Source: a bacterium (GTDB lineage Bacteria > Patescibacteriota > Minisyncoccia > Moranbacterales > DUUL01). From it: a DNA stretch of 64,000 bases. Position numbers and translations under genes: made by a program. Every line of letters begins with the position of its first letter. Positions within the stretch are counted from its first letter, which is position 1. The stretch spans positions 14,367 to 78,366 of the forward strand of contig JABGXP010000002.1 in assembly GCA_018675685.1 (NCBI GenBank), given 5' to 3'. The notes under the pieces are model-generated. The model ran no database searches. It was given only the letters and a program-made list of their open reading frames with translations, and had not been told where the DNA came from. Below are positions 1 to 64,000 of the stretch, piece after piece.

Positions 1-2093
1 GCGAGCCAAGAGATTGACTCCATCCCAAATGCTAAATTCCCCGATGATCCACTAGTAAATCTATCAACTAAGAAGTCTGAATCTCCAGTGATCACAAACC
101 TAGAGGAGTTATCCTTGGAGACTGAAACGGCTAGCAGTTTAACTCCAAGGTTAGAAGAGTTGAACTCTTGGTCAATCCTGATGTCAAATTGTCCGCTCTG
201 AGTGCTACCAGATTCAGTTGTTGTGATAAGTTCTTTGATCTCGATGGAATTTTCATCTGCGGTGGTCTTGTCGATTGAAATTGAACTAACCCAAGGCATG
301 ACCAGACTCTGCACTTTCTTGGTAATCAGGAGATTTTCTTGTGTTGAGACTGTGCGTGCCCAGAAAGGATAACGGATACGCACTGGGAATGGGCCACCAC
401 CAGCTTGAACAATCTCGTTTGAATGTAGGTCATACACAAGATCCTTTTTGACTTCAACTGCTAATTCTTTTTTAACAAAGTCCGCCAAGGTTGTCGGAAT
501 TTCTCTCGCCACACCAACCTCGGGGGAGGCCATGATGTTGTCAATCATGAAAAATACATTACCACCTTCATCAATAAATCTTTTCAATTCAGTTCTTTCT
601 TGAGCTGAAACCTCTTCGCTTGTACCAGCAACTACCAAGACATCAACCTCTGCAGGAATTTTAATCGTCCGTGGTGTTTCGATAGCTGATTCATCAGTAT
701 TTTTTGGAGTAATTTTCGTTAAAGAAGCTTCCTCTTGAAGACTTTCTGGATTTATTGTCGTAACCTTGAACTGTTTTGAAAGTTCTCTTTTGAGAATTTG
801 TAAATCTTCCGTAAGGCTTTTCTCTCCATGACCAGATAAGAAGGCTACAGTTTTTTTATTTTCACTTGTCAGTTTCACAATAAAACTTGTTAATTGGTAT
901 TCCAAATCACTAGTGTCCTGAATGAAAGGTAGTGATTCATGTTCACCACCATAAGCAACAGCTAACCCTAGATATCCATAATTCAATTGCCTTTCTTCTG
1001 CCCTGATAACATCAAAAGGAATCTTTTCAACTCCAAGAGAGGAGGCTTCTTTGGCAGCTTTATCATTTCCAGATGGGTATTTGATTTCCAGCTTAATATT
1101 CCCCTTTCCTAGTGTCTTATAGTCCTTTAAGACGTCTTTTATTTCCCGTAGAGTTGGTTGAAGTGGGGAGGGGAGCTTATTTGATGTGAAAAAAGTGATC
1201 TCCACTAGATCATCTAAGCTATTCAAAGTTTCTTTTGTTGTTTCACTTAAGGTGTATACCTTCTCTTCTGTCAGATCAACTCTTCCTGGGATCCTAGCCC
1301 CAATAATATTTGTCATTAGAATTATTCCAACGAGCAGGAATGTTCCAAGCTGGAAGTTTCGATAAACCTTCTTTTGATTTCCAAACTTTGCCTTCAAAAG
1401 TAATAAATGCGCAATTACAAGAAAGGCAATGGCGATGGAAATAAAATACCAAACGTCTCGCAGATCTAAAACACCTCTCGACATTGACTCAAAATGTGTT
1501 AGTACAGAGAATTGTTCGAAAAAAGGAATTAACATTGAAGGAATGCGTGATGTTACCAGCTCAAGTCCAGCTATGATAATGAAAAAACCAGAAACAGCAG
1601 TTACTAAAAGAGCTGAAACTTGACTCTTAAAGAGACTTGAGATTAAAATCCCTAAAGCAGAAAGTGTTGATGCTAAAAAAACACTTGCAATATATTGTCC
1701 CCAGAAAACACCCCAATCTAAATTTCCAACTGAATTTAACCACATCGCGATCGGTAGAGAGAAGAGCATTGCAATCATTAGAAAGATTACACTTGCAAGA
1801 AATTTTCCAATAATAAACTCACTTTCTCTTAGGGGGCGTGACAAGAGAAGCTCAAGGGTGCCCTCTGCCTTTTCCTGAGCGACAGTCCCCATTGTGAGAG
1901 CTGGAATAATGAGTAAGAAGACCCAAGGCAAAAGCATAAATAAGTTACTTAAGGAGGCGACGCCTACCTGGAAAACACTTTTAAAAAAGAGGAACTCCCA
2001 AAGTAGTAAAAACGAGACAAGTGCGATATAGGCGGTTGGGTTGTTGAAATAACTACCTAGCTCTTTTTTAATTATTGTAATTATATTTTTCAT
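1..2093 (-). CDS. ABC-2 type transporter permease fused to a GldG-like extracytoplasmic domain (GldF/GldG-like). Partial: the C-terminus runs off the window start.
   Basis: Minus-strand ORF starting at the ATG at 2093 (MKNIITIIKKELGSYFNNPTAY..., typical ABC-2/GldF N-terminus), open to position 1 with multiple TM segments then a large hydrophilic domain. Absent from the ORF track because there is no stop inside the window. Lies directly downstream of its ATPase partner. Confidence 0.75.
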   Translation of the reverse strand, partial: MKNIITIIKKELGSYFNNPTAYIALVSFLLLWEFLFFKSVFQVGVASLSNLFMLLPWVFLLIIPALTMGTVAQEKAEGTLELLLSRPLRESEFIIGKFLASVIFLMIAMLFSLPIAMWLNSVGNLDWGVFWGQYIASVFLASTLSALGILISSLFKSQVSALLVTAVSGFFIIIAGLELVTSRIPSMLIPFFEQFSVLTHFESMSRGVLDLRDVWYFISIAIAFLVIAHLLLLKAKFGNQKKVYRNFQLGTFLLVGIILMTNIIGARIPGRVDLTEEKVYTLSETTKETLNSLDDLVEITFFTSNKLPSPLQPTLREIKDVLKDYKTLGKGNIKLEIKYPSGNDKAAKEASSLGVEKIPFDVIRAEERQLNYGYLGLAVAYGGEHESLPFIQDTSDLEYQLTSFIVKLTSENKKTVAFLSGHGEKSLTEDLQILKRELSKQFKVTTINPESLQEEASLTKITPKNTDESAIETPRTIKIPAEVDVLVVAGTSEEVSAQERTELKRFIDEGGNVFFMIDNIMASPEVGVAREIPTTLADFVKKELAVEVKKDLVYDLHSNEIVQAGGGPFPVRIRYPFWARTVSTQENLLITKKVQSLVMPWVSSISIDKTTADENSIEIKELITTTESGSTQSGQFDIRIDQEFNSSNLGVKLLAVSVSKDNSSRFVITGDSDFLVDRFTSGSSGNLAFGMESISWL

Positions 2094-2137
2094 ATCTTTC
2101 AGTGTTTCTTTTTAGTTAGTATTTTATTCAATTTCAA

Positions 2138-3067
2138 TTAGAGTATTTTTGTTAAGTCTTGGAAGATATCCTCAAGGTTTTGTTCTTTTTCAACTAACTT
2201 CCAGATAATCCAGTTATTTTTATTGGCAATTTTGGAAATTTCAGGCTGAATCCTGGTCGCTTTTTCAGTGGTGATTGAAAGTTTTGTGATTTTATCTTCA
2301 ATATGAATATCTTTGAAATCCTTGATAGCAGAAATTTTTTCGAGTTCTTTTCTGATTCCTTTTCCTTCAATTTCAAGTGTCAAAGAGCGTTCATTTTTTG
2401 CTGATAAGGATAATTCCTCAGTTGTTCCATTGGCTACAAGCTTTCCTTTATTAATAATCAACATCCTGTCACAAATAGCAGAAGCTTCCTGCATAATGTG
2501 GGTGCTAATGATAATAGTATGATCTTTCGCTAGTTTTTTAATTAGAGCACGTATTTCTTTCCTCTGATTCGGATCTAACCCTTCAGTTGGTTCATCCATG
2601 ATAATTATCTCTGGATTATGAATAAGTGCAGCAGCGATACCCACTCTTTGTTTGAAACCCTTTGAAAGTTCACCAATGGGTCGATAGAAAACATCTTTAA
2701 TATTAACAGCATTAACAACGAAATCCAAAGCTTCTTTACGTTTCTCCTTTTTAATACCGTTTAAATCAGCTGTTAGCCTAAGAAACTCCATAACCAGCAT
2801 ATCTTTATATAAAGGGTTGCTTTCAGGTAGGTACCCGATCTTTTTTTGAATTTCCATTGTGTTTTCCTCAATATCTTTTCCGTCAACAGTAATTTTTCCA
2901 GAATCCGCAGATGTAAATCCTGTCAGCATTCGCATTGTTGTTGTTTTACCAGCACCATTAGGACCCAAAAAACCTACAATTTCGCCCTTTTTAATCTCAA
3001 ATGAAAGATCTTCAACGGCCTTCACAAAACCGAAAGATTTGGAAATTTTCTCGACTTTTATCATCAC
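2138..3067 (-). CDS. ABC transporter ATP-binding protein (GldA-like)
   Basis: Walker A GPNGAGKTT, ABC signature LSKGFKQRVGIAAAL, Walker B IIIMDEPTEGLD, 309 aa. Confidence 0.9.
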   Translation of the reverse strand: MMIKVEKISKSFGFVKAVEDLSFEIKKGEIVGFLGPNGAGKTTTMRMLTGFTSADSGKITVDGKDIEENTMEIQKKIGYLPESNPLYKDMLVMEFLRLTADLNGIKKEKRKEALDFVVNAVNIKDVFYRPIGELSKGFKQRVGIAAALIHNPEIIIMDEPTEGLDPNQRKEIRALIKKLAKDHTIIISTHIMQEASAICDRMLIINKGKLVANGTTEELSLSAKNERSLTLEIEGKGIRKELEKISAIKDFKDIHIEDKITKLSITTEKATRIQPEISKIANKNNWIIWKLVEKEQNLEDIFQDLTKIL

Positions 3068-3094
3068 AAATTTGTTATTTTTTAGTGTGTGTAT

Positions 3095-3130
3095 TATTTC
3101 AGTTTCTTAGTATACTAAGAAACTGAAATA
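3095..3130. promoter_or_regulatory. 36-nt perfect palindrome (TATTTCAGTTTCTTAGTA|TACTAAGAAACTGAAATA) in the leader of the ABC operon
   Basis: Read directly from the sequence. The left arm is the reverse complement of the right arm with no spacer. Sits 28 nt upstream of the ATPase start, in the divergent intergenic region. Confidence 0.6.
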
Positions 3131-3305
3131 ATGGCAAATACCTTAAATATTAGTGAAAAGTCTGGTTCAACTTCTCATTTTTTCTTATAAATGTTATACT
3201 TCCAGCGATAACAAAGTTAGTTTGTAGAAATAATTTGTCTGTCCATAACCTTTATTATTCATAAGAAACAAAAAAAGGTTAAACTAATAAGCTAAAAATA
3301 AAAAC

Positions 3306-4298
3306 ATGAGAAAATTGTTAGAAAGACTAAAAGAAGGAGGGCTTCCAAAGTTATTTAAAGCTCTTGGAATTATTGTAGTATTATTAATTCTTTTTGAGAT
3401 ATATAGTTCGGTTGTACTAGATAAGAACTCTGTCGACCTTGGAGTAAAAAAAGTAAAACAAAACATCGCACTGAATTCTGTAAGGGAGATGTCAGCACCA
3501 ACAGAATTGGCTATGTCAGAGAGTTTTGCAAGCGATGAGGTTGATTCTGCTGGATTTGTAGCGGATAAAGAGCCCCTTGGATCCTCAGGTTCAATACAAA
3601 ACTCAGTACCAGAGAAAAGGGTTATTAAAAATGGTTTCTTAACTTTGAAAGTCGAACAAACTAATAGTGCAGTTGAAAAAATCACAGAAATTGTTTCAGT
3701 GAATAAAGGCGAAATCTTTTCAAGTAATTTCAATGAATATCGTCGTGGCTCTAAAACTGGAACAATCTCTGTGAAGATTCCAGTCGATAACTTTCAGAAA
3801 ACTATAGTAGAATTAAAAACCGTTGCAACTCAAGTTGTCAGTGAGTCAACCTCTGGGCGGGACGTCACAGAACGCTATGTTGATTTGCAAGCGCAATTGA
3901 AAAACAAGAAGGCTGAAGAACAGACATTTGTTAGTCTTTTGGATCGCTCAGGAAAACTTGATGATGTGCTCAGCGTTTCAAGAGAAATTGCTCGTGTGAG
4001 AGGTGACATTGAGAGATTAGAGGGTAAGATTAAATATCTTGAGTCACAGACTGATATGTCAACAATAACGATTAATATTAGTGAAGATATAGAAATTACT
4101 CCTATAAGTGACGACTGGAGACCAGTGCAGGTTATGAAAAAAGCCTTTAATGACCTTAAGAAGCAATCGCAAGATACTGTGGATGCAATAATTCATTTTA
4201 TTATTGTTACTATTCCTTCATTTATTCCTTTTATACTCTTTGTTACAATAGTGTATTGGATTGGTAGGAAACTTTACCAAATCTTTTTAAGGAAGTAA
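3306..4298 (+). CDS. DUF4349-like membrane protein (N-terminal TM, coiled-coil core, C-terminal TM)
   Basis: 330 aa. Architecture and the motif run KIPVDNFQ...VTERYVDLQAQL...ARVRGDIERLEGKIKYLESQ resemble the DUF4349 family. Hydrophobic segments at both ends. Confidence 0.55.
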   Translation: MRKLLERLKEGGLPKLFKALGIIVVLLILFEIYSSVVLDKNSVDLGVKKVKQNIALNSVREMSAPTELAMSESFASDEVDSAGFVADKEPLGSSGSIQNSVPEKRVIKNGFLTLKVEQTNSAVEKITEIVSVNKGEIFSSNFNEYRRGSKTGTISVKIPVDNFQKTIVELKTVATQVVSESTSGRDVTERYVDLQAQLKNKKAEEQTFVSLLDRSGKLDDVLSVSREIARVRGDIERLEGKIKYLESQTDMSTITINISEDIEITPISDDWRPVQVMKKAFNDLKKQSQDTVDAIIHFIIVTIPSFIPFILFVTIVYWIGRKLYQIFLRK

Positions 4299-4308
4299 TT
4301 TTAACTAG

Positions 4309-4343
4309 AAAACGCCCCTTGAGTTCAGGGGGCGTTTTTGTTT
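4309..4343 (+). terminator. Rho-independent terminator
   Basis: AAAACGCCCC-TTGAGTTCA-GGGGGCGTTTTTGTTT hairpin plus T-run directly after the stop at 4298. Confidence 0.8.
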
Positions 4344-4460
4344 CCCTAAAGTTTTTGTGTTATAATAAAAAGTACTAAAATAGTCAGCGCTTTTTTGATT
4401 GAATTTAAAATAGCAGAACTATTGTTTTAGCGAAAATAAAATAAAAATAGTAAAAATAAA

Positions 4461-5027
4461 ATGGAAACACTAGGAACGACAACCGAAGCATTCAATTTCG
4501 CTAAACAAGCATTAACCTTTCTAATTCCATTTGCAACAGCCTTTATTCTATTCTTTACCCTTCTGGAGTCCAAGGCCCAAAAAGAATTAATCAGAAAACA
4601 ACAGACATATTCAGAGCTTCCTCTTCTGCGCTTACAATGGTCTGATAAAGATGTAAATGATATTTTTTTAATATTAAAAAAGGATAAGCCAGAAAAGTTC
4701 TATTCCTATACAGATTTAAAGATGATCAACGTTGGAAATGGTCTAGCTCGTGACGTTAAAATTGGAACCTTTAAGATTGGAAAAGAGAAACACAAACTTA
4801 AGAGCGTTGATATCCTTGCTAGCAATGACTCTGTCCAGCTTAGGTATGGCACTAACTTAAAGCAAAAAGGTGTCTTGGATGATGAAAATTATAAGCATAA
4901 ATTTGTAGTTCCTGTTAAGTATAAGGATGTTGAGGGTTCGAGTTGGAGTGTAAAATTTGAACTTAACGTTGATTACAACGATGGTTTTAGAGTAATTGGT
5001 CCGAAAAGATTGGATATTATTGTATAA
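4461..5027 (+). CDS. hypothetical membrane-anchored protein
   Basis: 188-aa ORF with one N-terminal TM (LTFLIPFATAFILFFTLL). No recognisable motif. Confidence 0.45.
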   Translation: METLGTTTEAFNFAKQALTFLIPFATAFILFFTLLESKAQKELIRKQQTYSELPLLRLQWSDKDVNDIFLILKKDKPEKFYSYTDLKMINVGNGLARDVKIGTFKIGKEKHKLKSVDILASNDSVQLRYGTNLKQKGVLDDENYKHKFVVPVKYKDVEGSSWSVKFELNVDYNDGFRVIGPKRLDIIV

Positions 5028-5055
5028 TTTTTGTATTAAAAATAAATAAAAAACA

Positions 5056-5622
5056 ATGAAAAAAAAGAATCTTCGAGATGAAGCGTATTACAAATCGCTA
5101 TCGATGTTCTTGATTGGGACAATCGGACTTTTGCTCATGACATATATCGCCTTTGGACTAGTGATGACTACAATAAAGGCTTATAGATTGATGGACCTTC
5201 AGAAAAATGAAAAAACTATTCCATCTGAAGTAGGCACAGTCCGACGCTATCTCGATCCTTCTAAGGAAGCTGATTTAAAAGGAGAAAAAGTAGCTATCGA
5301 TGTTGTTGTAAAAGAGGTTTTTGGGGAGATAATTTCCCTAAATAACAATATTATGACAGTCGAGACTAATATTTATGGAGATGAAACAAAAAGTGTTAGA
5401 TTAAAACTTGATGAAGAGGGGGTTGGGAGAATTCTCAGGTACGAGGTCAGCGAGAAGGATAATGAGAATGAAGTTGAGTTAAGTTTGGATGATCTAAAGG
5501 AGGGAATGTATGTAGGAGTGAAGCTTCCAGTCGAAGTTTTATTGTCTGAAATTGAAAATGATCTGATTTATGTGGATGATATTATTGTGGACATTGAATA
5601 TGAAGAGGGGACAGAAGAATGA
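5056..5622 (+). CDS. hypothetical membrane-anchored protein with acidic C-terminus
   Basis: 188-aa ORF, N-terminal TM (MFLIGTIGLLLMTYIAFGLVM). No recognisable motif. Confidence 0.45.
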   Translation: MKKKNLRDEAYYKSLSMFLIGTIGLLLMTYIAFGLVMTTIKAYRLMDLQKNEKTIPSEVGTVRRYLDPSKEADLKGEKVAIDVVVKEVFGEIISLNNNIMTVETNIYGDETKSVRLKLDEEGVGRILRYEVSEKDNENEVELSLDDLKEGMYVGVKLPVEVLLSEIENDLIYVDDIIVDIEYEEGTEE

Positions 5623-5644
5623 TCTTCTGTAAATTGTATGTTAC

Positions 5645-7138
5645 ATGTATAAAAAATATATGAAAAATAAAATTAAAAACAATCTTAAGAACGCTTGCCC
5701 CTCGTTGATCTTGTTGGTGTTTTCTTTTGCAATTTTTTCCAGTGCATCAGCTGCACCAGGTGATTGTGGGGGTAATTTTTCGGGTAGTTTTATTTATTCT
5801 GGTAAGCGAGCAAACTCGAGCGACCCATTTACAACAATTGTGCCAGCTGGGTATGACTTTAAAACACACCTTTTAATAACAGCTGAAGGAGAAGATGACC
5901 TTAAAGCAGGTGAGAATGTTGAAATTGTATTAGTGATGGACCGATCAGGTTCCATGGAGGACAAGGAGAGTGGTGTAAAAAAAATTGATGCAGCTAAGGA
6001 CTCTTTAAGTATTGTTGCTGATACCTTTATAACAAGCGCTGATTCAGAAAATCGCTTGGCGTTAGTGACATACAATGCGAACGTAACGCTCGATCAATCT
6101 TTAACTTCAAATTATAATAAAGTTAAGGATGCGATCAATAGTTTTCCTTCCGCAGGACAAACGAATATCAGTGGTGCCCTAATGACCGCATCTAATCATT
6201 TAAAAGCTAATGCTGATAATGATGCACAAAAATTTATTGTGATTGCAACAGATGGAAATCAAAATGTTGGAATGCCAATTAATTTTGGAATTAAAAGTGT
6301 AGGGAGTGACACAACTGTTTTTTCTGTTGGCATTGGAAAGGATGCAGATAGTACTACTTTAAAAAAGATAGCAGAGGAGTCAGGTAATAAAGAGGGTGCG
6401 TATTATGCTTCCAATGTAAGCGATTTAACAGCAATATTTACTGAGATTATTGAAGATATCCTAATTCCTTTTAGACCTAGCAATGTGCAAGCGACTTTTT
6501 ATAGAGAAAATGCCGATAAATTTAGCTTGATCTCTGCTGCTCCAAACTATTCAAGTGTTTCCAATGGCAATATATATTGGAATAATCTGGGATCAATGTT
6601 GAATGGTGTGAATAGAGAATTTGATTTGATTTATAATCAAGCTGGAGGTGTGGGGACTGGAATGCCTATCAATACAGGAGATGTTTTAGTTAACTATGAC
6701 TTATTCGGAGTAACTTGTTCAGAAATTGTTCCGATTGATATAATTACTATCGAAAATGAACTTCAATGTATTGGCGCAATCCCTAATAACGCGAATATGT
6801 GTCTGGGGGATGACACTGGTCTTAGTTCAGATTCTCCACGTAAGCTTGTAGAAGGGTGTTCAACTGTCGATAAATGTGAATATTTTTGTGATACAGATTT
6901 TGAATTGAAAAATGGAAAGTGTATAATTGAAGGAAAATGTGGCTCTGCGGAAACAGATATTTGGTGTCGTGATGCGCCAACAGTTGGTTGGTGTGGCACA
7001 GGCAGTGTTTTAATAGAGGGTCCTAATCCGACTGGGAATAGGTGGGTTTGGTCTTGTTCAGGTATGTTTGGTGGTCCGAGCACAACATGTCGCGCAGTTC
7101 GTGCTTGTGGGGAGGGATGGAGAGAGGTTGGTTTGTAA
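5645..7138 (+). CDS. secreted von Willebrand factor A (MIDAS) domain protein with Cys-rich C-terminal region
   Basis: N-terminal signal-like segment. MIDAS DxSxS motif (VLVMDRSGSM) plus downstream T and D (ATDGNQN). The last ~130 aa contain about 16 Cys. Confidence 0.75.
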   Translation: MYKKYMKNKIKNNLKNACPSLILLVFSFAIFSSASAAPGDCGGNFSGSFIYSGKRANSSDPFTTIVPAGYDFKTHLLITAEGEDDLKAGENVEIVLVMDRSGSMEDKESGVKKIDAAKDSLSIVADTFITSADSENRLALVTYNANVTLDQSLTSNYNKVKDAINSFPSAGQTNISGALMTASNHLKANADNDAQKFIVIATDGNQNVGMPINFGIKSVGSDTTVFSVGIGKDADSTTLKKIAEESGNKEGAYYASNVSDLTAIFTEIIEDILIPFRPSNVQATFYRENADKFSLISAAPNYSSVSNGNIYWNNLGSMLNGVNREFDLIYNQAGGVGTGMPINTGDVLVNYDLFGVTCSEIVPIDIITIENELQCIGAIPNNANMCLGDDTGLSSDSPRKLVEGCSTVDKCEYFCDTDFELKNGKCIIEGKCGSAETDIWCRDAPTVGWCGTGSVLIEGPNPTGNRWVWSCSGMFGGPSTTCRAVRACGEGWREVGL

Positions 7139-7160
7139 GCTTTTTATAAAGATTTGATAT

Positions 7161-7192
7161 AAAAACAGTCTTAAGTGATTAGACTGTTTTTA
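7161..7192 (+). terminator. Rho-independent terminator
   Basis: AAAAACAGTCT-TAAGTGATT-AGACTGTTTTT after the vWA gene. Confidence 0.75.
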
Positions 7193-7216
7193 TACTTTCA
7201 AGAACTTTTTCTTCTC

Positions 7217-7245
7217 TTGAGAAAATTACCTTTCTTGTGTATAAT
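7217..7245 (+). promoter_or_regulatory. sigma70-like promoter (TTGAGA-17nt-TATAAT) for the PilX-like/pilMNO transcript
   Basis: -35 TTGAGA at 7217-7222, 17-nt spacer, -10 TATAAT at 7240-7245. An AAAAGGGG RBS precedes the ATG at 7297. Confidence 0.5.
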
Positions 7246-7296
7246 TAAGAAAGAGATAGAAGATCTGTAGCTACAAAACAAAACCCAGAAAAGGGG

Positions 7297-8763
7297 ATGA
7301 ATAAAAAAACAACAAATAAAAAAACTAGGCGCAATACATCAGGTGGTTTCATTGCGGCATATGCCTTGGTTACTGCAGCAGTTATCACAACATTGTTGAC
7401 GGGTCTTTTGGTTTTTGTCAGTGTTGCTCAGAGAAGAAGCTCTGATGAGATCTCTCGTCAACAAGCCCTGCAATTAGCAGAAAGTGGCGTTTATTTCTAT
7501 AAGTGGTATTTAGCACATAACTTAGATGGTAAGAATGCGCAACAAATTAGAGGTTTTTGGGATTCAGGAACTGCCTATGGATCAACAACTCCATATGAGG
7601 TAGAGGTTAATGATAATGCAGGTATTGCAATGGGTAAATATAGTTTAAGTGTTGCGATTCCAAGTGCTGACTCTACGATTGCAACTGTTGAGTCAACTGG
7701 TTGGACATATAAACATCCAGGAGTTAGAAGGTCTGTGAGAGTTAGGTTTCGAAGAGCTTCTTGGAGTGAATTTGCTGCGCTTGCTAATGATGCAATGCGC
7801 TTCGGTGGCGGAACCAATGTTCAGGGACCAATCCATTCAAATGGAGGCATTCGCTTTGATGGTGTCGCTAACAACCAAGTTTCTTCATCTGTAGTGACTT
7901 ATGTGGACCCCGATAATGGAGTGATACGGCCCGGGGTTTGGACTTCTCAAGGAGATGAGAGCGCAGTATTTTTGGCGGGCAAAAAATTCCCAGTTCCAGC
8001 TATTGATTTTAATGGAGTGACAACTGATTTGGCCTTAATCAAATCAGAAGCCACAGACCACGGTTTATATTTTGGTGGCGACACCTATGAAAAGAATGTT
8101 TGTGGTTGGCAATGGGTTGGTCCACCAATTTGGTGGCAATGGCAGTGCAACACGCAAGAAGAATCTATCGAAGGCTATCACATTACTTTGCGTGTTGATG
8201 ACAAGTTAGAAAAAAGATTGGTTTATACGAGTGGTAGTTCCACTTATAATATCACTAGTGAATCTGCAGCAGAAGTTTTTGATATTCCCGCGAATGGTTT
8301 AATTTTTATCGAAGACAATGCATGGGTTGATGGAACGATAGATACTGCTAGAGTGACTATAGCCTCTGCTAATTTAGCTTCTGATGTAATTGAAACTGAT
8401 ATATATATAAATAATGATATTAGGTACACTCATACCGATGGTCAAGAAGTTATTGGTTTAATCGCAGAGAATAATATCTCAGTTGGTCTCTACTCTGAGA
8501 ATTTTCTTCAAATTGATGCCGCTTTGTTAGCACAGAAAGGTCGCGTGGGAAGGAATTACTACGGTTTTTCTAATTACCGTTGGAGAAATACGATAACTGT
8601 ATATGGTTCAATTGCCACAAATCATAGGTATGGATTTGCATGGACTGATGGAACTGGGTATGCAACCAGAAACTTATTTTTCGACAACAACTTGCTTTAC
8701 ACACCACCTCCATTTTTCCCAACAGGTACTACTTACGAGCTGGATTTGTGGGAGGATTTATAA
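7297..8763 (+). CDS. PilX-like protein (PilX_N-type N-terminus) with large extracellular domain
   Basis: N-terminal GGFIAAYALVTAAVITTLLTGLLVFVSVAQRRSSDEISRQQALQLAESGV matches the PilX N-terminal pattern (TM helix, E/R, ...AxxxAExG). 488 aa, directly upstream of pilM. Confidence 0.5.
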   Translation: MNKKTTNKKTRRNTSGGFIAAYALVTAAVITTLLTGLLVFVSVAQRRSSDEISRQQALQLAESGVYFYKWYLAHNLDGKNAQQIRGFWDSGTAYGSTTPYEVEVNDNAGIAMGKYSLSVAIPSADSTIATVESTGWTYKHPGVRRSVRVRFRRASWSEFAALANDAMRFGGGTNVQGPIHSNGGIRFDGVANNQVSSSVVTYVDPDNGVIRPGVWTSQGDESAVFLAGKKFPVPAIDFNGVTTDLALIKSEATDHGLYFGGDTYEKNVCGWQWVGPPIWWQWQCNTQEESIEGYHITLRVDDKLEKRLVYTSGSSTYNITSESAAEVFDIPANGLIFIEDNAWVDGTIDTARVTIASANLASDVIETDIYINNDIRYTHTDGQEVIGLIAENNISVGLYSENFLQIDAALLAQKGRVGRNYYGFSNYRWRNTITVYGSIATNHRYGFAWTDGTGYATRNLFFDNNLLYTPPPFFPTGTTYELDLWEDL

Positions 8764-8782
8764 ACCGAAACTGAAATAAAAG

Positions 8783-9874
8783 ATGCTAAGCAATTCATTC
8801 AAAAGATATTTTTCATATTTTTCAAAGCCACAGATATTCGCTGTGGATATTAACAATAGTGATTTAAAGATTTTTCAAATAGAACGCAAGAACGACAAGG
8901 ATATTATTCGTGGTTGGAGTAGAAAAATTTTACCTCCCGGGGTAGTTGTTGATTTTGAAATTCAAGAGACTGATAAATTTGTTGCAATCTTAAGAGAAGC
9001 TCTGGGTGAAGTCTCAGGGAAAAAAATCAGAGGTAAGTCAGTTGTTGTTTCTGTGCCAGAGGATAAGGTTTTTTTGAGAGTTATTAAGTTACCCTTAATG
9101 AAAGAGATTGAAGTAGACGAGGCTATTCATTGGGAGTTAGAGTCTCATATCCCAATTTCTGTCGATGAAGTTTATTTTGATTGGCAAATTGTAAAAAGGG
9201 GAGCCAAGGACATGGATATTTTAGTGGCTGCAACACCGAGGAAAATTGTTGACAATCTAATTTTTTCATTCGAAATGGCTGGTTTGACAGTTAGCGCTTT
9301 AGAGGCTGATTCAGTGGCATCCAAAAGAAGTATTTTAGCAGTTGATGACAATGAGGTTACAATGGTTGTTGACATAGGGATTGACGGTACTGCTTATTTT
9401 ATTTACAGAGATGGGTATCCTGTCTTCTCTTCCAGCAGTTCAATTTCGGGGAAATTATTTACAGATGTTGTTTCAAAGGAATTTGGTATCGACCTAAAAA
9501 AAGCAGAGCACTATAAAACAAAAATCGGCCTAGGATCTAATAAGAAAGAAAGAGATGAAGCGCTGAAGATTTACAAACCAATCCTTTCAAACTTAATTCA
9601 GGAAATAAACAAAACAATAACCTTCTATGATGAGAATTTGGCTATTGATGACAAAAGAGTTGAAAAAGTTGTTTTAGTAGGAGGAGGCTCAAATCTAAAA
9701 GGGCTTGTTTCATATGTAGCACTATATCTCAAGAAAGATGTTGCTCAGGGTGATCCGTGGAAAAATTTGCGATTTAAAAAACAAATTCCACCAATTTCAA
9801 AAGAAAAAGCACAAAGTTATATAACTGCGATTGGTTTAGCCTTAAGAGGATGCAAAGATGAATATTTCGATTAA
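8783..9874 (+). CDS. pilM: type IV pilus assembly protein PilM (actin-like ATPase fold), copy 1
   Basis: 363 aa. Typical PilM N-terminus (IFAVDINNSDLKIFQIERK), a second sugar-kinase/Hsp70-like half, and gene order M-N-O. Confidence 0.75.
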   Translation: MLSNSFKRYFSYFSKPQIFAVDINNSDLKIFQIERKNDKDIIRGWSRKILPPGVVVDFEIQETDKFVAILREALGEVSGKKIRGKSVVVSVPEDKVFLRVIKLPLMKEIEVDEAIHWELESHIPISVDEVYFDWQIVKRGAKDMDILVAATPRKIVDNLIFSFEMAGLTVSALEADSVASKRSILAVDDNEVTMVVDIGIDGTAYFIYRDGYPVFSSSSSISGKLFTDVVSKEFGIDLKKAEHYKTKIGLGSNKKERDEALKIYKPILSNLIQEINKTITFYDENLAIDDKRVEKVVLVGGGSNLKGLVSYVALYLKKDVAQGDPWKNLRFKKQIPPISKEKAQSYITAIGLALRGCKDEYFD

Positions 9875-10391
9875 TTTTCTTCCGACGGAAAGAAGAGAAG
9901 AAATTAAAAATTTAAAGTACATAGGAGTTGTTATGCGAGTTGGCGTAATGGCAGTTTTAGCATTGTGTGTTTTTGTTACCTTTCTTGGACTCATTAGATA
10001 CACGATTAATATCGAGAAGGATTTTGTTGAAAGTGAGATTTTGCGTTTTGAAAATAGTAAGGAGTATCAACAAACTAAAGTCGCCCAAGACTCCCTTCGT
10101 GAATATAGTTATAGCGCCAAGACTATTAAAAGTGGGCTTAAGCAAAAAAGGAACTTCACAGGACTTATTTCCCAGATAAGTGAAATGATTCCAGACGGTA
10201 TCATTTTAAATAAACTATCGGTGGATAATAAGAATGTTGTTTTGAGCGGGGTGGCGCTTGAGAGAAAAAGTTTATTAATATTAGAACAGCGATTAATGGA
10301 GGATCAAAGATTTAAAAGCGTTGATTCACCAATTTCAAATTTTGTATCTGAGACAAATGCAGAGTTTTCTTTTAAGATGGAGTTAAAATAA
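9858..10391 (+). CDS. pilN: type IV pilus assembly protein PilN, copy 1
   Basis: 177 aa. N-terminal INFLPTERREE motif then a single TM. Overlaps the pilM stop by 17 nt, suggesting translational coupling. Confidence 0.65.
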   Translation: MNISINFLPTERREEIKNLKYIGVVMRVGVMAVLALCVFVTFLGLIRYTINIEKDFVESEILRFENSKEYQQTKVAQDSLREYSYSAKTIKSGLKQKRNFTGLISQISEMIPDGIILNKLSVDNKNVVLSGVALERKSLLILEQRLMEDQRFKSVDSPISNFVSETNAEFSFKMELK

Positions 10392-10406
10392 TTTTTCGAA
10401 AATTAG

Positions 10407-11063
10407 ATGAAGAAGAACAGTGTTAAAAAAAGTAAGCAAGTTCTCATAATATCAATCTTGATTAGTATCGCCCTAGCTGCTTCTTTGATATTTTTTATAA
10501 TACAACCGATAGTAAAGGGTGTCTATCAAACAAGGGATGTTTTTGAAGAGGATAAGATTATGTTTGATGCAATCAGAAGTGACGCTGCCCAATCTCATGT
10601 TTTCGTTGAGTTGGTTGAAAATCTTGGGAAAGACCAGAGTCTTGTTGAGAATGCATTGATAAAAAAAGAATCAGTGGTGATTTTTATTCAGGACATAGAA
10701 CAGATTACTAGAGATGTTGGAAATGAAATTAGTATATCTCAACTCTCTGTATTAAGAGCAAAAAAAGCTTCCAGTGATGGAACGGAAGAGCAAGAGAATG
10801 CACGTTTGGAGGAATTGGAAAAAGAAAAAAGAAAAGTTCGCCTAGCATTAGAGGTTAGGGGCAACTATAAGCAGTTCTCTGAGTTTCTATACAAACTTGA
10901 AAATATGACATATGTTTTTCAAATTGAATCAATTAGTGTTGGGAACTCCTCAGATAGATTCAGTAGCTCCCTAAGAGCAACAGAGGAAGTGCCAATTGAT
11001 TTTACGATAAGTCAAATTATACTTTCATTCACTCCTAAAAATGATAGCAAAGAAAACAAATGA
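10407..11063 (+). CDS. pilO: PilO-like pilus assembly protein, copy 1
   Basis: 218 aa, single N-terminal TM, coiled-coil, position after pilN. Confidence 0.45.
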   Translation: MKKNSVKKSKQVLIISILISIALAASLIFFIIQPIVKGVYQTRDVFEEDKIMFDAIRSDAAQSHVFVELVENLGKDQSLVENALIKKESVVIFIQDIEQITRDVGNEISISQLSVLRAKKASSDGTEEQENARLEELEKEKRKVRLALEVRGNYKQFSEFLYKLENMTYVFQIESISVGNSSDRFSSSLRATEEVPIDFTISQIILSFTPKNDSKENK

Positions 11064-11572
11064 TCCAGAAAAAAAATATTCTCAAAATAGCCAAAAATAG
11101 CCTATTCAACTTTCTTAGATTCTTAGGAACAAAAACTTGGTTTTTTACTGTTTTGTTTTTTGGGGCAGTATTGGCGGTATCTATTTGGATTTGGTGGCAA
11201 TGTGTTTACCAGCCGAAGCCATCAATGGCTGTGATGGAGAAAATTGAGAGAGAACGAGAGGATTTTGATGGTATGAAAAAAAACACAATGGAAGCCATTA
11301 CTCTTTTGCAGGAGTATCGAAATAATTACAACAATGCTCCTAAGTTTGAAAACCAAAGAGAGCTGTTTATTGACCTTTTAGATGAAAGCGTAATTGAGGA
11401 GATTAATAAAAAAGATGATGTGATTATCAAAAAAGAGGAAAATATTTTGCCAGAAGGGATAGAGGAGCAACAAGAAATTCAAGCAGAAGAAGTGGAAGTA
11501 GAGACTGAAACACCGAGTGATCAAAGTGAAAATAATTCATTGAAGGATGTAATTCTTAATATAGGTAATTAG
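11060..11572 (+). CDS. hypothetical membrane protein with acidic C-terminal tail (pilus operon-associated)
   Basis: 170 aa. ATGA overlap with the upstream gene. One TM (TWFFTVLFFGAVLAVSIWIWW). E-rich C-terminus. Confidence 0.4.
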   Translation: MIQKKNILKIAKNSLFNFLRFLGTKTWFFTVLFFGAVLAVSIWIWWQCVYQPKPSMAVMEKIEREREDFDGMKKNTMEAITLLQEYRNNYNNAPKFENQRELFIDLLDESVIEEINKKDDVIIKKEENILPEGIEEQQEIQAEEVEVETETPSDQSENNSLKDVILNIGN

Positions 11573-11687
11573 TTTTCAAAGTCCTTAAGAAAGAGGTTTT
11601 TACTTTAACTAAAACCTTTGACTATTGGATTTTTTTCTGTTATCCTTGGCAAAGGTTTTCAAATTCAAAAGTTTAGAAAATCATTTT

Positions 11688-11761
11688 GTCCTGGTAGCTC
11701 AGTTGGATAGAGCAATGGACTTCTAATCCATAGGTCGGGGGTTCGAATCCCTCCCAGGACA
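11688..11761 (+). tRNA. tRNA-Arg (anticodon TCT)
   Basis: Cloverleaf: acceptor GTCCTGG/CCAGGAC, D-arm GCTCAGTTGGATAGAGC, anticodon stem ATGGA/TCCAT with loop CTTCTAA, T-loop GGTTCGAATCC. No encoded CCA. Confidence 0.9.
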
Positions 11762-11766
11762 CATAT

Positions 11767-11805
11767 AAAAAAATACCTAGAAGATATCTTCTAGGTATTT
11801 TTTTA
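11767..11805. terminator. bidirectional Rho-independent terminator (perfect palindrome flanked by A-run and T-run)
   Basis: AAAAAAATACCTAGAAGATATCTTCTAGGTATTTTTTT between tRNA-Arg (+) and the convergent ychF (-). Confidence 0.8.
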
Positions 11806-11859
11806 TATCCTTTGAGTGACTTGCAATGAGTGCTAACAGATCCGAGCGAGAGGGCGAGT

Positions 11860-12921
11860 TTAAATTAAAAATTCAACAACATCGCCATCTTGTACGATAT
11901 AATCCTTGCCTTCCGTTCGTAAAAGTCCAGTCTCTCTTGCTTTCACCTTAGAACCAACTCTCATAAGATCTTCAAATGCAATAATCTCTGCACGAATAAA
12001 TTTTTCTTCGAAATCACCATGAATTGCACGACCAGCTCGGGGGGCAGTGGAATTTTTTGGAATTGTCCAAGCTCTTGTTTCCATTTCTCCAGTTGTGAGA
12101 TATGTCATAAGTCCAAGCATGCCATAACTCTTTGTGATAAGCTCGGAAAGCTCTGACTTCAACTCTAGTTCCTTGATGTCTTCATCAGTGAGCTCCAGAA
12201 TATCTTCCTCTGTTTTGATATCCAATGCGACAAAATTTTCAATTTCTGCGAGGGCATACTTTTTGATTTCAGCTGAGATGTTTTTTGGGTTGCTAGTATT
12301 GAAAACATAAAGAATCGGTTTGGAACTTAGTAGATGGAGGTCTGAAATTAAACTAGCATCTTTTCCTAAACTTGAAATAAAGGAATGAACCTTATCTAAA
12401 TTATTTTCATCTAAGATATCTTTTAGTTTCGAGACAATATTTTTTTGCTTAATAGCATCTTTATCGTTGCTTTTTGCTTGTCGTTCAAGGGCAGAAAGTC
12501 GCTTCTGCACAGTTTCCATATCAGCCAGGATAAGTTCGGTGTTGATAACCTCAATATCCCTCTTAGGATCAATATGGCCGTGCACATGAGTGATGTTTTC
12601 ACTCTCAAAAAGTCTAACAACTTCAACAATCGCATCCACTTCTCGAATGTTATGTAGAAATTTATTTCCAAGTCCTTGACCCTCCGCAGCACCTTTCACA
12701 AGTCCTGCGATATCAACAAATTCTGTTGTGGCATAGAGCAGTTTTTTGGATCCTGAAAGCTTTGAAAGTTCCTCAAGTCGCTTATCTGGAACTTCGACAA
12801 CTCCGATATTTGGTTCAATAGTGCAAAATGGATAATTATTAATGTCCACTTGAATGTTAGTTAGAGCCTTAAACAAGGTTGATTTTCCAATGTTTGGGAG
12901 TCCTACGATTCCAATTTTCAT
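11860..12921 (-). CDS. ychF: ribosome-binding ATPase YchF (Obg-family GTPase with TGS domain)
   Basis: MKIGIVGLPNIGKSTLFKALT G1 motif. C-terminal TGS-like DYIVQDGDVVEFLI. 353 aa. Confidence 0.9.
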   Translation of the reverse strand: MKIGIVGLPNIGKSTLFKALTNIQVDINNYPFCTIEPNIGVVEVPDKRLEELSKLSGSKKLLYATTEFVDIAGLVKGAAEGQGLGNKFLHNIREVDAIVEVVRLFESENITHVHGHIDPKRDIEVINTELILADMETVQKRLSALERQAKSNDKDAIKQKNIVSKLKDILDENNLDKVHSFISSLGKDASLISDLHLLSSKPILYVFNTSNPKNISAEIKKYALAEIENFVALDIKTEEDILELTDEDIKELELKSELSELITKSYGMLGLMTYLTTGEMETRAWTIPKNSTAPRAGRAIHGDFEEKFIRAEIIAFEDLMRVGSKVKARETGLLRTEGKDYIVQDGDVVEFLI

Positions 12922-13065
12922 ATTAAAGGGTAAAATTATTTAAAATGTCTGTAGCTATCATTGCGTGTCTTGTGGGAAATGTCAAATATGGTATAATAAT
13001 TCGAAGTTTAGCGGTATTTGTATTCAATACAAGTAATGGAAACGTACTTCAAAGGAGGTCTTGAG

Positions 13066-13170
13066 ATGACAGAATCAATAGACAGAAAAAGGATCCCAAT
13101 AAAGTTTTATCAGGCAGTGCCTGTTTTTATTTACAAACTTGTATTTATAGGTGTGATATACTTGCATTAA
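13066..13170 (+). CDS. putative 34-aa hydrophobic small peptide (MTESIDRKRIPIKFYQAVPVFIYKLVFIGVIYLH)
   Basis: Strong SD AAAGGAGG 7 nt upstream of the ATG at 13066; stop TAA at 13168-13170. Not in the ORF track because it is under 60 aa. Confidence 0.25.
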   Translation: MTESIDRKRIPIKFYQAVPVFIYKLVFIGVIYLH

Positions 13171-13194
13171 GAGGTTAATTTTTTAAAGAATAAT

Positions 13195-13995
13195 ATGGAG
13201 GAGAGAAAGGAATTTTTAAGGAAAATTGTTCGTGAGGCAGGGAGTATCGTTTTGGAAAAGTTTGAGAACTCAGCAATCGAATATACGAAAGATGATAAAT
13301 TGGATCTAGTTACTGATGCTGACTTAGCATCCAATAATTTTATTGTGAGGAAAATCAAAAAAACTTTTCCTAACGATGGAATTATTTCAGAAGAATTAGA
13401 TAATGAAGAATGTGATGGGAGATATACATGGGTGATTGATCCGCTTGATGGAACAATTAATTTTGCTACCGGGATCCCAATTTTTGTAGTAATGATCGCC
13501 CTAATGAAGGAAGGGGAGGTCCAGATGTCCGCGATCTTTGATCCTGTATATAACAAATTTGCTTTTGCAAAGAAAGGCGAAGGTGCTTTTGTGAATGATG
13601 TTAAGATTCAATGTTCCAAAGAGGAGAAAATGACAAGTTCACGTGGAATAATGAGTTCCGTTGTTTTGGCTCAAGAAATTTGCTTACGAGAAAAAGTGAT
13701 TAAAAAAGGTGAAGCTGTGAATACTCGTATGGGGGTAAACGCCTTTGGTTGTGCTGGTTTTAATGCAATATGTGTGGCAGAGGGAAAAAGGGAGTGGATT
13801 GTAGGCTTCAATACAAAACTGTGGGATATTGCGCCTTCTGTGCTATTGTTAGCAGAAGCTGGATGTAAAGTTACAAATCATGCCGGAGAAGAGTGGCGAC
13901 CTGGGATGGCGATGGTTGCAGCAAATAAGGAATTACACAAGGAGCTTGTGGAGTTAACAAAAGGATGCGATTCTTTAAGTCACTCAGTACATTGA
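13195..13995 (+). CDS. inositol monophosphatase family protein (IMPase/SuhB-like)
   Basis: IMPase motifs: DLVTDADLASN, EE, and WVIDPLDGTINFATGIP. Confidence 0.85.
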   Translation: MEERKEFLRKIVREAGSIVLEKFENSAIEYTKDDKLDLVTDADLASNNFIVRKIKKTFPNDGIISEELDNEECDGRYTWVIDPLDGTINFATGIPIFVVMIALMKEGEVQMSAIFDPVYNKFAFAKKGEGAFVNDVKIQCSKEEKMTSSRGIMSSVVLAQEICLREKVIKKGEAVNTRMGVNAFGCAGFNAICVAEGKREWIVGFNTKLWDIAPSVLLLAEAGCKVTNHAGEEWRPGMAMVAANKELHKELVELTKGCDSLSHSVH

Positions 13996-14058
13996 GTTAT
14001 CTTCTTTAAGGTGATAGCATTGTTTAGTTGATTTGAGTAAAAGTAAAACACTTGGAAT

Positions 14059-15297
14059 ATGAAAGTTAAAAAACCAGAATTGCTTGCACCAGCAGGAAAC
14101 TTAGCAAAAATGAATACTGCTTTTACATTTGGAGCAGATGCGGTATATTTTGGTATTCCAAATTTCTCGCTTAGAGTAAGAATAAATCAATTTGATGAAA
14201 AGTCGATTCTAGAGGCCGCCAAGTATTGTCGGAAAAAAAGAAAAAAATTCTATATAACTTTAAATATCTATGCCCATAATGAGCATTTGAAAAAACTTCC
14301 TAAGCATTTAAAATTTGTTAAAGAAATCGCACCTGATGCCATTATTATTTCAGATCCAGGTGTTTTACAAGTTGTGAAAAAAGAATTGCCGGATACACCA
14401 ATTCATATTTCAACACAAGCAAATGTGACAAATGTGGAAGCTGTTAAGTTTTGGCAAGCACAGGGAGCAGAGCGCATCATCCTAGCAAGAGAAGTCACAC
14501 TTAAGGAGGTTAGAGAGATTAAAAAAGAGGTTCCAGGAATGGAGTTGGAATGCTTCGTACATGGTGCGATGTGCATGTCATATAGTGGTCGCTGTATTCT
14601 TTCGAAATGGATGACAAATAGAAGTGCTAATCTCGGAGATTGCAGCCAACCTTGTCGTTGGAAATATAAAACAGTAAGCAAAAGAATCGAAGTTGTTGAC
14701 GATAAAGATCGCTTTAATATAAAAATAGAAGAAGATCAGCACGGAACATATCTTTTTAATAGTTACGACATGTGTTTGATCGAGCATGTAGCTGAACTGA
14801 TTGAGGCTGGCATTGACTCAGTGAAAATTGAAGGACGAGCAAAGAGTGTTTTTTATGTGGGAGTTGTTTCTCGCGCATATAGAAAAGTTATCAATGCTTA
14901 CTATGAGGGTGAAAATGAGTATCAAAAAGAGATTGAACTTGCAAAAAAAGAATTGTATAAACTTGCCAACAGAGGTTACGGAAAAGGTTTTTTGCTAGGA
15001 GAGGATCCTGATCATTTGTTTAACGACTCAGCGGTTGCTGCTAGTTGGGAATTTGCTGGAATTTGTGAAGACCAAGAAAGTAGCAATATGAGAAGGGTAT
15101 TCATACATAACCGCTTGAGAACAGAGGATGAAATTGAAATCATCACTCCCAACGAAGTAATTAGCGTGAAAGCTTTGAATATAAAAAATAATAAAAAGGA
15201 GGAGATTGACTCAGCTCATGGAGGGAAAAATGAATTTTTTCTTGTTGAATTTAACAAAGAAATCAAGGGACCTTTTTTGCTTAGAGTGAAAATATAA
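14059..15297 (+). CDS. peptidase U32 family protein (collagenase-like PrtC/YhbU/RlhA family)
   Basis: N-terminus KPELLAPAGNLAKMNTAFTFGADAVYFG, C-x-x-C-rich core and C-terminal domain, 412 aa. Confidence 0.85.
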   Translation: MKVKKPELLAPAGNLAKMNTAFTFGADAVYFGIPNFSLRVRINQFDEKSILEAAKYCRKKRKKFYITLNIYAHNEHLKKLPKHLKFVKEIAPDAIIISDPGVLQVVKKELPDTPIHISTQANVTNVEAVKFWQAQGAERIILAREVTLKEVREIKKEVPGMELECFVHGAMCMSYSGRCILSKWMTNRSANLGDCSQPCRWKYKTVSKRIEVVDDKDRFNIKIEEDQHGTYLFNSYDMCLIEHVAELIEAGIDSVKIEGRAKSVFYVGVVSRAYRKVINAYYEGENEYQKEIELAKKELYKLANRGYGKGFLLGEDPDHLFNDSAVAASWEFAGICEDQESSNMRRVFIHNRLRTEDEIEIITPNEVISVKALNIKNNKKEEIDSAHGGKNEFFLVEFNKEIKGPFLLRVKI

Positions 15298-15415
15298 AGA
15301 AGTCTAATAGAAGCATTTTTTGTTGGTGTTTGCTGACATTTTTCGGTTGACCAAAAGGAAAAACATTGCTAGGATTAGGAACTTATAAAGAATTAAAAGA
15401 GTAAGAAAAAAGGCT

Positions 15416-16162
15416 ATGTATTTCACTCACTTGCAAAAGGCTAAGATCATTCTAGTTTTAAATTTTATAGTCTTATGCTGCATTATTATATTGACTCCAT
15501 TTTTTATTAAAAATGGAACTGTTTTGCTTTCAGAAGAAGCCGTGGAGGGCGTGTTTCTAACAATAGAACTCTTTGCTCTTATCGTTGTTTTTCGTCATTA
15601 TGATTCACAGAACAAAAGATACGAAGATGAAACAACGACATTGAATACAAAATTAGAGAAAAAGGAAAAAGAATTATTGAATGCATTGGAATATCTAGGT
15701 AAAGTCAACGTTCAAGTCTCAATGATTAAATCAATTTTCGAGAAAATGAAAGTTCCTTCTACAAAGAGTCAACTAATCGAAGTATATTCAGAGCTCTTGC
15801 GAATTGTTTGTGGAATGACCGATGAATCATACGCTACGCTTCGAATTGTAAACTTGCAAAATGGTAGAATGCTGAGCGAACACGTCGAGAGAGTCAGTAG
15901 CACTAAAGGAAAGGAGCTCAAAAATATAATTGGGAATAAAGAGTTAGTAGAGAGGTTTATAAAAAGAGATAAGAATAATAAGGGCGAATTTGCGACTTTT
16001 TTCTCTGATGTGGAAAATTTTTATGTAAAAGCTTTTATTACCATCCCAAACTCTAAAAGGAAAAAATTTCAGCAAGAGGAGCGTGCTTTTCTGGAGGCTG
16101 TAGCTAATCAATGTGAAATTGTTTTTTTATTATTTAATTCAAGATATTACAAAAATAAATAA
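15416..16162 (+). CDS. hypothetical membrane protein
   Basis: 248 aa, two N-terminal TMs, coiled-coil. No recognisable catalytic motif. Confidence 0.45.
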   Translation: MYFTHLQKAKIILVLNFIVLCCIIILTPFFIKNGTVLLSEEAVEGVFLTIELFALIVVFRHYDSQNKRYEDETTTLNTKLEKKEKELLNALEYLGKVNVQVSMIKSIFEKMKVPSTKSQLIEVYSELLRIVCGMTDESYATLRIVNLQNGRMLSEHVERVSSTKGKELKNIIGNKELVERFIKRDKNNKGEFATFFSDVENFYVKAFITIPNSKRKKFQQEERAFLEAVANQCEIVFLLFNSRYYKNK

Positions 16163-16241
16163 GCTAGTTATTTAAGGGTTGATTAAAATAGTTAAAAATA
16201 TTAAGCTTAATCTATGGAATATTAATAATAATAAAAAATAG

Positions 16242-17039
16242 ATGAAAGGTATAATCCTTGCCGGTGGAACTGCAACAAGGTTGTTTCCACTTACGGCGAC
16301 TACAAGCAAACAACTTTTGCCAGTTTATGACAGGCAAATGATTTTTTTTCCGCTGAACACTTTGATTAAGGCTGGAATAAAAGATATTCTGATGATTGTC
16401 GCACCTGATCATTCAGGACAGTATTTGAATTTATTGGGTACAATTTTTGAGAAACATGGAATTAGAATTGAATTTAAAGTTCAGAAATTACCAAAAGGCT
16501 TAGCTGATGCATTCATAGTTGGGGAAAATTTCATTGGAACTGATAATGTAGCTATGATTTTAGGAGATAATATTTTTGAAAATGATTTTTCAAAAGAGAT
16601 TAAAGGTTTTAAGTCAGGAGGACACATCTTCGCTGTAAAGGTTCCAGATCCAGAGCGATATGGAGTTGTGAGGTTTGATGATGCAGGCAAGGTTCTTCAG
16701 ATTGAAGAAAAGCCGAAGGAATGGATTAGCGACTATGCAATACCAGGTCTTTATATTTATGATAATAGGTGTTGTGAGGCTGCTAAAAAGGTAATTCCTT
16801 CAGAGAGAGGAGAAATTGAAATCACTGAGCTTCATGACTTTTATTTTAAAAAAGAAGAATTAACCGTTAGCTCTTTCGAGGGTGCTTATCTAGACGCGGG
16901 AACATTTGATTCCTTACTAGAGGCAGGAAAAATTGTTAAAGAAAGAGGGATAAGTAGAAAATTTGATCCAATTATCAACGAGGCTATCGAAGAGTTCAAT
17001 GAAGAACTCAAAGTTATCGCCAGAAAAAGATTGGCTTAG
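16242..17039 (+). CDS. rmlA: glucose-1-phosphate thymidylyltransferase-like sugar nucleotidyltransferase
   Basis: MKGIILAGGTATRLFPLT...SKQLLPVYDRQMIFFPL, the canonical RmlA/RfbA N-terminus. Confidence 0.75.
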   Translation: MKGIILAGGTATRLFPLTATTSKQLLPVYDRQMIFFPLNTLIKAGIKDILMIVAPDHSGQYLNLLGTIFEKHGIRIEFKVQKLPKGLADAFIVGENFIGTDNVAMILGDNIFENDFSKEIKGFKSGGHIFAVKVPDPERYGVVRFDDAGKVLQIEEKPKEWISDYAIPGLYIYDNRCCEAAKKVIPSERGEIEITELHDFYFKKEELTVSSFEGAYLDAGTFDSLLEAGKIVKERGISRKFDPIINEAIEEFNEELKVIARKRLA

Positions 17040-17093
17040 TTAGGATCTTGAGATATAATAAAAAGTATTGATTAAAAAATAATTGAGCAAAAA

Positions 17094-17957
17094 ATGAAAA
17101 TTAAAAAAGCTGTCATTGCTGTTGCTGGAAGCGGAACAAGACTTTTGCCTGCAACCAAGGCTATGCCCAAAGAGATGTTGCCTATTGTGGATAAACCGAT
17201 TATCCAACTTGTTGTAGAAGAGTTAGTAGAAGCTGGCATCGAGGATATTATCATGGTAACTAAATGGGATAAGAAGCCACTTGAAGATCATTTTGACCAT
17301 AGTTGGGCACTGGAAAATGACCTGGAAAAAGCAGGCAAAGATGACTATCTGAAAGAAGTGAAGCGAATTGCTGGAATGGCTAATTATATTTATATTCGAC
17401 AAGCTCCGCAATATGGAAATGGCGTTCCCGTCTTATCAGCTGCAAGCTTGGTTGATGATGAGCCTTTTGTTTTTGTTTGGGGAGATGATTTAGTGAAATC
17501 AGATATTTCTTTTACAAAACAAATGATTGAGGATTACGAGAAGAACGAGAATCTAATGATTGGAGTTCAAGAGGTTCCTGAGGACCAAGTTGATCGATAT
17601 GGAATTGTGAAACTAAAAGAAGGAACAATGCAAATGGTAGATGTTGTTGAAAAGCCAGCAATTGGGGAAGCGCCTTCAAGATTCGCTCAATTTGGAAGAA
17701 TGATTTTGAATCAAGAAATTATTGATGTATTGAAAAGAACTCCTCCAGGGAAAGGCAATGAAATCTGGATCACAGATGCAATCCAGACTTACATTAAAGA
17801 AGGAGGTAAATTTTTTGCAAAGAAAGTAGAAAATGGTGAGTGGCTTACAACAGGTGATCCATTGAATTATATGAAAGCCTCCTTAAAATATGCAGTTGAA
17901 AGAGATGACATCGGAGAGGAAATCAAAGAATTTTTTCAAAAAGAACTTTTAAAGTAA
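17094..17957 (+). CDS. galU: UTP--glucose-1-phosphate uridylyltransferase
   Basis: KAVIAVAGSGTRLLPATKAMPKEMLPIVDKPIIQLVVEE matches the GalU signature. 287 aa. Confidence 0.85.
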   Translation: MKIKKAVIAVAGSGTRLLPATKAMPKEMLPIVDKPIIQLVVEELVEAGIEDIIMVTKWDKKPLEDHFDHSWALENDLEKAGKDDYLKEVKRIAGMANYIYIRQAPQYGNGVPVLSAASLVDDEPFVFVWGDDLVKSDISFTKQMIEDYEKNENLMIGVQEVPEDQVDRYGIVKLKEGTMQMVDVVEKPAIGEAPSRFAQFGRMILNQEIIDVLKRTPPGKGNEIWITDAIQTYIKEGGKFFAKKVENGEWLTTGDPLNYMKASLKYAVERDDIGEEIKEFFQKELLK

Positions 17958-17965
17958 TAATGGGA

Positions 17966-17999
17966 TAAAAAAACACTGGCGAAAGTCAGTGTTTTTTTG
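17966..17999 (+). terminator. Rho-independent terminator after galU
   Basis: AAAAAAACACTG-GCGAAAGT-CAGTGTTTTTTT. Confidence 0.8.
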
Positions 18000-18064
18000 A
18001 AAAACAACAGCATAGGTGCTACAATTAATCAAAACAATTTCTAAAATTTAAGCTTTTAATAAAA

Positions 18065-19153
18065 ATGTTTAATTTTGAAGGTGGTAGGTCAGAGTTTTTA
18101 GAAAATGAGCCATTTGAATATAGTCCTAGTCCAGAGGTTATAAACGAAGAAGAGGATAATTTAGGAGAGATGATTCGATTAGAGAAAAATGAGGTAAAAG
18201 AAAAATTTGCTGACATGATTGACTATGTTGGCAGGAGGTATGAATCTCCAGATTCAACTCTTTCTCAATCCGAAGAGCAACTAAAAGCGTTTAAAGAACA
18301 TAATGAGCAAATTTTAGATAAATGCATTGAACAGGGAATTAAAAGAGGTTTGAATGAAGATGAGTTGGCTAAATTAGAAGTGTCCGCAATTTTACATGAT
18401 TTAAGTAAAGGAGATACGCCACCAAAATGGGCAGCCGGTATTGGGAACTTCACTCTTGTGTATCATGGGGAATCTGCTGCTGAAGAGATTGGTTCCAATG
18501 AGAAATTACAACAACTCTTGAAGGATGAACTCGGAGAAGATGATCTAGAGGATAAAGTTGCACATATACAAAGAGCAATTCGTTCACATATGGGCCCTCA
18601 CCCAGGGTTTATGAGTGATGTGTTGGGTATGGTTAATGAGGAACTTAAAGAGAAAGGACTCGATCAGATTGAACATTCTCGTCCAAAGGAAGGTGACCAA
18701 GTTGCGGAGGTTCTTTTGGCTGCTGATATGTATTCCCTGGCAAGTTCAAAAGGCATCCGGAAGGTTATGGCGATTCGTAGCGCAGTTCCATTTTTTAAGC
18801 AACAAGATAAAGATTTAAGTACTGAATATGCGGAACTTGGGATAGAATTGAATCCTGGAGAAGCCGCTATTCTCAGCGCTTTTGATAGTGCGTACGCAGC
18901 ACGTGACATGATTCAAAACAACGATGACAAGGAGTGGATTCAGTCCACAATCGATAAGTCAGTTGAAAGCAAATATAGATATAATCCACTCGATGACGGG
19001 GATCGAAGAATATCTGGTCATGTGCCAGAGGGATGTGATCGTAGACAAACAGGAATAATGGTCTCAATTGAAGAGGCACAACAAAAAAGAAAGCAATTTG
19101 AAGATGCAAAAAAATCTCGTGAAGCCTTGGAAAAAATTCAAGAGATAGTGTAG
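18065..19153 (+). CDS. hypothetical protein, possible HD-domain phosphohydrolase
   Basis: 362 aa, acidic N-terminus. H...HD motif (AILHDLSKGD) and later His residues (HIQRAIRSHMGPHP). Assignment is tentative. Confidence 0.45.
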   Translation: MFNFEGGRSEFLENEPFEYSPSPEVINEEEDNLGEMIRLEKNEVKEKFADMIDYVGRRYESPDSTLSQSEEQLKAFKEHNEQILDKCIEQGIKRGLNEDELAKLEVSAILHDLSKGDTPPKWAAGIGNFTLVYHGESAAEEIGSNEKLQQLLKDELGEDDLEDKVAHIQRAIRSHMGPHPGFMSDVLGMVNEELKEKGLDQIEHSRPKEGDQVAEVLLAADMYSLASSKGIRKVMAIRSAVPFFKQQDKDLSTEYAELGIELNPGEAAILSAFDSAYAARDMIQNNDDKEWIQSTIDKSVESKYRYNPLDDGDRRISGHVPEGCDRRQTGIMVSIEEAQQKRKQFEDAKKSREALEKIQEIV

Positions 19154-19161
19154 TATTTTTA

Positions 19162-19190
19162 TTGACAAAATCACAAACAAGTGCTATTGT
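19162..19190 (+). promoter_or_regulatory. sigma70 promoter TTGACA-17nt-TATTGT driving rnpB
   Basis: Consensus -35 TTGACA at 19162-19167, 17-nt spacer, -10 TATTGT at 19185-19190. The predicted TSS (~19196) coincides with the predicted rnpB 5' end. Confidence 0.55.
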
Positions 19191-19195
19191 TTGGA

Positions 19196-19575
19196 TAGTT
19201 TCGTTTGCAATGCAATTGCTTTGACTTGTTCAAAGAGGAAAGTCTGGACACCATTGTTCTTTTAGAACAATATGGATAATCGGTAATGCCGATCGGTTTA
19301 TTAGTAATAATAAACAAGGGAAAGTGCCGCAGAGACAATACTAACTAACGCTTTGCGTTAGCCAAAGGTGAAAAGTGCATTGATGTAATCATTCCGATGA
19401 TTGCTACAAAGCTCGCTTGTTGGCAACAACAGGTTGTGGTAAACCCTATTTGGTGCAAGGCCGTGTTTCGAGAAATCGGAAAGTGCCGCTAAAGTTGCTT
19501 GGAAACATTCAACGTAGATAAATAATTGCAACTCCTTGGAGTAACAGAATCCAGCTTATTTGTTTGTGAAACTAA
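19196..19575 (+). ncRNA. rnpB: RNase P RNA (bacterial type, rnpB)
   Basis: Universal P4 motifs AGAGGAAAGTCTGGAC at 19233-19248 and ACAGAATCCAGCTTA near the 3' end. GGTAATGCCG and GGAAAGTGCCGC(A/T)(G/A)AG elements resemble the P10-P12 region. 5' AGTTTC pairs with 3' GAAACT as P1. Flanked by a strong promoter and a terminator. About 380 nt. Confidence 0.75.
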
Positions 19576-19581
19576 ATCAAA

Positions 19582-19608
19582 AGCGGACCGCAAGGTCTGT
19601 TTTTTTGT
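19582..19608 (+). terminator. Rho-independent terminator after rnpB
   Basis: GCGGACC-GCAA-GGTCTG followed by TTTTTTT. Confidence 0.7.
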
Positions 19609-19670
19609 TGGATTGTCCCTTGAGCGATTTGTTTGATATAATTGAGTCACTTATTTGTAAGTATGCAAAA

Positions 19671-20204
19671 ATGAAAGTGAGGAAGAACTTTCTGATAAGT
19701 TTTACAGTGGTATTACTTTTTTTTATTGGCGCCACATCCCTACTTTTTACTTGGAAACAAAAAGAACAACTAAGGGGAGAGAAGATAATTAAGACTACAG
19801 AGGTTTATCCTGTTAGAATGTATTTCTTTTATTCTAATACTTGCCCTCATTGTCGAGATGAGAATAAATTTCTTTCGAAATTAGAAAAAGAAATACCTTT
19901 TTTGGTAATAGAGAGATTCGAAATATCAAATAGTAGCGATGAGATAACCAGATATGTTTTCTCTAAGCTCACCAAGAAGCATTCAACTGAGGGAGCAATT
20001 CCTTTAACAATAATCGGGGAAAATGTTACATTGGGATTTAATGATGATGAAAATTTAGGAGCTGATTTTAAAAATCAAATAAAAGAGTGTGCTTTAAATG
20101 GCTGTGACAGTTGGTTAGATAATGAATATGACATTGATAACACATTGACTCAGAGAAAAATTGACATATCTTCCAAACAATTTGAATTTATATTCAAGAA
20201 GTAA
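19671..20204 (+). CDS. membrane-anchored thioredoxin-fold protein (CxxC; DsbA/thiol-disulfide oxidoreductase-like)
   Basis: Start re-assigned to MKVRKNF..., downstream of rnpB and its terminator. N-terminal TM. CPHC active-site motif (SNTCPHCRDE). Confidence 0.6.
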   Translation: MKVRKNFLISFTVVLLFFIGATSLLFTWKQKEQLRGEKIIKTTEVYPVRMYFFYSNTCPHCRDENKFLSKLEKEIPFLVIERFEISNSSDEITRYVFSKLTKKHSTEGAIPLTIIGENVTLGFNDDENLGADFKNQIKECALNGCDSWLDNEYDIDNTLTQRKIDISSKQFEFIFKK

Positions 20205-20285
20205 TAGACGGAAAAAAGTGTAGAAAAATGATTGTTTTGCCTTAAATATATCAAGTACAGAAGCGGAAAATATTGTTTATTTTTA

Positions 20286-20314
20286 TTGCCAAAATGGTTT
20301 CAAAATGATATAAT
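20286..20314 (+). promoter_or_regulatory. sigma70 promoter TTGCCA-17nt-TATAAT (extended TGaTATAAT) upstream of the sugar transferase gene
   Basis: -35 at 20286-20291, -10 at 20309-20314, TG at -15/-14. Confidence 0.55.
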
Positions 20315-20394
20315 TTGATCATTAAAGTTTTGTCAAAGTGCCATTTGAATGGACTTTTAAAGTGTTTTAAAATGACAAAATATAGAAATATTTT

Positions 20395-21810
20395 ATGAAA
20401 AAATCCGAATTATTTTTTAGCGCCTTGCAAGTGCCGATTGACTATATAATGGTGGTGCTGGCAGGTATCGCAGCATATATTTGGCGTGCTTCAGAAGGAA
20501 TACAAGAAATTAAATCGATTGAATATCAATTTTCAATCAGACAGTTTGTTGAGGTATTGCTTGTCATCGCTGCTTTCTTTGTGCTTATATATGCGTTTGA
20601 AGGACTCTACGATATTAGATCAACAAAGCGAACTACACGTGAAGTTTATCGCGTAGTTCGGGCCACAATGCTTGGTCTCATGATCATTATTGTCGGAATT
20701 TTTGTTGACAGAGAACTATTTTCCTCCCGCTTTATTATCTTAGCAGGAGGCCTCTTTATAATGATTTTTGTTTCAGCAGGTAGAATGATGTTGGGATTTT
20801 TTCAAAGATATTTATTAGCGACAAGAAGAATAGGAGTTCATAGATTATTAATAATCGGTGTGGGAGACGTTTGTGGTTCGATAAAAAGGCAAATAAAATA
20901 TGATAGCTATAGGGGGTATAAAATTGCTGGGCACATTGAAAACATTGACCTAGAAAGAATCGAGAGGATTAAAAAGATGAAAGGTGTTGATGAAATTATT
21001 CATTGCGACCCTAAAGTCAGTAAAACAAAACTTCTTGGGCTCAAGGAATTTGCAATTCGCAACAGAATTACCTTTAAATACACACCAACTCTTCTGCAGA
21101 CTGCTAATTTTAAAATGGGCGTTTTCCTTGGAGAACCAATGATTGAGGTTAAGAACACACCTCTTGATGGATGGGGTAAAATTATTAAAAGAGCAGTTGA
21201 TATTATCGGTGCGCTAGTAGGGATTTTAATTTTTGGTATCCCCATGATTATCACTGCTATTACTATCTGGATTGAATCTAGAAAACCTATTATTTTTTTC
21301 AATGAAAGAGTAGGGCATAAAGGCAATTTTAACCTATTTAAGTTTAGGTATATGAAGAATAAATATTGTCACGGCAAACAATATTCAGATGCGCACAACA
21401 AAAAAGCTTTAAATTTTCTAGCTGAATTAATTGAAAAGCAATCAATCAAAACGGGACCGCTCTACAAAATCAAGAACGATCCACGGAGAACAAAAGTAGG
21501 AGCATTTTTAGAAAAATTCTCCCTTGATGAATTCCCTCAATTTTTCAATGTCTTGAAGGGAGAGATGAGTCTTGTTGGTCCGCGTCCTCATCAACCAATA
21601 GAGGTTGATAAATATGAAAATTTTCAACGTAGGGTTTTGACAATCAAGCCAGGGATCACTGGGATGGCTCAAATTTCCGGAAGGAGTGATTTGGAGTTTA
21701 ATGATGAAGTTCGTCTAGATACTTTCTATATTGAAAATTGGTCTTTGTGGCTCGATATTCAAATAATTTTAAAAACTATTCCTGCTCTCTTGCAGAGAAG
21801 GAAGAATTAA
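20395..21810 (+). CDS. polyprenyl-phosphate sugar phosphotransferase (bacterial sugar transferase, WbaP/EpsB family)
   Basis: C-terminal catalytic motif DEFPQFFNVLKGEMSLVGPRP. Several N-terminal TMs. 471 aa. Confidence 0.9.
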   Translation: MKKSELFFSALQVPIDYIMVVLAGIAAYIWRASEGIQEIKSIEYQFSIRQFVEVLLVIAAFFVLIYAFEGLYDIRSTKRTTREVYRVVRATMLGLMIIIVGIFVDRELFSSRFIILAGGLFIMIFVSAGRMMLGFFQRYLLATRRIGVHRLLIIGVGDVCGSIKRQIKYDSYRGYKIAGHIENIDLERIERIKKMKGVDEIIHCDPKVSKTKLLGLKEFAIRNRITFKYTPTLLQTANFKMGVFLGEPMIEVKNTPLDGWGKIIKRAVDIIGALVGILIFGIPMIITAITIWIESRKPIIFFNERVGHKGNFNLFKFRYMKNKYCHGKQYSDAHNKKALNFLAELIEKQSIKTGPLYKIKNDPRRTKVGAFLEKFSLDEFPQFFNVLKGEMSLVGPRPHQPIEVDKYENFQRRVLTIKPGITGMAQISGRSDLEFNDEVRLDTFYIENWSLWLDIQIILKTIPALLQRRKN

Positions 21811-21845
21811 GTTAATAAGTTTAGTAACCAAATTAGATTAACGAA

Positions 21846-23237
21846 ATGAAACAAAAAATCGATTTGGGGGAAATCAGAAAAGTGTACATGGTTGGCATCA
21901 AAGGATCTGGGATGATTGCTTTTGTTGAGATTTTTAATGCCCTGGGGAAAGAAGTATTTGGGAGTGATGTAGCGGAAGAATTTTTCACAGATGCAACGTT
22001 AAAGAGATTGGGTATTGAATATACAGAAGGTTTTTCTAGAAAGAATATTGCAAAGCATCAAGATGTTGATTTGGTTGTGCATTCGACAGCGTATAATCAG
22101 GACAATAATGTCGAGCTTGAGTATGCGGATAAAAACTATTTACCAATACTTTCATATCCTGAAATGATTGCTGCTTTCTCTGAGGAAAAAACCACGATTG
22201 CAATTTGTGGAACTCACGGTAAAACTACTACTACCGCTATGACAACATTGGCACTAAAGGAATGTGGAGCTGACCCAACTGCTATTGTTGGCTCAAAAGT
22301 CAAGCAATTAAACTCGAATATAGCCATTGGAGAGTCAGAATTTCTAGTGCTTGAAGCAGATGAATATCAGAATAAACTTGCTTCTTATTCCCCAGAAGGA
22401 GTGGTGCTACTGAACGTGGAATTTGATCACCCTGACTATTTTAAATCGATAAAAGAGTATAAGGAAGTCTTTGTTGCATTTGTTAAAAAAATACCAAAGG
22501 AGGGATTTCTGATTGTCTGTGCGGATGATTTAAACGCTATAAGCGTTGCGAAGCATGCGAAGTGTAAAGTTGTCGCATATGGAACTTTTCAAAAAGAAGG
22601 TCAAATTCAAAGAGTAGCCAAGGAGTTTGACGATGGAGGTGTTAAGGAATTTGAATTTTTTCTAATTCCAGAGGATTTGAAAATGAAAGTACCAGGGATT
22701 CACAATAGATTAAATGCAACGGCAGTATTAGCTGTTTGTGCACAACTGGGCTTGGACGAGAAGACTGCGAAAAAAGCAGTTAATGATTATGAAGGGGTCT
22801 CAAGAAGATTTGAAGAAGTCGGGAAAAGAAATGGCGCGCTTGTGATTGATGACTATGCTCATCACCCCACTGAGATTGTAGCAACTCTAGCCGCTGCGAA
22901 AGAAAGGTATCCGAAAAAAAACTTGATTTGTGTTTTCCATCCTCATACATTCTCTAGAACAAAAGCATTATTAGATGAGTTTGCAAAAAGTTTTGAAGAT
23001 GCAGATGAAGTAATTGTCTTAGATATCTATGGTTCAGCCAGAGAGAGCCAAGGTGGAGTGAGTTCAAAGGAGCTTGTTTCAAAGGCAAAGAAGTATCATC
23101 AAAATATAAATCATATCGCAACTATAAATGAGGTGTATGACAAGCTAGAATCAAAAATTGGCAAAGGTGATATTGTCTTGACGGTAGGCGCTGGTGATAT
23201 TGATAAGTTGGCAAAGAAATTAGTTAATGATATTTAG
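21846..23237 (+). CDS. murC: UDP-N-acetylmuramate--L-alanine ligase
   Basis: GIKGSGM (MurC N-terminus). ICGTHGKTTTTAM ATP-binding motif. Mur ligase middle and C-terminal domains. Confidence 0.9.
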   Translation: MKQKIDLGEIRKVYMVGIKGSGMIAFVEIFNALGKEVFGSDVAEEFFTDATLKRLGIEYTEGFSRKNIAKHQDVDLVVHSTAYNQDNNVELEYADKNYLPILSYPEMIAAFSEEKTTIAICGTHGKTTTTAMTTLALKECGADPTAIVGSKVKQLNSNIAIGESEFLVLEADEYQNKLASYSPEGVVLLNVEFDHPDYFKSIKEYKEVFVAFVKKIPKEGFLIVCADDLNAISVAKHAKCKVVAYGTFQKEGQIQRVAKEFDDGGVKEFEFFLIPEDLKMKVPGIHNRLNATAVLAVCAQLGLDEKTAKKAVNDYEGVSRRFEEVGKRNGALVIDDYAHHPTEIVATLAAAKERYPKKNLICVFHPHTFSRTKALLDEFAKSFEDADEVIVLDIYGSARESQGGVSSKELVSKAKKYHQNINHIATINEVYDKLESKIGKGDIVLTVGAGDIDKLAKKLVNDI

Positions 23238-23240
23238 TAT

Positions 23241-23669
23241 ATGGAATTTGAAGCTTGTAATTTAAAAGATACACGAGAATTGGCGAAAACCATACTCGAT
23301 TTATTGAATGGAAGAAATATAATCCTATTAGAAGGTAGTTTAGGCGCAGGAAAAACAACTCTCACGCAGGGACTCTTGGAGGAACTAAGAGCAGAAGGAC
23401 CATTTACATCGCCAACTTTCGTAGTCATGAAGGATTATAAACTAGATGGAAAGAAGGGTTTTCTTAAGGCATTTCATTTCGATTGTTATCGAATTGACTC
23501 CAGTGATTTGACTGAGATGTCTTGGCATGAAGTTATTACTAATAAAGATAATTTAGTGGTTGTAGAGTGGCCGGAGAAAATAAAAGAAGCTTTACCTAAA
23601 GATTCTTTGTGCATTAAGATTGAAATCGTAGATGAGAGTAAAAGGAAATTTATAATAAAAAATAATTAA
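23241..23669 (+). CDS. tsaE: tRNA threonylcarbamoyladenosine biosynthesis protein TsaE (YjeE ATPase)
   Basis: LLEGSLGAGKTTLTQGL P-loop. 142 aa, typical size. Confidence 0.8.
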   Translation: MEFEACNLKDTRELAKTILDLLNGRNIILLEGSLGAGKTTLTQGLLEELRAEGPFTSPTFVVMKDYKLDGKKGFLKAFHFDCYRIDSSDLTEMSWHEVITNKDNLVVVEWPEKIKEALPKDSLCIKIEIVDESKRKFIIKNN

Positions 23670-23674
23670 AATGT

Positions 23675-25042
23675 ATGGAAATAAATCCACATGCGTTTAA
23701 GGCATACGACATTAGAGGGCTTTACCCGGAGGATGTGAATGAGGAGGTTGCGTATAAAACTGGACTTGCTTATGCGAACTTTTTAAAAGATGCAAAGAAG
23801 ATCGTGGTTGGTGTAGATTTTAGACACAGCAGTCCTGCCTTGAAAGAAGCTCTTATCGAAGGATTAACAGATGGTGGCAAAGATGTGGTTGATATTGGCG
23901 AAGTCCCAACACCAATTTTATATTTTGGAATTGCTCATTATAAGTATGATGGTGGGATTGAAATTACAGCCTCGCACAACGCCGGTGAGTATAATGGGAT
24001 TAAACTTCAAAAGGAAAAGGCGCTGCCAATTTATGGCGAGAACGGAATTTATGACATTCGTGATGCAGTTTTAAGTAATGATTTACACAAAGCCAAGGAA
24101 AAAGGTAGTGTTGAAACAAAAGAGATCGTTGGCGAGTACATGGACTATCTTGTTTCTAAAATTCAATTGAAAAGATCACTTAAAATTGTCATCGATTGTG
24201 GGAATGGTGCTTGTGGATTTATCCCTGAAAAGATTTTCAAGAAACTCGGATGCGAAGTGGAGACAATCTTTGGAGAGCCTGATGGAGATTTTCCAAATCA
24301 CATTGCTGACCCGTATCGAGAAGAAAATATGCAAGATTTGAAGAAAAAAGTTCTGGAGTCTGGTGCAGACATCGGAATTGCTTTTGATGGTGATGGTGAT
24401 CGGGTTGGATTGATTGATAAAAGAGGAAGAATTATTTCTGGTGAACACCAGTTAATGCTTTTATATAGAAGAGTTTTGAAGGAGGTAAAGGGGAAAATTG
24501 TAATGGAAGTTAGGACATCAAAAGTTGCTCTTGGTGATATCGAAAAACATGGAGGGGAACCTGTGATGGCAGTTGCGGGCCATGCATATGTCCTAGACTC
24601 TGTTTTTAAAGAAAAAGCGGTATTTGGTGGAGAGACTACTGGACATATCTACTTTCCAAAGCATTACTATGATTATGATGATGGAATCTTTACAGCTTTG
24701 AAATTAGCCGAGGTTGTTGCTGAGAATGAGGATTTTGAGAAATGTATAGATGAACTGCCAGTTGCTTTTGCAAGCAAAGAATATTTTGTGGACTGTCCAG
24801 ACGAAGAGAAGGCGGGAAGAATGGGAAGTCTTGCAGATTATTTACGGGAGAATGAGTATGATTTCCTGGACATCGATGGAGTCCGAATCAATTTCCCAAA
24901 TGGTTGGGCATTGGCTCGCCCTTCTAATACAACTCCTCATATTAAATGCAGAATGGAAGGAGATACACTGGAAGATTTGAAAGACATAGAAGCGAAGGCG
25001 AGAGAGTTATTTGGAAAATTTGATATCAATATCGAAGAGTAG
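23675..25042 (+). CDS. phosphomannomutase/phosphoglucomutase (alpha-D-phosphohexomutase family)
   Basis: Active-site serine loop TASHNAGEYNGIK. Metal-binding FDGDGDR. 455 aa. Confidence 0.85.
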   Translation: MEINPHAFKAYDIRGLYPEDVNEEVAYKTGLAYANFLKDAKKIVVGVDFRHSSPALKEALIEGLTDGGKDVVDIGEVPTPILYFGIAHYKYDGGIEITASHNAGEYNGIKLQKEKALPIYGENGIYDIRDAVLSNDLHKAKEKGSVETKEIVGEYMDYLVSKIQLKRSLKIVIDCGNGACGFIPEKIFKKLGCEVETIFGEPDGDFPNHIADPYREENMQDLKKKVLESGADIGIAFDGDGDRVGLIDKRGRIISGEHQLMLLYRRVLKEVKGKIVMEVRTSKVALGDIEKHGGEPVMAVAGHAYVLDSVFKEKAVFGGETTGHIYFPKHYYDYDDGIFTALKLAEVVAENEDFEKCIDELPVAFASKEYFVDCPDEEKAGRMGSLADYLRENEYDFLDIDGVRINFPNGWALARPSNTTPHIKCRMEGDTLEDLKDIEAKARELFGKFDINIEE

Positions 25043-25057
25043 AATGTTTTAAGATAA

Positions 25058-25090
25058 CAAAAAACCACCATGAAATTGGTGGTTTTTTGT
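25058..25090. terminator. bidirectional Rho-independent terminator between convergent genes
   Basis: AAAAAACCACCA-TGAAAT-TGGTGGTTTTTT. Confidence 0.8.
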
Positions 25091-25108
25091 TTGTGTGAAA
25101 GTGCAGCG

Positions 25109-26563
25109 TTATATTTTTTCCTTAGCCAAGCGTAATGTTTGATCTGTTAACCATTTGGCGCATTCCTCTGAAATAGCCTCGCTGTAGCATCTAAGTTCCG
25201 GTGCATTTCCCGATGGTCGCAGGTGAACTATTTCTCCATTCTCTAGATACATCCTTGCCCCATCAGTGAAATCAACCTTTTTGATTTGTGCTGGAAATTG
25301 GAACATTTCCGTAACCTCCGAGAAATCTGTCATCTTGGAAAGTTTAACAATAAAAGCTTTACTGTTTTCAGTTGGAACTCCTTTTATACTGCTGCTATAA
25401 ACGATTCTTCGGGGCATACTAATTGCTAATTCCGAGAGCGTAAGACCGCGCATGTCCGCTAGAAGAAGCGCTCCAATAAGAGGGAAGACTGCGTCCCTTG
25501 TCGGTAGTGGTTGAAAATTCCTCCCATCAATCTCTATTTCGTCAGCTGTTAGGAATCCACCGTTTGCTTCGTATGAAACAACTCTTGAAAGTCCGTTTTT
25601 AAGAGCCTCATTCATTCCTGCAATTACATATGGAGAACCAATTTTTGTCCTTCTGATATCTTTGAATTTTCCAAGCTCCTCAAGTGCAGTGCTTGAGCTG
25701 ATCGGAACTGAGACCGAATTTGCCTTAAGATAAAGGGCACTGAAAATACAAAGCACGTCGCCTCTGATGAAATGACCTTTCTCATCGAAAAGCATAGGGC
25801 GATCAGTGTCTCCATCAGTAGAAAAGATAACATCTGGGCTATATTCCTTTACCCAATTGGCTGCTAACTCCAGATCTTCTTCTCGAATTGCTTCTGTGTC
25901 AATCGGTGTGAAATTTTCAGTGTAATTAACTTTTATCACTTCAGCACCGAGTTTTTCAAAAATCTGTGGCAAAAGTTCACGTCCAACAGAGGAGTGCCCA
26001 TAGAAAACTATTTTTTTGTCTCCTAAGCAATTTTTAGGTAAGAAGTTCGTATAACGCTCAAGATAGAGTTGCGCGGCCTCCTCGTTGATTTTTGGTAGCT
26101 CATCTACGCTTAAGAGTTCATCATTAAGATCGAATTTTTTAGTAAAGTTATTTTCAACAGACAACTTTTCTTTTAATTCGATAATGCGAGGTTCATCTGT
26201 TTTTAAAACTTCTCCAAAGGGCATATTAAATTTAATTCCATTCATATCAAAAGGAATATGACTCCCTGTTATCATGATACTTGGAATGTGTTTTTGAAAT
26301 CCAAAAAATGAAACTGCTGGAGTTGGAATTTTCCCACAATTTGAGACCTGGCAACCAAAGTCTGTGATAGCTGTTGCGACAGCAGACATTATTTTATTGG
26401 TGCTGGGTCGCCTGTCTCCTGCGATTGCGACTAGAGATTCCCTTTGAATATTGTTAGTCTCTAATAAATACATCAGGAATGCAGTTGTTGAAATATAACA
26501 CTCCTTGTCAGTCATTTCAGTTACAAATCCGCGTAGTCCACTTGTTCCAAACTTTAAAGCCAT
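25109..26563 (-). CDS. phosphoglucomutase-like alpha-D-phosphohexomutase
   Basis: N-terminal KFGTSGLRG. Phosphoserine loop TGSHIPFDMNGIKF. Metal site DGDTDR. 484 aa. Confidence 0.8.
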   Translation of the reverse strand: MALKFGTSGLRGFVTEMTDKECYISTTAFLMYLLETNNIQRESLVAIAGDRRPSTNKIMSAVATAITDFGCQVSNCGKIPTPAVSFFGFQKHIPSIMITGSHIPFDMNGIKFNMPFGEVLKTDEPRIIELKEKLSVENNFTKKFDLNDELLSVDELPKINEEAAQLYLERYTNFLPKNCLGDKKIVFYGHSSVGRELLPQIFEKLGAEVIKVNYTENFTPIDTEAIREEDLELAANWVKEYSPDVIFSTDGDTDRPMLFDEKGHFIRGDVLCIFSALYLKANSVSVPISSSTALEELGKFKDIRRTKIGSPYVIAGMNEALKNGLSRVVSYEANGGFLTADEIEIDGRNFQPLPTRDAVFPLIGALLLADMRGLTLSELAISMPRRIVYSSSIKGVPTENSKAFIVKLSKMTDFSEVTEMFQFPAQIKKVDFTDGARMYLENGEIVHLRPSGNAPELRCYSEAISEECAKWLTDQTLRLAKEKI

Positions 26564-26627
26564 AAGTCTACTTTATAATTTTTAATATCCTCAATTATAG
26601 CATTAATCAATTCTTTTTGTAAGAAAA

Positions 26628-27200
26628 TTAGCTTGTAAGATAACTAGTTGCCAGGGAAACGATCTTTTCAATTTTCCGTTTATTTTTATCAGTCAACTTT
26701 TTAGCTTGGTCGACCATAAAACCTTTTGCCTTGAAACCACAAAACCTCAAAGTCTCTTTTACAACAACCTTGAGTGAGCGATTTCCCAAGATTAGTTTTT
26801 CGGCGATTGCAGGACCACCAGTAGTTGTAATGACTGCAACTTTCCCTGTTAGCAACCCTTTCGGAAAACCATATTTATTGTAACGAAAGGCAAATCGATT
26901 TGTGAGTGTTCGATCAAAAAAACCTTTCAGTATTGCTGGTGTGCCATTCCACCAAGTGGGGTAGATAATTACAAAACTCCTTTCCTTTTCAAGAAGCTTT
27001 TGATACTTCTTTGTCTCTTTTGCAATAGCATAATTACCAGAAGTATAATGTTCTTTTGGTTGTAGAACTGGATTATAATTTTCTTGATATAGGTCAATGA
27101 CTTGATGAACTATTTTTTTTGAATCTAATTCAGCAGTTAGTTGTTTTAAGATATAACCACAATGACCATCGTGGTTTGGATGAGCATAAATAATAAGCAT
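26628..27200 (-). CDS. flavodoxin-like fold NAD(P)H-dependent oxidoreductase (NQO/azoreductase-like)
   Basis: N-terminus MLIIYAHPNHDGHCGYI, typical of Flavodoxin_2 / NAD(P)H dehydrogenase (quinone)-like proteins. 190 aa. Confidence 0.65.
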   Translation of the reverse strand: MLIIYAHPNHDGHCGYILKQLTAELDSKKIVHQVIDLYQENYNPVLQPKEHYTSGNYAIAKETKKYQKLLEKERSFVIIYPTWWNGTPAILKGFFDRTLTNRFAFRYNKYGFPKGLLTGKVAVITTTGGPAIAEKLILGNRSLKVVVKETLRFCGFKAKGFMVDQAKKLTDKNKRKIEKIVSLATSYLTS

Positions 27201-27220
27201 AGTAAAATTTAAATATTAGA

Positions 27221-27796
27221 TTATAGAATTTTAACCCCGATTTCTTTTAGAGTTTTTGCAGTTTCAAAGAGAGGTAGACCCATATTATTAAAATAATCCC
27301 CAGAACTATTTTCAACAAAAATTGCGCCAATCTCTTGAACTGCAATCCCTCCTGCTTTATCAAGCGGGATACTGGTCTTGATGTAACCTTCAATTTCTTC
27401 GTTTGTTATTTTTCTAAAAGTGATTTTAGATGTTACTGCTTTTGAAATAATTTTTTGGCTCCGAGGTTCAATAATAGTGATACCAGAAATAACCTCGACA
27501 GTTCTATTGCTGGTTTTTCTGAGCATTTCTCTAGCCACTTCGGTTGTTCTCGGTTTTCCAAGTAATTCTCCATCTAAAACCACGAAAGTATCAGCACCAA
27601 TAACGATGTGCTGGGGATATCTTTTTGCAACCTCCTGAGCCTTTCCTTTAGAAAGGAATTTCGCTAATTCTTTAGGTGGCATTCTTAAAGTCATATCTTC
27701 CTTGAAATTACTTCCAACTGTTTTAAAAGGGATGTGGAGTTTTGAGAAAATTTCTTTTCTTCGTGGTGACTTTGAAGCCAGTATTATTTTTTGCAT
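27221..27796 (-). CDS. maf: Maf-like nucleoside triphosphate pyrophosphatase
   Basis: ILASKSPRRKEI N-terminal signature. GADTFV motif. 191 aa. Confidence 0.85.
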   Translation of the reverse strand: MQKIILASKSPRRKEIFSKLHIPFKTVGSNFKEDMTLRMPPKELAKFLSKGKAQEVAKRYPQHIVIGADTFVVLDGELLGKPRTTEVAREMLRKTSNRTVEVISGITIIEPRSQKIISKAVTSKITFRKITNEEIEGYIKTSIPLDKAGGIAVQEIGAIFVENSSGDYFNNMGLPLFETAKTLKEIGVKIL

Positions 27797-27802
27797 TGTT
27801 TT

Positions 27803-28474
27803 TTAGTTTATCTCCCAACTTACTTCTCCTAAATTTCTTGCTAAGAGAAATTCATTTGTTTTACTGAAATGCTTACAACCCAGGAAACCTCGATGAGCTG
27901 AAAGTGGCGAAGGATGTGGAGCTTCTAGGATCAGATGTTTTGACCGATCAATTAATGAGGACTTATTTTGTGCATAGGCGCCCCAAAGTAGAAAAACCAA
28001 ATTTTCTCGTTTATCCGAGAGTGCCTGTATCGCATTGTCAGTAAACTCTTCCCAACCTTTTTTCTGATGAGATCCGGCATTATGGGCCTGGACAGTTAGC
28101 GTGGCATTTAAGAGTAGAACCCCTTGACGAGCCCAAGAACTGAGATCTCCGGAGAGCGGCATTTTTACTCCTAAATCACTCTCGATTTCTTTATAGATGT
28201 TGACTAGTGAAGGTGGGATCTTAATCTCCTTTGGAACAGAAAAACACAATCCATGAGCTTGGGACGGTCCGTGATATGGATCTTGACCAAGAATCACAAC
28301 TCGCACGTCATCGAAAGGACATTCTTCAAAGGCGCGAAAAACATTTTTTGGATGTGGAAAAATCTTCTTTGAAAGATATTCATTTCTTACAAAACTAGAA
28401 AGCGATTTGAAATAGGGTTTTTCGAACTCTGCCCCCAGGTTCTTTTTCCAGGTTCTTTCGATTTTGATATTCAT
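27803..28474 (-). CDS. ung: uracil-DNA glycosylase (family 1)
   Basis: VVILGQDPYHGPSQAHGLCFSV water-activating motif. C-terminal HPSPLSA. 223 aa. Confidence 0.9.
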   Translation of the reverse strand: MNIKIERTWKKNLGAEFEKPYFKSLSSFVRNEYLSKKIFPHPKNVFRAFEECPFDDVRVVILGQDPYHGPSQAHGLCFSVPKEIKIPPSLVNIYKEIESDLGVKMPLSGDLSSWARQGVLLLNATLTVQAHNAGSHQKKGWEEFTDNAIQALSDKRENLVFLLWGAYAQNKSSLIDRSKHLILEAPHPSPLSAHRGFLGCKHFSKTNEFLLARNLGEVSWEIN

Positions 28475-28839
28475 TTAGCTGGACAATGGTTTATATTTCT
28501 ATCGTGTTGTAGTATTCTAACATCTTTAATTAATTTGGAAAATATTCGATGCGTTAAATTTTTTGATATTAAGACACAAGAGCTTCAAAGCTATAGAAAT
28601 AAAAAAGAAACTATTAGAAATTTGGTGAGTAGAAAACAGAATCGCAAGACCTTCTTAAGGGCATAGATACTTGTTTTTTTGCTTAAGATAGGATAAGATG
28701 GGAGACAATCAAATTCTGATTGAGTTCTTTGAAAACAACCAATAAAATGCAAAGGAGGTGAGGCCGATGTTTGTGTCTGGAGAATAAGTACAGTTGAGTA
28801 ATGTGTCAACGGGCACTTATATATAAAGGAGAACTGATC

Positions 28840-30045
28840 ATGAAAGGTGTGGAAATTAAGTATGCAGATGTTTGTATAGGAGCTCTTTTTGGAGCATATC
28901 GACAACTTCTCCAAATGACTTTTGGTGAGGCCTTATCTGAAACAAGGTATGGTAAAGGTGACACAAAAGGTTTCGACGCCAGCGTTGAAAGTGGAATAAA
29001 GAAGTGTTTGGGAGACTTCAATGGTGAAGAGATTGTTCTTATTACAGAAGAGACTGACGATGTAACTTCACGTGTTTGGCCAATCGATCCCAACCCGAAA
29101 CAGCAGCCAAAAATGTTTTTCTCTGATCCGGTTGATCGCTCTAAATATTTGGAGCAGATCATTAATCTCATGGCCAAAAAACTTTTTCCGGATGATGACT
29201 CTGGTGAAAATGCTAAAAAGAGAAGCAATATTAAGGTTGCTGAACTATTGATGCATGAGGACATCGTCAAACTCTGGGATAAGGAGGTTGATGCACCAGC
29301 TTCTATTACAGGAGCTACTGCAGCCATCACTTATGTTAATAGGGGAAGGGTAATTTTTTCCGTCATTCTCAACTTCATCACAAGAGACATTTATGTCGCA
29401 TGTGATATCGGAATTAAGAGTGTGAGGATTGATAAGGATTTTAAAAACATCCCCACAAAAGATCCCTTGGAATATATCATGCGAGAGGGAAGGGAAATCG
29501 TTTTCCCATCTGCCATGGAGCGATCCTTAGTTGATGATGATCTGAATAACTTTGTGACATTTCTTGGAAAAGATATGTACAAAGAGATTTTCGTAGAAAG
29601 TGGGATTGTCCCTGGTGATTATAAGAAATTCATTCACCATGATCGACCAGGCGGCCCATCCAGAGTTTTATATCTTTCCGATTTGCAGCCAAAGGAGGCT
29701 CCTGTTGGCTTCATTCTCGCTAATGGTGAAAAAATCGGGGAATGGATGCACTGGTTGCCTTTTGTGAAATTCGCAAGAAATTTCAGTGGAAACCCCGCTT
29801 TGAGGCTCTACGAAGTTTCTTTGAAGAAAGCATTGTTCAAAAATGATATCCTGGTTTCAACACCCCCTGCATACAGCATTTTTAACTGCAGGGACGAAAA
29901 GAAATACATCGACGTGAGTATCATGAAAAATCACGCTCAACCAAGTCGTTTTCGCTCAATGCTCGTTATCGCTTCAAGTGACAACGAAAGAATCGGTCCA
30001 CTGATGGACAGGTTTGAGTATCGTGATGTTGGAATGTGTCTCTAA
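28840..30045 (+). CDS. hypothetical protein (401 aa). Possible divergent sugar-phosphatase (FIG/IMPase-like) motifs.
   Basis: Start re-assigned to the ATG at 28840, preceded by SD AAAGGAG. Weak resemblance to IMPase motifs (NGEEIVLITEE; VWPIDPNPK versus WVIDPLDGT in the bona fide IMPase at 13195). No confident family assignment. Confidence 0.5.
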   Translation: MKGVEIKYADVCIGALFGAYRQLLQMTFGEALSETRYGKGDTKGFDASVESGIKKCLGDFNGEEIVLITEETDDVTSRVWPIDPNPKQQPKMFFSDPVDRSKYLEQIINLMAKKLFPDDDSGENAKKRSNIKVAELLMHEDIVKLWDKEVDAPASITGATAAITYVNRGRVIFSVILNFITRDIYVACDIGIKSVRIDKDFKNIPTKDPLEYIMREGREIVFPSAMERSLVDDDLNNFVTFLGKDMYKEIFVESGIVPGDYKKFIHHDRPGGPSRVLYLSDLQPKEAPVGFILANGEKIGEWMHWLPFVKFARNFSGNPALRLYEVSLKKALFKNDILVSTPPAYSIFNCRDEKKYIDVSIMKNHAQPSRFRSMLVIASSDNERIGPLMDRFEYRDVGMCL

Positions 30046-30072
30046 TCTCCAAAGGAGACGATTTAGAAAAAT

Positions 30073-30109
30073 AAGCGAGCAAGTGCCAAATGGCATTTGC
30101 TCGCTTTTC
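30073..30109 (+). terminator. Rho-independent terminator
   Basis: AGCGAGCAAGTGCCA-AA-TGGCATTTGCTCGCT 15-bp stem followed by TTTT. Confidence 0.75.
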
Positions 30110-30448
30110 TGTTTGGATATTTCTCGATTTACCCCATTATATCAAGTCTAACATTTTTTGATGATTTTAGAAATATTGTAATATTCTCTTAAAATTGTAA
30201 TATTAAGGTGTGAGAGTTGTTAAATTCTAAAAGCAAAAAAGTATGAGAAATTATTCAAAAGTTGGAGGGAAAAAAGGAAAACCAGGATATCGAACCCCAA
30301 GATCTTTTTTGAACAAATTCATCAAAATTACGAAGAATGCTTCAAGAGGGGATTTGTATCAAAAAGTTAGAAGATATTTTATAATAAAATCAAAAGATGA
30401 TATCAAGGTGAACAGAAAAGAAAAGAAATAAAGTGTTATTCAAAACAA

Positions 30449-31567
30449 CTATTCTTTCTTTGTCTGTTCCCACCAAGTTGAAAATATCTGAGTCTCATCG
30501 TTGAGGTTAACCTTCTCGCCAATCATTGGTGTCACGAGCGGAATCTTAGCTTCCTTGTTTAGTTCAGTGATTTTTTGTAGTGATTCATTCCAAGGATGGA
30601 GTGCTAGGACAAATTTTGAATTGTGCACTGGAAGTAAGCGCTTTGCTCCGAGATCTTTTGCTGCTTGCAGCGTTTGATTTGGCATCATATGAGTATATTT
30701 CCAGCCTTCATTGTATTGTCCATTCTCCAAAATAGCTAAATCAAAACCATCGAAGGATTTACCAATTTTAGCAAAGTGATTATCATATCCACTGTCGCCA
30801 CTGATGAAAATTCTAATATTCGGTGTCTCTAGGACAAAGGATGCCCAGAGTGATTTATTTCTCACAAAACTTCTACCTGAAAAATGTCGTGCAGGCATTA
30901 CATGTGTGACAAAACCATCATCAAGTTCAATCTTTTCATACCAATCTTTTTCTATGATGACGTTTTCATCATAGCCCCAATGTTCAAAATACTCGCCAAC
31001 GCCAAGACCACAAATTACTTGTTTCACTTTTGGTTTTAACTTCAAGATAGTTTCATAATCAAGATGATCCCAATGATCATGGGAGATGAAAAGATAGTCA
31101 ATCTCAGGAAGATCATCCACGCTATAAGGATCAGTCCCCGCAAAGGCTTTTGTGGTGAACCAAACAGGGGAGGCTCTGCCACTTAAAACGGGATCAACCA
31201 GGATTTTTTTCCCGGCAATTTGCATGAAAAAAGATGAATGTCCAAACCATATCAACACATCTTCATCATCCTTAAGCTTTAATAGGTCGGTTTTCTTAGT
31301 GGGGATCGATCCACTTGGTTTATTGTCAGCAAGGATGAATTTTTTGATGATGGAGAAGTGACTACCACTCCGCTGGATCATGGGGGTTTCATTGATGTTT
31401 TGAAATTCTCCATCTTTATAATTAGCTGATTTTTGAATTCTTTCCAAGCGCTCACCTTTCGGTTCTTTACCAAACTTCGGTTGTCGGAGGAAAAAGAAAA
31501 GGGTGGTGCCAAAAATTACAACTAGGGCTAGTATTATTAACATGGTTCTTTTTATTATTTTTTGCAT
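30449..31567 (-). CDS. membrane-anchored MBL-fold metallo-hydrolase (NAPE-PLD/COG2220-like)
   Basis: N-terminal TM. Metal-binding motif FISHDHWDHLD plus downstream His/Asp residues. 372 aa. Confidence 0.8.
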   Translation of the reverse strand: MQKIIKRTMLIILALVVIFGTTLFFFLRQPKFGKEPKGERLERIQKSANYKDGEFQNINETPMIQRSGSHFSIIKKFILADNKPSGSIPTKKTDLLKLKDDEDVLIWFGHSSFFMQIAGKKILVDPVLSGRASPVWFTTKAFAGTDPYSVDDLPEIDYLFISHDHWDHLDYETILKLKPKVKQVICGLGVGEYFEHWGYDENVIIEKDWYEKIELDDGFVTHVMPARHFSGRSFVRNKSLWASFVLETPNIRIFISGDSGYDNHFAKIGKSFDGFDLAILENGQYNEGWKYTHMMPNQTLQAAKDLGAKRLLPVHNSKFVLALHPWNESLQKITELNKEAKIPLVTPMIGEKVNLNDETQIFSTWWEQTKKE

Positions 31568-31732
31568 TGAATATTTTTTTGTTCCTTACATATATCCTTA
31601 CATGTGTAATGATATCACAAAAGGTTCTAAAGAGATAAAGATAAGACAGATTTTTGGTAGTTTAAAAGCCCTTAACGAAAATTCGCCAAGAGCTTTCAAA
31701 TAACTGATTGTTTTTAACGAACAGTTTACTTT

Positions 31733-32191
31733 CTAACTTTCAAAAAGAAGCATAGCATCTCTGATAACAGATTTTGAGAATTTTGGATCTTTGACATTGA
31801 TGATCTCTAAAAACTTCTCATCCTCTCTCCAGCCGAAAGGAAATAACACAATGTCTAACTGATGACCTTTGAATGCCGCAACAATCTCCTGAAACAATGG
31901 ATCATCAATTCCAAGAATTTTCATTACTGATTCAAGTCGAACTTCCGCTGGAGAATGATAGGACCAGAAATAATCCATTTGATCATATGGTTTTCCGTTA
32001 AGGAAATCCACCCCGGAATTGTGACAGGACCTTTGGTATTCTTCGAATATCGCATCTTCAACTTCGAAAAGAATATCAACATCTTTTCCTGTGCCTTTCC
32101 GTGCCATACTTCCGAAAAGATAGACACTGACTTTGCCAGTAAAGTTTTTGATAAACAGTTGGCATCCTTCTTTGCAATCTTTAGTGTACAT
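31733..32191 (-). CDS. minimal nucleotidyltransferase domain protein (Pol-beta superfamily NTase)
   Basis: GS-x9-DxD motif (LFGSMARKGTGKDVDILFEV). Start moved to the ATG at 32191, preceded by SD AAGGAGGGGG. 152 aa. Confidence 0.6.
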   Translation of the reverse strand: MYTKDCKEGCQLFIKNFTGKVSVYLFGSMARKGTGKDVDILFEVEDAIFEEYQRSCHNSGVDFLNGKPYDQMDYFWSYHSPAEVRLESVMKILGIDDPLFQEIVAAFKGHQLDIVLFPFGWREDEKFLEIINVKDPKFSKSVIRDAMLLFES

Positions 32192-32438
32192 TAAACCCCC
32201 TCCTTTTTCGTTGTTTGCTGACTCTTTCTCTCTCTTTTTGCCAAAAAATTGACTCTGCATAATAACACACAAAAAACAACCTTGCAAGAGAGAGCTGTCT
32301 TAGCTGAGCGCCTAAAAGAACCTAATATTGTTGCCATCATCTTATTAATGTTTTATAATTACATGTTATCAGATGGCTTGATAATATTTTTGTCCCTTAG
32401 AGAACCTAATTTTACTTTAAAGCAGGGAGGGCTAACTC

Positions 32439-32624
32439 GTGAAAAAGAAAAGTAGAAAGAAAAAGATGACAAATACAGCAAGTAGAAAACCTCTTGGCTA
32501 CAAAATAGTCAGCATAGCAATTCTTGTTTCACTTTTCCTTTCAGTGTGCATTGCAGTTGGGGGAGTCATTTATTGCACCAAGCCCTGGGATTGGCCAATT
32601 TGGCACACAATCGGAATCAAATAA
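32439..32624 (+). CDS. small basic single-TM membrane protein (GTG start)
   Basis: GGGAGGG SD 9 nt upstream of the GTG. K/R-rich N-terminus then TM IVSIAILVSLFLSVCIAVGGVIY. Followed by a terminator. Confidence 0.35.
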   Translation: MKKKSRKKKMTNTASRKPLGYKIVSIAILVSLFLSVCIAVGGVIYCTKPWDWPIWHTIGIK

Positions 32625-32636
32625 TAAAGAAAGTTC

Positions 32637-32680
32637 AAAAACGCCCTATGCACAACATGTGTAGGGCGCTTTGATTTTAT
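32637..32680. terminator. bidirectional Rho-independent terminator
   Basis: AAAACGCCCTA-TGCACAACATGTG-TAGGGCGCTTTGATTTT, between convergent genes. Confidence 0.75.
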
Positions 32681-32717
32681 TTCAAAGAGAGGGAAGAAAA
32701 TGGAGTTTCATTAGCTC

Positions 32718-33518
32718 CTATTTAGCACCCCATTTTTTAAAGTATGGATGAAAAATTCTAAAGCCATCTTCTTTCTTTAATTCAGTACTGATAAGATTTT
32801 CTGATATTTCCTCTTCCATTGCATTCATAGGAGTTTCTCCTTTGTATGCTTTCTCATTAAACCACCACACACCCAAGTCTCTTCTGTAGATTGGGATGTT
32901 GAAAATTTTAGCATATGTAGGAATTTTATATTCCAACATACCCAATTCCTTATTCTCAACAGTCGACCATTTATCAAAAAAGTTTTTGGGGAAAACCTGA
33001 AAAATAAACAGACTGCACAATAACTTGTTCTTGTAATTATATTTATCCTCAATGTGTTTTTGGAATTTAAGGTAGTTCGGTCTCTCCCTGTCTCCCTTTT
33101 TAGTCCAGTTCCATCTTTCTTCTATGTAATTATCTAGAATCCTAGTTCCTGAAATAAAAATCTCACCTTTTTTGATTCCTGGAAGTTGTTTTTTGATATC
33201 TCCAAGAATCAGAGCGTCCCATTGCACAACAGCAACACTGTCCCAGTTTGTAAGTGAGATGCCTTTGTTTTGATACCAATCCAATATCATCAAGTCCCCA
33301 TGAATCCATTTATAATTCCTTGGTTTATCGCAAAGTTCGGAAACATGAAAATCATCCAGATATTTATTTAGCTTAGCTTTGTACTGCTTTGCATCTTTTT
33401 TTATACCACCATACAACCCAAAGATCTTGCTGTTAGGATTATGTTTTTTAATCAATTTGAGATGATTCAAACAGACTTCTGGCTCTTTGTAGAACCAGAA
33501 TAAAATTGCTAGTTTCAT
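32718..33518 (-). CDS. hypothetical protein (266 aa, W/Y/K-rich, no signal peptide)
   Basis: Long ORF with no recognisable motif. Confidence 0.45.
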   Translation of the reverse strand: MKLAILFWFYKEPEVCLNHLKLIKKHNPNSKIFGLYGGIKKDAKQYKAKLNKYLDDFHVSELCDKPRNYKWIHGDLMILDWYQNKGISLTNWDSVAVVQWDALILGDIKKQLPGIKKGEIFISGTRILDNYIEERWNWTKKGDRERPNYLKFQKHIEDKYNYKNKLLCSLFIFQVFPKNFFDKWSTVENKELGMLEYKIPTYAKIFNIPIYRRDLGVWWFNEKAYKGETPMNAMEEEISENLISTELKKEDGFRIFHPYFKKWGAK

Positions 33519-33660
33519 TAAAGTTAATCTTTTAGTTAAAGTTACTCAGTACCACTAGTTTTTATTCGTAGTGACCTTATTTTACTCTAATTTAAAGCAG
33601 CATGCAAAAAGAATCATTTTTGAAAGAGTCGAGAGATTCTATCTTTATTACCATTTAAAG

Positions 33661-33696
33661 TAGAGCTCTCTATAGAGTCCTCTATAGAGAGCTCTA
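33661..33696. promoter_or_regulatory. near-perfect 36-nt palindrome (17-bp arms TAGAGCTCTCTATAGAG / CTCTATAGAGAGCTCTA, 2-nt spacer) in the promoter region of the 32718-33518 gene
   Basis: Read directly from the sequence. Located between the upstream terminator and the gene start at 33518. Confidence 0.55.
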
Positions 33697-33713
33697 AGAT
33701 AGGGAGGTGTTTT

Positions 33714-33757
33714 AATAAAAAAACAGGATATGAGAAAAATTTCTCATATCCTGTTTA
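33714..33757 (-). terminator. Rho-independent terminator for the minus-strand gene ending at 33774
   Basis: On the minus strand: AAACAGGATATGAGAAA-TTT-TTCTCATATCCTGTTT followed by TTTTTTTT. Confidence 0.8.
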
Positions 33758-33773
33758 GTTGATCTTAGATAGA

Positions 33774-34016
33774 TCATTGCTTGGTAATGAATCTGGCATC
33801 TTTGTGGTTTAGATCCACTAAGAAGGTGGCAAATTCTTTTTCCACAATCTTGTCTTCCATCAGACATAACTTCTCTGTGCCAAATTCATTTGAATGAACC
33901 ATAGTGGGATAAAAGATCCCATCGAGTAATGAGATGATACGGAACCTCCTTTCATGGCAATCGATTAACGCATCACCAATCTGTGCCGATTTGAATTCTC
34001 TCGGTGTAATAGTCAT
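33774..34016 (-). CDS. hypothetical small protein (80 aa)
   Basis: ORF with a dedicated downstream terminator. No motif recognised. Confidence 0.4.
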   Translation of the reverse strand: MTITPREFKSAQIGDALIDCHERRFRIISLLDGIFYPTMVHSNEFGTEKLCLMEDKIVEKEFATFLVDLNHKDARFITKQ

Positions 34017-34142
34017 GCTACCCCCTATTTATGTTATTTGAAATATAATCTTTCAAGTATTCTAATAATGATCAGGTCTGTTTTCACATTCATCATTCGA
34101 GGTGGCGATGAACTCTCATTTTGTAAATAAAAAGAAAGCCCG

Positions 34143-34823
34143 TCATAATCTATCAGGAAAATTAGAAAAAATTCCATCAACACCCAGTGCTTTCATTCTA
34201 CCGATATCATCCAAATCATTTACAGTTTCAACATAAACCTTTAGTCCTCGGTTATGGGCGTCATCTATGAATTCTTTGTTGATAAAATCAGCACATAAAT
34301 TAACAGATGATGCATTGATCTTTTCAGCAAATTCAGCAAAACCTATCGGAATACCTGTGAGTAAGGCTCCTATTTTAATGTTTGGACTTAGCCGATTGAA
34401 CTCTCTAAGTTCATAATGATTATATGACGATATTAAGAAATGTTCGTACTTCCAACTCTTCTCTTTTATATAAAGCTCAATCAGTTCATAAACAGGTTTT
34501 GCTGTCCCTGTGGCCTTAAGCTCAATATTGATATTTACTTTTTTGTTCACTAGGTCAAATACTTCTTTCAGTTCAGGAATTTTTTCTTTTTCTCCTGCGT
34601 CTAAAGCTCGTAACTCTTTAAATGTTTTCTCTGCTACGTAGCCTTTCCCATTAGTAGTTCTATTAACCTTATCATCATGGATAACTACTAACTCTCCAGA
34701 TTTACAAATATACACATCCAACTCAATGGCATCAACGTTTAATTCAAGAGCCTTTTTGAAAGACTTGAGGGTATTTTCAGGAGCATAGCCCATCGCTCCT
34801 CTGTGACCAATTTTTGTAACCAT
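34143..34823 (-). CDS. glycerophosphodiester phosphodiesterase (GDPD/UgpQ-like)
   Basis: N-terminal HRG...PENT motif and E..D..H triad (IGHRGAMGYAPENTLKSF...IELDVYICKSGELVVIHD). Confidence 0.85.
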   Translation of the reverse strand: MVTKIGHRGAMGYAPENTLKSFKKALELNVDAIELDVYICKSGELVVIHDDKVNRTTNGKGYVAEKTFKELRALDAGEKEKIPELKEVFDLVNKKVNINIELKATGTAKPVYELIELYIKEKSWKYEHFLISSYNHYELREFNRLSPNIKIGALLTGIPIGFAEFAEKINASSVNLCADFINKEFIDDAHNRGLKVYVETVNDLDDIGRMKALGVDGIFSNFPDRL

Positions 34824-35205
34824 GTAATGCTTGTTAATTTAATTGTAAAACATTATAGATATCTGGATGAAAAAATATTCTAGGTTTTTTTGAGTTTTTG
34901 TTTGGTGTAAGTCTTTTTTGTCTCGTTACTGTAATAATAATTCTTTTTTCAAGGAAAGGAAAGTTTTTTTGTTTTATTTTAAATAGGGCAGTGTTTTGAT
35001 CTGAAGTGATTCTCTTTGCTTCACTGATTTCATTAAGAAGGATTATGTTAATTTGAATGAATTCTCTCGCGTCGCTGTCGCTCCTTGTCCAAGGTAGCGC
35101 TGAATGCTCGCCAGCTCGCATGCAGCGGCATTGGCTATGATTATTTTTTGCTAAAAATAGCCCACCTCATGGCTACCCGTTGGAATCCCTCCTTCAAGCA
35201 CAAAT

Positions 35206-35242
35206 AAAAATAGCTACAGGCATTATGCCTGTAGCTATTTTT
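35206..35242 (-). terminator. Rho-independent terminator immediately 3' of tRNA-Ser(GCT)
   Basis: AAAAATAGCTACAGGCAT-TATGCCTGTAGCTATTTTT near-palindrome. Nearly the same element follows the second tRNA-Ser at 55870. Confidence 0.75.
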
Positions 35243-35247
35243 GTGTG

Positions 35248-35334
35248 CGGAGAGGGAGGGATTCGAACCCTCGGGACTCGTAAAAGCCCAACACCTTAGC
35301 AGGGTGCCCCTTTCAACCACTCAGGCACCTCTCC
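35248..35334 (-). tRNA. tRNA-Ser (anticodon GCT), long variable arm
   Basis: Reverse complement reads GGAGAGGTGCCTGAGTGGTTGAAAGGGGCACCCTGCTAAGGTGTTGGGCTTTTACGAGTCCCGAGGGTTCGAATCCCTCCCTCTCCG. Anticodon loop CTGCTAA. Class II variable arm. Confidence 0.85.
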
Positions 35335-35389
35335 TTATATTTTTCTATTCAATTTTCAAGTCTTAACTTTCCCAACTTATCATTTTATT

Positions 35390-36163
35390 CTAACTTTGTC
35401 TAGCAAGCACAACCGCTGAAATTGATTTAGGATTCAGTTTTCGTAACTCTTTTGCACACTCGTTTATAGTGGATCCTGTTGTACAGATATCATCGACTAG
35501 GAGAATTCTTTTAGCTGTAACTTTCTTGTTTGCCGTGGGGTCTATTTGAAAACAACCTTGAATGTTTTTTTGTCTCGCTCCATAATCCTTGATTTTCATT
35601 TGAGGTTTTGTGGAACTCTTTCTTGCGATAACATCTTCCAAAACTTCAATCTCCATGCCTGGCAACAAATCTTTGGCAATAACATTTGCCAATAGGGCTG
35701 ATTGATTGAAGCCACGCCAACGCAATCTTCTATTGTGCAAGGGGATAGGAATGATTACGTCAGGTGTAGGGGAGCTGCCAAGACGGAGCATTGTTTGAAT
35801 CATCAGCGTTCCAAGGGGTTTTGCTAGGTCGGCTACAAAATTATACTTCAAATAGTGAATTGATTTCGAGAGCAAAGGATCCTTGTAATCAGAGACCACA
35901 AAAAGACGGTTGATAGGTGAAGACACTCTTTGTCTACAATGATTGCAGACATCTCCATTAGAGAGAATTGTTTTTTCGCAAACAGGACAAACTTGGAAAG
36001 AGTTCTTTGGAAGCAAGCTAAAACATTTTTTGCAGATGAATTCTCCTTCTTTTCCACAGTTTATACACTTAATCGGAAAAATAATATCAGAGAAGCATGC
36101 TGAAATTCCATTGAGTTTATTTGAGAGCTTTTTTACTAATGAGACTCGCAATAATTTTTCCAT
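35390..36163 (-). CDS. comFC: ComF family protein (ComFC: double zinc-ribbon plus phosphoribosyltransferase domain)
   Basis: Cys clusters CINCGKEGEFICKKC and CPVCEK...CNHCRQ. PRTase motif ILLVDDICTTGSTI. The annotated start overlaps the clpC 3' end by 47 nt, so the start is uncertain. Confidence 0.7.
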   Translation of the reverse strand: MEKLLRVSLVKKLSNKLNGISACFSDIIFPIKCINCGKEGEFICKKCFSLLPKNSFQVCPVCEKTILSNGDVCNHCRQRVSSPINRLFVVSDYKDPLLSKSIHYLKYNFVADLAKPLGTLMIQTMLRLGSSPTPDVIIPIPLHNRRLRWRGFNQSALLANVIAKDLLPGMEIEVLEDVIARKSSTKPQMKIKDYGARQKNIQGCFQIDPTANKKVTAKRILLVDDICTTGSTINECAKELRKLNPKSISAVVLARQS

Positions 36164-38600
36164 CTTTAGTTGAAATTGAGATTTCGTTGATGTTTTTTCG
36201 AGTGACTATTTTTCGAGCAATCACTGGTTCAAGGTGCTCTTGTATGTGTTTTCTAATTTGCCGAGCTCCTAGTTCAGGGTCACTACTCTTTTTTGCTAGT
36301 AAAGTAATAAGTGATTGATCAAAAGTAAGAGTAATCAAGCGCTCAGCTAGCCTTGCTTGCAGTTGCCCAAGTTCTTTTTTGGTGATTTCCTCAATATTTT
36401 TCTTGGAAAGTGTGTTGAAAGGTAGGACATGATCTAGGCGATTGACTAACTCAGGAGAAAGAATTTCCTGGATTTCTTCGACAATAGAATCAGTTATTTC
36501 CTTATAGGCAGATTTCTTTGGAGCATTCTTTTTATTAAAACCTAGTTCTGAGATTTTATTCAACTCACCAAGTCCAATATTTGAGGTGAGTACAACAATG
36601 GTGTTGCGGAAATTAATACGCCTTCCTTTGGCATCAGAAACTTCTCCTTCCTCAAGGATTTGCAAGAGAACATTTAGAACTGAGGGGTCGGCTTTTTCGA
36701 TTTCATCAAACAAGATCACACTATAGGGATTTCGGCGCACTTTGTCAGAAAATTCACCACCTTCTTCATATCCAACATAGCCAGCTGGTGCACCGAGAAG
36801 CCTTGAAACTGTGTGTTTTTCCATGAATTCACTCATATTGATTTGAATAAGAGCGTCTTTGTTTTTCATCGGAGAAATCGCAGTTGCTAGCACCTTTGCG
36901 CAATGAGTCTTTCCAACACCAGAAGGTCCAACAAACAGGAAAGAGCCTAATGGTCGATTGGGGTTTGAAATTCCACTTACTTGGCGCAAAATGGTATTCG
37001 AAATATGTTTCTTGACATTCGAATGGCCCATTAAGTCGTTTCGCAAAGAACTTTTCACTTTCATTGTTATTGCATTGTTGTCGTGTGAAAGAATTTCTTT
37101 TGGAATGCCAGAAATTTTCGCTAGCGTGTTTTTGACCTCTATTGCTGTTAGAGTTATTCTTTTTTTCTTCTCTTGCTCCTTAAGTTCTTTTTGTAATTTT
37201 TTTAAGATGTTTGAAACTTTATTCTCTTCAGCGCGCATTCTAATCGCATCCTCATAGCGATCCCCGATAACCAAAAGTTCTTTTTCTGATTTAATTCTTT
37301 CTAATTTTTCCTCAACCTTCTTTATTTTGCGATAAATAGAATTGTCAGACGTCTCAGAACGCAAACGAGCAGCTGTTTCATCGATCAAGTCAATCGCACT
37401 ATCAGGTAGATTTCTATCTGTGATATATCTCTTAGCTAATGTCGCAGCTGCCATATTAGCATCAGCTGAGATTGAAACATTGTGAAATTTTTCATAGGAT
37501 TCTTTGATCCCAGTGAGAATTTCCTTTGTTTCTTTAACAGTAGGTTCCTTGACAAGAATTGGCTGCAATCTTCTTTCTAGTGCCGCATCTTTTTCGATGT
37601 ACTTGCGATACTCATCAATTGTTGTTGCTCCTATTAATTGGATTTCACCTCGTGACAAGATGGGTTTTAAAAGATTTGCCGCATCCATTCCACCAGTTGC
37701 ATTTCCAGCTCCAACTAGATTGTGAATCTCATCAATAAAAAGAATGATATTTGGATCTTTCTTTACTTGCGTTATAATGTCTTTCAGTCTAGCCTCAAAC
37801 TCCCCCCGAAAGGTTGTCCCAGCAACCAAAAGACCCAAATCAAGACTGAGAATTTTTTTGTTACACAAATGATAATCAGTAGTTCCTTTTTGAATTTTTT
37901 TTGCTAAACCTTCGACTATTGCTGTTTTTCCAACGCCAGGGTCGCCAATTAACACAGGATTGTTTTTCATTTTTCGCCCCAAAATATGTGAAATTCTTTC
38001 TAATTCATATTCTCTTCCAATTAGAAAATAATCTTCTTGTGATTTGCTTGTTAAGTCAGTGTAAAAACTTTGATTACCTTGCTGTCCTTTGCGAGTTTGG
38101 GGATTGTTTGGGTGAAAAAAACTTTCAATAATGGAATTCAATTCTCCCAGAAAATCATTTTGTGAAGGATTGCCGCTGAGTGCATTTTCTGATTCCGAGA
38201 AAGAGTTTTTGTCCTTTTTCATTTTTGATGAAACTTTTATTTTTCTAGGAGTGATATTTTCGGAAATTCCTGGAATTTCCAGGATTTCGTTTGCCAAATG
38301 CTCAGTCCCGATGAAAGTGCTTTTTGTAATGAATGCGGACTTAGTAGCTCTGTTGATAATATCTTGCGCTGTTATGGCGTTATTATCCTTCGATAGTTTT
38401 TTGTCTTTGGACTCTTTGAGTTGCGTTAGAATGTTTTTTGTGAGAGTTGTTTCCAAAATTGTTTTTCCAAAACTTCCTTTTTGTTTCAAGAGTACTTGAA
38501 TGAAAGATTTTGCATCAATAGAGCTGAGTTTTTTTGACCCACTGAGCGTCTTTAACGTAGCTATTGCTAGCTGGGCATTTTTCGTAAATCTCTTGCGCAT
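36117..38600 (-). CDS. clpC: ATP-dependent Clp protease ATP-binding subunit (ClpC/ClpB-type, two AAA+ modules)
   Basis: Two Walker A motifs ([15 protein letters not shown] and [15 protein letters not shown]). Clp_N-like N-terminus. 827 aa. Confidence 0.9.
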
Positions 38601-38777
38601 TATTCAAACCGTGATATAATTAAATTAACTTTACGTTTACAGAGTAGCATATCACTTTTAGAATTTAAAGTAAATAAAGCTACTGTTTGCGTATTAGGAG
38701 AGCACGCGTTTTTTATGCGGTTTGTTTGTGAGTTTTCAAATAGTTTTTAGTGAAAAATAAAAAGATAAAAATAAAAA

Positions 38778-39923
38778 ATGAGTAGTGAACAAACCTCTGT
38801 TTTTCACAAAATGAAAGATGGTTTATTCAGCGGCTTGTTTGGTGGGAATGGCAATGTCTCAGTGGGTGTTGATGTTGGTAGCGCTAGTATAAAAGTTGTT
38901 GTTCTAGAGAGAGCAGGAGAAGCAATCCATCTCAAAAACTATGCTATCGCCACAAGCAAACAAGAAATAATAAAACCAGGAACATCTGGCGTTATTTCTG
39001 AATCAGCAAGTGAGTTGATTAGAAAGACTATAAAAGAGGCGGAAGTATCAAAGAAATCGGTCCAAGCAGCGGTGCCTAGTTTCTCTTCTTTGATAACAGC
39101 AATAGAAATCCCAAGAGCAGCAGAAAAAGATATCGATGAAATAATTCAAAATGAAGCCCCAAAATATATTCCAGTTCAATTAGCGGATGTGGTTTATGGG
39201 TGGCAATTGATTGATGAAGGGTCTAAGGATGACGAAGAGGAGAAAGAAGATGCAATTCCAGGAGTTCAAAGGGATGGAAAGATACATATATTGCTAGTCG
39301 CTATTATGCGTGAGATTAGTGCTAAGTATGAAGCAGTGTTTTCGAAAGCTGGTTTGAAAATTGAAGCTTTAGAGATCGATGCTTTTTCTTTAACAAGAGC
39401 GTTAGTTGGTAGCAATACAAGTCCTCATTTAATTTTAGATATTGGACACAAGGTGTGTAATATTGTCGCTGTTTCAAATGGAAATGTACTATTGAATAGA
39501 ACGATAGACATTGCCGGTGATAGAATAACAAAGACAATTGCTAGGAGTTTGAATATTGACACTCAAAGAGCTGAACAAATCAAGCATAAAAATGGAATGA
39601 ATGCTGGTGAAGCTCAGGGCGGAACCGAGATGATTGGCCAAATCATGGATGCTGTTGTTGCGGAAATTAAAAAAACCAACAAGGCTATCAAGAAGACATA
39701 TGTTGGGATAGAAATAAGTGAAATCGTATTAACCGGTGGTGGATCGAAATTGGTTGGAATGGTTGACTATCTAAGTAAGGAGCTTGGCTTAAAAACTAGA
39801 ATAGGGGAGCCTTTCGCAGCTATTAACTATCCAGAGAGTATCCAATCTGTTATTGACGAACATGGTTCGGAGTTAGTAATTGCAGTTGGACTTGCATTAA
39901 ATGCTTTCGAGGATAAAAAATAA
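38778..39923 (+). CDS. pilM: type IV pilus assembly protein PilM, copy 2
   Basis: VGVDVGSASIKVVVLERAGEAIHLKNYAI actin-like N-terminal fold. 381 aa. First gene of the M-N-O-B-(RR)-T-C order. Confidence 0.8.
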   Translation: MSSEQTSVFHKMKDGLFSGLFGGNGNVSVGVDVGSASIKVVVLERAGEAIHLKNYAIATSKQEIIKPGTSGVISESASELIRKTIKEAEVSKKSVQAAVPSFSSLITAIEIPRAAEKDIDEIIQNEAPKYIPVQLADVVYGWQLIDEGSKDDEEEKEDAIPGVQRDGKIHILLVAIMREISAKYEAVFSKAGLKIEALEIDAFSLTRALVGSNTSPHLILDIGHKVCNIVAVSNGNVLLNRTIDIAGDRITKTIARSLNIDTQRAEQIKHKNGMNAGEAQGGTEMIGQIMDAVVAEIKKTNKAIKKTYVGIEISEIVLTGGGSKLVGMVDYLSKELGLKTRIGEPFAAINYPESIQSVIDEHGSELVIAVGLALNAFEDKK

Positions 39924-39948
39924 TCGTAAGAAGTAAAAATAAAAAAAA

Positions 39949-40494
39949 ATGGCAAAAATAAACCTCAAGTCAAATGAGATGTCTGGTAGAAGACCAAACA
40001 GTCAAGGAAGTAACAAATCTTTGGTTTTTGGAATTGTATCGTTGGCTGTGGGCTTAGCGGTTTTTGGAATGGTTCGTTATTTGACGATCCAGACTGAAAA
40101 TCAAAACGAAGAAGCTAGAGCTGAAGTTGTTCAATTAGAAAACAACATGAACACAGATGATGTGAAAAAACTCTATGACTTCCAAGATCGTTTAATTGAG
40201 ATTGAGGGTCTTATGGACAACAAAGTTTCACAAATGGAGCTTTTGGAGAAAATTGAAAGACATACCTTGCCAGCAACAAGATTCACAAAATTAGAGTTTG
40301 AAAGGCAATCCAGTAAGACAGAAATTGATGCTACAGTTGTGGTTGAAAACCACGTTGAGTTAGCAAAACAGATCGAAGCCTTTAGTTTGATTGGGAGCGA
40401 AGTAGAAAATGTGTTTTTGAGTTCCAGTAAGATTAATAGGGAGGGCTCTGGCATTGAAGGTAATGTCATCTTCTATTATAAAGATATAAAATAA
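39949..40494 (+). CDS. pilN: PilN-like pilus assembly protein, copy 2
   Basis: 181 aa, single TM after a short cytoplasmic N-terminus, coiled-coil. Position after pilM. Confidence 0.6.
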   Translation: MAKINLKSNEMSGRRPNSQGSNKSLVFGIVSLAVGLAVFGMVRYLTIQTENQNEEARAEVVQLENNMNTDDVKKLYDFQDRLIEIEGLMDNKVSQMELLEKIERHTLPATRFTKLEFERQSSKTEIDATVVVENHVELAKQIEAFSLIGSEVENVFLSSSKINREGSGIEGNVIFYYKDIK

Positions 40495-40532
40495 AGAGAT
40501 ATTTATTTTAAATAAAAAATAAAAAATAAAAA

Positions 40533-41312
40533 ATGAAATTAAAAATTCTTTTCTTTCCAATTGCTCTTTTTGTAGCTTTCATGATAACAATCTTTTTTAC
40601 AAAGCCAGAGTGGGATATTTATCAAGAAAAGCAAGAAGAATTAACTAAATTAACAATGGAACTGGACGACTTAAAGAGCGGAAATGCCTCCATTGAAAAT
40701 GCCACAAAAAAATTCAACAGCCTAACTCCAGATCAAGAAAGTTTGGTTTTAAATGCTATTCCAAGCGAAGAGAAGAACGATGACTTCTTGGCTGAGGTGC
40801 ATAAAAGTGCTGAAACAAGTGGTGTTTTTATTATATCCACAAAAATAAAGAACCCTCAAATCAATAGAGCAAATAGGAATATTCTTCCTGGTTCTCTCGC
40901 AAGTATGACTCCAACCAGGACTGGTGTTACTGCAGAAGTTTCGGTGATGGGTTCATATATTGATATTGCTGAATTTGTTAAAGAAGTCGATTCCCACAAT
41001 AGATTCACCACACCAAGAGAACTTTTGATTATTGAACAGCAAGTAATAGCTGATGTTGCAGAGGAGGAGATTTCCGTAGAAAATGGTTCAATGATAAAAT
41101 GTGAACTAACCTTTGATTTCTTTAGTAAGGAGAAAAACGAAAAGTTACAAATTGCAAATTTGATTAGAGCGAATGACCCAGTTATTAAGAGCTTGTTGAG
41201 TGGCCAATTTAAAACAGGGATTATTGAGGATTATCAAAACTCTATTACCAGGGAAGTATTTAGACCTGTTAGTGCTGGAAGTGCAGGCAAGGAAGACATT
41301 TTCTCTAGATAA
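40533..41312 (+). CDS. pilO: PilO-like pilus assembly protein, copy 2
   Basis: 259 aa, N-terminal TM, coiled-coil (EKQEELTKLTMELDDLK). Position between pilN and pilB. Confidence 0.5.
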   Translation: MKLKILFFPIALFVAFMITIFFTKPEWDIYQEKQEELTKLTMELDDLKSGNASIENATKKFNSLTPDQESLVLNAIPSEEKNDDFLAEVHKSAETSGVFIISTKIKNPQINRANRNILPGSLASMTPTRTGVTAEVSVMGSYIDIAEFVKEVDSHNRFTTPRELLIIEQQVIADVAEEEISVENGSMIKCELTFDFFSKEKNEKLQIANLIRANDPVIKSLLSGQFKTGIIEDYQNSITREVFRPVSAGSAGKEDIFSR

Positions 41313-41357
41313 TTTTGAAGCTAAGTAAGAGGTGATTAAATAAAAAACAAAAGATAA

Positions 41358-43064
41358 ATGATTCGAGATAGCGAAAAAGACGTAGTAAATTGGAAAGAAG
41401 TCAAGCTTGACAAAAGCCTTGCTAAATTACTTCCAGTTGATTCGATCAAGAAATATAAATTTATACCATTCGAGGAAACAGCAGATAGCATTAAAGTTGC
41501 TGTAGTTGACAGAACGGATGTAAACACGCAGAACGCCCTACGTTTTTTTGTTCAGAAAAACAAAAAAAGGATAGACATTTTTCCAATATCAGAATCAGAG
41601 TTTAATCTTTTATTGGGAAAGTTAAAACACTCTTCCGCAGAAATTAATAAATTTTTATCAGCATTTGAAGAGTCTTCACAGATAGATGAAAATGAAAAGG
41701 CTGAATTGGCAAAAAAGAAAGGAGGAGGTGTTGGGGGGATTCTAAAGGATGCTCCCGTTGCAAAAATGGTAGAAGTGATCATCAAGAATGCAATTGATGG
41801 CCGAGCTTCTGATATCCATATTGAACCAATGGATGATTATGTGAGGGTTCGGTATCGTGTGGATGGTATTTTGTATAATAGTATTTCGTTACCACAAAAA
41901 ATAGGCCCAGCAATTGTTTCAAGAATCAAAATTCTATCGAATTTGAAAATTGATGAAAAGAGGAAACCACAGGATGGTAGATTTAGAATTAAAGATTTAG
42001 GACAAACAATTGATTTTCGTGTCTCAACCTTTCCAGTTTCATATGGTGAAAAGGTGGTGATGCGTATCTTGGATACCAGATCTGGTATTATTGGACTTGA
42101 TAAACTTGGGGTTGAAGGACGAGATGATAAGTTGATTAGGAAAATTATTGAGGAGCCACATGGGATTATTCTGGTTACTGGACCAACAGGAAGTGGAAAG
42201 TCTACAACGTTATATTCAATATTAAACATCCTAAACAGAGAAGGGATTAACATTGTAACACTAGAAGATCCTGTCGAATATGTATTGGAAGGAGTGAATC
42301 AAAGTCAGGTTAAACCGCAGATCGAATACACCTTTTCATCTGGGCTAAGAAGTATTTTGCGTCAAGATCCAGATGTTATTATGGTTGGAGAGATTCGAGA
42401 TGAGGAAACTGCTGAGCTTGCAATTCATGCTGCATTAACAGGGCATCTTGTTCTCTCAACTTTACATACAAATTCTGCAATCGGAGCTATTGCACGTTTA
42501 GTAGATATGGGTATCCAACCATTTTTATTAGCATCTTCCCTTAATCTTTTAATTGGGCAAAGACTCGTTCGGAGAATCTGTCCAAAATGTAAAAAAGAAG
42601 TTGAAAATTTATCAGTTGGAGCGAAGAAAATGATAGAGCGAGAGTTGCAAGATATGCCAAAACAAGGGCTTGAGAGAGTAGGAGCTAAAACAGCTAAGGA
42701 TGTTAAGGAGATCAAAGCATTTGAAGGAGAAGGATGTTCTGAGTGTCAGAACAAAGGAGTGAAAGGGCGTGTTGGAATCTATGAAATGGTTGAGGTTACA
42801 GAAGAGGTGTCGTCTCTTATAGGGAGTGGTTCACCAGAAACAATCATTGAGAAAGCTGCTAAAAAAGATGGGTATACAACAATGAAGCAAGACGGTATAA
42901 TTAAAGTGTTAGAGGGGTACACAACAATAGAAGAGGTTCAGAGGGTTACTGATGAAGACGCTAACAGTGAAGAGTTGGAGAATCAAACAACCGGAGAAGA
43001 GACGGTTATTGAGGATGCAGACAAGGAAATTTCAGGAGATGATAAAAAAGAGGTTAATCTGTAA
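41358..43064 (+). CDS. pilB: type IV pilus assembly ATPase PilB (GspE family)
   Basis: N-terminal GspII_E N domain. Walker A VTGPTGSGKSTTLYS. Asp box. Walker B VIMVGEIRD. C-terminal tetracysteine (CPKC...CSEC). 568 aa. Confidence 0.9.
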   Translation: MIRDSEKDVVNWKEVKLDKSLAKLLPVDSIKKYKFIPFEETADSIKVAVVDRTDVNTQNALRFFVQKNKKRIDIFPISESEFNLLLGKLKHSSAEINKFLSAFEESSQIDENEKAELAKKKGGGVGGILKDAPVAKMVEVIIKNAIDGRASDIHIEPMDDYVRVRYRVDGILYNSISLPQKIGPAIVSRIKILSNLKIDEKRKPQDGRFRIKDLGQTIDFRVSTFPVSYGEKVVMRILDTRSGIIGLDKLGVEGRDDKLIRKIIEEPHGIILVTGPTGSGKSTTLYSILNILNREGINIVTLEDPVEYVLEGVNQSQVKPQIEYTFSSGLRSILRQDPDVIMVGEIRDEETAELAIHAALTGHLVLSTLHTNSAIGAIARLVDMGIQPFLLASSLNLLIGQRLVRRICPKCKKEVENLSVGAKKMIERELQDMPKQGLERVGAKTAKDVKEIKAFEGEGCSECQNKGVKGRVGIYEMVEVTEEVSSLIGSGSPETIIEKAAKKDGYTTMKQDGIIKVLEGYTTIEEVQRVTDEDANSEELENQTTGEETVIEDADKEISGDDKKEVNL

Positions 43065-43075
43065 TAATAAACACA

Positions 43076-43453
43076 ATGAGTGAGAAGGCAAAAAAAATAC
43101 TTGTGATTGAGGATGATAAGTTTATTTCAGAAGTGTATATCGCAAGGCTCTCGAAAGAAGGTTTTGAAACAGTGCTTGTTGGTGACGGAGAAGCTGCTAT
43201 AAAAAAAGCTAAAGAAGAGACACCAGACTTGATTCTGTTGGATATTTTTATACCTAAAATCGGAGGAATGGATGTCCTGAGGGTTTTGAAAGAGAAAGAT
43301 GAAACAAGGAATATTCCAGTTGTCATGTTAACTAATGCCACGGAAGAAGAATATATCGATAATGCGATGGGGATGGGAGCTGTGGATTATCTAGTTAAAT
43401 CAAACTACACTCCAGAGGAGATTGTCCATAAAGTGCTTGAACATTGCAAATAA
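43076..43453 (+). CDS. single-domain response regulator (CheY-like receiver)
   Basis: KILVIEDD...DLILLDIFIPKIGG (phospho-acceptor Asp)...VVMLTNATEE...K. 125 aa with no output domain. Confidence 0.8.
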   Translation: MSEKAKKILVIEDDKFISEVYIARLSKEGFETVLVGDGEAAIKKAKEETPDLILLDIFIPKIGGMDVLRVLKEKDETRNIPVVMLTNATEEEYIDNAMGMGAVDYLVKSNYTPEEIVHKVLEHCK

Positions 43454-43495
43454 AGATGCAGGGAATGATTAAAACAAAAATTTAAGACTATAAAA

Positions 43496-44575
43496 ATGAA
43501 AGAGAGTCAATTAGCACAAAAACTTAAGAAACACTTGGCAAACGTTGTTCAAAATAATGGTTCAGACTTGCATTTATCTGTAGGAGATTATCCAATTATG
43601 AGAATTGATGGGGTTTTGTATAGGCTAAGCAAGGAAGAGATAATTAGCCATGATGACATGGATTCTCTCTCAGAATCATTGTTGAATAAAAAGCAGATGG
43701 AAAAATTCTTAGCTGAAATGCATGTTGATTTTTCGCTTGAAATTGATTCTCAGGACCGTTTTAGGGCCAATATGTTCCATCAAAAAGGACACATCAGCTT
43801 AGCACTTAGATTTATTCCGAAAGAGATTAGATCGCTTGATGAGCTTGGAGTTCCAGATGTTGTCTATGATTTTATCAAGAAAACACAAGGACTCTTATTG
43901 CTAACAGGGCCAACAGGTCATGGAAAGTCAACAACTCTGGCAGCTTTAATTGATCATATTAATCACAACAGACAAGAACATATCGTTACAATTGAGGACC
44001 CAGTTGAATATCTCCATCATTCCGATCAATGTTTGATTGAACAGCGAGAAATTGGGAAAGATGCATTAGATTTTGGCAGTGCCCTGACAGCTTGTTTTCG
44101 TGAAGATGTTGATGTTGTCTTGGTCGGTGAGATGAGGGATCTTGAAACTATTTCTACTGCCATTACGGCAGCGGAAACAGGGCATCTGATCCTTGGAACC
44201 TTACATACAAATGATTCAGTTCAAACCGTCGATCGTATTATCGATGTTTTCCCTGCTTATCAACAAAATCAAATACGCTTTCAGCTTGCAAATGTGCTTC
44301 TAGGTGTTGTTTCTCAAAGATTGTTAAAAAAGATTGGTGGCGGAAGAGTCCCGGCGGTTGAGGTACTGATCAAAAATCGTGCCGTTGAAAATTTAATTCG
44401 CCAAAATCAAACACATCAAATTGGTGTGACCATTGAAACCTCGTTAGAAGATGGAATGATTGGAATCAATCGAGCTTTGGCAAATCTAGTTAAGGAGGGA
44501 CAGGTAACCTTAGAGGATGCAGAAATGTACTCCACGGATGTTAATTCATTTAGAATGTTACTTGAAACAGCATAA
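43496..44575 (+). CDS. pilT: twitching motility (pilus retraction) ATPase PilT
   Basis: LLLTGPTGHGKSTTLAALI Walker A, VLVGEMRD Walker B, GHLILGTLHTN His box. 359 aa. Confidence 0.9.
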   Translation: MKESQLAQKLKKHLANVVQNNGSDLHLSVGDYPIMRIDGVLYRLSKEEIISHDDMDSLSESLLNKKQMEKFLAEMHVDFSLEIDSQDRFRANMFHQKGHISLALRFIPKEIRSLDELGVPDVVYDFIKKTQGLLLLTGPTGHGKSTTLAALIDHINHNRQEHIVTIEDPVEYLHHSDQCLIEQREIGKDALDFGSALTACFREDVDVVLVGEMRDLETISTAITAAETGHLILGTLHTNDSVQTVDRIIDVFPAYQQNQIRFQLANVLLGVVSQRLLKKIGGGRVPAVEVLIKNRAVENLIRQNQTHQIGVTIETSLEDGMIGINRALANLVKEGQVTLEDAEMYSTDVNSFRMLLETA

Positions 44576-44611
44576 TTTTATTAATAAAGCAAAATTCATT
44601 AAATTTTAAAA

Positions 44612-45820
44612 ATGAAATTTAAATACAAAGCACAAAACAAAGGAGGTCAATTACAACAAGGTATCGTAGAAGCATCCTCCACACGTTCCGCAAAAGAACT
44701 TTTGATTCAAAATGGTTTGTCGATTGTCTCTTTGGATGAAATTAAGGAGGTACCTCTTATTTCTAGTCTTTTGAGGATTTGGGAAGGCGTTAGACCAAAG
44801 GAGTTTGTGATTTTCGCAAGACAACTATCAACTCTTATTGATTCCAAGGTTCCACTTTTATCAGCACTGCATTCGATTGCCAATCAAACCGAAAATAAAT
44901 ATTTCGCTTTGAAGATAAATTCTGTAATTGTTGATATTGATGGAGGTTCCTCCTTATCAGAGGCAATGGCCAAAAACCCTGAAACATTCACTCAGTTTTA
45001 TGTGAATATGGTGAAAGCCGGAGAGGCGTCCGGAACGCTTCAAAAAGCTCTCAATGATTTGGCTGACAACACAGAAAAAAATTATGAGTTGACAGCAAAA
45101 TTAAGAGGGGCGATGTATTATCCTGGCTTTATTTTGGGTGCGATGATTGTAGTTGGTTTTGTAGTAATGGCCTTTGTTATGCCAAAACTCTTAGTGATTC
45201 TAAAAGAGTCGAATGTAGAGCTTCCTTTGCAAACAAAGCTTTTGATAGCCATAAGTGATTTTATGGCTAATTATTGGTGGGCTGTTGGAATCGCCATGAT
45301 TTTTGGAATTTCTGGAGTGATGTATTATATTAAAACTGACGAAGGAAAAAAAGAATTTGATCAACTTATCTTGAAAATACCGATTATCAAAAAAATCTTA
45401 CATAACGTTTATATTGCACGTTTTTCTGAGAATCTTTCAACTTTGATTCAAAGTGGTTTGCCGATTACTACAGCACTTTTAATCACCTCTGATGTTGTTG
45501 GGAACCATGTTTACAAAGAAATTATCAGAGAGTCTGCAGAGGAAATTAAGAAAGGTGGAGGAATTGCTGATGTTTTGAATAAATATGAAATCATACCACC
45601 AGTGGTAGTGCAAATGGTTAGAGTCGGTGAACATACAGGGAGAATCGAATTCACTCTTAGTAGGGTAACCAAATTTTATTTAGCAGAAACTGATCGTATG
45701 GTGAAAAATTTCTCAACTTTAATCGAACCGATTTTAATGGTTATTTTGGCAGTTGGCGTAGGACTCTTAGTTTCTGCTGTGCTTTTGCCAATTTACCAAG
45801 TTGCTACTTCAATTACTTAA
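44612..45820 (+). CDS. pilC: type IV pilus inner-membrane platform protein PilC (GspF family)
   Basis: Two T2SSF repeats, three TM regions, 402 aa. Conserved position after pilT. Confidence 0.9.
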   Translation: MKFKYKAQNKGGQLQQGIVEASSTRSAKELLIQNGLSIVSLDEIKEVPLISSLLRIWEGVRPKEFVIFARQLSTLIDSKVPLLSALHSIANQTENKYFALKINSVIVDIDGGSSLSEAMAKNPETFTQFYVNMVKAGEASGTLQKALNDLADNTEKNYELTAKLRGAMYYPGFILGAMIVVGFVVMAFVMPKLLVILKESNVELPLQTKLLIAISDFMANYWWAVGIAMIFGISGVMYYIKTDEGKKEFDQLILKIPIIKKILHNVYIARFSENLSTLIQSGLPITTALLITSDVVGNHVYKEIIRESAEEIKKGGGIADVLNKYEIIPPVVVQMVRVGEHTGRIEFTLSRVTKFYLAETDRMVKNFSTLIEPILMVILAVGVGLLVSAVLLPIYQVATSIT

Positions 45821-45841
45821 TTTTCCCAAAAAAAGGTTTTG

Positions 45842-45850
45842 TGCTAGAAT
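45842..45850 (+). promoter_or_regulatory. possible extended -10 promoter (TGcTAGAAT) for the first pilin gene
   Basis: TG-n-TAGAAT about 78 nt upstream of the pilin ATG, which has a good SD (AGGCGGGTGA). Confidence 0.3.
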
Positions 45851-45927
45851 AGCTAGGTAAACATCAAAAAGAAAAAGTGATTTAATTTGTATAACTCAAA
45901 AATGAAAATAGAAAGGCGGGTGAAAAA

Positions 45928-46341
45928 ATGAAATTGATAAATAAAAATGAAAAAGGATTTACGCTAGTTGAGCTTTTGCTTGTAATTGCGATTATTGGAG
46001 TCTTAGCTGCCGTACTTTTTGTTTCACTTGGACGACAACGTGAAAGAGCAAGAGTTTCTGCTTTCAAACAACAGATGAGAGCACTAGTCCCTGTTATTAC
46101 AACTTGCCGAGATTCAGCTGGTACAATTCTGGCAGCAGGAAATGGAACAGCAGTTTGTAACCCAGCTGGGAATCATGGACTTCATCTAACTAATGACGCA
46201 AGAGTTGACTGTGATGGAGCTGGATCGTATTCAGTCGCAACATCAGGCACGGAAGGTGTTCTGGGAAGCTGTAATACAACAGCAGGAGTCTGTACTGCCA
46301 CATGTGATCCACAAGGATGCGTTTATGCTAATTGTGATTAA
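45928..46341 (+). CDS. type IV pilin (prepilin-type N-terminal cleavage/methylation domain), Cys-rich globular domain
   Basis: Class III signal: [21 protein letters not shown] (G-1, F+1, E+5). 137 aa. 9 Cys in the C-terminal domain. Confidence 0.8.
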
Positions 46342-46478
46342 CATTGAGCATTGAATTCATTTGTTTGAAGATCTAGATCATTAAACAACTGGATTTCCAA
46401 AGAAACATTTTTTGGAAATTCAGCGTTTGATTGTCTCTCTCTGGGAGTAGAGAATATAAAAAATAATAAAGGCGAGAA

Positions 46479-46910
46479 ATGAAAACAAAACAAATTAGCG
46501 AAAGGGGTTTTACATTGATAGAGCTTTTAACCACCGTTGCAATTATCGGTATTTTAGCTTCAACAATTTTTGTTTCTTTGAGTGGGCAGAGAGATCGAGC
46601 GAAACTTGCTTCAGCAATGGAAAGTGGAAGAAGCGTGATTCCATCAGCTGTTGACTGTTTTATGACAAACAAGCAACTAACTGCTTGGACGAGTGCATCG
46701 ACCGGAGGGAATGCCATTTGCGCTGGAAGCACTGGTGTTTGGCCAAGCCTTGGTGATACCGATTGTGTTTATGAAAACTTAGATGACACAAGCGCAGCAA
46801 CTGGTAACAAGAGGTGGAGAATAAATTGTGATAGCGGAAGTTCATTTGTTTCCTGCTTTGCAAAGGACGGTAATTGCTGTAAATCAGATGCATCATATGT
46901 TTGTAATTAA
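46479..46910 (+). CDS. type IV pilin-like protein
   Basis: RGFTLIELLTTVAIIGILAS prepilin motif. Cys-rich C-terminus containing a VWPSLGDTDC motif. Confidence 0.75.
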   Translation: MKTKQISERGFTLIELLTTVAIIGILASTIFVSLSGQRDRAKLASAMESGRSVIPSAVDCFMTNKQLTAWTSASTGGNAICAGSTGVWPSLGDTDCVYENLDDTSAATGNKRWRINCDSGSSFVSCFAKDGNCCKSDASYVCN

Positions 46911-46927
46911 TTTATTATCTCAAGGCA

Positions 46928-47371
46928 ATGCAATTTAGATTAAATAAAAAAGAAGAAGGCTTTACGTTAATTGAGCTGTTGCTAACTATGGCTATTATTT
47001 CAATTCTTGCAGGAACAATCTTGGTTTCCGTGTCTGCTCATAAACAAAGAGCTGAGGAATCAAGAATGCAGGCACAACTTGCAGGTGCAATTCAAAATAT
47101 GGTACTTTGTCGAAGTGATGGAGGTGCTATTGCTGAACCAAATGGAACAGCTGGCGGTGCGAGTATTTGTAGTTTAGGCGCTAGTTATGGTAGTTGGCCA
47201 ACAACTGGGGGATCTACTGGTTTTGGAGGTTATGTGAGTGATACTGATTTTGAGGATGGTGCTTGGTTCGTTTACACACAGGATTCAAAGGCTAGAATTT
47301 GTTGCAACAGTGGAAGCAATCAATGTAGCCACTTATTGAACAGCGAAGCTTGTACAAATATAACACCCTAA
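46928..47371 (+). CDS. type IV pilin-like protein
   Basis: EGFTLIELLLTMAIISILAG prepilin motif. Cys-rich C-terminus containing a SWPTTGGSTG motif. Confidence 0.75.
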   Translation: MQFRLNKKEEGFTLIELLLTMAIISILAGTILVSVSAHKQRAEESRMQAQLAGAIQNMVLCRSDGGAIAEPNGTAGGASICSLGASYGSWPTTGGSTGFGGYVSDTDFEDGAWFVYTQDSKARICCNSGSNQCSHLLNSEACTNITP

Positions 47372-47389
47372 CATTAATTATCAGTAGTA

Positions 47390-48211
47390 ATGGAGATATT
47401 GTTTTTCATAAAAGCTGCTTTTTTGTTTCTGTTGGGAACTATTTTTGGTAGTTTTGCTAATGTATTAGTGGATCGTGGAGAAAGAAAAGAAAGTTTACTA
47501 GGTTCTTCTCATTGTGACTTTTGCAAAAAAGATCTTCGGTGGTTTGAGAATATTCCTGTTTTGGGATATTTTTTTGTAAAGGGGAAGTGTTCGAAGTGTA
47601 AGAAAAAACTGTCCTTCCAGTACCCAATGGTTGAGTTTTGTATTGGCCTTTTATTTCTTGCGGTTGGATTCAAGACAGGTTTAATTCTTACGCTCAGTAG
47701 TAGCTGGTCAATTATTTTTGAAACAAGTTATTTTTTAGCAATTATCTTTATCCTAAGCGCTATATTTATTTGGGATTTAAAATATATGATAATTCCAGAT
47801 AGATTAGTGTTAACAGGTGCCGTACTAACTGTGGTCTATACTGTGGTTCAGTACCTTAACTCTAGTTGCTCAATTTTTTCCATTAGTTGTTTTGTGACAG
47901 AAAACTTACTTGGCGCATTGCTTGTAGGCGGATTTTTTCAAGCTTTATTTGTTATTTCGAAAGGAAAATGGATTGGTGGCGGGGATGTGAAAATTGGCTT
48001 TTGGCTAGGATTTTTGATAGGATGGAAGCATGTATATCCCTTTTTGCTAATAACTTATGTTGTTGGTGCGATAATATCTTTAATTTTAGTAAAAAAATCG
48101 AAAAAAGGCTGGAAATCACAAATACCATTTGGACCTTTTCTGGTGATTAGTAGTTTCATTTTTTTGTTTTTTGGAGAAAAGTTGTTATACTTATACGAGA
48201 GATTATTTTGA
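47390..48211 (+). CDS. pilD: prepilin peptidase (A24 family, PilD)
   Basis: N-terminal tetracysteine CDFC...CSKC. Catalytic Asp motifs IIPDR and GGGDVK. Multiple TMs. 273 aa. Confidence 0.8.
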   Translation: MEILFFIKAAFLFLLGTIFGSFANVLVDRGERKESLLGSSHCDFCKKDLRWFENIPVLGYFFVKGKCSKCKKKLSFQYPMVEFCIGLLFLAVGFKTGLILTLSSSWSIIFETSYFLAIIFILSAIFIWDLKYMIIPDRLVLTGAVLTVVYTVVQYLNSSCSIFSISCFVTENLLGALLVGGFFQALFVISKGKWIGGGDVKIGFWLGFLIGWKHVYPFLLITYVVGAIISLILVKKSKKGWKSQIPFGPFLVISSFIFLFFGEKLLYLYERLF

Positions 48212-48801
48212 TCATTCATTCAAACGTGAAAAATAAAAAAACAAATAAAAATTTAAACAAAGGGTTTACATTGATTGAATTGGTTGTTTCAATTGCAATG
48301 GTGACGATTTTGTCGACCGTAGTTTTGAAGATTTCCCGTTTTTCTGACACACACAAAAGCCTAACACTAGCAAGAGACGAAGTCCGTGTGGCAGTTCGAA
48401 TGGCGCAAAACTCTTCTTTGTCGATTCCAAATCCCGAGCAAAAACATATTTGTGGATATGGTTTGTATATTGAAGACAATAAAACATATAATGTATTTTA
48501 TACTTACATAAGCGACAGCGATTTTAGTGATAACCCGAACACTTGTCAGGAAGAGGCAAGTTACCGTTCGTTTAATTTGGTGGACAGCGCTCAAGTAGCG
48601 GAGATTAGTAGCAGAAAGTTGGGCGATGCCCTTATTTTTACCTCACATATTGGAGAGAGTATTTTTTTTAGAGTTCCATATAGTGAACTTTTCGGTGATA
48701 ATGGAGAGTTATTAGCATTCGATTTCGTAATTGATATTCAAAATACAAATGTTGGTGCAACAAAATCTGTTACAATTAACAATGTTGGGAAAATAGAATA
48801 G
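48208..48801 (+). CDS. minor pilin-like protein (prepilin-type N-terminus)
   Basis: KGFTLIELVVSIAMVTILS. ATGA overlap with pilD. Confidence 0.65.
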   Translation: MIIHSNVKNKKTNKNLNKGFTLIELVVSIAMVTILSTVVLKISRFSDTHKSLTLARDEVRVAVRMAQNSSLSIPNPEQKHICGYGLYIEDNKTYNVFYTYISDSDFSDNPNTCQEEASYRSFNLVDSAQVAEISSRKLGDALIFTSHIGESIFFRVPYSELFGDNGELLAFDFVIDIQNTNVGATKSVTINNVGKIE

Positions 48802-48816
48802 TAGTTAAGTTAAAAA

Positions 48817-49347
48817 ATGAAAAGCAATTTATTTAAAAAACAAAACATAGACAAAGGTTACACTTTAATTGAAGTGATTTTAGTCATTGCTATAACAGGA
48901 GTTACATTCACGACTCTTTACAGTCTTTACGCAAGTACTGTCAAAAGAAGTGTGGACAGTAGATATGAAGTAATTGCTTCAAATTTAGCGCAAGAGGGCG
49001 TTGAGATTGTTCGAAACATTCGTGATGAAAATGTAATGTTAAATAGGGATATCAACGATAGTTTAACTGGAGCCTGCAGGCCATATTTTAGAGAGGGAAC
49101 TCCGAATCCAGAATGTGATAACAATAGAAAGAACGAAGTTGAATTGGAAGCGGGAGTTTATCGAAACTGCTCCTTGGCCGGTTGTGTTAATCCAGATAAG
49201 GTGGTTTTTGAAAGAATCTGTAATATTGGAGGAAACATTGAGCGCATGGTTGTTACATGTACAGTTAGTTGGGATAGCTTTGTGAACGTAGCTATTAGTA
49301 GAAGCGCGGATGCAACAGTCACATTAAGTGATTGGCAAAGTAATTAA
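48817..49347 (+). CDS. minor pilin-like protein (prepilin-type N-terminus)
   Basis: KGYTLIEVILVIAITGVTF. Confidence 0.65.
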   Translation: MKSNLFKKQNIDKGYTLIEVILVIAITGVTFTTLYSLYASTVKRSVDSRYEVIASNLAQEGVEIVRNIRDENVMLNRDINDSLTGACRPYFREGTPNPECDNNRKNEVELEAGVYRNCSLAGCVNPDKVVFERICNIGGNIERMVVTCTVSWDSFVNVAISRSADATVTLSDWQSN

Positions 49348-49358
49348 TTTAAGTAGGA

Positions 49359-49940
49359 ATGAAAACAGCAAAACACAAACAAAAAGGTTTTTCATTGATT
49401 GAAGTTCTTGTTTCAATCGCTATTTTTTCAGTTATAGTTGGGGGTATTCTACTTTTCAGCATTAGAACAATTGAAGCTCATACAAAGACTCAAGCAATGC
49501 AAAATGCATTAGAGAATGCACGTTTTGCAATTGAAAAGTTGAATAAAAAAATTAGAACAAGTAAAGAAATTAATGGTGATGATGGTATTGTGACGAGTTT
49601 AACAGGAAGTAATGAAGTTTTTTTTGTTGATAATGTAGACGCAACTAAACAATGTTTCAAGTTTGAAAATGATAAATTGTTTTTTGACGCGATAGACGCT
49701 GACAGTGATGCTGTTAATTGTTCTCATGCTGATTTTAACAATTTTGAAGCATTGATCGGCTCAGATGATGGGAAGATCAAGGTGAGTGGTGAATTTATTC
49801 TAAGACAAACTGATTCAGTTCAAAATGACCGTGGTTTTGTTAGAACCGTGGTCACGATTAAATATAATGACGCCTCAACAATGGTAACTGAGAAAGATTC
49901 TGTTACGATCCAATCTGGCGTTTCATTACGTGATTACTAG
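49359..49940 (+). CDS. minor pilin-like protein (prepilin-type N-terminus)
   Basis: KGFSLIEVLVSIAIFSVIVGG. Confidence 0.65.
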   Translation: MKTAKHKQKGFSLIEVLVSIAIFSVIVGGILLFSIRTIEAHTKTQAMQNALENARFAIEKLNKKIRTSKEINGDDGIVTSLTGSNEVFFVDNVDATKQCFKFENDKLFFDAIDADSDAVNCSHADFNNFEALIGSDDGKIKVSGEFILRQTDSVQNDRGFVRTVVTIKYNDASTMVTEKDSVTIQSGVSLRDY

Positions 49941-49963
49941 GTTTGTAAGAAAAAAACCACTAA

Positions 49964-50806
49964 ATGCATATGAAAATAAAAAGAATAGCTAAAAAGATGG
50001 AAGAGAAGAATGTTTTTGTAAAAAACAAAAAGCCAAAGCAAGCACAACAAGGGTCTGCCATTGTTTTGATGGTGCTAGTTTTAGTTAATGCACTTATTAT
50101 TGTTTCTGTGATTGCCTCAATTTCCTTGGTTGAGGGGAGAATGAGTTCTAATATTAAGAATTCAACACCAGCCTTTCAGGCTGCTGATTCAGGAATTGAA
50201 TGGGTGCTAAAGACAATCGGTGATGAAAATGATTCAAGTAAAATGATCTCAGAAGTTTTTGGGAGTTTGGCCGGTGATGGAAAATTCGATTGTCCCGCAG
50301 GAGATGTTGGGGGTGTGATTTGCGAGTTATATTTTATCCAAGCAACCGGAGAAGTTATTACCAATGAAGACACAGCAATCTTGGAAATTGATTCAGTGCG
50401 TTCAATCGGACGAAGAGGTACAGACGATCAGGCAGTTAGTCGTGCAGTTGAAGTCTCTTTGGCGATAGCAGGATGTCCAAGCGGATATGAAGAGATTTCT
50501 GATTTTTGTATTGAGGTCGATGAACACACTGACAGCGATGATAATGTAATCGAACGTTCTTTTGAGGGAGCAGCTGATTCTTGTTTTGAAGTTGATGCCA
50601 GACTTTGCACAGCCGCAGAGTGGTCATCTGCTTGCCAAATGAGCGCTGTTGTTGGACTTAATGATATGGATGATAACTGGGAGAGGGTTGATGATTTAGC
50701 AACCAAAAACAGAGCAGCCATATTCGGATTTGCTGATTGCGATGATGTTGAAGAGCAGTCGTTAAATAACACACATCGGTTCCGTTGTTGTATGAATACG
50801 AATTAA
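49964..50806 (+). CDS. PilX_N-like protein fused to a C-terminal ~110-aa 8-Cys domain (first of three paralogs)
   Basis: N-terminus QQGSAIVLMVLVLVNALIIVSVIASISLVEGRMSSNIKNSTPAFQAADSGIEWVL fits the PilX N-terminal pattern. C-terminus CPSGYEEISDFCI...ARLCTAAEWSSAC...RFRCCMNTN. Confidence 0.55.
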   Translation: MHMKIKRIAKKMEEKNVFVKNKKPKQAQQGSAIVLMVLVLVNALIIVSVIASISLVEGRMSSNIKNSTPAFQAADSGIEWVLKTIGDENDSSKMISEVFGSLAGDGKFDCPAGDVGGVICELYFIQATGEVITNEDTAILEIDSVRSIGRRGTDDQAVSRAVEVSLAIAGCPSGYEEISDFCIEVDEHTDSDDNVIERSFEGAADSCFEVDARLCTAAEWSSACQMSAVVGLNDMDDNWERVDDLATKNRAAIFGFADCDDVEEQSLNNTHRFRCCMNTN

Positions 50807-50817
50807 ATACATAAAAA

Positions 50818-51300
50818 ATGAGAAAAATTATTAGTAAAAATTTAGCGACTGCAACTTTTATTGTTTGCACCCTGTATATTGCTATTTTTGTATTTTCAAG
50901 AGTGGATTCAATCCAAAAACAAAATAATGGAAAATTAAGTGGGCAGGCGAATGCAGCCTATGAATGTGCCTCAGGATATATTGAGGTAGCCGACTTTTGC
51001 ATACAGAGCGAAACAGCGGGGGATGAAAATTGGCATGATGCAGCGTTGGCTTGCGCTCAAGATGAGGAGGCTAGACTTTGTAAAGCGCAAGAGCTTATGG
51101 CTGCTTGTCAGGCAGAGCATCAAGACGGCACTTCTTTTGACGATAATATTGATGGTGGTGGCTGGGAGTGGGCGGATGATATTGACAATCGCAATGAGGC
51201 CACTGTTATGTTTAGGAATAACAATAATTGCAAGGCAATGAATAAAAGAAATCTTTCTGGTAGTTCGAATGATTTCCGTTGTTGTAAAAATAGATATTAA
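50818..51300 (+). CDS. secreted Cys-rich protein, paralog 2 (N-terminal TM/signal plus the shared 8-Cys domain)
   Basis: CASGYIEVADFCI...ARLCKAQELMAAC...DFRCCKNRY aligns with the C-termini of the flanking genes. Confidence 0.55.
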   Translation: MRKIISKNLATATFIVCTLYIAIFVFSRVDSIQKQNNGKLSGQANAAYECASGYIEVADFCIQSETAGDENWHDAALACAQDEEARLCKAQELMAACQAEHQDGTSFDDNIDGGGWEWADDIDNRNEATVMFRNNNNCKAMNKRNLSGSSNDFRCCKNRY

Positions 51301-51302
51301 CA

Positions 51303-51821
51303 ATGAAAAAAATGCAAAAGGGAAAGAAATTGAAAAAAATATTTAAAAAAGGAGCATTGAAGATAACTGGGGTTGCGCTCATTGTTCTTGCAACAGTTGC
51401 GGTTATTGGCTTTGAGCGTTATAATAAGAACATTGGTATTGATATCAAAGCTGCTTCGGATGGATGCCCCTCTAGTGATTGGGTTCCAATTGGTGATTTT
51501 TGCATCATGGATGATTTGCTTAGTGGTGGAGCTGAAAAATGGGGTGAGTCAGTGTATAGCTGTCTCGATGAGGAAGATGCAAGACTCTGTACTGTAGGAG
51601 AATGGATGGAAGCTTGTAGATTAAACGAAGGTAATATTATATCATTGGACCACATGGAAGTTGATGGAACGGATGACTATGAATGGACTGGAGACATTGA
51701 AAATGCTGGGACCAAGAAAGCTATAACGATTGGAAAAAATGGTTGTGGTGACATTAAAAATGAAAAAATTCTTAATGAGGATCGTGACAGAAGATGTTGT
51801 ATAAATAGAGCACGAATATAG
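51303..51821 (+). CDS. secreted Cys-rich protein, paralog 3
   Basis: CPSSDWVPIGDFCI...ARLCTVGEWMEAC...RRCCINRARI. N-terminal TM (ITGVALIVLATVAVIGF). Confidence 0.55.
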   Translation: MKKMQKGKKLKKIFKKGALKITGVALIVLATVAVIGFERYNKNIGIDIKAASDGCPSSDWVPIGDFCIMDDLLSGGAEKWGESVYSCLDEEDARLCTVGEWMEACRLNEGNIISLDHMEVDGTDDYEWTGDIENAGTKKAITIGKNGCGDIKNEKILNEDRDRRCCINRARI

Positions 51822-51888
51822 AAAAACAGTAAACAAGGGAAGTAATTAAAATAAATAAAAATATGATTATAGAAGAGGAGGTGACACA

Positions 51889-52299
51889 ATGAAACAAAAT
51901 AAAGAAAAAGGATTTACGCTAGTTGAACTCTTAGTTGTGGTTGCAATTATTGGTATCTTAGCTGCGATTGTTTTGGTTAGCTTGAACAGTGCACGTGGTC
52001 GTGCAAGACTTGGTTCACTTCAAGCAACATTAGCCTCAACAACAACATTAGCAGCTTTATGTACTAATGACGGATCTAGTGTTAGTACTCCAACTTCAGC
52101 GACTGTTGGAGGTGGGGATATCTGTGACGATACTTCGATCACAGCTGAGGTTTGGCCATCACTACAAAGCCAAAGTTTAGGAGGATCAAATTCTCCTTAT
52201 TCGTATACTACAACAAGTGATACTACAGTCTCTTCTTCAGACTCTGCTGGTGTTGCTGTTACTTGTACTGTTGCGACCGGAAGTTGTATTAGAAACTAA
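51889..52299 (+). CDS. type IV pilin (prepilin-type N-terminus) with Ser/Thr-rich C-terminal half
   Basis: [26 protein letters not shown]. Strong SD GAGGAGGTGA. EVWPSLQSQ motif. S/T-rich tail (possible glycosylation). Confidence 0.8.
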   Translation: MKQNKEKGFTLVELLVVVAIIGILAAIVLVSLNSARGRARLGSLQATLASTTTLAALCTNDGSSVSTPTSATVGGGDICDDTSITAEVWPSLQSQSLGGSNSPYSYTTTSDTTVSSSDSAGVAVTCTVATGSCIRN

Positions 52300-52347
52300 T
52301 TCCGTTGCGAGTGTTTTATGCGCTATAGCGCGTAACGAAGAATTAGC

Positions 52348-52379
52348 AAAAAAGACTTCAATTGATGAGGTCTTTTTTG
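52348..52379. terminator. Rho-independent terminator closing the pilus locus
   Basis: AAAAAAGAC-TTCAATTGATGAG-GTCTTTTTT. Preceded by a 12-nt perfect palindrome GCGCTATAGCGC at 52317-52328. Confidence 0.6.
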
Positions 52380-52454
52380 TTTACAATAAATCTTTCCTGA
52401 TGTATTATTAGGGTGTCAGAGTATTTAAAAATTTAAAAATTAAAAAATTAAAAA

Positions 52455-53003
52455 ATGGTAATTTATATTTTACTGGGGATTATCGTCGTGACCGTTGTTT
52501 GGTTTATTGCTGTGTATAATGGTTTGATTAAGTTTAGAAATAGAGTTGACGAAGCCTGGAGTGATATTGGAATTCAACTAAAAAGGCGCTATGATTTGAT
52601 TCCAAATCTTATCAACACAGTAAAGGGGTATGCAAAGCACGAAAAGGAGTTAATGGAGAATGTGACTAAGGCTCGAACAGAAGCCATGGGAACGCAGAGT
52701 CCAAAAGAGAGTGCCGAAAAGGAAAATATGCTTTCTGATACATTGAAATCACTTTTTGCCGTTTCTGAGAATTATCCAGACTTGAAAGCTAATCAGAATT
52801 TTTTGGAACTCCAAAGAGAATTAACTGATACAGAGGATAAAATTCAAGCTTCTAGAAGGTTCTACAATGGAAATGTTCGAGATTTCAATACAAAATTGCA
52901 AGTTTTTCCAACGAATATGATTGCCGGGATGTTGAAATTTAATGAGTACGATTTCTTTGAAATTGAAGAAAAGGAAAAAGAGAACATAGAGGTAAAGTTT
53001 TAG
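52455..53003 (+). CDS. lemA: LemA family protein
   Basis: N-terminal TM then YNGLIKFRNRVDEAWSDIGIQLKRRYDLIPNL, the canonical LemA motif. Confidence 0.85.
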   Translation: MVIYILLGIIVVTVVWFIAVYNGLIKFRNRVDEAWSDIGIQLKRRYDLIPNLINTVKGYAKHEKELMENVTKARTEAMGTQSPKESAEKENMLSDTLKSLFAVSENYPDLKANQNFLELQRELTDTEDKIQASRRFYNGNVRDFNTKLQVFPTNMIAGMLKFNEYDFFEIEEKEKENIEVKF

Positions 53004-53023
53004 TTTTTATTTAAATAATTGTA

Positions 53024-53935
53024 ATGGCAACGTTATATACACATAAGGACAGAAATCTTCAACTGACCTGGGTTTATTTAGTTGGTTTTTTGGTTTTTGT
53101 GATTTTCGTAGGTTGGTTTTTCTCATTGGTCATGGAGAGTTCAGTGATTTTGTACGGAGCTGTTTTTTTTGCTGTTGCTATGAATTTTGTGAGTTATTGG
53201 TGGAGTGATAAAATAGTTTTGAAAATTGCTGGAGCTCAGAGAATTTCAAGAAAAACTCCAAATGAAAAGGAAATCTATCGGTTAGTGGAAAATCTATGCA
53301 TAACAGCAGGTCTTCCGACTCCAAGGATATATCTTATCCCTGATGTTGCTCCAAATGCTTTTGCTACTGGACGTGATCCAGAGCACGCTGTGATAGCTTT
53401 AACAACAGGAATAGTTGAAAGTTTAGACAAAAAGGAGTTAGAGGGAGTTATTGCGCATGAACTTTCGCACATAGGAAATAGAGATATTCTACTTAGCACG
53501 GTCGTGACTGTTCTGGTTGGTTTCGTAGCTCTTCTAGCAGACTTGTTTATACGATGGAGTTGGTTTGGAGGACGGAAGAGAGATGGAGAGGGGAATAGCC
53601 AGTTGCAACTTGTTTTGGTTGTTGTCGCAATCATTCTTGCAATCTTAGCGCCAGTAGCAGCAACTCTGATGCAGATGGCCATTTCAAGAAAAAGAGAATT
53701 TCTAGCGGATGCTGACGCTGCATTATTGACTCGCTACCCCGAAGGTTTAGCAAGCGCGTTAGAAAAAATTTCATCGCACCAAGGTGAGCTTATAAAAGCC
53801 AATAAGGCGACGGCGCATATGTACATTGCGAACCCCTTTCGCGGGAAACATGCGAAGAAAGCAACAAGATTTTTTGCGACGCACCCTGCTACTGACGAAA
53901 GGATTAAGAGATTAAGAGAAACTGAAATACAATAG
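53024..53935 (+). CDS. htpX: zinc metalloprotease HtpX (M48 family)
   Basis: HELSHI zinc-binding motif. Four TMs. Conserved lemA-htpX pairing. Confidence 0.85.
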   Translation: MATLYTHKDRNLQLTWVYLVGFLVFVIFVGWFFSLVMESSVILYGAVFFAVAMNFVSYWWSDKIVLKIAGAQRISRKTPNEKEIYRLVENLCITAGLPTPRIYLIPDVAPNAFATGRDPEHAVIALTTGIVESLDKKELEGVIAHELSHIGNRDILLSTVVTVLVGFVALLADLFIRWSWFGGRKRDGEGNSQLQLVLVVVAIILAILAPVAATLMQMAISRKREFLADADAALLTRYPEGLASALEKISSHQGELIKANKATAHMYIANPFRGKHAKKATRFFATHPATDERIKRLRETEIQ

Positions 53936-53974
53936 ATGATAGTTAATATTTTTTAAATTATTAAACATAAAAAA

Positions 53975-54316
53975 ATGAAAGACGAAAAAATAAACGAAAG
54001 TGACAAAAAGGACAATAAAACAGCAAAAGATGTGGAGGAAAATAGGGCGATAACGTTCTTAAGTTATCTTGGTTTTCTGTGTCTAATCCCATTGTTGGCA
54101 AAAAAGGAGAGTAAATTCGCTCAATTTCATGCGAAGCAAGGATTGGTACTTCTTATTGCTTGGATTATTGGTGGAATCACAATTGGAATGGGGATTGGTT
54201 TGGTGATTAATGCAGGCGTAGTCATTTTTTCAATAATAGGGCTCATTAACGTAAATGATGGAAATGTAAATGATTTGCCAATCATTGGTGATCTAGCTAA
54301 AAAAATTAATATTTAA
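53975..54316 (+). CDS. small membrane protein (two TM)
   Basis: 113 aa, K/E-rich N-terminus, two hydrophobic helices. Confidence 0.45.
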   Translation: MKDEKINESDKKDNKTAKDVEENRAITFLSYLGFLCLIPLLAKKESKFAQFHAKQGLVLLIAWIIGGITIGMGIGLVINAGVVIFSIIGLINVNDGNVNDLPIIGDLAKKINI

Positions 54317-54351
54317 GATCTGTAGTTGAAATAAAAATAAAACAAAAATAG

Positions 54352-55623
54352 ATGAAAAAGACAAAAATCGTTGCTACTATTGGACCAGCATCTGAAACAG
54401 CTCTTGTTTTGAAGAAGATGGTGTCTTCTGGCATGAACGTTTGCCGGATGAATTTTTCTCATGGAGATGCAAAATGGAACTTGCAAACAATCAAAAGGAT
54501 TCGTGCTGTCGAGAAGAAGATTAAAGGGAAAATAGGTATCTTGGCTGACATTCAAGGCCCAAGAATCAGAATTTCCAACAGAAGCACTGTATCGATTGCT
54601 GAAGGAGAATCTATTTTTATTAGTGATGGACATCATCCTCACAATGACAATTATAAAAAGCATCTGAATTTAGATTGGGTTGGTTTTTATGAACATTTGA
54701 AAAAGGGCGATGTGATTTTTATTGAAGATGGGATGATTCAGTTGGAAGTTTTGAGGGTTATAAATTATGGATGCGTTGCGAAGGTTCTTGTTGGTGGAAA
54801 AGTGAAGTCACATAAAGGTGTTAATATCCCAGCGATCTCAAGTCATTTAGGATTTTTGACATCAAAAGACTTGGCTGATCTGGAATTTATTCTTTCTCAA
54901 GACATTGATATAATTGGAGTTTCTTTTGTTGCAAGTAGAAGTGATCTTAAGAATCTTAAGCGTGTTATAGAGGGAATACTGGAAAAGAATACAAAAAAAC
55001 AAATAGGTAGAGGAAGAAAAAGGAAATTGAAAATGCCATGGATTATATCGAAAGTTGAAAGAAGGAAAGCAATGCGGAATATTGATGAGATCATTGATGA
55101 ATCCGATGGCATTATGGTTGCAAGAGGTGATTTAGCAATTGAAGCTCCCCAGGAAAAAGTTACAATTTTTCAAAAAGATATTATTAAGAAGTGTCGAAAA
55201 AAGAATAAGCCCGTAATTGTAGCAACTCAAATGATGGCTTCGATGGTCAGTAGTGCTCGTCCAACTCGAGCTGAGATTTCTGATGTGACAAATGCTGTAA
55301 TTGATAACGCTGATGCAGTCATGCTTTCTAATGAGTCTTCAGTTGGTAAATTTCCCGTCAAATCGATTGAAACAATGACTAAAATTATCACAACAGCTGA
55401 GAAATCCAGCTATAATGATGTGAGCTTGAGGAGTGTAGGGAAGCTTGCAAAAATGCTTTTTAAAGCAAAACATTCAAGAAAACGTAGTAAGATTGTGTAT
55501 GCTCAAGACATCAAAGAGGGTGTTAAATTAGCAGCATTGCGACAAGAAGATGTGAGTATTAGATTAAAAACAAGAAACGAGGATGATAAGCGAAAAGCAA
55601 CTTTAGTTTGGGGGCTCAGATAG
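54352..55623 (+). CDS. pyk: pyruvate kinase (short form, lacking C-terminal regulatory domain)
   Basis: MKKTKIVATIGPAS...MNVCRMNFSHGD N-terminus. K/MVARGDL motif. 423 aa. Confidence 0.85.
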   Translation: MKKTKIVATIGPASETALVLKKMVSSGMNVCRMNFSHGDAKWNLQTIKRIRAVEKKIKGKIGILADIQGPRIRISNRSTVSIAEGESIFISDGHHPHNDNYKKHLNLDWVGFYEHLKKGDVIFIEDGMIQLEVLRVINYGCVAKVLVGGKVKSHKGVNIPAISSHLGFLTSKDLADLEFILSQDIDIIGVSFVASRSDLKNLKRVIEGILEKNTKKQIGRGRKRKLKMPWIISKVERRKAMRNIDEIIDESDGIMVARGDLAIEAPQEKVTIFQKDIIKKCRKKNKPVIVATQMMASMVSSARPTRAEISDVTNAVIDNADAVMLSNESSVGKFPVKSIETMTKIITTAEKSSYNDVSLRSVGKLAKMLFKAKHSRKRSKIVYAQDIKEGVKLAALRQEDVSIRLKTRNEDDKRKATLVWGLR

Positions 55624-55776
55624 TATATTGTGTTATGTTTTTATATGTCAGCGTAAGAATAAAATAAATATTGAATTAATCTAGACAAGGGTTGAAATTT
55701 TGCTAGCTTGATAAAATGATGCAAAGTAGTGTAGAGTAGAAACAGGTTTTTGGAAAAAATCTGTTTCTCTTTCTTT

Positions 55777-55865
<89 letters not shown>

Positions 55866-55869
55866 ACAT

Positions 55870-55904
55870 AAAAATAGCTATAGGCTTTATGCTCATAGCT
55901 ATTT
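55870..55904 (+). terminator. Rho-independent terminator after tRNA-Ser(GGA), paralogous to the one at 35206
   Basis: AAAAATAGCTATAGGC-TTTATGC-TCATAGCTATTT. Confidence 0.7.
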
Positions 55905-56059
55905 AATTTATACTTAGCGTTGTCTTTGTTTCAAGAAATAAAAAAGACTTTTGTAGATAGGGGATATATCCATGTTTTTTGCTTTGTTTTTTGTTGTGGA
56001 CTATACTTAATATCAAGAGAGAATCATTTGTGATTTAAAAGGTTTAAATATAAAAAAAA

Positions 56060-56656
56060 ATGAAATTAACGCCAGATATTCAAAAGGCGATTGATAAGTC
56101 TGCAAAGCTTCACAATAAACAAATGCGAAGAAGCGGACAGTTGCCATATATTGTTCATCCGTATAGTGTTGGTGCGATATTATCCAACTACACTGATGAT
56201 GAGGATATTATCATTGCTGGGTTTATGCACGATGTTTTGGAGGATGTGGAAGGTTATAATGTGAGCAACTTAAGGGAAGATTTTGGAAATAAAGTCACAA
56301 ACATAGTTTTGTATATAACAGAAGACAAGAAGCCAAGCGATAGCCAGGCTACGGCTAGGAAGACCTGGAAACACAGAAAAACAAAATACATCCATGTTTT
56401 GAAAAATACAACAAATCAAAACATTCTTTTAGTTGCGTGTGCTGACAAAGTACATAATTTGCAAGCATTTCTGGAGGTATATGAAGAAGAAGGTGAGGAT
56501 ATGTGGAAAAACTTTAATGCCCCAGAACCAAGGTCCACCAGCACGATGTGGTTCCATGACGAACTCTTAAAAGTCTTTAAAAAGAACTTAAAGAGTAACA
56601 TTGTTGATGAATACGAGGAACTTGTAGCTATTGCAATGGAGAAGTTTGGTGAATAG
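56060..56656 (+). CDS. HD domain phosphohydrolase
   Basis: H...HD motif (VHPYSVG...FMHDVLED) and downstream D (CADKVHN). 198 aa. Confidence 0.6.
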   Translation: MKLTPDIQKAIDKSAKLHNKQMRRSGQLPYIVHPYSVGAILSNYTDDEDIIIAGFMHDVLEDVEGYNVSNLREDFGNKVTNIVLYITEDKKPSDSQATARKTWKHRKTKYIHVLKNTTNQNILLVACADKVHNLQAFLEVYEEEGEDMWKNFNAPEPRSTSTMWFHDELLKVFKKNLKSNIVDEYEELVAIAMEKFGE

Positions 56657-56676
56657 CTTAATAACTTTGATTTTAA

Positions 56677-58452
56677 ATGGATAAAAAGAAGCGAAAAACT
56701 AGGAAACTGGGAGTTTTTTGGAGAAACTTTTGGGAATTATTTAACAATTTTTCCTCGTCGATTAGGAAGGGTTTTGTTTTGATTGTTATCGTCGAGTTAA
56801 TGAGTGTTTTGGATCCATTTTTGTTTAAAATCGTTATCGATAAATTAACAGCTTTCGATCGTGGAGCAATTTGGTGGGTTATTGGAGCAATCTTACTGTT
56901 ATTTGTTTTCCGTCGTTTTTCTGGCTTAATTACTTACTTTAAGGACAAGCTTTTCTTTCAAATTATTTCTAAAGCGGAAAAAGAGTTTTTAGTGAATGCT
57001 CAAAAGAAAATGGTTTCACTTTCTCTGTCATATCACGAAAGAGAAGATACAGGAAATAAGATCATTAAAATTGATAAAGGTGTCCAAAAGATTTTGCAGT
57101 TATTCGAGAGTCTTTACTGGGAAGTTGTACCTGTTTTAATTAAATTAACGATCGTTTGCGGAATTCTTTTTTGGACAGACTATCGCCTTGGTGTTTCTTT
57201 TGTTATTTTTGCGCCAACTTTCATGTGGCTCGCTTTTCGAACCAATAAAGCAGTGAGACCAATGAGGGACGAAAGATATGCAAAATATGAAGAGGCCGCA
57301 GGGATAATGACGCAATCAATTATCAATATCAACACAGTAAAGTCATTTGTTCGAGAAAAATGGGAAGTTAGACAAGTGACAAGAATTAGGGAGCGGATTA
57401 AGAAGCTACAATTGATTGAATGGGGTAAAATTTTGAATTCAGGATTATTACGTCACACCATAAGTGACCTAGGAAAAGTCTCAGTTATGTTGATAGGGAC
57501 TTTTTTGGCTTGGAATTCAGCAATTACGATAGGAACTTTGATTTTTGTTGTTATGCTTTCCAATGAGGCCTATAATTACCTTTATCGACTTTCAAGATTC
57601 TATGATCGTATGGAAGAGGGAGTTATTGCTGTTAAGCGATACATGAAGTTACTAGATGAAAAGCCAGAGATTAAAAACAAGAAAAGGGGAATAAAACCAA
57701 GAAATTTAAATGGAGAAATATCTTTTTTAGATGTTAATTTTGCATATCAAGAAGCAAAAGACAGGGCACTTTGCGGTGTAAATACAAAGATTGCACCAGG
57801 AACAATGACAGCCTTAGTTGGCCCATCTGGTGGTGGAAAAACAACTTTCGCTAGAATGATATATAGACACTATGATCCACAAAAGGGAGCGGTAAAGATA
57901 GACGGAATTAATTTAAAAGATTTTGATTTGTTTACATTTAGAAAGTTCATCTCGATTGTTCCACAGGAAGTAGAAATTTTCAGTACAAATATAAGAGAAA
58001 ACATTGCCTACGCTAAGCCAACTGCAACTGACAGAGAAGTTCATAGAGCTGCACGTACTGCAAATGCTGCTGAATTTATTGAAAAACTTCCCAATAAATA
58101 TAAGACAAGAGTCGGTGAGAGAGGTGTTAAATTATCAGGAGGACAACGTCAGAGAATTGGAATTGCAAGAGCGATTTTAGCTAATCCAAAAATTTTGATT
58201 TTTGATGAGGCGACAAGTAGCCTTGATTCTCAAAGCGAAAAACTTATTCAAGAATCAATGGATAAGGTAAGTAAAGGAAGGACAGTTATTGTAATCGCAC
58301 ATCGTTTGAGCACAATTAGAAAGGCTGATCGGATTATTGTATTGGAGGACGGTATTATTGCTGAACAAGGAAGTCACAATGAACTTTCAACTCAAAAAAG
58401 TGGAATCTATGCGAAGCTTTTGAAGTTGCAGGAAATGGGGGATGTAGACTAG
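56677..58452 (+). CDS. ABC exporter, fused permease/ATPase (MsbA/lipid-multidrug exporter type)
   Basis: Six-TM N-terminal half. Walker A GPSGGGKTT, signature LSGGQRQRIGIARA, Walker B ILIFDEATSSLD. 591 aa. Confidence 0.85.
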   Translation: MDKKKRKTRKLGVFWRNFWELFNNFSSSIRKGFVLIVIVELMSVLDPFLFKIVIDKLTAFDRGAIWWVIGAILLLFVFRRFSGLITYFKDKLFFQIISKAEKEFLVNAQKKMVSLSLSYHEREDTGNKIIKIDKGVQKILQLFESLYWEVVPVLIKLTIVCGILFWTDYRLGVSFVIFAPTFMWLAFRTNKAVRPMRDERYAKYEEAAGIMTQSIININTVKSFVREKWEVRQVTRIRERIKKLQLIEWGKILNSGLLRHTISDLGKVSVMLIGTFLAWNSAITIGTLIFVVMLSNEAYNYLYRLSRFYDRMEEGVIAVKRYMKLLDEKPEIKNKKRGIKPRNLNGEISFLDVNFAYQEAKDRALCGVNTKIAPGTMTALVGPSGGGKTTFARMIYRHYDPQKGAVKIDGINLKDFDLFTFRKFISIVPQEVEIFSTNIRENIAYAKPTATDREVHRAARTANAAEFIEKLPNKYKTRVGERGVKLSGGQRQRIGIARAILANPKILIFDEATSSLDSQSEKLIQESMDKVSKGRTVIVIAHRLSTIRKADRIIVLEDGIIAEQGSHNELSTQKSGIYAKLLKLQEMGDVD

Positions 58453-58480
58453 TATCTATTTTGTTTTTAAAAAAATACTG

Positions 58481-58510
58481 GGCGGTTGGGATCTATTGAT
58501 CTCAACCGCC
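58481..58510. terminator. terminator-like hairpin between convergent genes
   Basis: GGCGGTTGGGATC-TATT-GATCTCAACCGCC 13-bp stem. A-run upstream, weak T-run downstream. Confidence 0.5.
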
Positions 58511-58534
58511 TAAATTGCGATTTCAGTTGTCATT

Positions 58535-58717
58535 TTACAATCTAATCTCCACAGGTGGTGTTATGTCAGTGAAATGGGGAGCTCCGTTGAGCATTTTTAT
58601 TTCCCGTCCCTTATTTTCTTGCCTAAGTCTCCCTATAACCTTCTTCTTTCTAGTCGTTGTCAGTCTAGGTGACTTTTCCTGATTGCCTCTACCACTTCCT
58701 GAATTACCCTTTAACAT
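58535..58717 (-). CDS. small basic protein (60 aa, MLKGNSGSGRGNQEKSPRLTTTRKKKVIGRLRQENKGREIKMLNGAPHFTDITPPVEIRL)
   Basis: Start moved to the internal ATG at 58717, preceded by SD GGAGG at -6 spacing. Followed by the 58481-58510 hairpin. No recognisable family. Confidence 0.35.
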   Translation of the reverse strand: MLKGNSGSGRGNQEKSPRLTTTRKKKVIGRLRQENKGREIKMLNGAPHFTDITPPVEIRL

Positions 58718-58781
58718 ACAGCCTCCATTGGTTAGTATTGATAAAAAGTTGACACTACAAACTATCTCTATTTTATACATA

Positions 58782-58823
58782 AAATCATTTAAAAATCAAG
58801 TTACAGCGATTTTTAAATGATTT
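58782..58823. promoter_or_regulatory. perfect 15-bp inverted repeat (AAATCATTTAAAAAT ... ATTTTTAAATGATTT, 12-nt spacer) upstream of dnaG
   Basis: Read from the sequence. Lies between the small basic ORF start and a possible dnaG promoter (TTGAAG-17-TAACAT at 58842-58870). Confidence 0.45.
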
Positions 58824-58972
58824 TTGTCTAAAAACAGCAACTTGAAGTTTTGAATAAAAAAAGCTAACATTATATAGTTGTCCTAGTAGAATAACTCAGG
58901 GATTAATTGATAAAAAACCAGAACTAGTGTATTTTACAAGTAATAAACAAAGAAAGAAGAATCAAATAGATC

Positions 58973-60754
58973 ATGGATGCAAAGGAACAAGTAAAAGAAA
59001 ATCTCACAGTTGCTGATTTGGTTGGTGAGTATGTTAAGTTGGACAAGGCTGGGATTAACCATAAGGCTTTATGTCCTTTTCATAATGAAAAAACTCCATC
59101 TTTCATGGTGAATACAGAGAGAAATTTTTGGTATTGCTTTGGTTGCCAACGAGGTGGTGACATCTTTTCTTTTTTGATGGAAATCGAGGGACTAGACTTT
59201 CATCAGGCACTAATTCGTTTGGCTGAAAAAACCAATATCGAACTGCCAAAATTTCAAGGAAAGGTCAGCGTTGAAAATCGAACAAAAAAGCAGAAAGCAA
59301 GTGAAATTTTGGAAATTTCGACAAAAGTATACTCAAAGTATTTAAAACATCCCGAAATTGGCAAAGTAATTCGAGAATATCTAAAGAAGCGCAAGATTGA
59401 TAAACAGCTAATCTCGGATTTTCGTATTGGATATGCCCCAAACGAATGGCGGAAGATACTCAAGTACCTTAGAAATAAGGGATATTCAATTACTGAAATT
59501 GCTGATACCGGTCTTTCTGTTCCAAAGGAGAGTGGAGAGGATTATGATAGATTTCGTGATAGGATCATGTTCCCTGTCATCAATGAGACAGGAATTGTTG
59601 TGGGATATTCTGCAAGAGTTGCTCCAGGAGGGGATGAGAAGAGCGCGAAATATATAAATACTCCTCAGTCCCTAGTTTATGATAAAAGTCGTGTCCTTTA
59701 TGGGCTTTATCAGGGTAAAGCGGCAATCCGCAAGGAAGACTCTGTGGTTGTGGTTGAGGGTAATGTAGATGTGATTGCTTCACATTATGCTGAGGTTAAG
59801 AATGTAGTTGCAATTTCAGGAACAGCCCTATCAGTAGAACAGGTTAGGATTTTAAAAAGATATACTCAGAATGTAAAATTATGTTTAGATGCTGATGAGG
59901 CTGGACGAAAGGCGACAAGCAGAAGCATCCAAACGTGCCTACAGGAAGGAATGGAGGTTGAGGTAATTTTATTGCCAAAGGGGATTAAAGATATAGGTGA
60001 CTTGGTTATAGATGAAGCAAAGAATTGGAAAAATATTTCAAAAAAGACCATCCCCGTGATAAAATATTTTTTCGAAGAGTCATTCGCGAAAAACGATTCA
60101 AATGATGTACGGGGTAAGAAAAACATTGCCAAGGAATTATTGAATATCATCAAGGACATCGCTGACCCGATTGAACAAAGTTATTGGATTAAGAAATTAT
60201 CACTCAAAATTGACATTGAAGAGGAAGTGTTGACTAATGTTTTGGAAAAGGTTAGTCTGAAGAAAGATATTGTTGGTTCTTCAAGAATTGAGCAATTAAG
60301 TCAGGAAAATACCACAGAAAGATCGAATAAACCCAAGGGAGCTGTCTTAGAAGAGAGACTTCTGGGTTTGTTTGCTTTATTTTCCGAGGAGTTATCTGGT
60401 GAAGTGAAGATTTTCAATACTGAGTTATTAAGTGAAGAGAATCAAAAAATCTTTCAGAAACTTAAGACGAAGGACGTTGACGACGAATTGAATCAACAGT
60501 TGAATAAGTCAGCTTTGCGCATCAAGTATAGCCACGATAAAGTGCAAGGGTTTATCGAGAATGAAATTGACCCAAAAATAGAATGGAACAACGTTATTTC
60601 CAATCTAGAAACAGAGTCGATTGACAGAAAAATGAACCTGATTAAAAAGGATATTCAAAAAGCTGAAGAGCTTGACGATGATGCTAGTGCTGAAATTTTA
60701 CAACAAGAATGGACAATTTTAGCTGAAAGAAGACAGAAATTGAAAGGTTTCTAG
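58973..60754 (+). CDS. dnaG: DNA primase
   Basis: CHC2 zinc finger CPFHNEKTPSFMVN...YCFGCQRGGD. TOPRIM domain VVVEGNVDV / DAD. 593 aa. Followed by rpoD. Confidence 0.9.
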   Translation: MDAKEQVKENLTVADLVGEYVKLDKAGINHKALCPFHNEKTPSFMVNTERNFWYCFGCQRGGDIFSFLMEIEGLDFHQALIRLAEKTNIELPKFQGKVSVENRTKKQKASEILEISTKVYSKYLKHPEIGKVIREYLKKRKIDKQLISDFRIGYAPNEWRKILKYLRNKGYSITEIADTGLSVPKESGEDYDRFRDRIMFPVINETGIVVGYSARVAPGGDEKSAKYINTPQSLVYDKSRVLYGLYQGKAAIRKEDSVVVVEGNVDVIASHYAEVKNVVAISGTALSVEQVRILKRYTQNVKLCLDADEAGRKATSRSIQTCLQEGMEVEVILLPKGIKDIGDLVIDEAKNWKNISKKTIPVIKYFFEESFAKNDSNDVRGKKNIAKELLNIIKDIADPIEQSYWIKKLSLKIDIEEEVLTNVLEKVSLKKDIVGSSRIEQLSQENTTERSNKPKGAVLEERLLGLFALFSEELSGEVKIFNTELLSEENQKIFQKLKTKDVDDELNQQLNKSALRIKYSHDKVQGFIENEIDPKIEWNNVISNLETESIDRKMNLIKKDIQKAEELDDDASAEILQQEWTILAERRQKLKGF

Positions 60755-60813
60755 GATGGATTCTTTCGGTTGAATCTTAAAAAATATTTTTTACTCTTAA
60801 CTTCCATAGTGAT

Positions 60814-62058
60814 ATGACAAAAAGTGTCAAAGGTGCTGAAAAAACAGCAAAAAAAACAAAGAAAGTTATCAAGAAAGTACCTAGATCAGCCAAGGAAAGA
60901 AAGGCAATGGAAGCTAAAAGAGCCCCATTAAAAAAACTGCCTCAAAAGATGAGAAATGCGAACAAGAACCTAACAGAGGCAGACGTCTTAATTGAAAGAG
61001 GAAGACAAAGAGGTTTTATTACCGAGGATGAAATTTTGCACTCAATGGGGAGTGTTGAGGAAAATCTAGAAGAATTGGAAGTAATTTATGATAAATTGGA
61101 GGATTTAGGGATAAAACTCGTTACATCTGAAGATGTAATTAAGTCTGAGATTGAAAGAGAAACCGATGTAAACCCCAAGGAGAAAAAGAAGAAAGCAGAG
61201 GCAAAACAAAGACAAATGGCTCAAAGCAATTCGTCTGATTCAGTGCAAATGTATTTAAGAGAGATTGGACGAGTGCATCTCTTAAGTGCGGAAGACGAAG
61301 TTTCTTTAGCAAAAAGAATTGAAAAAGGCGATCAATCAGCAAAGAAACGCTTAACAGAAGCAAACCTTCGATTGGTTGTTTCAATTGCCAAAAAATACGT
61401 AGGAAGAAGTCACAACCTTTCGTTTTTAGATTTGATTCAAGAGGGGAACATTGGACTTTTTAGAGCTGTTGAAAAATTTGATTATCGACGTGGATATAAA
61501 TTTTCTACATATGCAACATGGTGGATTCGACAAGCGATTACACGTGCAATTGCTGATCAATCAAGGACGATTAGAATTCCAGTTCATATGGTGGAGACGA
61601 TCAACAAATACATTCAGGTAGTCAGAAGGCTTGTCCAGGAATTGGGCAGAGAGCCGTTGCCGGAAGAAATTGCGACTGAAATGGATATCGAAGTTGATAA
61701 AGTTCGACACATTATGAAAATTTCACAAGATACAGTTTCTTTAGAGTCATCTGTTGGTGATGGTGACAACGAGAGCGTCTTAGGTGATTTCATTGAAGAC
61801 ACAGAATCAATCATGCCGCATCAAGAAGCAGCAAGAACATTACTCAAGAACCATATTAATGAAGTTTTGGAGGATCTTACTCCTCGTGAACAAAAGATTT
61901 TACAAATCCGCTTTGGGTTGGAAGATGGCGTGACTCATACGCTAGAAGAAGTTGGACAAGAATTTGGTGTGACTCGCGAGAGAATTCGTCAAATTGAAGC
62001 AAAGGCGCTGGAGAAGATTAGAGAGCAAAAAGGAATTCAGAAACTTAGAGATTACTAA
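60814..62058 (+). CDS. rpoD: RNA polymerase sigma-70 (primary sigma factor)
   Basis: Region 2.x [27 protein letters not shown]. Region 4.2 [24 protein letters not shown]. 414 aa. Confidence 0.9.
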
Positions 62059-62086
62059 GTAAAAAATTTGACAACTTTTGAATTTT

Positions 62087-62125
62087 AGTCTCTCGGAATT
62101 TTCACCCCCGAGAGACTTTTTTATT
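62087..62125 (+). terminator. Rho-independent terminator after rpoD
   Basis: AGTCTCTCGG-AATTTTCACCC-CCGAGAGACTTTTTT. A second small hairpin AAAACCCCTTAATAAGGGTTTTTTTC follows at about 62143-62170. Confidence 0.8.
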
Positions 62126-62206
62126 AGTTTTTTTATGTACACCCAAAACCCCTTAATAAGGGTTTTTTTCTTATAGAAAACTCTTTTGATGCGCCTTGAA
62201 AAAGTG

Positions 62207-62235
62207 TTGCCTCGAAAAATAAAAAATGTTATAAT
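62207..62235 (+). promoter_or_regulatory. sigma70 promoter TTGCCT-17nt-TATAAT (extended TGtTATAAT)
   Basis: -35 at 62207-62212, -10 at 62230-62235. Precedes the 62266 gene. Confidence 0.55.
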
Positions 62236-62265
62236 GAGCTTAAGTTAAAGACACCAATTTTTTGT

Positions 62266-62955
62266 ATGGCATTTCAAAAAAAACACAAGGAAAACAAAAC
62301 GTTTTTCAGCGGAGCATTTCGTGCTATTGCTGAGATTTTTGCTATCTTTATTTTTTTAGTTTTTGGAATTTCATTCGCAGAAAATTTTTACAATCGATAT
62401 CAGGAAATTGAGAGTGGTTCAATTACACCTGGAATTAGTTACGCTCGACCGACAAGCCTTAGAACTGTTGTTTTAGGGGATGAAACAGAAGATTCTGTAT
62501 TCGAAGAGCCAGTCTTTAAAAGTGAGAATTATCAGATTAAACAAGTAACTTTTGGTGGAGACATAACAATTCCACTTGATGACGCGCAAAACAGGAGCCT
62601 GGAAATCGAAGATGTAATTAGTGAACTTTTAACAACAAGTGACCAAGAAGACGTTAAGCTTGTTGTTTCTTGGAAAACAAACAAGCCTGCAATATCTACA
62701 ATTGATTACGGAAAAGACTTAAATAGCGCGAAAGAAACGATTGAAGAAAGCAGTTATGGATTTACGCACAGCACTATTTTATCTGGGTTGGATTACTCAT
62801 CAGCATATTCATATACGATTAAAACTAAGGATAGATGGGATAATGAGTTTGATTCAAAGGAATTCGCTTTTTACACAGGAGCACCAAAGGTTTCTTTGAT
62901 AGATTTGCTCTTTGGAGCGTTTGCAGATGTGTTCGGTTGGGCAGTTAAAAAATAG
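62266..62955 (+). CDS. hypothetical membrane-anchored protein (229 aa)
   Basis: N-terminal TM (AIAEIFAIFIFLVFGISF). Possible beta-sandwich (FN3-like) segment VVSWKTNKPAISTIDYG. No catalytic motif. Confidence 0.45.
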   Translation: MAFQKKHKENKTFFSGAFRAIAEIFAIFIFLVFGISFAENFYNRYQEIESGSITPGISYARPTSLRTVVLGDETEDSVFEEPVFKSENYQIKQVTFGGDITIPLDDAQNRSLEIEDVISELLTTSDQEDVKLVVSWKTNKPAISTIDYGKDLNSAKETIEESSYGFTHSTILSGLDYSSAYSYTIKTKDRWDNEFDSKEFAFYTGAPKVSLIDLLFGAFADVFGWAVKK

Positions 62956-63082
62956 ATAAAAATAGATAAATAAGCCTTAAAAACAAATAAAAATGTAATA
63001 CAAAATATCGGAAAAATAAAGCCAAAATGCCATACACGTTTTATAGCCTTCTGATAGTTTTATACAAAAAATTTAAGAATAA

Positions 63083-64000
63083 GTGAAAAAATTCAAAAAT
63101 AAAAACAATTTATTTTCATTCATTGCCTACGCAACGTTTGCTGTTGTGGTTGTTTTGTGTTGTCTTTTCTCATTAATGTCTGAAACAAAAGCTCAGACAA
63201 GCGCAGACTTGGATGTCTCAGCATATCTTCTCAATGCAAATAACGAAGCTATTCCAAACGGAGAATACGAAGTTAGATTTGCACTATACGTGACAGATAG
63301 GGCGTCGATTGACCCTTATCCTTCAGAAACAGACTTTATGATTTGGGAAGAAACCCAAGCGATAACAGTCTATAATGGTCTTTTAAAAGCATATCTTGGA
63401 GAACAAACACCATTGCCTGCTTCAGTTAATTTTGCGACAAGACAATATTATCTAGGGCTTAGAATTGGTGAGGACAGTGAGATGGTGCCAAGAAAAAGAA
63501 TCGCTTCAGTACCACTTGCAAGAAATGCAATCGGCTCCTTTACTGCAAACAATGCTCTTACCTTGAATGGTGCTAGGGCTGGAACTTCCGCTGGAAATAT
63601 CGTAGTACTTGGCTCTGATGGAAAGATAGATTCAAATTTCTTTTCAGTTGAACCAACCGATACTAGCAATTTTGTTGAGGACGATGATGATCGGTTGCAC
63701 GATCAAAATACCGACACAGGAACAAGCGAAAGAACCTTCGTTCTTGGTGATGGTGCGGGGTTGTCAGGTAATTTCGATTTAGCCATTTCTAATACCTCAG
63801 GAATGCCAACACTAAGGTATAATTCTACAACTGCAACTTGGCAACTATCAAATGATGGTTCAAATTTTAGCAATATTAACACAGGAACCTCCGGGAATTT
63901 TCTACCACTGACTGGTGGATCAATGACAGGTAATATTATTTTTGCACCAACACAAACAATTTCAAGTACAATAATCTCGGGAATAATGAGCCCAGCGCAG
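63083..64000 (+). CDS. large secreted/surface protein, partial (runs off the window end), GTG start with signal peptide
   Basis: In-frame ORF from the GTG at 63083 to the window end (306 or more codons) with no stop. N-terminal hydrophobic segment FSFIAYATFAVVVVLCCLFSLMS. T/S/N/G-rich. Not in the ORF track because no stop lies within the window. Confidence 0.45.
   Translation, partial: MKKFKNKNNLFSFIAYATFAVVVVLCCLFSLMSETKAQTSADLDVSAYLLNANNEAIPNGEYEVRFALYVTDRASIDPYPSETDFMIWEETQAITVYNGLLKAYLGEQTPLPASVNFATRQYYLGLRIGEDSEMVPRKRIASVPLARNAIGSFTANNALTLNGARAGTSAGNIVVLGSDGKIDSNFFSVEPTDTSNFVEDDDDRLHDQNTDTGTSERTFVLGDGAGLSGNFDLAISNTSGMPTLRYNSTTATWQLSNDGSNFSNINTGTSGNFLPLTGGSMTGNIIFAPTQTISSTIISGIMSPAQ

Follow-up and report, generated by a model that had tools for sequence, protein, structure and literature searches.

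The stretch of DNA analyzed here (64,000 nucleotides, further called the window) belongs to a contig of a marine member of the Moraniibacteriota (Patescibacteria). The interval 5645–8763 contains two open reading frames on the plus strand, at 5645–7138 and 7297–8763, as had been annotated before, and is the junction of two independent units that are both read from this strand. Unit A (4461–7138) comprises the genes of two small membrane proteins, both single-pass, and of a von Willebrand factor A (vWA) protein exported via Sec. Its first gene (4461–5027) specifies a 188-aa single-pass membrane protein, its second (5056–5622) a further 188-aa protein with an N-terminal membrane helix, and its third (5645–7138) the secreted, MIDAS-bearing vWA protein of 497 aa. 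Unit B (7297–11572) is a pilus operon that starts with the gene of a 488-aa protein (7297–8763), predicted to be a ComZ-like capping pilin of the GspK/PilX type. This gene is followed by pilM (copy 1, 8783–9874), pilN (9858–10391), a gene for a PilO/GspM-like protein (10407–11063) and a gene for a 170-aa membrane protein (11060–11572) that closes the operon. A tRNA-Arg gene starts at 11688, 3′ of the pilus operon.

The region between the two units (7138–7297) carries a terminator-like hairpin and a promoter, both of which the preliminary description had reported. The hairpin, at approximately 7158–7194, closes the vWA unit and has a 14-bp core stem, a 9-nt loop and a U-rich 3′ side (ΔG −17.6 kcal/mol, z −3.5). 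The sigma-70-like promoter of the pilus operon (7217–7245) consists of TTGAGA and TATAAT at a spacing of 17 and agrees with the consensus at 11 of 12 positions, which makes it the top match within 3000–12000. In L011, a relative at 80% identity, both hexamers are kept, the remaining spacer has diverged and a different hairpin is found at the same place. An Rfam search of the intergenic region gave no match. Another terminator-like hairpin (4315–4331) is located 5′ of the first 188-aa gene. Because of the hairpin and the conserved promoter between them, the vWA gene and the 488-aa gene are assigned to separate transcription units.

The 488-aa protein starts with a basic leader, Gly17 and a hydrophobic helix, and has no Glu at +5. 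These characteristics are shared by its family: the leader Gly is present in 38 of 38 members and position +5 is Tyr or Phe in 37 of 38, with K or R at −1 in 20 of 38. The N-terminus was earlier said to fit the PilX_N pattern. For the protein itself the Pfam match (PF14341; E 0.48) stays under the threshold, at 10.9 bits against a cut-off of 25.5, whereas the fit does hold for 8 of 39 family members, which match PilX_N at E ≤ 0.01 (best 1.3e-7). The N-terminus also matches the NCBIfam model GspK (NF037980) at E 1.2e-3, below the model cut-off. The family is large, with 1,819 clusters at 50% identity (E ≤ 1e-3), 333 of them at E ≤ 1e-30, and occurs in over 500 species genomes. Many Gly, Arg, His, Asp and Asn residues are invariant in its alignment. 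A PilD gene is located in the window as well (47390–48211).

The genomic context ties the family to pilus genes. In 74 of 78 evaluable species genomes pilM is found within 400 nt 3′ of the family gene, in agreement with the link between the PilX-like gene and pilus genes that had been proposed for this locus. On the other side, a canonical prepilin of about 211 aa is encoded directly 5′ in 70 of the 78, often with overlapping or abutting coding regions. A large prepilin (67/73 genomes) and pilC (64/71) are located upstream too, resulting in the usual order pilB-pilC-large pilin-pilin-X-pilMNO, in which X is the 488-aa family gene. Both upstream prepilins have leaders of the G↓FTLIE type with Glu5. 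The same operon even surrounds a family member scoring only E 1e-69. Altogether, these elements support the classification of the 488-aa protein as a pilin-like protein of the PilX/GspK type whose gene is linked to those of the pilus.

In the window, pilM, pilN and the PilO/GspM-like gene follow directly 3′ of the 488-aa gene, with pilN overlapping pilM by 17 nt. PilM (Pfam PilM_2, 159.5 bits, E 1.4e-46; TIGR01175, E 1.8e-47) and PilN (Pfam PilN, 29.2 bits, E 9.5e-7) score above the cut-offs. The matches of the third gene product are weak and, for T2SSM_b (19.8 bits, E 7.6e-4) and PilO (18.1 bits, E 3.1e-3), just under the cut-offs, with GspM at E 4e-4; its place after pilN is conserved. The 170-aa protein has no Pfam or NCBIfam family match, and its gene is kept after pilO in the close relatives L011–L013, L016 and L021. 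The two partner prepilins were found neither in the operon of this clade nor in the 64-kb window. A tip complex would therefore have to draw on pilins encoded in the second cluster or at another place in the genome.

The AlphaFold2 model of the 488-aa protein (pLDDT 87.9, pTM 0.78) consists of a helix (16–76), four strands (100–153), a solenoid of about 310 residues (161 to approximately 470) and a conserved final strand (480–487), an order that would fit a solenoid inserted into the pilin sheet. By region, the calculated pI is 9.6 for the pilin sheet and 4.5 for the solenoid. In a Foldseek search, both chains of ComZ (6qvi) were the top matches (E 1e-10 and 3e-10, probability 1.0), followed by solenoids of ice-binding proteins. 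The global TM-score of the model against 6qvi is low, 0.28–0.30 at an rmsd of 16 Å, probably due to the long helix and the domain orientation. When the family profile was compared with the PDB, no ComZ chain appeared even at E ≤ 10 and only chance-level matches were obtained. ComZ of Thermus thermophilus (PDB 6QVI; Salleh et al., 2019) has been proposed as a DNA receptor at the pilus tip. Its pilin domain is reported to be related to GspK and its solenoid to an ice-binding protein, it lacks both Glu5 and basic patches, its gene lies beside minor-pilin genes, and its tip location was proposed because it is too bulky for the pilus shaft (PMC6561018). That the same two relatives, GspK and ice-binding protein, turn up for the 488-aa protein counts for a ComZ-like reading, and the predicted architecture is indeed ComZ-like, combining a pilin-like domain and a large β-solenoid in one chain. 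The acidic solenoid does not suggest DNA binding, although basic patches are missing from ComZ too.

Alternatively, the 488-aa protein could be an accessory of PilMNO that stays uncleaved and anchored in the membrane, never becoming a filament subunit. At the pilus exit of a cell without secretin, its β-helix would then cross the cell wall or reshape it, serving for instance as a conduit or as a glycan-binding or glycan-cleaving module. Right-handed β-helices are common in glycan-active enzymes, and a secreted NosD/Beta_helix protein is encoded immediately upstream in L003, L004 and L012. Moreover, the 488-aa gene travels in this clade with pilMNO and not with pilins, and the conservation of the family (mean column identity 49%) is unusually high for an adhesin. 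However, ComZ, the top structural match, is a pilin, and the match extends to the pilin-like domain; the invariant Gly precedes the hydrophobic helix as it does at a prepilin cleavage site; and the position directly after two bona fide prepilins in 70 of 78 genomes is the arrangement of a minor-pilin tip set. We therefore consider such an accessory role unlikely, and interpret the family as a predicted, widely conserved cap subunit of type IV pili.

As a putative cap pilin, the 488-aa protein can be compared with three known systems. Like ComZ, it is approximately 500 residues long and combines a Glu5-less N-terminal hydrophobic helix with a pilin domain of the GspK kind and a large β-solenoid resembling ice-binding proteins. 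In contrast to ComZ, to which it has no detectable sequence similarity, the 488-aa family is encoded before pilMNO instead of between pilA3 and pilA4, occurs in Patescibacteria, which have no outer-membrane secretin, and here has an acidic solenoid. The basic leader, the Gly and the helix without Glu5 recall proteins of the GspK/PilX type, as do a conserved Q-A-L/F-x-x-A-E-x-G motif after the helix and weak but consistent profile matches; the role would likewise be one of capping or priming. Unlike the α-helical insert of GspK, the accessory domain is a β-solenoid placed after four sheet strands. Lastly, Nanosynbacter lyticus TM7x (Saccharibacteria) has two type IV pilus systems with two pilMNO sets, and its PilX1 and PilX2 are proposed tip proteins (PMC11623550). 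Both are also large minor pilins of Patescibacteria that carry an accessory domain, and no PilD signal is predicted for either. Compared by description, their accessory domains are a β-jelly roll and a seven-bladed propeller and not a solenoid (PMC11623550).

The vWA protein of unit A is of a different nature. Residues 94–265 match Pfam VWA (PF00092; E 4.7e-19, 69.7 bits against a cut-off of 23.8) and VWA_2 (E 3.9e-18). The metal-ion site D-x-S-x-S ... T ... D is present, and its residues D99, S101, S103, T173 and D203 are invariant among the 16 homologs, confirming the canonical MIDAS described for this protein. About 16 cysteines were said to be packed toward the C-terminus. The clustering is real, with 13 of them in residues 358–488, and the total is 15, the other two being C18 in the signal peptide and C41 near the N-terminus. 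By inspection, the protein begins with a signal peptide of the Sec type (MYKKYMKNKIKNNLKNACPSLILLVFSFAIFSSASAA↓PGD), which has a basic n-region, the hydrophobic stretch LILLVFSFAIF and the end SASAA↓P, and does not contain G↓F-x-x-x-E. The class III (prepilin) signal peptide of a modular vWA pilin like PilB of Streptococcus sanguinis is thus missing.

In the AlphaFold2 model (pLDDT 82.6) the vWA domain is set in a β-sandwich, which is followed by the disulfide-rich tail of 13 cysteines. The best Foldseek matches are the vWA structure 4fx5, PitA, SpaC, Mfa5, integrin β3 and ArnB, and the sortase-pilus tip adhesins RrgA and GBS104 are matched as well. Judging from these and from the profile matches, the domain resembles generic extracellular adhesin vWAs. 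The β-sandwich with a MIDAS vWA is what the protein has in common with RrgA, SpaC, PitA, GBS104, Mfa5, the vWA of LapA and the integrin β I-like/hybrid domains (Foldseek E 1e-11 to 1e-17 for vWA-bearing adhesins, besides profile matches). Unlike these adhesins, it has neither an LPXTG motif or other recognized anchor nor a pilin module; its 13-Cys tail is unique, and its partner is a small membrane protein. Among the loci examined, a regular-expression search for the W-x-W-x-C-x-G motif of the tail found it nowhere outside the vWA orthologs. The preliminary description saw a parallel with the module at 49964–51821, counting two sets of a PilX-like and a Cys-rich secreted protein. That parallel does not hold, as the 488-aa protein has only 2 Cys and the vWA tail is not homologous to the Cys-rich domain encoded there. 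Exported proteins of the window are generally rich in Cys, while its cytoplasmic proteins contain at most 1.3% Cys.

The vWA gene is constantly paired with 5056–5622, the gene of the second 188-aa membrane protein, which lies directly 5′ of it across a gap of only 22 nt. A homolog of this gene lies directly 5′ of every vWA homolog examined (E 1e-21 in L004 and 6e-9 in L008; identified by alignment in L010), with the partner conserved at 26–28% identity. The product of 4461–5027 has no Pfam or NCBIfam match, and a 73% identical copy occupies the same position in L011. That the two 188-aa proteins are paralogs was ruled out by comparing them.

The question arises whether the vWA protein and the 488-aa protein form a split tip adhesin of the PilY1/PilX type, as was proposed for this locus, in which the vWA protein would dock on the cap and mediate MIDAS-dependent adhesion without a β-propeller. 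PilY1 of Pseudomonas and Myxococcus has an N-terminal vWA-like region. In the window and in the closest relatives, L011 among them, the two genes are neighbors; they still lie within about 6 kb of each other in a relative with 47% vWA identity (L003/L004), and the Foldseek matches include vWA proteins from pilus tips (PitA, SpaC, RrgA and GBS104, and Mfa5 of type V pili). PilY1 is also a large protein tied to the pilus tip and to priming. However, PilY1 is one non-pilin polypeptide that carries its β-propeller at the C-terminus and is encoded within a minor-pilin operon, whereas the vWA here resides on a separate Sec-secreted protein from another operon, set off by a hairpin and a conserved promoter. 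The vWA protein has no prepilin leader, no propeller and no specific similarity to PilY1; Pfam and the predicted models reveal no β-propeller in the 488-aa protein either.

The distribution of both genes points in the same direction. The vWA family is narrow (16 homologs), and of 76 evaluable genomes with a member of the 488-aa family, one has the vWA gene and 75 lack it. In the relative at 47% identity, five genes separate it from the pilus operon, and ordinary genome collinearity explains the remaining proximity, because flanking ABC-transporter genes are collinear in L003 too. Homologs with 36–38% identity adjoin envelope-polysaccharide genes (DUF4012, Wzz and glycosyltransferase), without a pilus gene within 10 kb upstream or, downstream, within 10 kb (L010) or <1 kb (L008/L009). 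The linkage to the pilus is thus not conserved, the constant partner is another gene, and neither the claimed pairing of a vWA and a PilX-like gene near pilM nor the adhesin pair built on it could be upheld; we regard such a split adhesin as improbable. Nevertheless, wherever a relative carries the vWA gene and its 488-aa protein reaches 65% identity or more, that gene and the pilus operon are adjacent or near each other, and therefore a clade-specific functional link may exist.

It is still less probable, to the point of being rejected, that the protein is an intracellular or regulatory vWA like ArnB or BatA: it does match ArnB in Foldseek (8s05 and 5a8j, E 1e-14 to 1e-16) and NCBIfam BatA (E 1.6e-9, far below the cut-off), but the Sec-type signal peptide and the 13 conserved tail cysteines, set against the low Cys content of the cytoplasmic proteins, indicate an exported, disulfide-bonded protein, and transmembrane segments of the BatA type are lacking. 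In our reading, the vWA protein is a secreted neighbor of adhesin-like character, specific to its lineage and encoded in an operon of its own.

Overall, the interval is best read as the meeting point of a vWA surface adhesin that is independent of the pilus and a ComZ-like cap pilin at the head of a pilus operon, a reading to which we assign a probability of roughly 0.6. The vWA protein would be tethered at the cell surface by its 188-aa partner and would act there, independently of the pilus, as a metal-ion-dependent adhesin gripping an acidic residue of some ligand. The 488-aa protein would be the first to enter the PilMNO/PilC platform, prime pilus assembly together with partner minor pilins and then cap the filament, a position suggested because the solenoid is too bulky for the shaft. 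With its solenoid exposed, the cap could act as a receptor that binds DNA, in line with the proposal for ComZ, or a conserved surface ligand.

Nearly all Patescibacteria have type IV pili, which are thought to underlie both host attachment and DNA uptake. To our knowledge, the tip proteins of these pili are known only from a few Saccharibacteria, and ComZ is the only pilus-tip DNA receptor with a solved structure. Our literature searches returned no paper on a solenoid or ComZ-like pilin in Patescibacteria. The vWA protein is a lineage-specific surface protein in its own right, and we advise against annotating it as part of the pilus. For the receptor end of the pilus in Moraniibacteriota, the 488-aa family offers a concrete, testable candidate. 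More tentatively, and with rather low odds, the solenoid cap pilin of Moraniibacteriota and neighboring Patescibacteria might be the functional counterpart of ComZ, receiving extracellular DNA at the tip of a competence pilus. If so, these nucleotide-auxotrophic, ultrasmall bacteria would rely on such a cap for capturing DNA from the environment or the host, and the strong conservation of the cap would reflect a universal ligand, DNA, instead of host-specific adhesion.

Both open reading frames of the preliminary description, which had joined them in one PilY1/PilX-like adhesin system next to pilMNO, are present on the forward strand: a vWA protein at 5645-7138 (497 aa; Pfam VWA, E 4.7e-19) and a 488-aa protein at 7297-8763. 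The AlphaFold2 model of the latter is confident (pLDDT 87.9, pTM 0.78) and predicts a helix (residues 16-76), a four-stranded sheet (100-153), a long β-solenoid from residue 161 to approximately 470 and a last, conserved strand (480-487). When this model was compared with the PDB using Foldseek, the only strong matches were both chains of ComZ from Thermus thermophilus (6QVI; E 1e-10 and 3e-10, probability 1.0), followed by the solenoids of ice-binding proteins. In ComZ, a pilin domain like that of GspK carries a solenoid like that of ice-binding proteins, inserted ahead of the last strand; the authors of the ComZ study place the protein at the pilus tip on steric grounds, and its partners are the adjacent minor pilin PilA2 and DNA (PMC6561018). 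According to the model, the 488-aa protein would share this pairing of pilin domain and solenoid, and Glu5 is missing from both proteins, position 5 of ComZ being Gly. However, a sequence-level relation between ComZ and the 488-aa family is undetectable and the global TM-score is low (0.3), so the likeness is architectural and based on predicted structure. Modular tip pilins are already known as a kind; in the literature searched, no account of a solenoid or ComZ-like pilin from Patescibacteria turned up.

The relatives of the window belong to Candidatus Moraniibacteriota (Patescibacteria). The homologue search with the 488-aa protein gave more than 2,190 matches among 90% clusters. At 50% identity the family counts 1,819 clusters with E<=1e-3 and 333 with E<=1e-30, and relatives occur in at least 522 species genomes. 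No cluster at least 90% identical was returned by the homologue search, the best reaching 85%, which probably comes from the way the word index restricts the candidates and not from a real absence. The gene layout of this part of the window, including the 488-aa gene at the position of 7297-8763, also occurs in JGI and ENA contigs, and a Saanich Inlet metagenome contig, over the region compared, combines the same layout with an identical vWA protein. Among 39 diverse aligned members, mean column identity is 49%. The N-terminus of the family consists of a basic leader, an invariant Gly and a hydrophobic helix, with Tyr or Phe at +5 in 37 of 38 members and Glu in none. Absence of Glu5 is a hallmark of GspK/PilX-type capping pilins. 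The proposed PilX N-terminal fit is weak for the single sequence (PilX_N, E 0.48; GspK, E 1.2e-3) and stands at the level of the family, 8 of the 39 members matching PilX_N (best E 1.3e-7); some members are already annotated by NCBI as "PilX N-terminal domain-containing". The 488-aa protein has only two Cys, one on either side of a Trp-rich insertion (CGWQWVGPPIWWQWQC, residues 269-284). This insertion is missing entirely from about a quarter of the aligned members; it is therefore a surface loop that varies, whereas the rest of the solenoid is highly conserved.

As described before, the 488-aa gene lies directly upstream of pilM (E 1.4e-46), pilN and a PilO/GspM-like gene, after which comes a gene for 170 aa. 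Synteny was evaluated in a sample of 80 species genomes carrying a relative of the protein, and pilM was found at most 400 nt downstream in 74 of the 78 evaluable ones. The usual operon reads pilB, pilC, a large prepilin (430-600 aa), a prepilin (205-335 aa), the ComZ-like gene, pilM, pilN and pilO. This is the canonical operon of the Moraniibacteriota relatives (loci L006, L007, L017-L090 and L091), where the large prepilin has a CarboxypepD_reg-like domain, the smaller one measures about 211 aa, and a histidine kinase and response regulator often stand ahead of the operon. The leaders of both prepilins are of the canonical G|FTLIE type, with Glu5. Hence the trio resembles a tip or priming module of three pilins, whose cap would be the member lacking Glu5. 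Relatives whose 488-aa protein is at least 56% identical make up the window's clade; there, pilMNO is accompanied by the putative cap gene alone, and homologues of the two partner prepilins were found nowhere in the 64-kb window; the first four genes of the canonical operon have been lost from the locus. In the relative L092 (7001-9751 and 12837-16542), a distant 916-aa family member follows pilB, pilC and two prepilins; it is not followed by pilM, and the genes 3-6 kb further on include recJ and comEC (Pfam Competence).

The vWA gene and the 488-aa gene do not belong to a single module. The hairpin and the near-consensus promoter (7217-7245) noticed earlier are both real, and by their position between the genes they point to two transcription units. 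The spacer of L011, a relative at 80% identity, is divergent, yet its -35 and -10 hexamers are identical to those of the window; it also contains a hairpin, a different one. In another relative, whose vWA protein is 47% identical, the vWA gene is set apart from the pilus operon by five genes: a cupin, a lytic transglycosylase, two of unknown function and a NosD-like β-helix. Homologues of 36-38% identity adjoin DUF4012, Wzz and glycosyltransferase genes, with no pilus genes in 10 kb upstream in both cases, nor downstream in 10 kb (L010) or in the <1 kb of L008/L009. The constant neighbor of the vWA gene is the gene directly upstream, homologous to 5056-5622, encoding a 176-189-aa protein with a single N-terminal membrane helix. 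A NosD/Beta_helix-type secreted protein of approximately 315 aa occupies the place of the vWA gene, directly upstream of the ComZ-like gene, in three relatives (L003, 12717-13676; L004, 7543-8493; L012, 4071-5015).

The vWA family is narrow, with 16 homologues in a search of 5.8 billion clusters. The claimed canonical MIDAS is borne out by D99, S101, S103, T173 and D203, invariant across these 16, and the N-terminus is a Sec-type signal peptide. Of the roughly 16 C-terminal Cys reported, the clustering is correct (13 in residues 358-488) and the number is not, the total being 15. By fold comparison and profile search, the domain resembles generic extracellular adhesin vWAs: Catenulispora vWA 4fx5, the sortase-pilus adhesins PitA, SpaC, RrgA and GBS104, Mfa5, the LapA vWA and integrin beta. 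No PilY1-related entry was among the matches by either approach. The predicted layout is integrin-beta-like, with the vWA domain within a β-sandwich whose first strands (45-80) precede it (Foldseek E 5e-16 against extended beta3 integrin); small disulfide-rich modules follow, of which C411-x3-C415-x10-C426 looks EGF-like. For the vWA protein, the most plausible reading is that of an independent surface adhesin that works through its MIDAS and is held by the membrane protein encoded upstream.

A second, complete pilus cluster (38778-52299) comprises a second pilM, a PilO-like gene, pilB, a response regulator, pilT, pilC, three major-type pilins, pilD, three minor pilins, a 280-aa PilX_N protein, two Cys-rich proteins and one more pilin. 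The two pilM-pilN-pilO sets (38778-40494 and 8783-11063) encode PilM proteins that are 24% identical, while pilB, pilT, pilC and pilD are single copy within the 64 kb. Between the clusters, a bacterial class A RNase P RNA (19200-19574, 142.8 bits) overlaps the start of a listed TTG ORF (19560-20204). The two gene sets recall the two pilus systems of Saccharibacteria TM7x, in which the large PilX1 and PilX2, both without predicted PilD signal, are the proposed tip proteins (PMC11623550). The suggested parallel between the vWA/488-aa set and the module at 49964-51821 breaks down, as the two are built differently and their Cys-rich parts are unrelated. There, the C-terminal part of the 280-aa protein is a Cys-rich domain of roughly 110 aa. 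It is common to the two proteins that follow (160 and 172 aa), forming the whole of their exported part (BLASTP E 1e-15 to 1e-19), and is unrelated to the vWA tail. The motif common to the three is C.SGY.E..DFCI ... ARLC...EW..AC ... CC.N, and the ARL-x-T/C-x-x-EW stretch is suggestive of an FGE / C-type-lectin-like fold. Exported proteins of the window are Cys-rich in general: Cys makes up 3-6% of the pilins and other Cys-rich exported proteins, whereas cytoplasmic proteins do not exceed 1.3%.

The favored reading (probability around 0.6) is that the 488-aa protein would be the first to enter the PilMNO/PilC platform, would prime assembly with partner minor pilins and would finish as the cap, exposing its solenoid as a receptor. 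It is rather unlikely that the protein, encoded beside pilMNO, remains membrane-anchored as an accessory of the platform. Very improbable is a split-PilY1 system of the neighboring vWA and 488-aa proteins, given the signs of separate transcription units, the lack of pilus genes in the stretches compared around distant vWA homologues and a vWA gene in the flank of a 488-aa relative in 1 of 76 evaluable genomes; the PilY1-like proposal thus fails. For the putative cap, the most interesting candidate ligand is DNA, by analogy with ComZ, although this is doubtful. The solenoid is acidic (pI 4.5) and gives no positive support for it. The strong conservation of the family would suit a ligand that is universal. 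As a lead on how these bacteria use their pili, the ComZ-like cap is useful and open to testing.

Follow-up and report, generated by a model that had tools for sequence, protein, structure and literature searches.

The type IV pilus operon in the 64-kb stretch of DNA that we analyzed (hereafter the window) contains three consecutive genes sharing a C-terminal eight-cysteine domain, and we consider it probable (roughly 60%) that this triplet forms the adhesive head of the pilus, composed of a modular PilX tip adhesin and two partner paralogs. Little is known of host recognition by ultrasmall episymbiotic Patescibacteria, and experimental access to it is so far limited to PilX2, a tip pilin of one Saccharibacterium. 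The locus adds a second candidate recognition head, which is compact, differs in structure and comes from a lineage without cultured members.

Gene triplet and its shared domain

All coordinates given here refer to the + strand. Gene 1 (49964..50806; 280 aa) was classified as a PilX/GspK-type modular minor pilin with a C-terminal C-type-lectin-like (CLec) domain on the basis of its ORF, Pfam match and AF2 model; NCBI calls an alternative start, giving 278 aa from the ATG at 49970. Its 8-Cys CLec domain occupies residues 171-280 (50474..50803). Gene 2 (50818..51300), a 160-aa paralog defined by its ORF and by BLASTP to genes 1 and 3, consists of a 19-aa hydrophobic anchor (approximately residues 9-27), a 20-aa linker and the CLec domain (residues 50-160; nt 50965-51297). 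The ORF of gene 3 (51303..51821) encodes a 172-aa paralog with a 20-aa hydrophobic segment (approximately residues 18-37), a linker and the CLec domain (residues 55-172; nt 51465-51818). The C-terminal ∼115 aa of the three proteins are paralogous (pairwise BLASTP E-values of 1e-13, 6e-14 and 7e-18; 31-34% identity), and a search of the six-frame translated window with an HMM of the domain gave exactly three hits, all of them in the triplet. Thus, the ORFs, BLASTP and HMM results bear out the initial annotation, which had described three adjacent genes with a common C-terminal domain of ∼110 aa; only the intergenic gaps, given there as 12 and 3 nt, have to be corrected to 11 nt (genes 1 and 2) and 2 nt (genes 2 and 3). 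The short gaps that separate genes 2 and 3 from the preceding ORF, and the lack of a Shine-Dalgarno sequence for either, suggest coupled translation of the triplet.

The motif skeleton previously read from the three sequences (C..DFCI, ARLC-x3-E(W/L)-x2-AC, EW and RCC-x-N) is kept in homologs. All eight cysteines were invariant or nearly so in 43 sequences, and 42 out of 42 complete domains had exactly eight cysteines. In the wider family, the same number was found in 173 out of 193 domains, and the domain was located at the C-terminus in 184 out of 193. The eight cysteines probably form four disulfides per domain (with putative pairing). Each of the three domains is strongly acidic; the net charge is −19 for gene 1, −12 for gene 2 and −14 for gene 3 (22-27 Asp and Glu vs 7-13 Lys and Arg residues).

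The domain had at first been assigned to no named family, which holds insofar as no Pfam or NCBIfam model covers it; neither FGE-sulfatase (PF03781) nor Lcl_C/DUF1566 (PF07603) matched the three window proteins. However, its fold is recognizable. Modeling predicts a CLec fold (beta-beta-alpha-alpha-beta5) with significant structural similarity to solved CTLDs, and the domain is homologous to the tip of Bd2740: the family profile matched Bd2740-CTD (8oks_B) with an E-value of 6.8e-7 and six Cys columns aligned. A PDB profile search with only the three window domains gave no match, and the match appeared only with the broader family profile. One family member (P0141) combines Bdello_MAT_N, an N-terminal fiber module, with the same C-terminal 8-Cys domain. 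Trimers are formed by each of Bd2740-CTD, Lcl-CTD and Mtd of a Bordetella phage, which are nearest to the domain in structure. The calcium/sugar motifs EPN, QPD, EPS, EPD and WND were not found in the three proteins, and EPN/QPD and WND are likewise absent from Bd2740, Mtd and Lcl. Without EPN/QPD and WND, the triplet proteins are not calcium-dependent C-type lectins in the strict sense, and the ligand class is therefore not fixed by motif.

The domain family is large, with 1015 representatives at E ≤ 1e-3 (∼1000 clusters at 50% identity). A profile check for constant co-occurrence of the domain with pilins gave a negative answer, as just 3 out of the 144 best representatives contained PilX_N. 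The domain is not specific to pili, most family members being unrelated to them.

Type IV pilus operon and scaffold of gene 1

The operon is complete; it begins with the pilus machinery, which is followed by three minor pilins, then by the triplet and a last pilin. According to Pfam scans, the machinery (38778..48211) comprises PilM, an ORF at the PilN position without Pfam match, PilO, PilB, a response regulator, PilT, PilC, three Cys-rich pilins and the prepilin peptidase PilD. The three minor pilins (48208-48801, 48817-49347 and 49359-49940; span 48208..49940) contain the prepilin motif G-F/Y-(T/S)-L-I-E and match Pfam N_methyl, and NCBIfam gave weak PilV, GspH, GspI and ComGE/F matches; gene 1 completes the usual quartet of core minor pilins. 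Behind the triplet (51875..52299), the Shine-Dalgarno sequence GAGGAGGTGA (51875-51884) precedes a 136-aa pilin (51889-52299; N_methyl E-value 1.7e-10); no other operon gene has a strong Shine-Dalgarno. The N_methyl matches and the sequence thus confirm that the triplet is flanked by three minor pilins on one side and by this pilin with its strong Shine-Dalgarno on the other, as initially annotated. No terminator-like site was found within 47300-52600.

The N-terminal part of gene 1 (residues 29-79; 50048..50200) matched Pfam PilX_N (PF14341) with 27.7 bits, exceeding the gathering score of 25.5 (E-value 2.7e-6; profile positions 1-51), and the PilX_N-type N-terminus that had been proposed for the first copy is therefore well founded. 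We found 15 orthologs of gene 1; PilX_N was matched in all 15 fusion orthologs scanned (E ≤ 5; best 1.6e-9), and its helix is 91% identical among 11 of the gene 1 orthologs. The N-terminal helix, QQG|SAIVLMVLVL, has Leu at +5 and no Glu5, and continues with NSTPAFQAADSG. The class III motif IPR012902, which was used in the survey of Raynaud et al. (2021), is absent from gene 1, and a scan against NCBIfam gave a weak GspK match. The AF2 model (pLDDT 84) shows a helix (residues 29-85), a beta-sheet (105-163) and the CLec domain (170-278). Gene 1 is a modular pilin in which a CLec domain is grafted on PilX_N and a small pilin-like sheet. In relatives (P0044, L018), a Laminin_G_3 (LamG) module replaces CLec on the same PilX scaffold.

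Conservation and selection in related genomes

The relatives that bear the triplet belong to a small clade of Patescibacteria, the nearest named ones being labeled Candidatus Moraniibacteriota. Synteny of the triplet is kept in six loci, down to 34-45% identity, and the order of minor pilins and triplet is conserved in six related loci. In every genome having the small paralogs, genes 2 and 3 are strictly adjacent to, and nearly overlap with, gene 1. One locus (L016) contains the PilX-CLec fusion and lacks the small paralogs, and in another one (L019, a single 4.3-kb contig) the PilX-CLec gene is directly followed by one in which paralogs 2 and 3 are fused in frame (P0045). The small paralogs diverge somewhat faster than gene 1 (59-65% vs 67-78% identity; dN 0.24-0.26), and the N-terminal region of gene 2 is conserved as much as its domain (62-63% identity).

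Comparison of the window with two related loci (L011 and L001) gave dN/dS values of 0.03-0.22 for all operon genes, with dS being saturated (1.1-2.4 or undefined). Judging from these alignments, the triplet genes appear to be under purifying selection, and the triplet is old, its genes being orthologous across lineages at 34-78% identity. The initial annotation had suggested a diversifying family, which finds no support in an old orthologous triplet whose dN/dS is ∼0.1-0.2 with saturated dS and which has, in the window, no template repeat of a diversity-generating retroelement (DGR). The gene-wide ratios do not support diversifying selection, and the 90% clusters, with only 2-5 sequences over 12-30 contigs, contained too few variants for an analysis of microdiversity; near-identical copies recur in many samples.

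Proposed role and alternative explanations

A putative mechanism for the adhesive head can be outlined as follows. First, having a helix without Glu5 and a small sheet, the gene 1 product would be placed at the tip, atop the three minor pilins that bear Glu5. Second, its CLec domain would bind a host-surface ligand, either a glycan or a protein; such binding is most likely because the calcium-independent bacterial branch to which the domain belongs includes the Bd2740 tip, Lcl-CTD and Mtd. Third, the products of genes 2 and 3 may associate, as partner subunits, with the domain borne by PilX. Finally, pilus retraction would draw the cell onto the host. A host-attachment or tip-adhesin module had been proposed from the beginning and is still the best-supported reading, although the general idea is already described for the PilX-like pilins of TM7x.

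The three domains might even complete a 1:1:1 pseudo-trimeric CLec head, similar to the homotrimeric heads of their relatives. We put forward only tentatively, as a possibility, that the pilus tip bears such a heterotrimer of one PilX-borne domain and two non-pilin membrane-anchored paralogs. If true, it would explain how a single-copy tip pilin gets around the homotrimer that is normal for its domain family, and would show the adaptation of a trimeric fiber-tip module to a filament tip that holds single copies per subunit. It would also be the first pilus adhesin in which a pilin is assembled with detached paralogs of itself, and would imply that an episymbiont (Patescibacteria) and a predator (Bdellovibrio) seize other bacteria via the same recognition module. 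The presence of the fusion without small paralogs in L016 means that the fusion can work without the partners. The small paralogs look anchored in the membrane, which they would have to leave with the pilus, a point against partnership.

Another scenario is that only gene 1 is pilus-borne, and that genes 2 and 3 encode independent membrane-anchored (type II) receptors or adhesins of the cell body that form no complex with PilX; these might take over the ligand after retraction or bind another ligand. This would be consistent with their hydrophobic N-termini (19-20 residues), which resemble membrane anchors and have no conserved Gly-1 or prepilin-peptidase site. Pfam PilX_N matched neither protein, and an HMM of PilX N-termini, searched against 63 targets (best E-value 0.013; most at ∼0 bits), did not separate the small paralogs from the other hydrophobic N-termini of the window. 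The occurrence of the fusion alone in L016 and the faster evolution of the small paralogs also fit independent receptors. However, strict adjacency and near-overlap with gene 1 wherever small paralogs exist speak against this scenario, the fused paralogs 2 and 3 of L019 show that at least these two act jointly, and trimerization is obligate in the nearest homologs of the domain. On balance, we regard independent receptors as unlikely, while giving this scenario serious weight. When inspected by eye, the N-termini of the small paralogs (...SF.E(R/G)K...) look like the ...ISLVEGRMSS... of PilX, a resemblance that would suit truncated PilX_N pilins but was given no weight here.

Type IV pili take up DNA in many bacteria via minor pilins, which is a common role in Patescibacteria. 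The initial annotation offered, as a second option, a DNA-capture module; the tip CLec domains would then bind extracellular DNA for natural transformation. The strongly acidic character of all three domains makes this option very improbable, and no DNA binder was found among the CLec relatives, the closest of which are cell-surface adhesins. A DNA-binding tip as the main function was rejected on the basis of the charge.

CLec and FGE-like domains are the usual variable proteins of DGRs, which are abundant in Patescibacteria, and mutagenesis of the loop before RCC would make the triplet a DGR target. However, a template-repeat-like copy of any part of the triplet is absent from the window, where repeats of 49964-51821 were limited to short RCC ends and pilin N-termini, the whole genes appear to be under purifying selection and near-identical copies recur across samples. 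This candidate was rejected, as the direct repeats of the whole window included no template repeat, and we give it hardly any credence. The same is true of an FGE/EgtB-like enzyme domain (sulfatase-modifying or sulfoxide-synthase type) acting on pilins or the host surface: sub-threshold FGE-sulfatase matches were seen in 4 out of 43 family members (best E-value 0.008; none for Lcl_C), but the Pfam cut-off was not reached, the domain has ∼110 aa vs ∼260-280 for FGE-type catalytic domains, all eight cysteines are best explained as structural disulfides and the top matches are small adhesin heads.

Comparison with known systems

The arrangement of minor pilins, PilX, non-pilin proteins and a last pilin resembles the fimU-pilVWXY1Y2E cluster of Pseudomonas aeruginosa. 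PilY1, a non-pilin adhesin, associates with the minor-pilin tip complex, as in the priming complex of Myxococcus xanthus (PMC7541494). Whereas PilY1 has ∼1000 aa and a beta-propeller, the triplet genes at that position encode CLec proteins of 160-172 aa that are paralogous to the C-terminus of PilX.

Modular pilins occur widely, and lectin modules are found among their grafts (PMC8179133). Gene 1 is similar to PilB (vWA) and PilC (ConA-like lectin) of Streptococcus sanguinis in having a C-terminal binding graft, which is thought to be tip-exposed (PMC8179133, PMC9934059); however, PilB and PilC possess a canonical class III signal peptide (IPR012902) with Glu5, whereas the scaffold of gene 1 is of the PilX_N/GspK type. 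A CLec graft with accessory paralogs is not among the modular-pilin architectures quoted from these two sources.

It is already known that Patescibacteria have PilX-like pilins with lectin-like C-terminal modules for host binding. In TM7x (Nanosynbacter lyticus, Saccharibacteria), both PilX1 and PilX2 contain such modules, and binding to the host requires PilX2 (PMC11623550). As in TM7x, gene 1 encodes a PilX-like pilin without a canonical PilD signal, which is the largest of its locus and ends in a lectin-like module. The modules themselves are different: those of TM7x are a beta-jelly-roll (L-type-lectin-like) and a seven-bladed beta-propeller, whereas that of the triplet is CLec. Moreover, stand-alone module paralogs were not reported beside PilX1/PilX2 (PMC11623550) but are present in the triplet.

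With regard to the domain, predator cells display Bd2740-CTD (PDB 8OKS) on their surface as a CLec tip that is trimeric and free of calcium, and prey entry is slightly slower when it is deleted (Caulton et al., 2024; PMC10769870). Bd2740 is a homotrimer that ends a long trimeric MAT (mosaic adhesive trimer) fiber of Bdellovibrio bacteriovorus and contains Bdello_MAT_N. In contrast, the triplet domain resides on a PilX-type pilin and two short anchored proteins, that is, on three different paralogs without a MAT N-domain; NCBIfam MAT (NF053851) did not match genes 1-3, the proteins of which have only 160-280 aa. The C-terminal domain of Legionella Lcl (DUF1566/Lcl_C, PDB 8Q4E) is also a trimeric adhesin head (PMC11162425), but it has no disulfides, is basic and binds sulfated GAGs, whereas the triplet domains have eight cysteines and are strongly acidic. 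The locus connects modular pilins, the prey-recognition fiber tips of Bdellovibrio and a ∼1000-cluster 8-Cys CLec family that Pfam and NCBIfam do not model. The small CLec domain, probably locked by disulfides, would lend itself to expression and to screens against glycans or envelopes of hosts. Richness in disulfides does not set the triplet apart, as all exported pilus proteins of the operon are Cys-rich.

A tandem gene triplet in a type IV pilus operon

Three consecutive ORFs on the same strand, gene 1 (49964-50806; 280 aa, or 278 aa if translation begins at the ATG at 49970), gene 2 (50818-51300; 160 aa) and gene 3 (51303-51821; 172 aa), were confirmed as a tandem triplet with a common 8-Cys domain in a pilus operon. 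The gaps between them measure 11 and 2 nt, rather than 12 and 3 nt as initially annotated. Several other observations of the initial annotation were borne out. The three genes are paralogous through their C-terminal ~115 residues (BLASTP E 1e-13 to 7e-18, 31-34% identity), and an alignment of 43 homologs reproduced the motif skeleton C..DFCI, ARLC-x3-E(W/L)-x2-AC, EW and RCC-x-N, with eight Cys that were invariant or nearly so. The PilX-like N-terminus of gene 1 matched Pfam PilX_N above the gathering score. Exactly eight Cys were present in all 42 complete domains, and searching the six-frame translation with the domain HMM revealed exactly three copies in the window. Gene 2 has a ninth Cys inside its hydrophobic N-terminal segment.

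A complete type IV pilus system encloses the triplet, in the order PilM, an ORF at the PilN position (no Pfam match), PilO, PilB, a response regulator, PilT, PilC, three pilins, PilD, three minor pilins, the triplet and a last pilin. The proposed flanking by pilins was supported by prepilin N_methyl motifs in the three genes upstream and the one downstream, and the strong Shine-Dalgarno sequence (GAGGAGGTGA, 51875-51884) was confirmed before the downstream pilin (ATG at 51889). This last pilin is the only gene of the operon with a strong Shine-Dalgarno sequence, whereas genes 1-3 have none. No terminator-like sites could be found between 47300 and 52600. The response regulator is a stand-alone receiver gene (43076-43453), whose position between pilB and pilT is kept in related loci (L001 and L003).

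Every exported pilus protein of the operon (45928-52299) is rich in Cys, and the number of Cys in the exported part is always even (8, 8, 6 and 4 in the pilins; 2, 6 and 2 in the minor pilins; 10 in the PilX fusion). Machinery proteins of the cytoplasm and membrane contain 0-4 Cys. For an organism that lacks a periplasm, this implies that disulfides form extensively outside the cytoplasm.

Identity and distribution of the shared domain

No Pfam or NCBIfam model reached its cut-off on the shared domain, and the members of the family gave only weak matches, to UL45 (C-type-lectin-like), DUF7495 and FGE-sulfatase. For the gene 3 domain, a confident AlphaFold2 model built on the 43-sequence alignment (pLDDT 87.8, pTM 0.82) displayed a beta-beta-alpha-alpha-beta5 topology and was matched by Foldseek to 8oks_A (TM 0.73, normalised to target), the C-terminal tip domain of the Bdellovibrio MAT fibre Bd2740. 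The C-terminal third of a full-length gene 1 model yielded the same structural matches. The kinship with Bd2740 could be seen in sequence as well: a profile of 36 diverse family members matched 8oks_B (E 6.8e-7), with six Cys columns aligned in the matched stretch. None of the three proteins contains the calcium/sugar motifs EPN/QPD and WND, which are likewise missing from Bd2740, Mtd and Lcl (PMC10769870, PMC11162425). On the basis of the fold, the Bd2740 profile match and the lack of calcium motifs, the domain is a calcium-independent bacterial C-type-lectin-like (CLec) domain, a divergent member of a known superfamily and not a new fold. Thus, its initial description as possibly undescribed holds with respect to the curated libraries (Pfam, NCBIfam), but not with respect to the CLec superfamily, where structure and profile place it.

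Gene 1 encodes a minor pilin of the PilX/GspK type onto which a CLec domain is grafted; along with its PilX_N match, the N-terminus has Gly followed by a hydrophobic helix lacking Glu5. It has the CLec fold and the architecture of a modular pilin. Assignment to calcium-dependent C-type lectins was rejected because EPN/QPD and WND are missing, and membership in FGE-sulfatase, Lcl_C or MAT fibre families was also rejected.

With a word-seeded search, no more than 28 small proteins and 16 PilX fusions were recovered. The exhaustive HMMER search, covering 1.84 billion representatives, identified 1015 at E ≤ 1e-3 and 332 at E ≤ 1e-10. The triplet therefore leads to a large family (about 1000 clusters at 50% identity) that neither Pfam nor NCBIfam has curated. 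Among 193 retrieved sequences, the domain was located at the extreme C-terminus in 184 and had eight Cys in 173. PilX_N was present in just 3 of the 144 best representatives, so a tie to PilX is not general; some of the 144 had collagen repeats or P domains of the proprotein-convertase type, and for the majority no Pfam match at all was obtained. One of the 144, P0141, is a Bdello_MAT_N fibre with the 8-Cys CLec domain. The C-terminal position and varied carriers, few of them with PilX_N, indicate that the domain is a general head module of surface proteins and fibres, not a pilus-specific invention. Many members are about 255 aa long and have, besides a signal peptide, an N-terminal domain of 150 aa that lacks annotation (among P0045-P0188; for example, P0100, P0075 and P0085). 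In others, the domain ends collagen-like, P-domain or fibre-like proteins of up to 1886 aa, and some members have two tandem copies.

Conservation and evolution of the triplet

Related loci came from MAGs labelled Candidatus Moraniibacteriota or Patescibacteria group. The triplet and the whole operon order were kept in L001/L015, L012 and L011 (67-78% identity to the window for gene 1, 59-65% for genes 2 and 3) and in the much more distant L007/L013 and L008/L014 (44-45% and 33-38%, respectively). In a neighbour-joining tree, the gene 2 and gene 3 orthologs of both sublineages each formed their own clade, indicating that the duplications are old.

Variants were also observed. In L016, the PilX-CLec fusion is followed directly by the pilin, without the small paralogs, so these are dispensable in at least one lineage. 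In protein P0044 and in L018 (3660-4979), Laminin_G_3 (ConA-like lectin) replaces CLec on the same PilX scaffold (PAFQAADSG motif), which shows that modules on the tip pilin have been swapped among related lineages. In L019 (3139-4020; one 4.3-kb contig only), the PilX-CLec gene precedes a single 293-aa protein, P0045, an in-frame fusion of an anchor with gene 2-type and gene 3-type CLec domains in which the second anchor is deleted. It should be noted that L016 and L018 have Patescibacteria-type operon synteny, yet are labelled 'uncultured Bdellovibrionales'. In addition, the terminal 138 nt of JABIYX010000011.1 (L017, 1-138) are 100% identical to the PilX gene (window 50155-50292); only this end of the contig, from a MAG labelled Methanobacteriota archaeon, matches, probably reflecting an assembly chimera or mis-binning.

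Among 11 orthologs of gene 1, identity was 91% in the N-terminal helix, 69% in the pilin-like head and 64% in the CLec domain. The anchor region of gene 2 was conserved like its domain (62-63%), and the hydrophobic segment of gene 3 was poorly conserved (27%). Variation was greatest in the segments following DFCI and helix 2 and in the loop that precedes the final RCC. For all operon genes dN/dS was 0.03-0.22, with dS saturated against the closest loci; the family had been called diversifying, but no sign of gene-wide diversifying selection was observed. Diversification as DGR targets was ruled out here, since the window has no template-repeat-like copy.

Proposed role of the triplet

Three minor pilins bearing Glu5 are encoded immediately upstream of gene 1, and together the four make up the usual core set of minor pilins. 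Sets of this kind prime pilus assembly and come to lie at the tip, where the GspK/PilX-type subunit is topmost (PMC7541494, PMC8179133), and modular pilins present a grafted module for binding (PMC8179133). In the Saccharibacterium TM7x, PilX-like pilins carry lectin-like modules and host binding requires PilX2 (PMC11623550). Bd2740-CTD forms the tip of a prey-recognition fibre: a trimeric CLec domain, free of calcium and displayed on the surface, whose largest pockets point outwards from the fibre. Prey entry is slightly slowed when it is deleted (PMC10769870). By analogy, the CLec domain of gene 1 would be the ligand-binding head of the pilus, serving host-cell attachment.

Genes 2 and 3 probably encode subunits that partner the PilX-borne domain. 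They lie tightly behind gene 1 without their own Shine-Dalgarno sequences, which suggests coupled translation; they always occur together and, in one genome, form a single fusion gene; and the domain family is normally trimeric (Lcl-CTD and Mtd also form trimeric heads; PMC10769870, PMC11162425), whereas the tip holds one PilX. The most economical arrangement, a 1:1:1 heterotrimeric CLec head built from genes 1, 2 and 3, can be put forward only tentatively. The hydrophobic N-termini of genes 2 and 3, roughly 20 residues long, resemble membrane anchors, and a role of these two proteins as receptors on the cell body would fit equally well. Overall, we assign a probability of about 0.6 to a tip adhesin with partner paralogs. 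As to the ligand of gene 1, a glycan or surface protein appears most likely; DNA, as in the DNA capture initially considered, is unlikely because the three CLec domains are strongly acidic (net charge -19, -12 and -14).

Compared with known systems, the Bd2740 tip domain belongs to the same domain family but has a different carrier. Gene 1 shares its architectural principle with TM7x PilX1 and PilX2 and with the modular pilins of S. sanguinis, but the folds grafted there are different ones. In Pseudomonas-type operons, the pilX-pilY1-pilY2 segment uses the same operon slot for non-pilin tip partners, although the proteins are unrelated. In text searches limited to open-access papers, neither a pilin with a CLec module nor neighbouring genes for detached paralogs of a pilin's module could be found. 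The triplet offers a good and testable starting point for studying how uncultured Patescibacteria recognise their hosts.

Other features of the window

In the regions 35201-35334 and 55777-55904, two tRNA-Ser genes (anticodon GCT on the minus strand and GGA on the plus strand, respectively) each have a similar 40-nt palindromic hairpin directly after them; the hairpins are 85% identical and probably represent a common terminator or processing element. A bacterial class A RNase P RNA was identified at 19200-19574 (Rfam, 142.8 bits).
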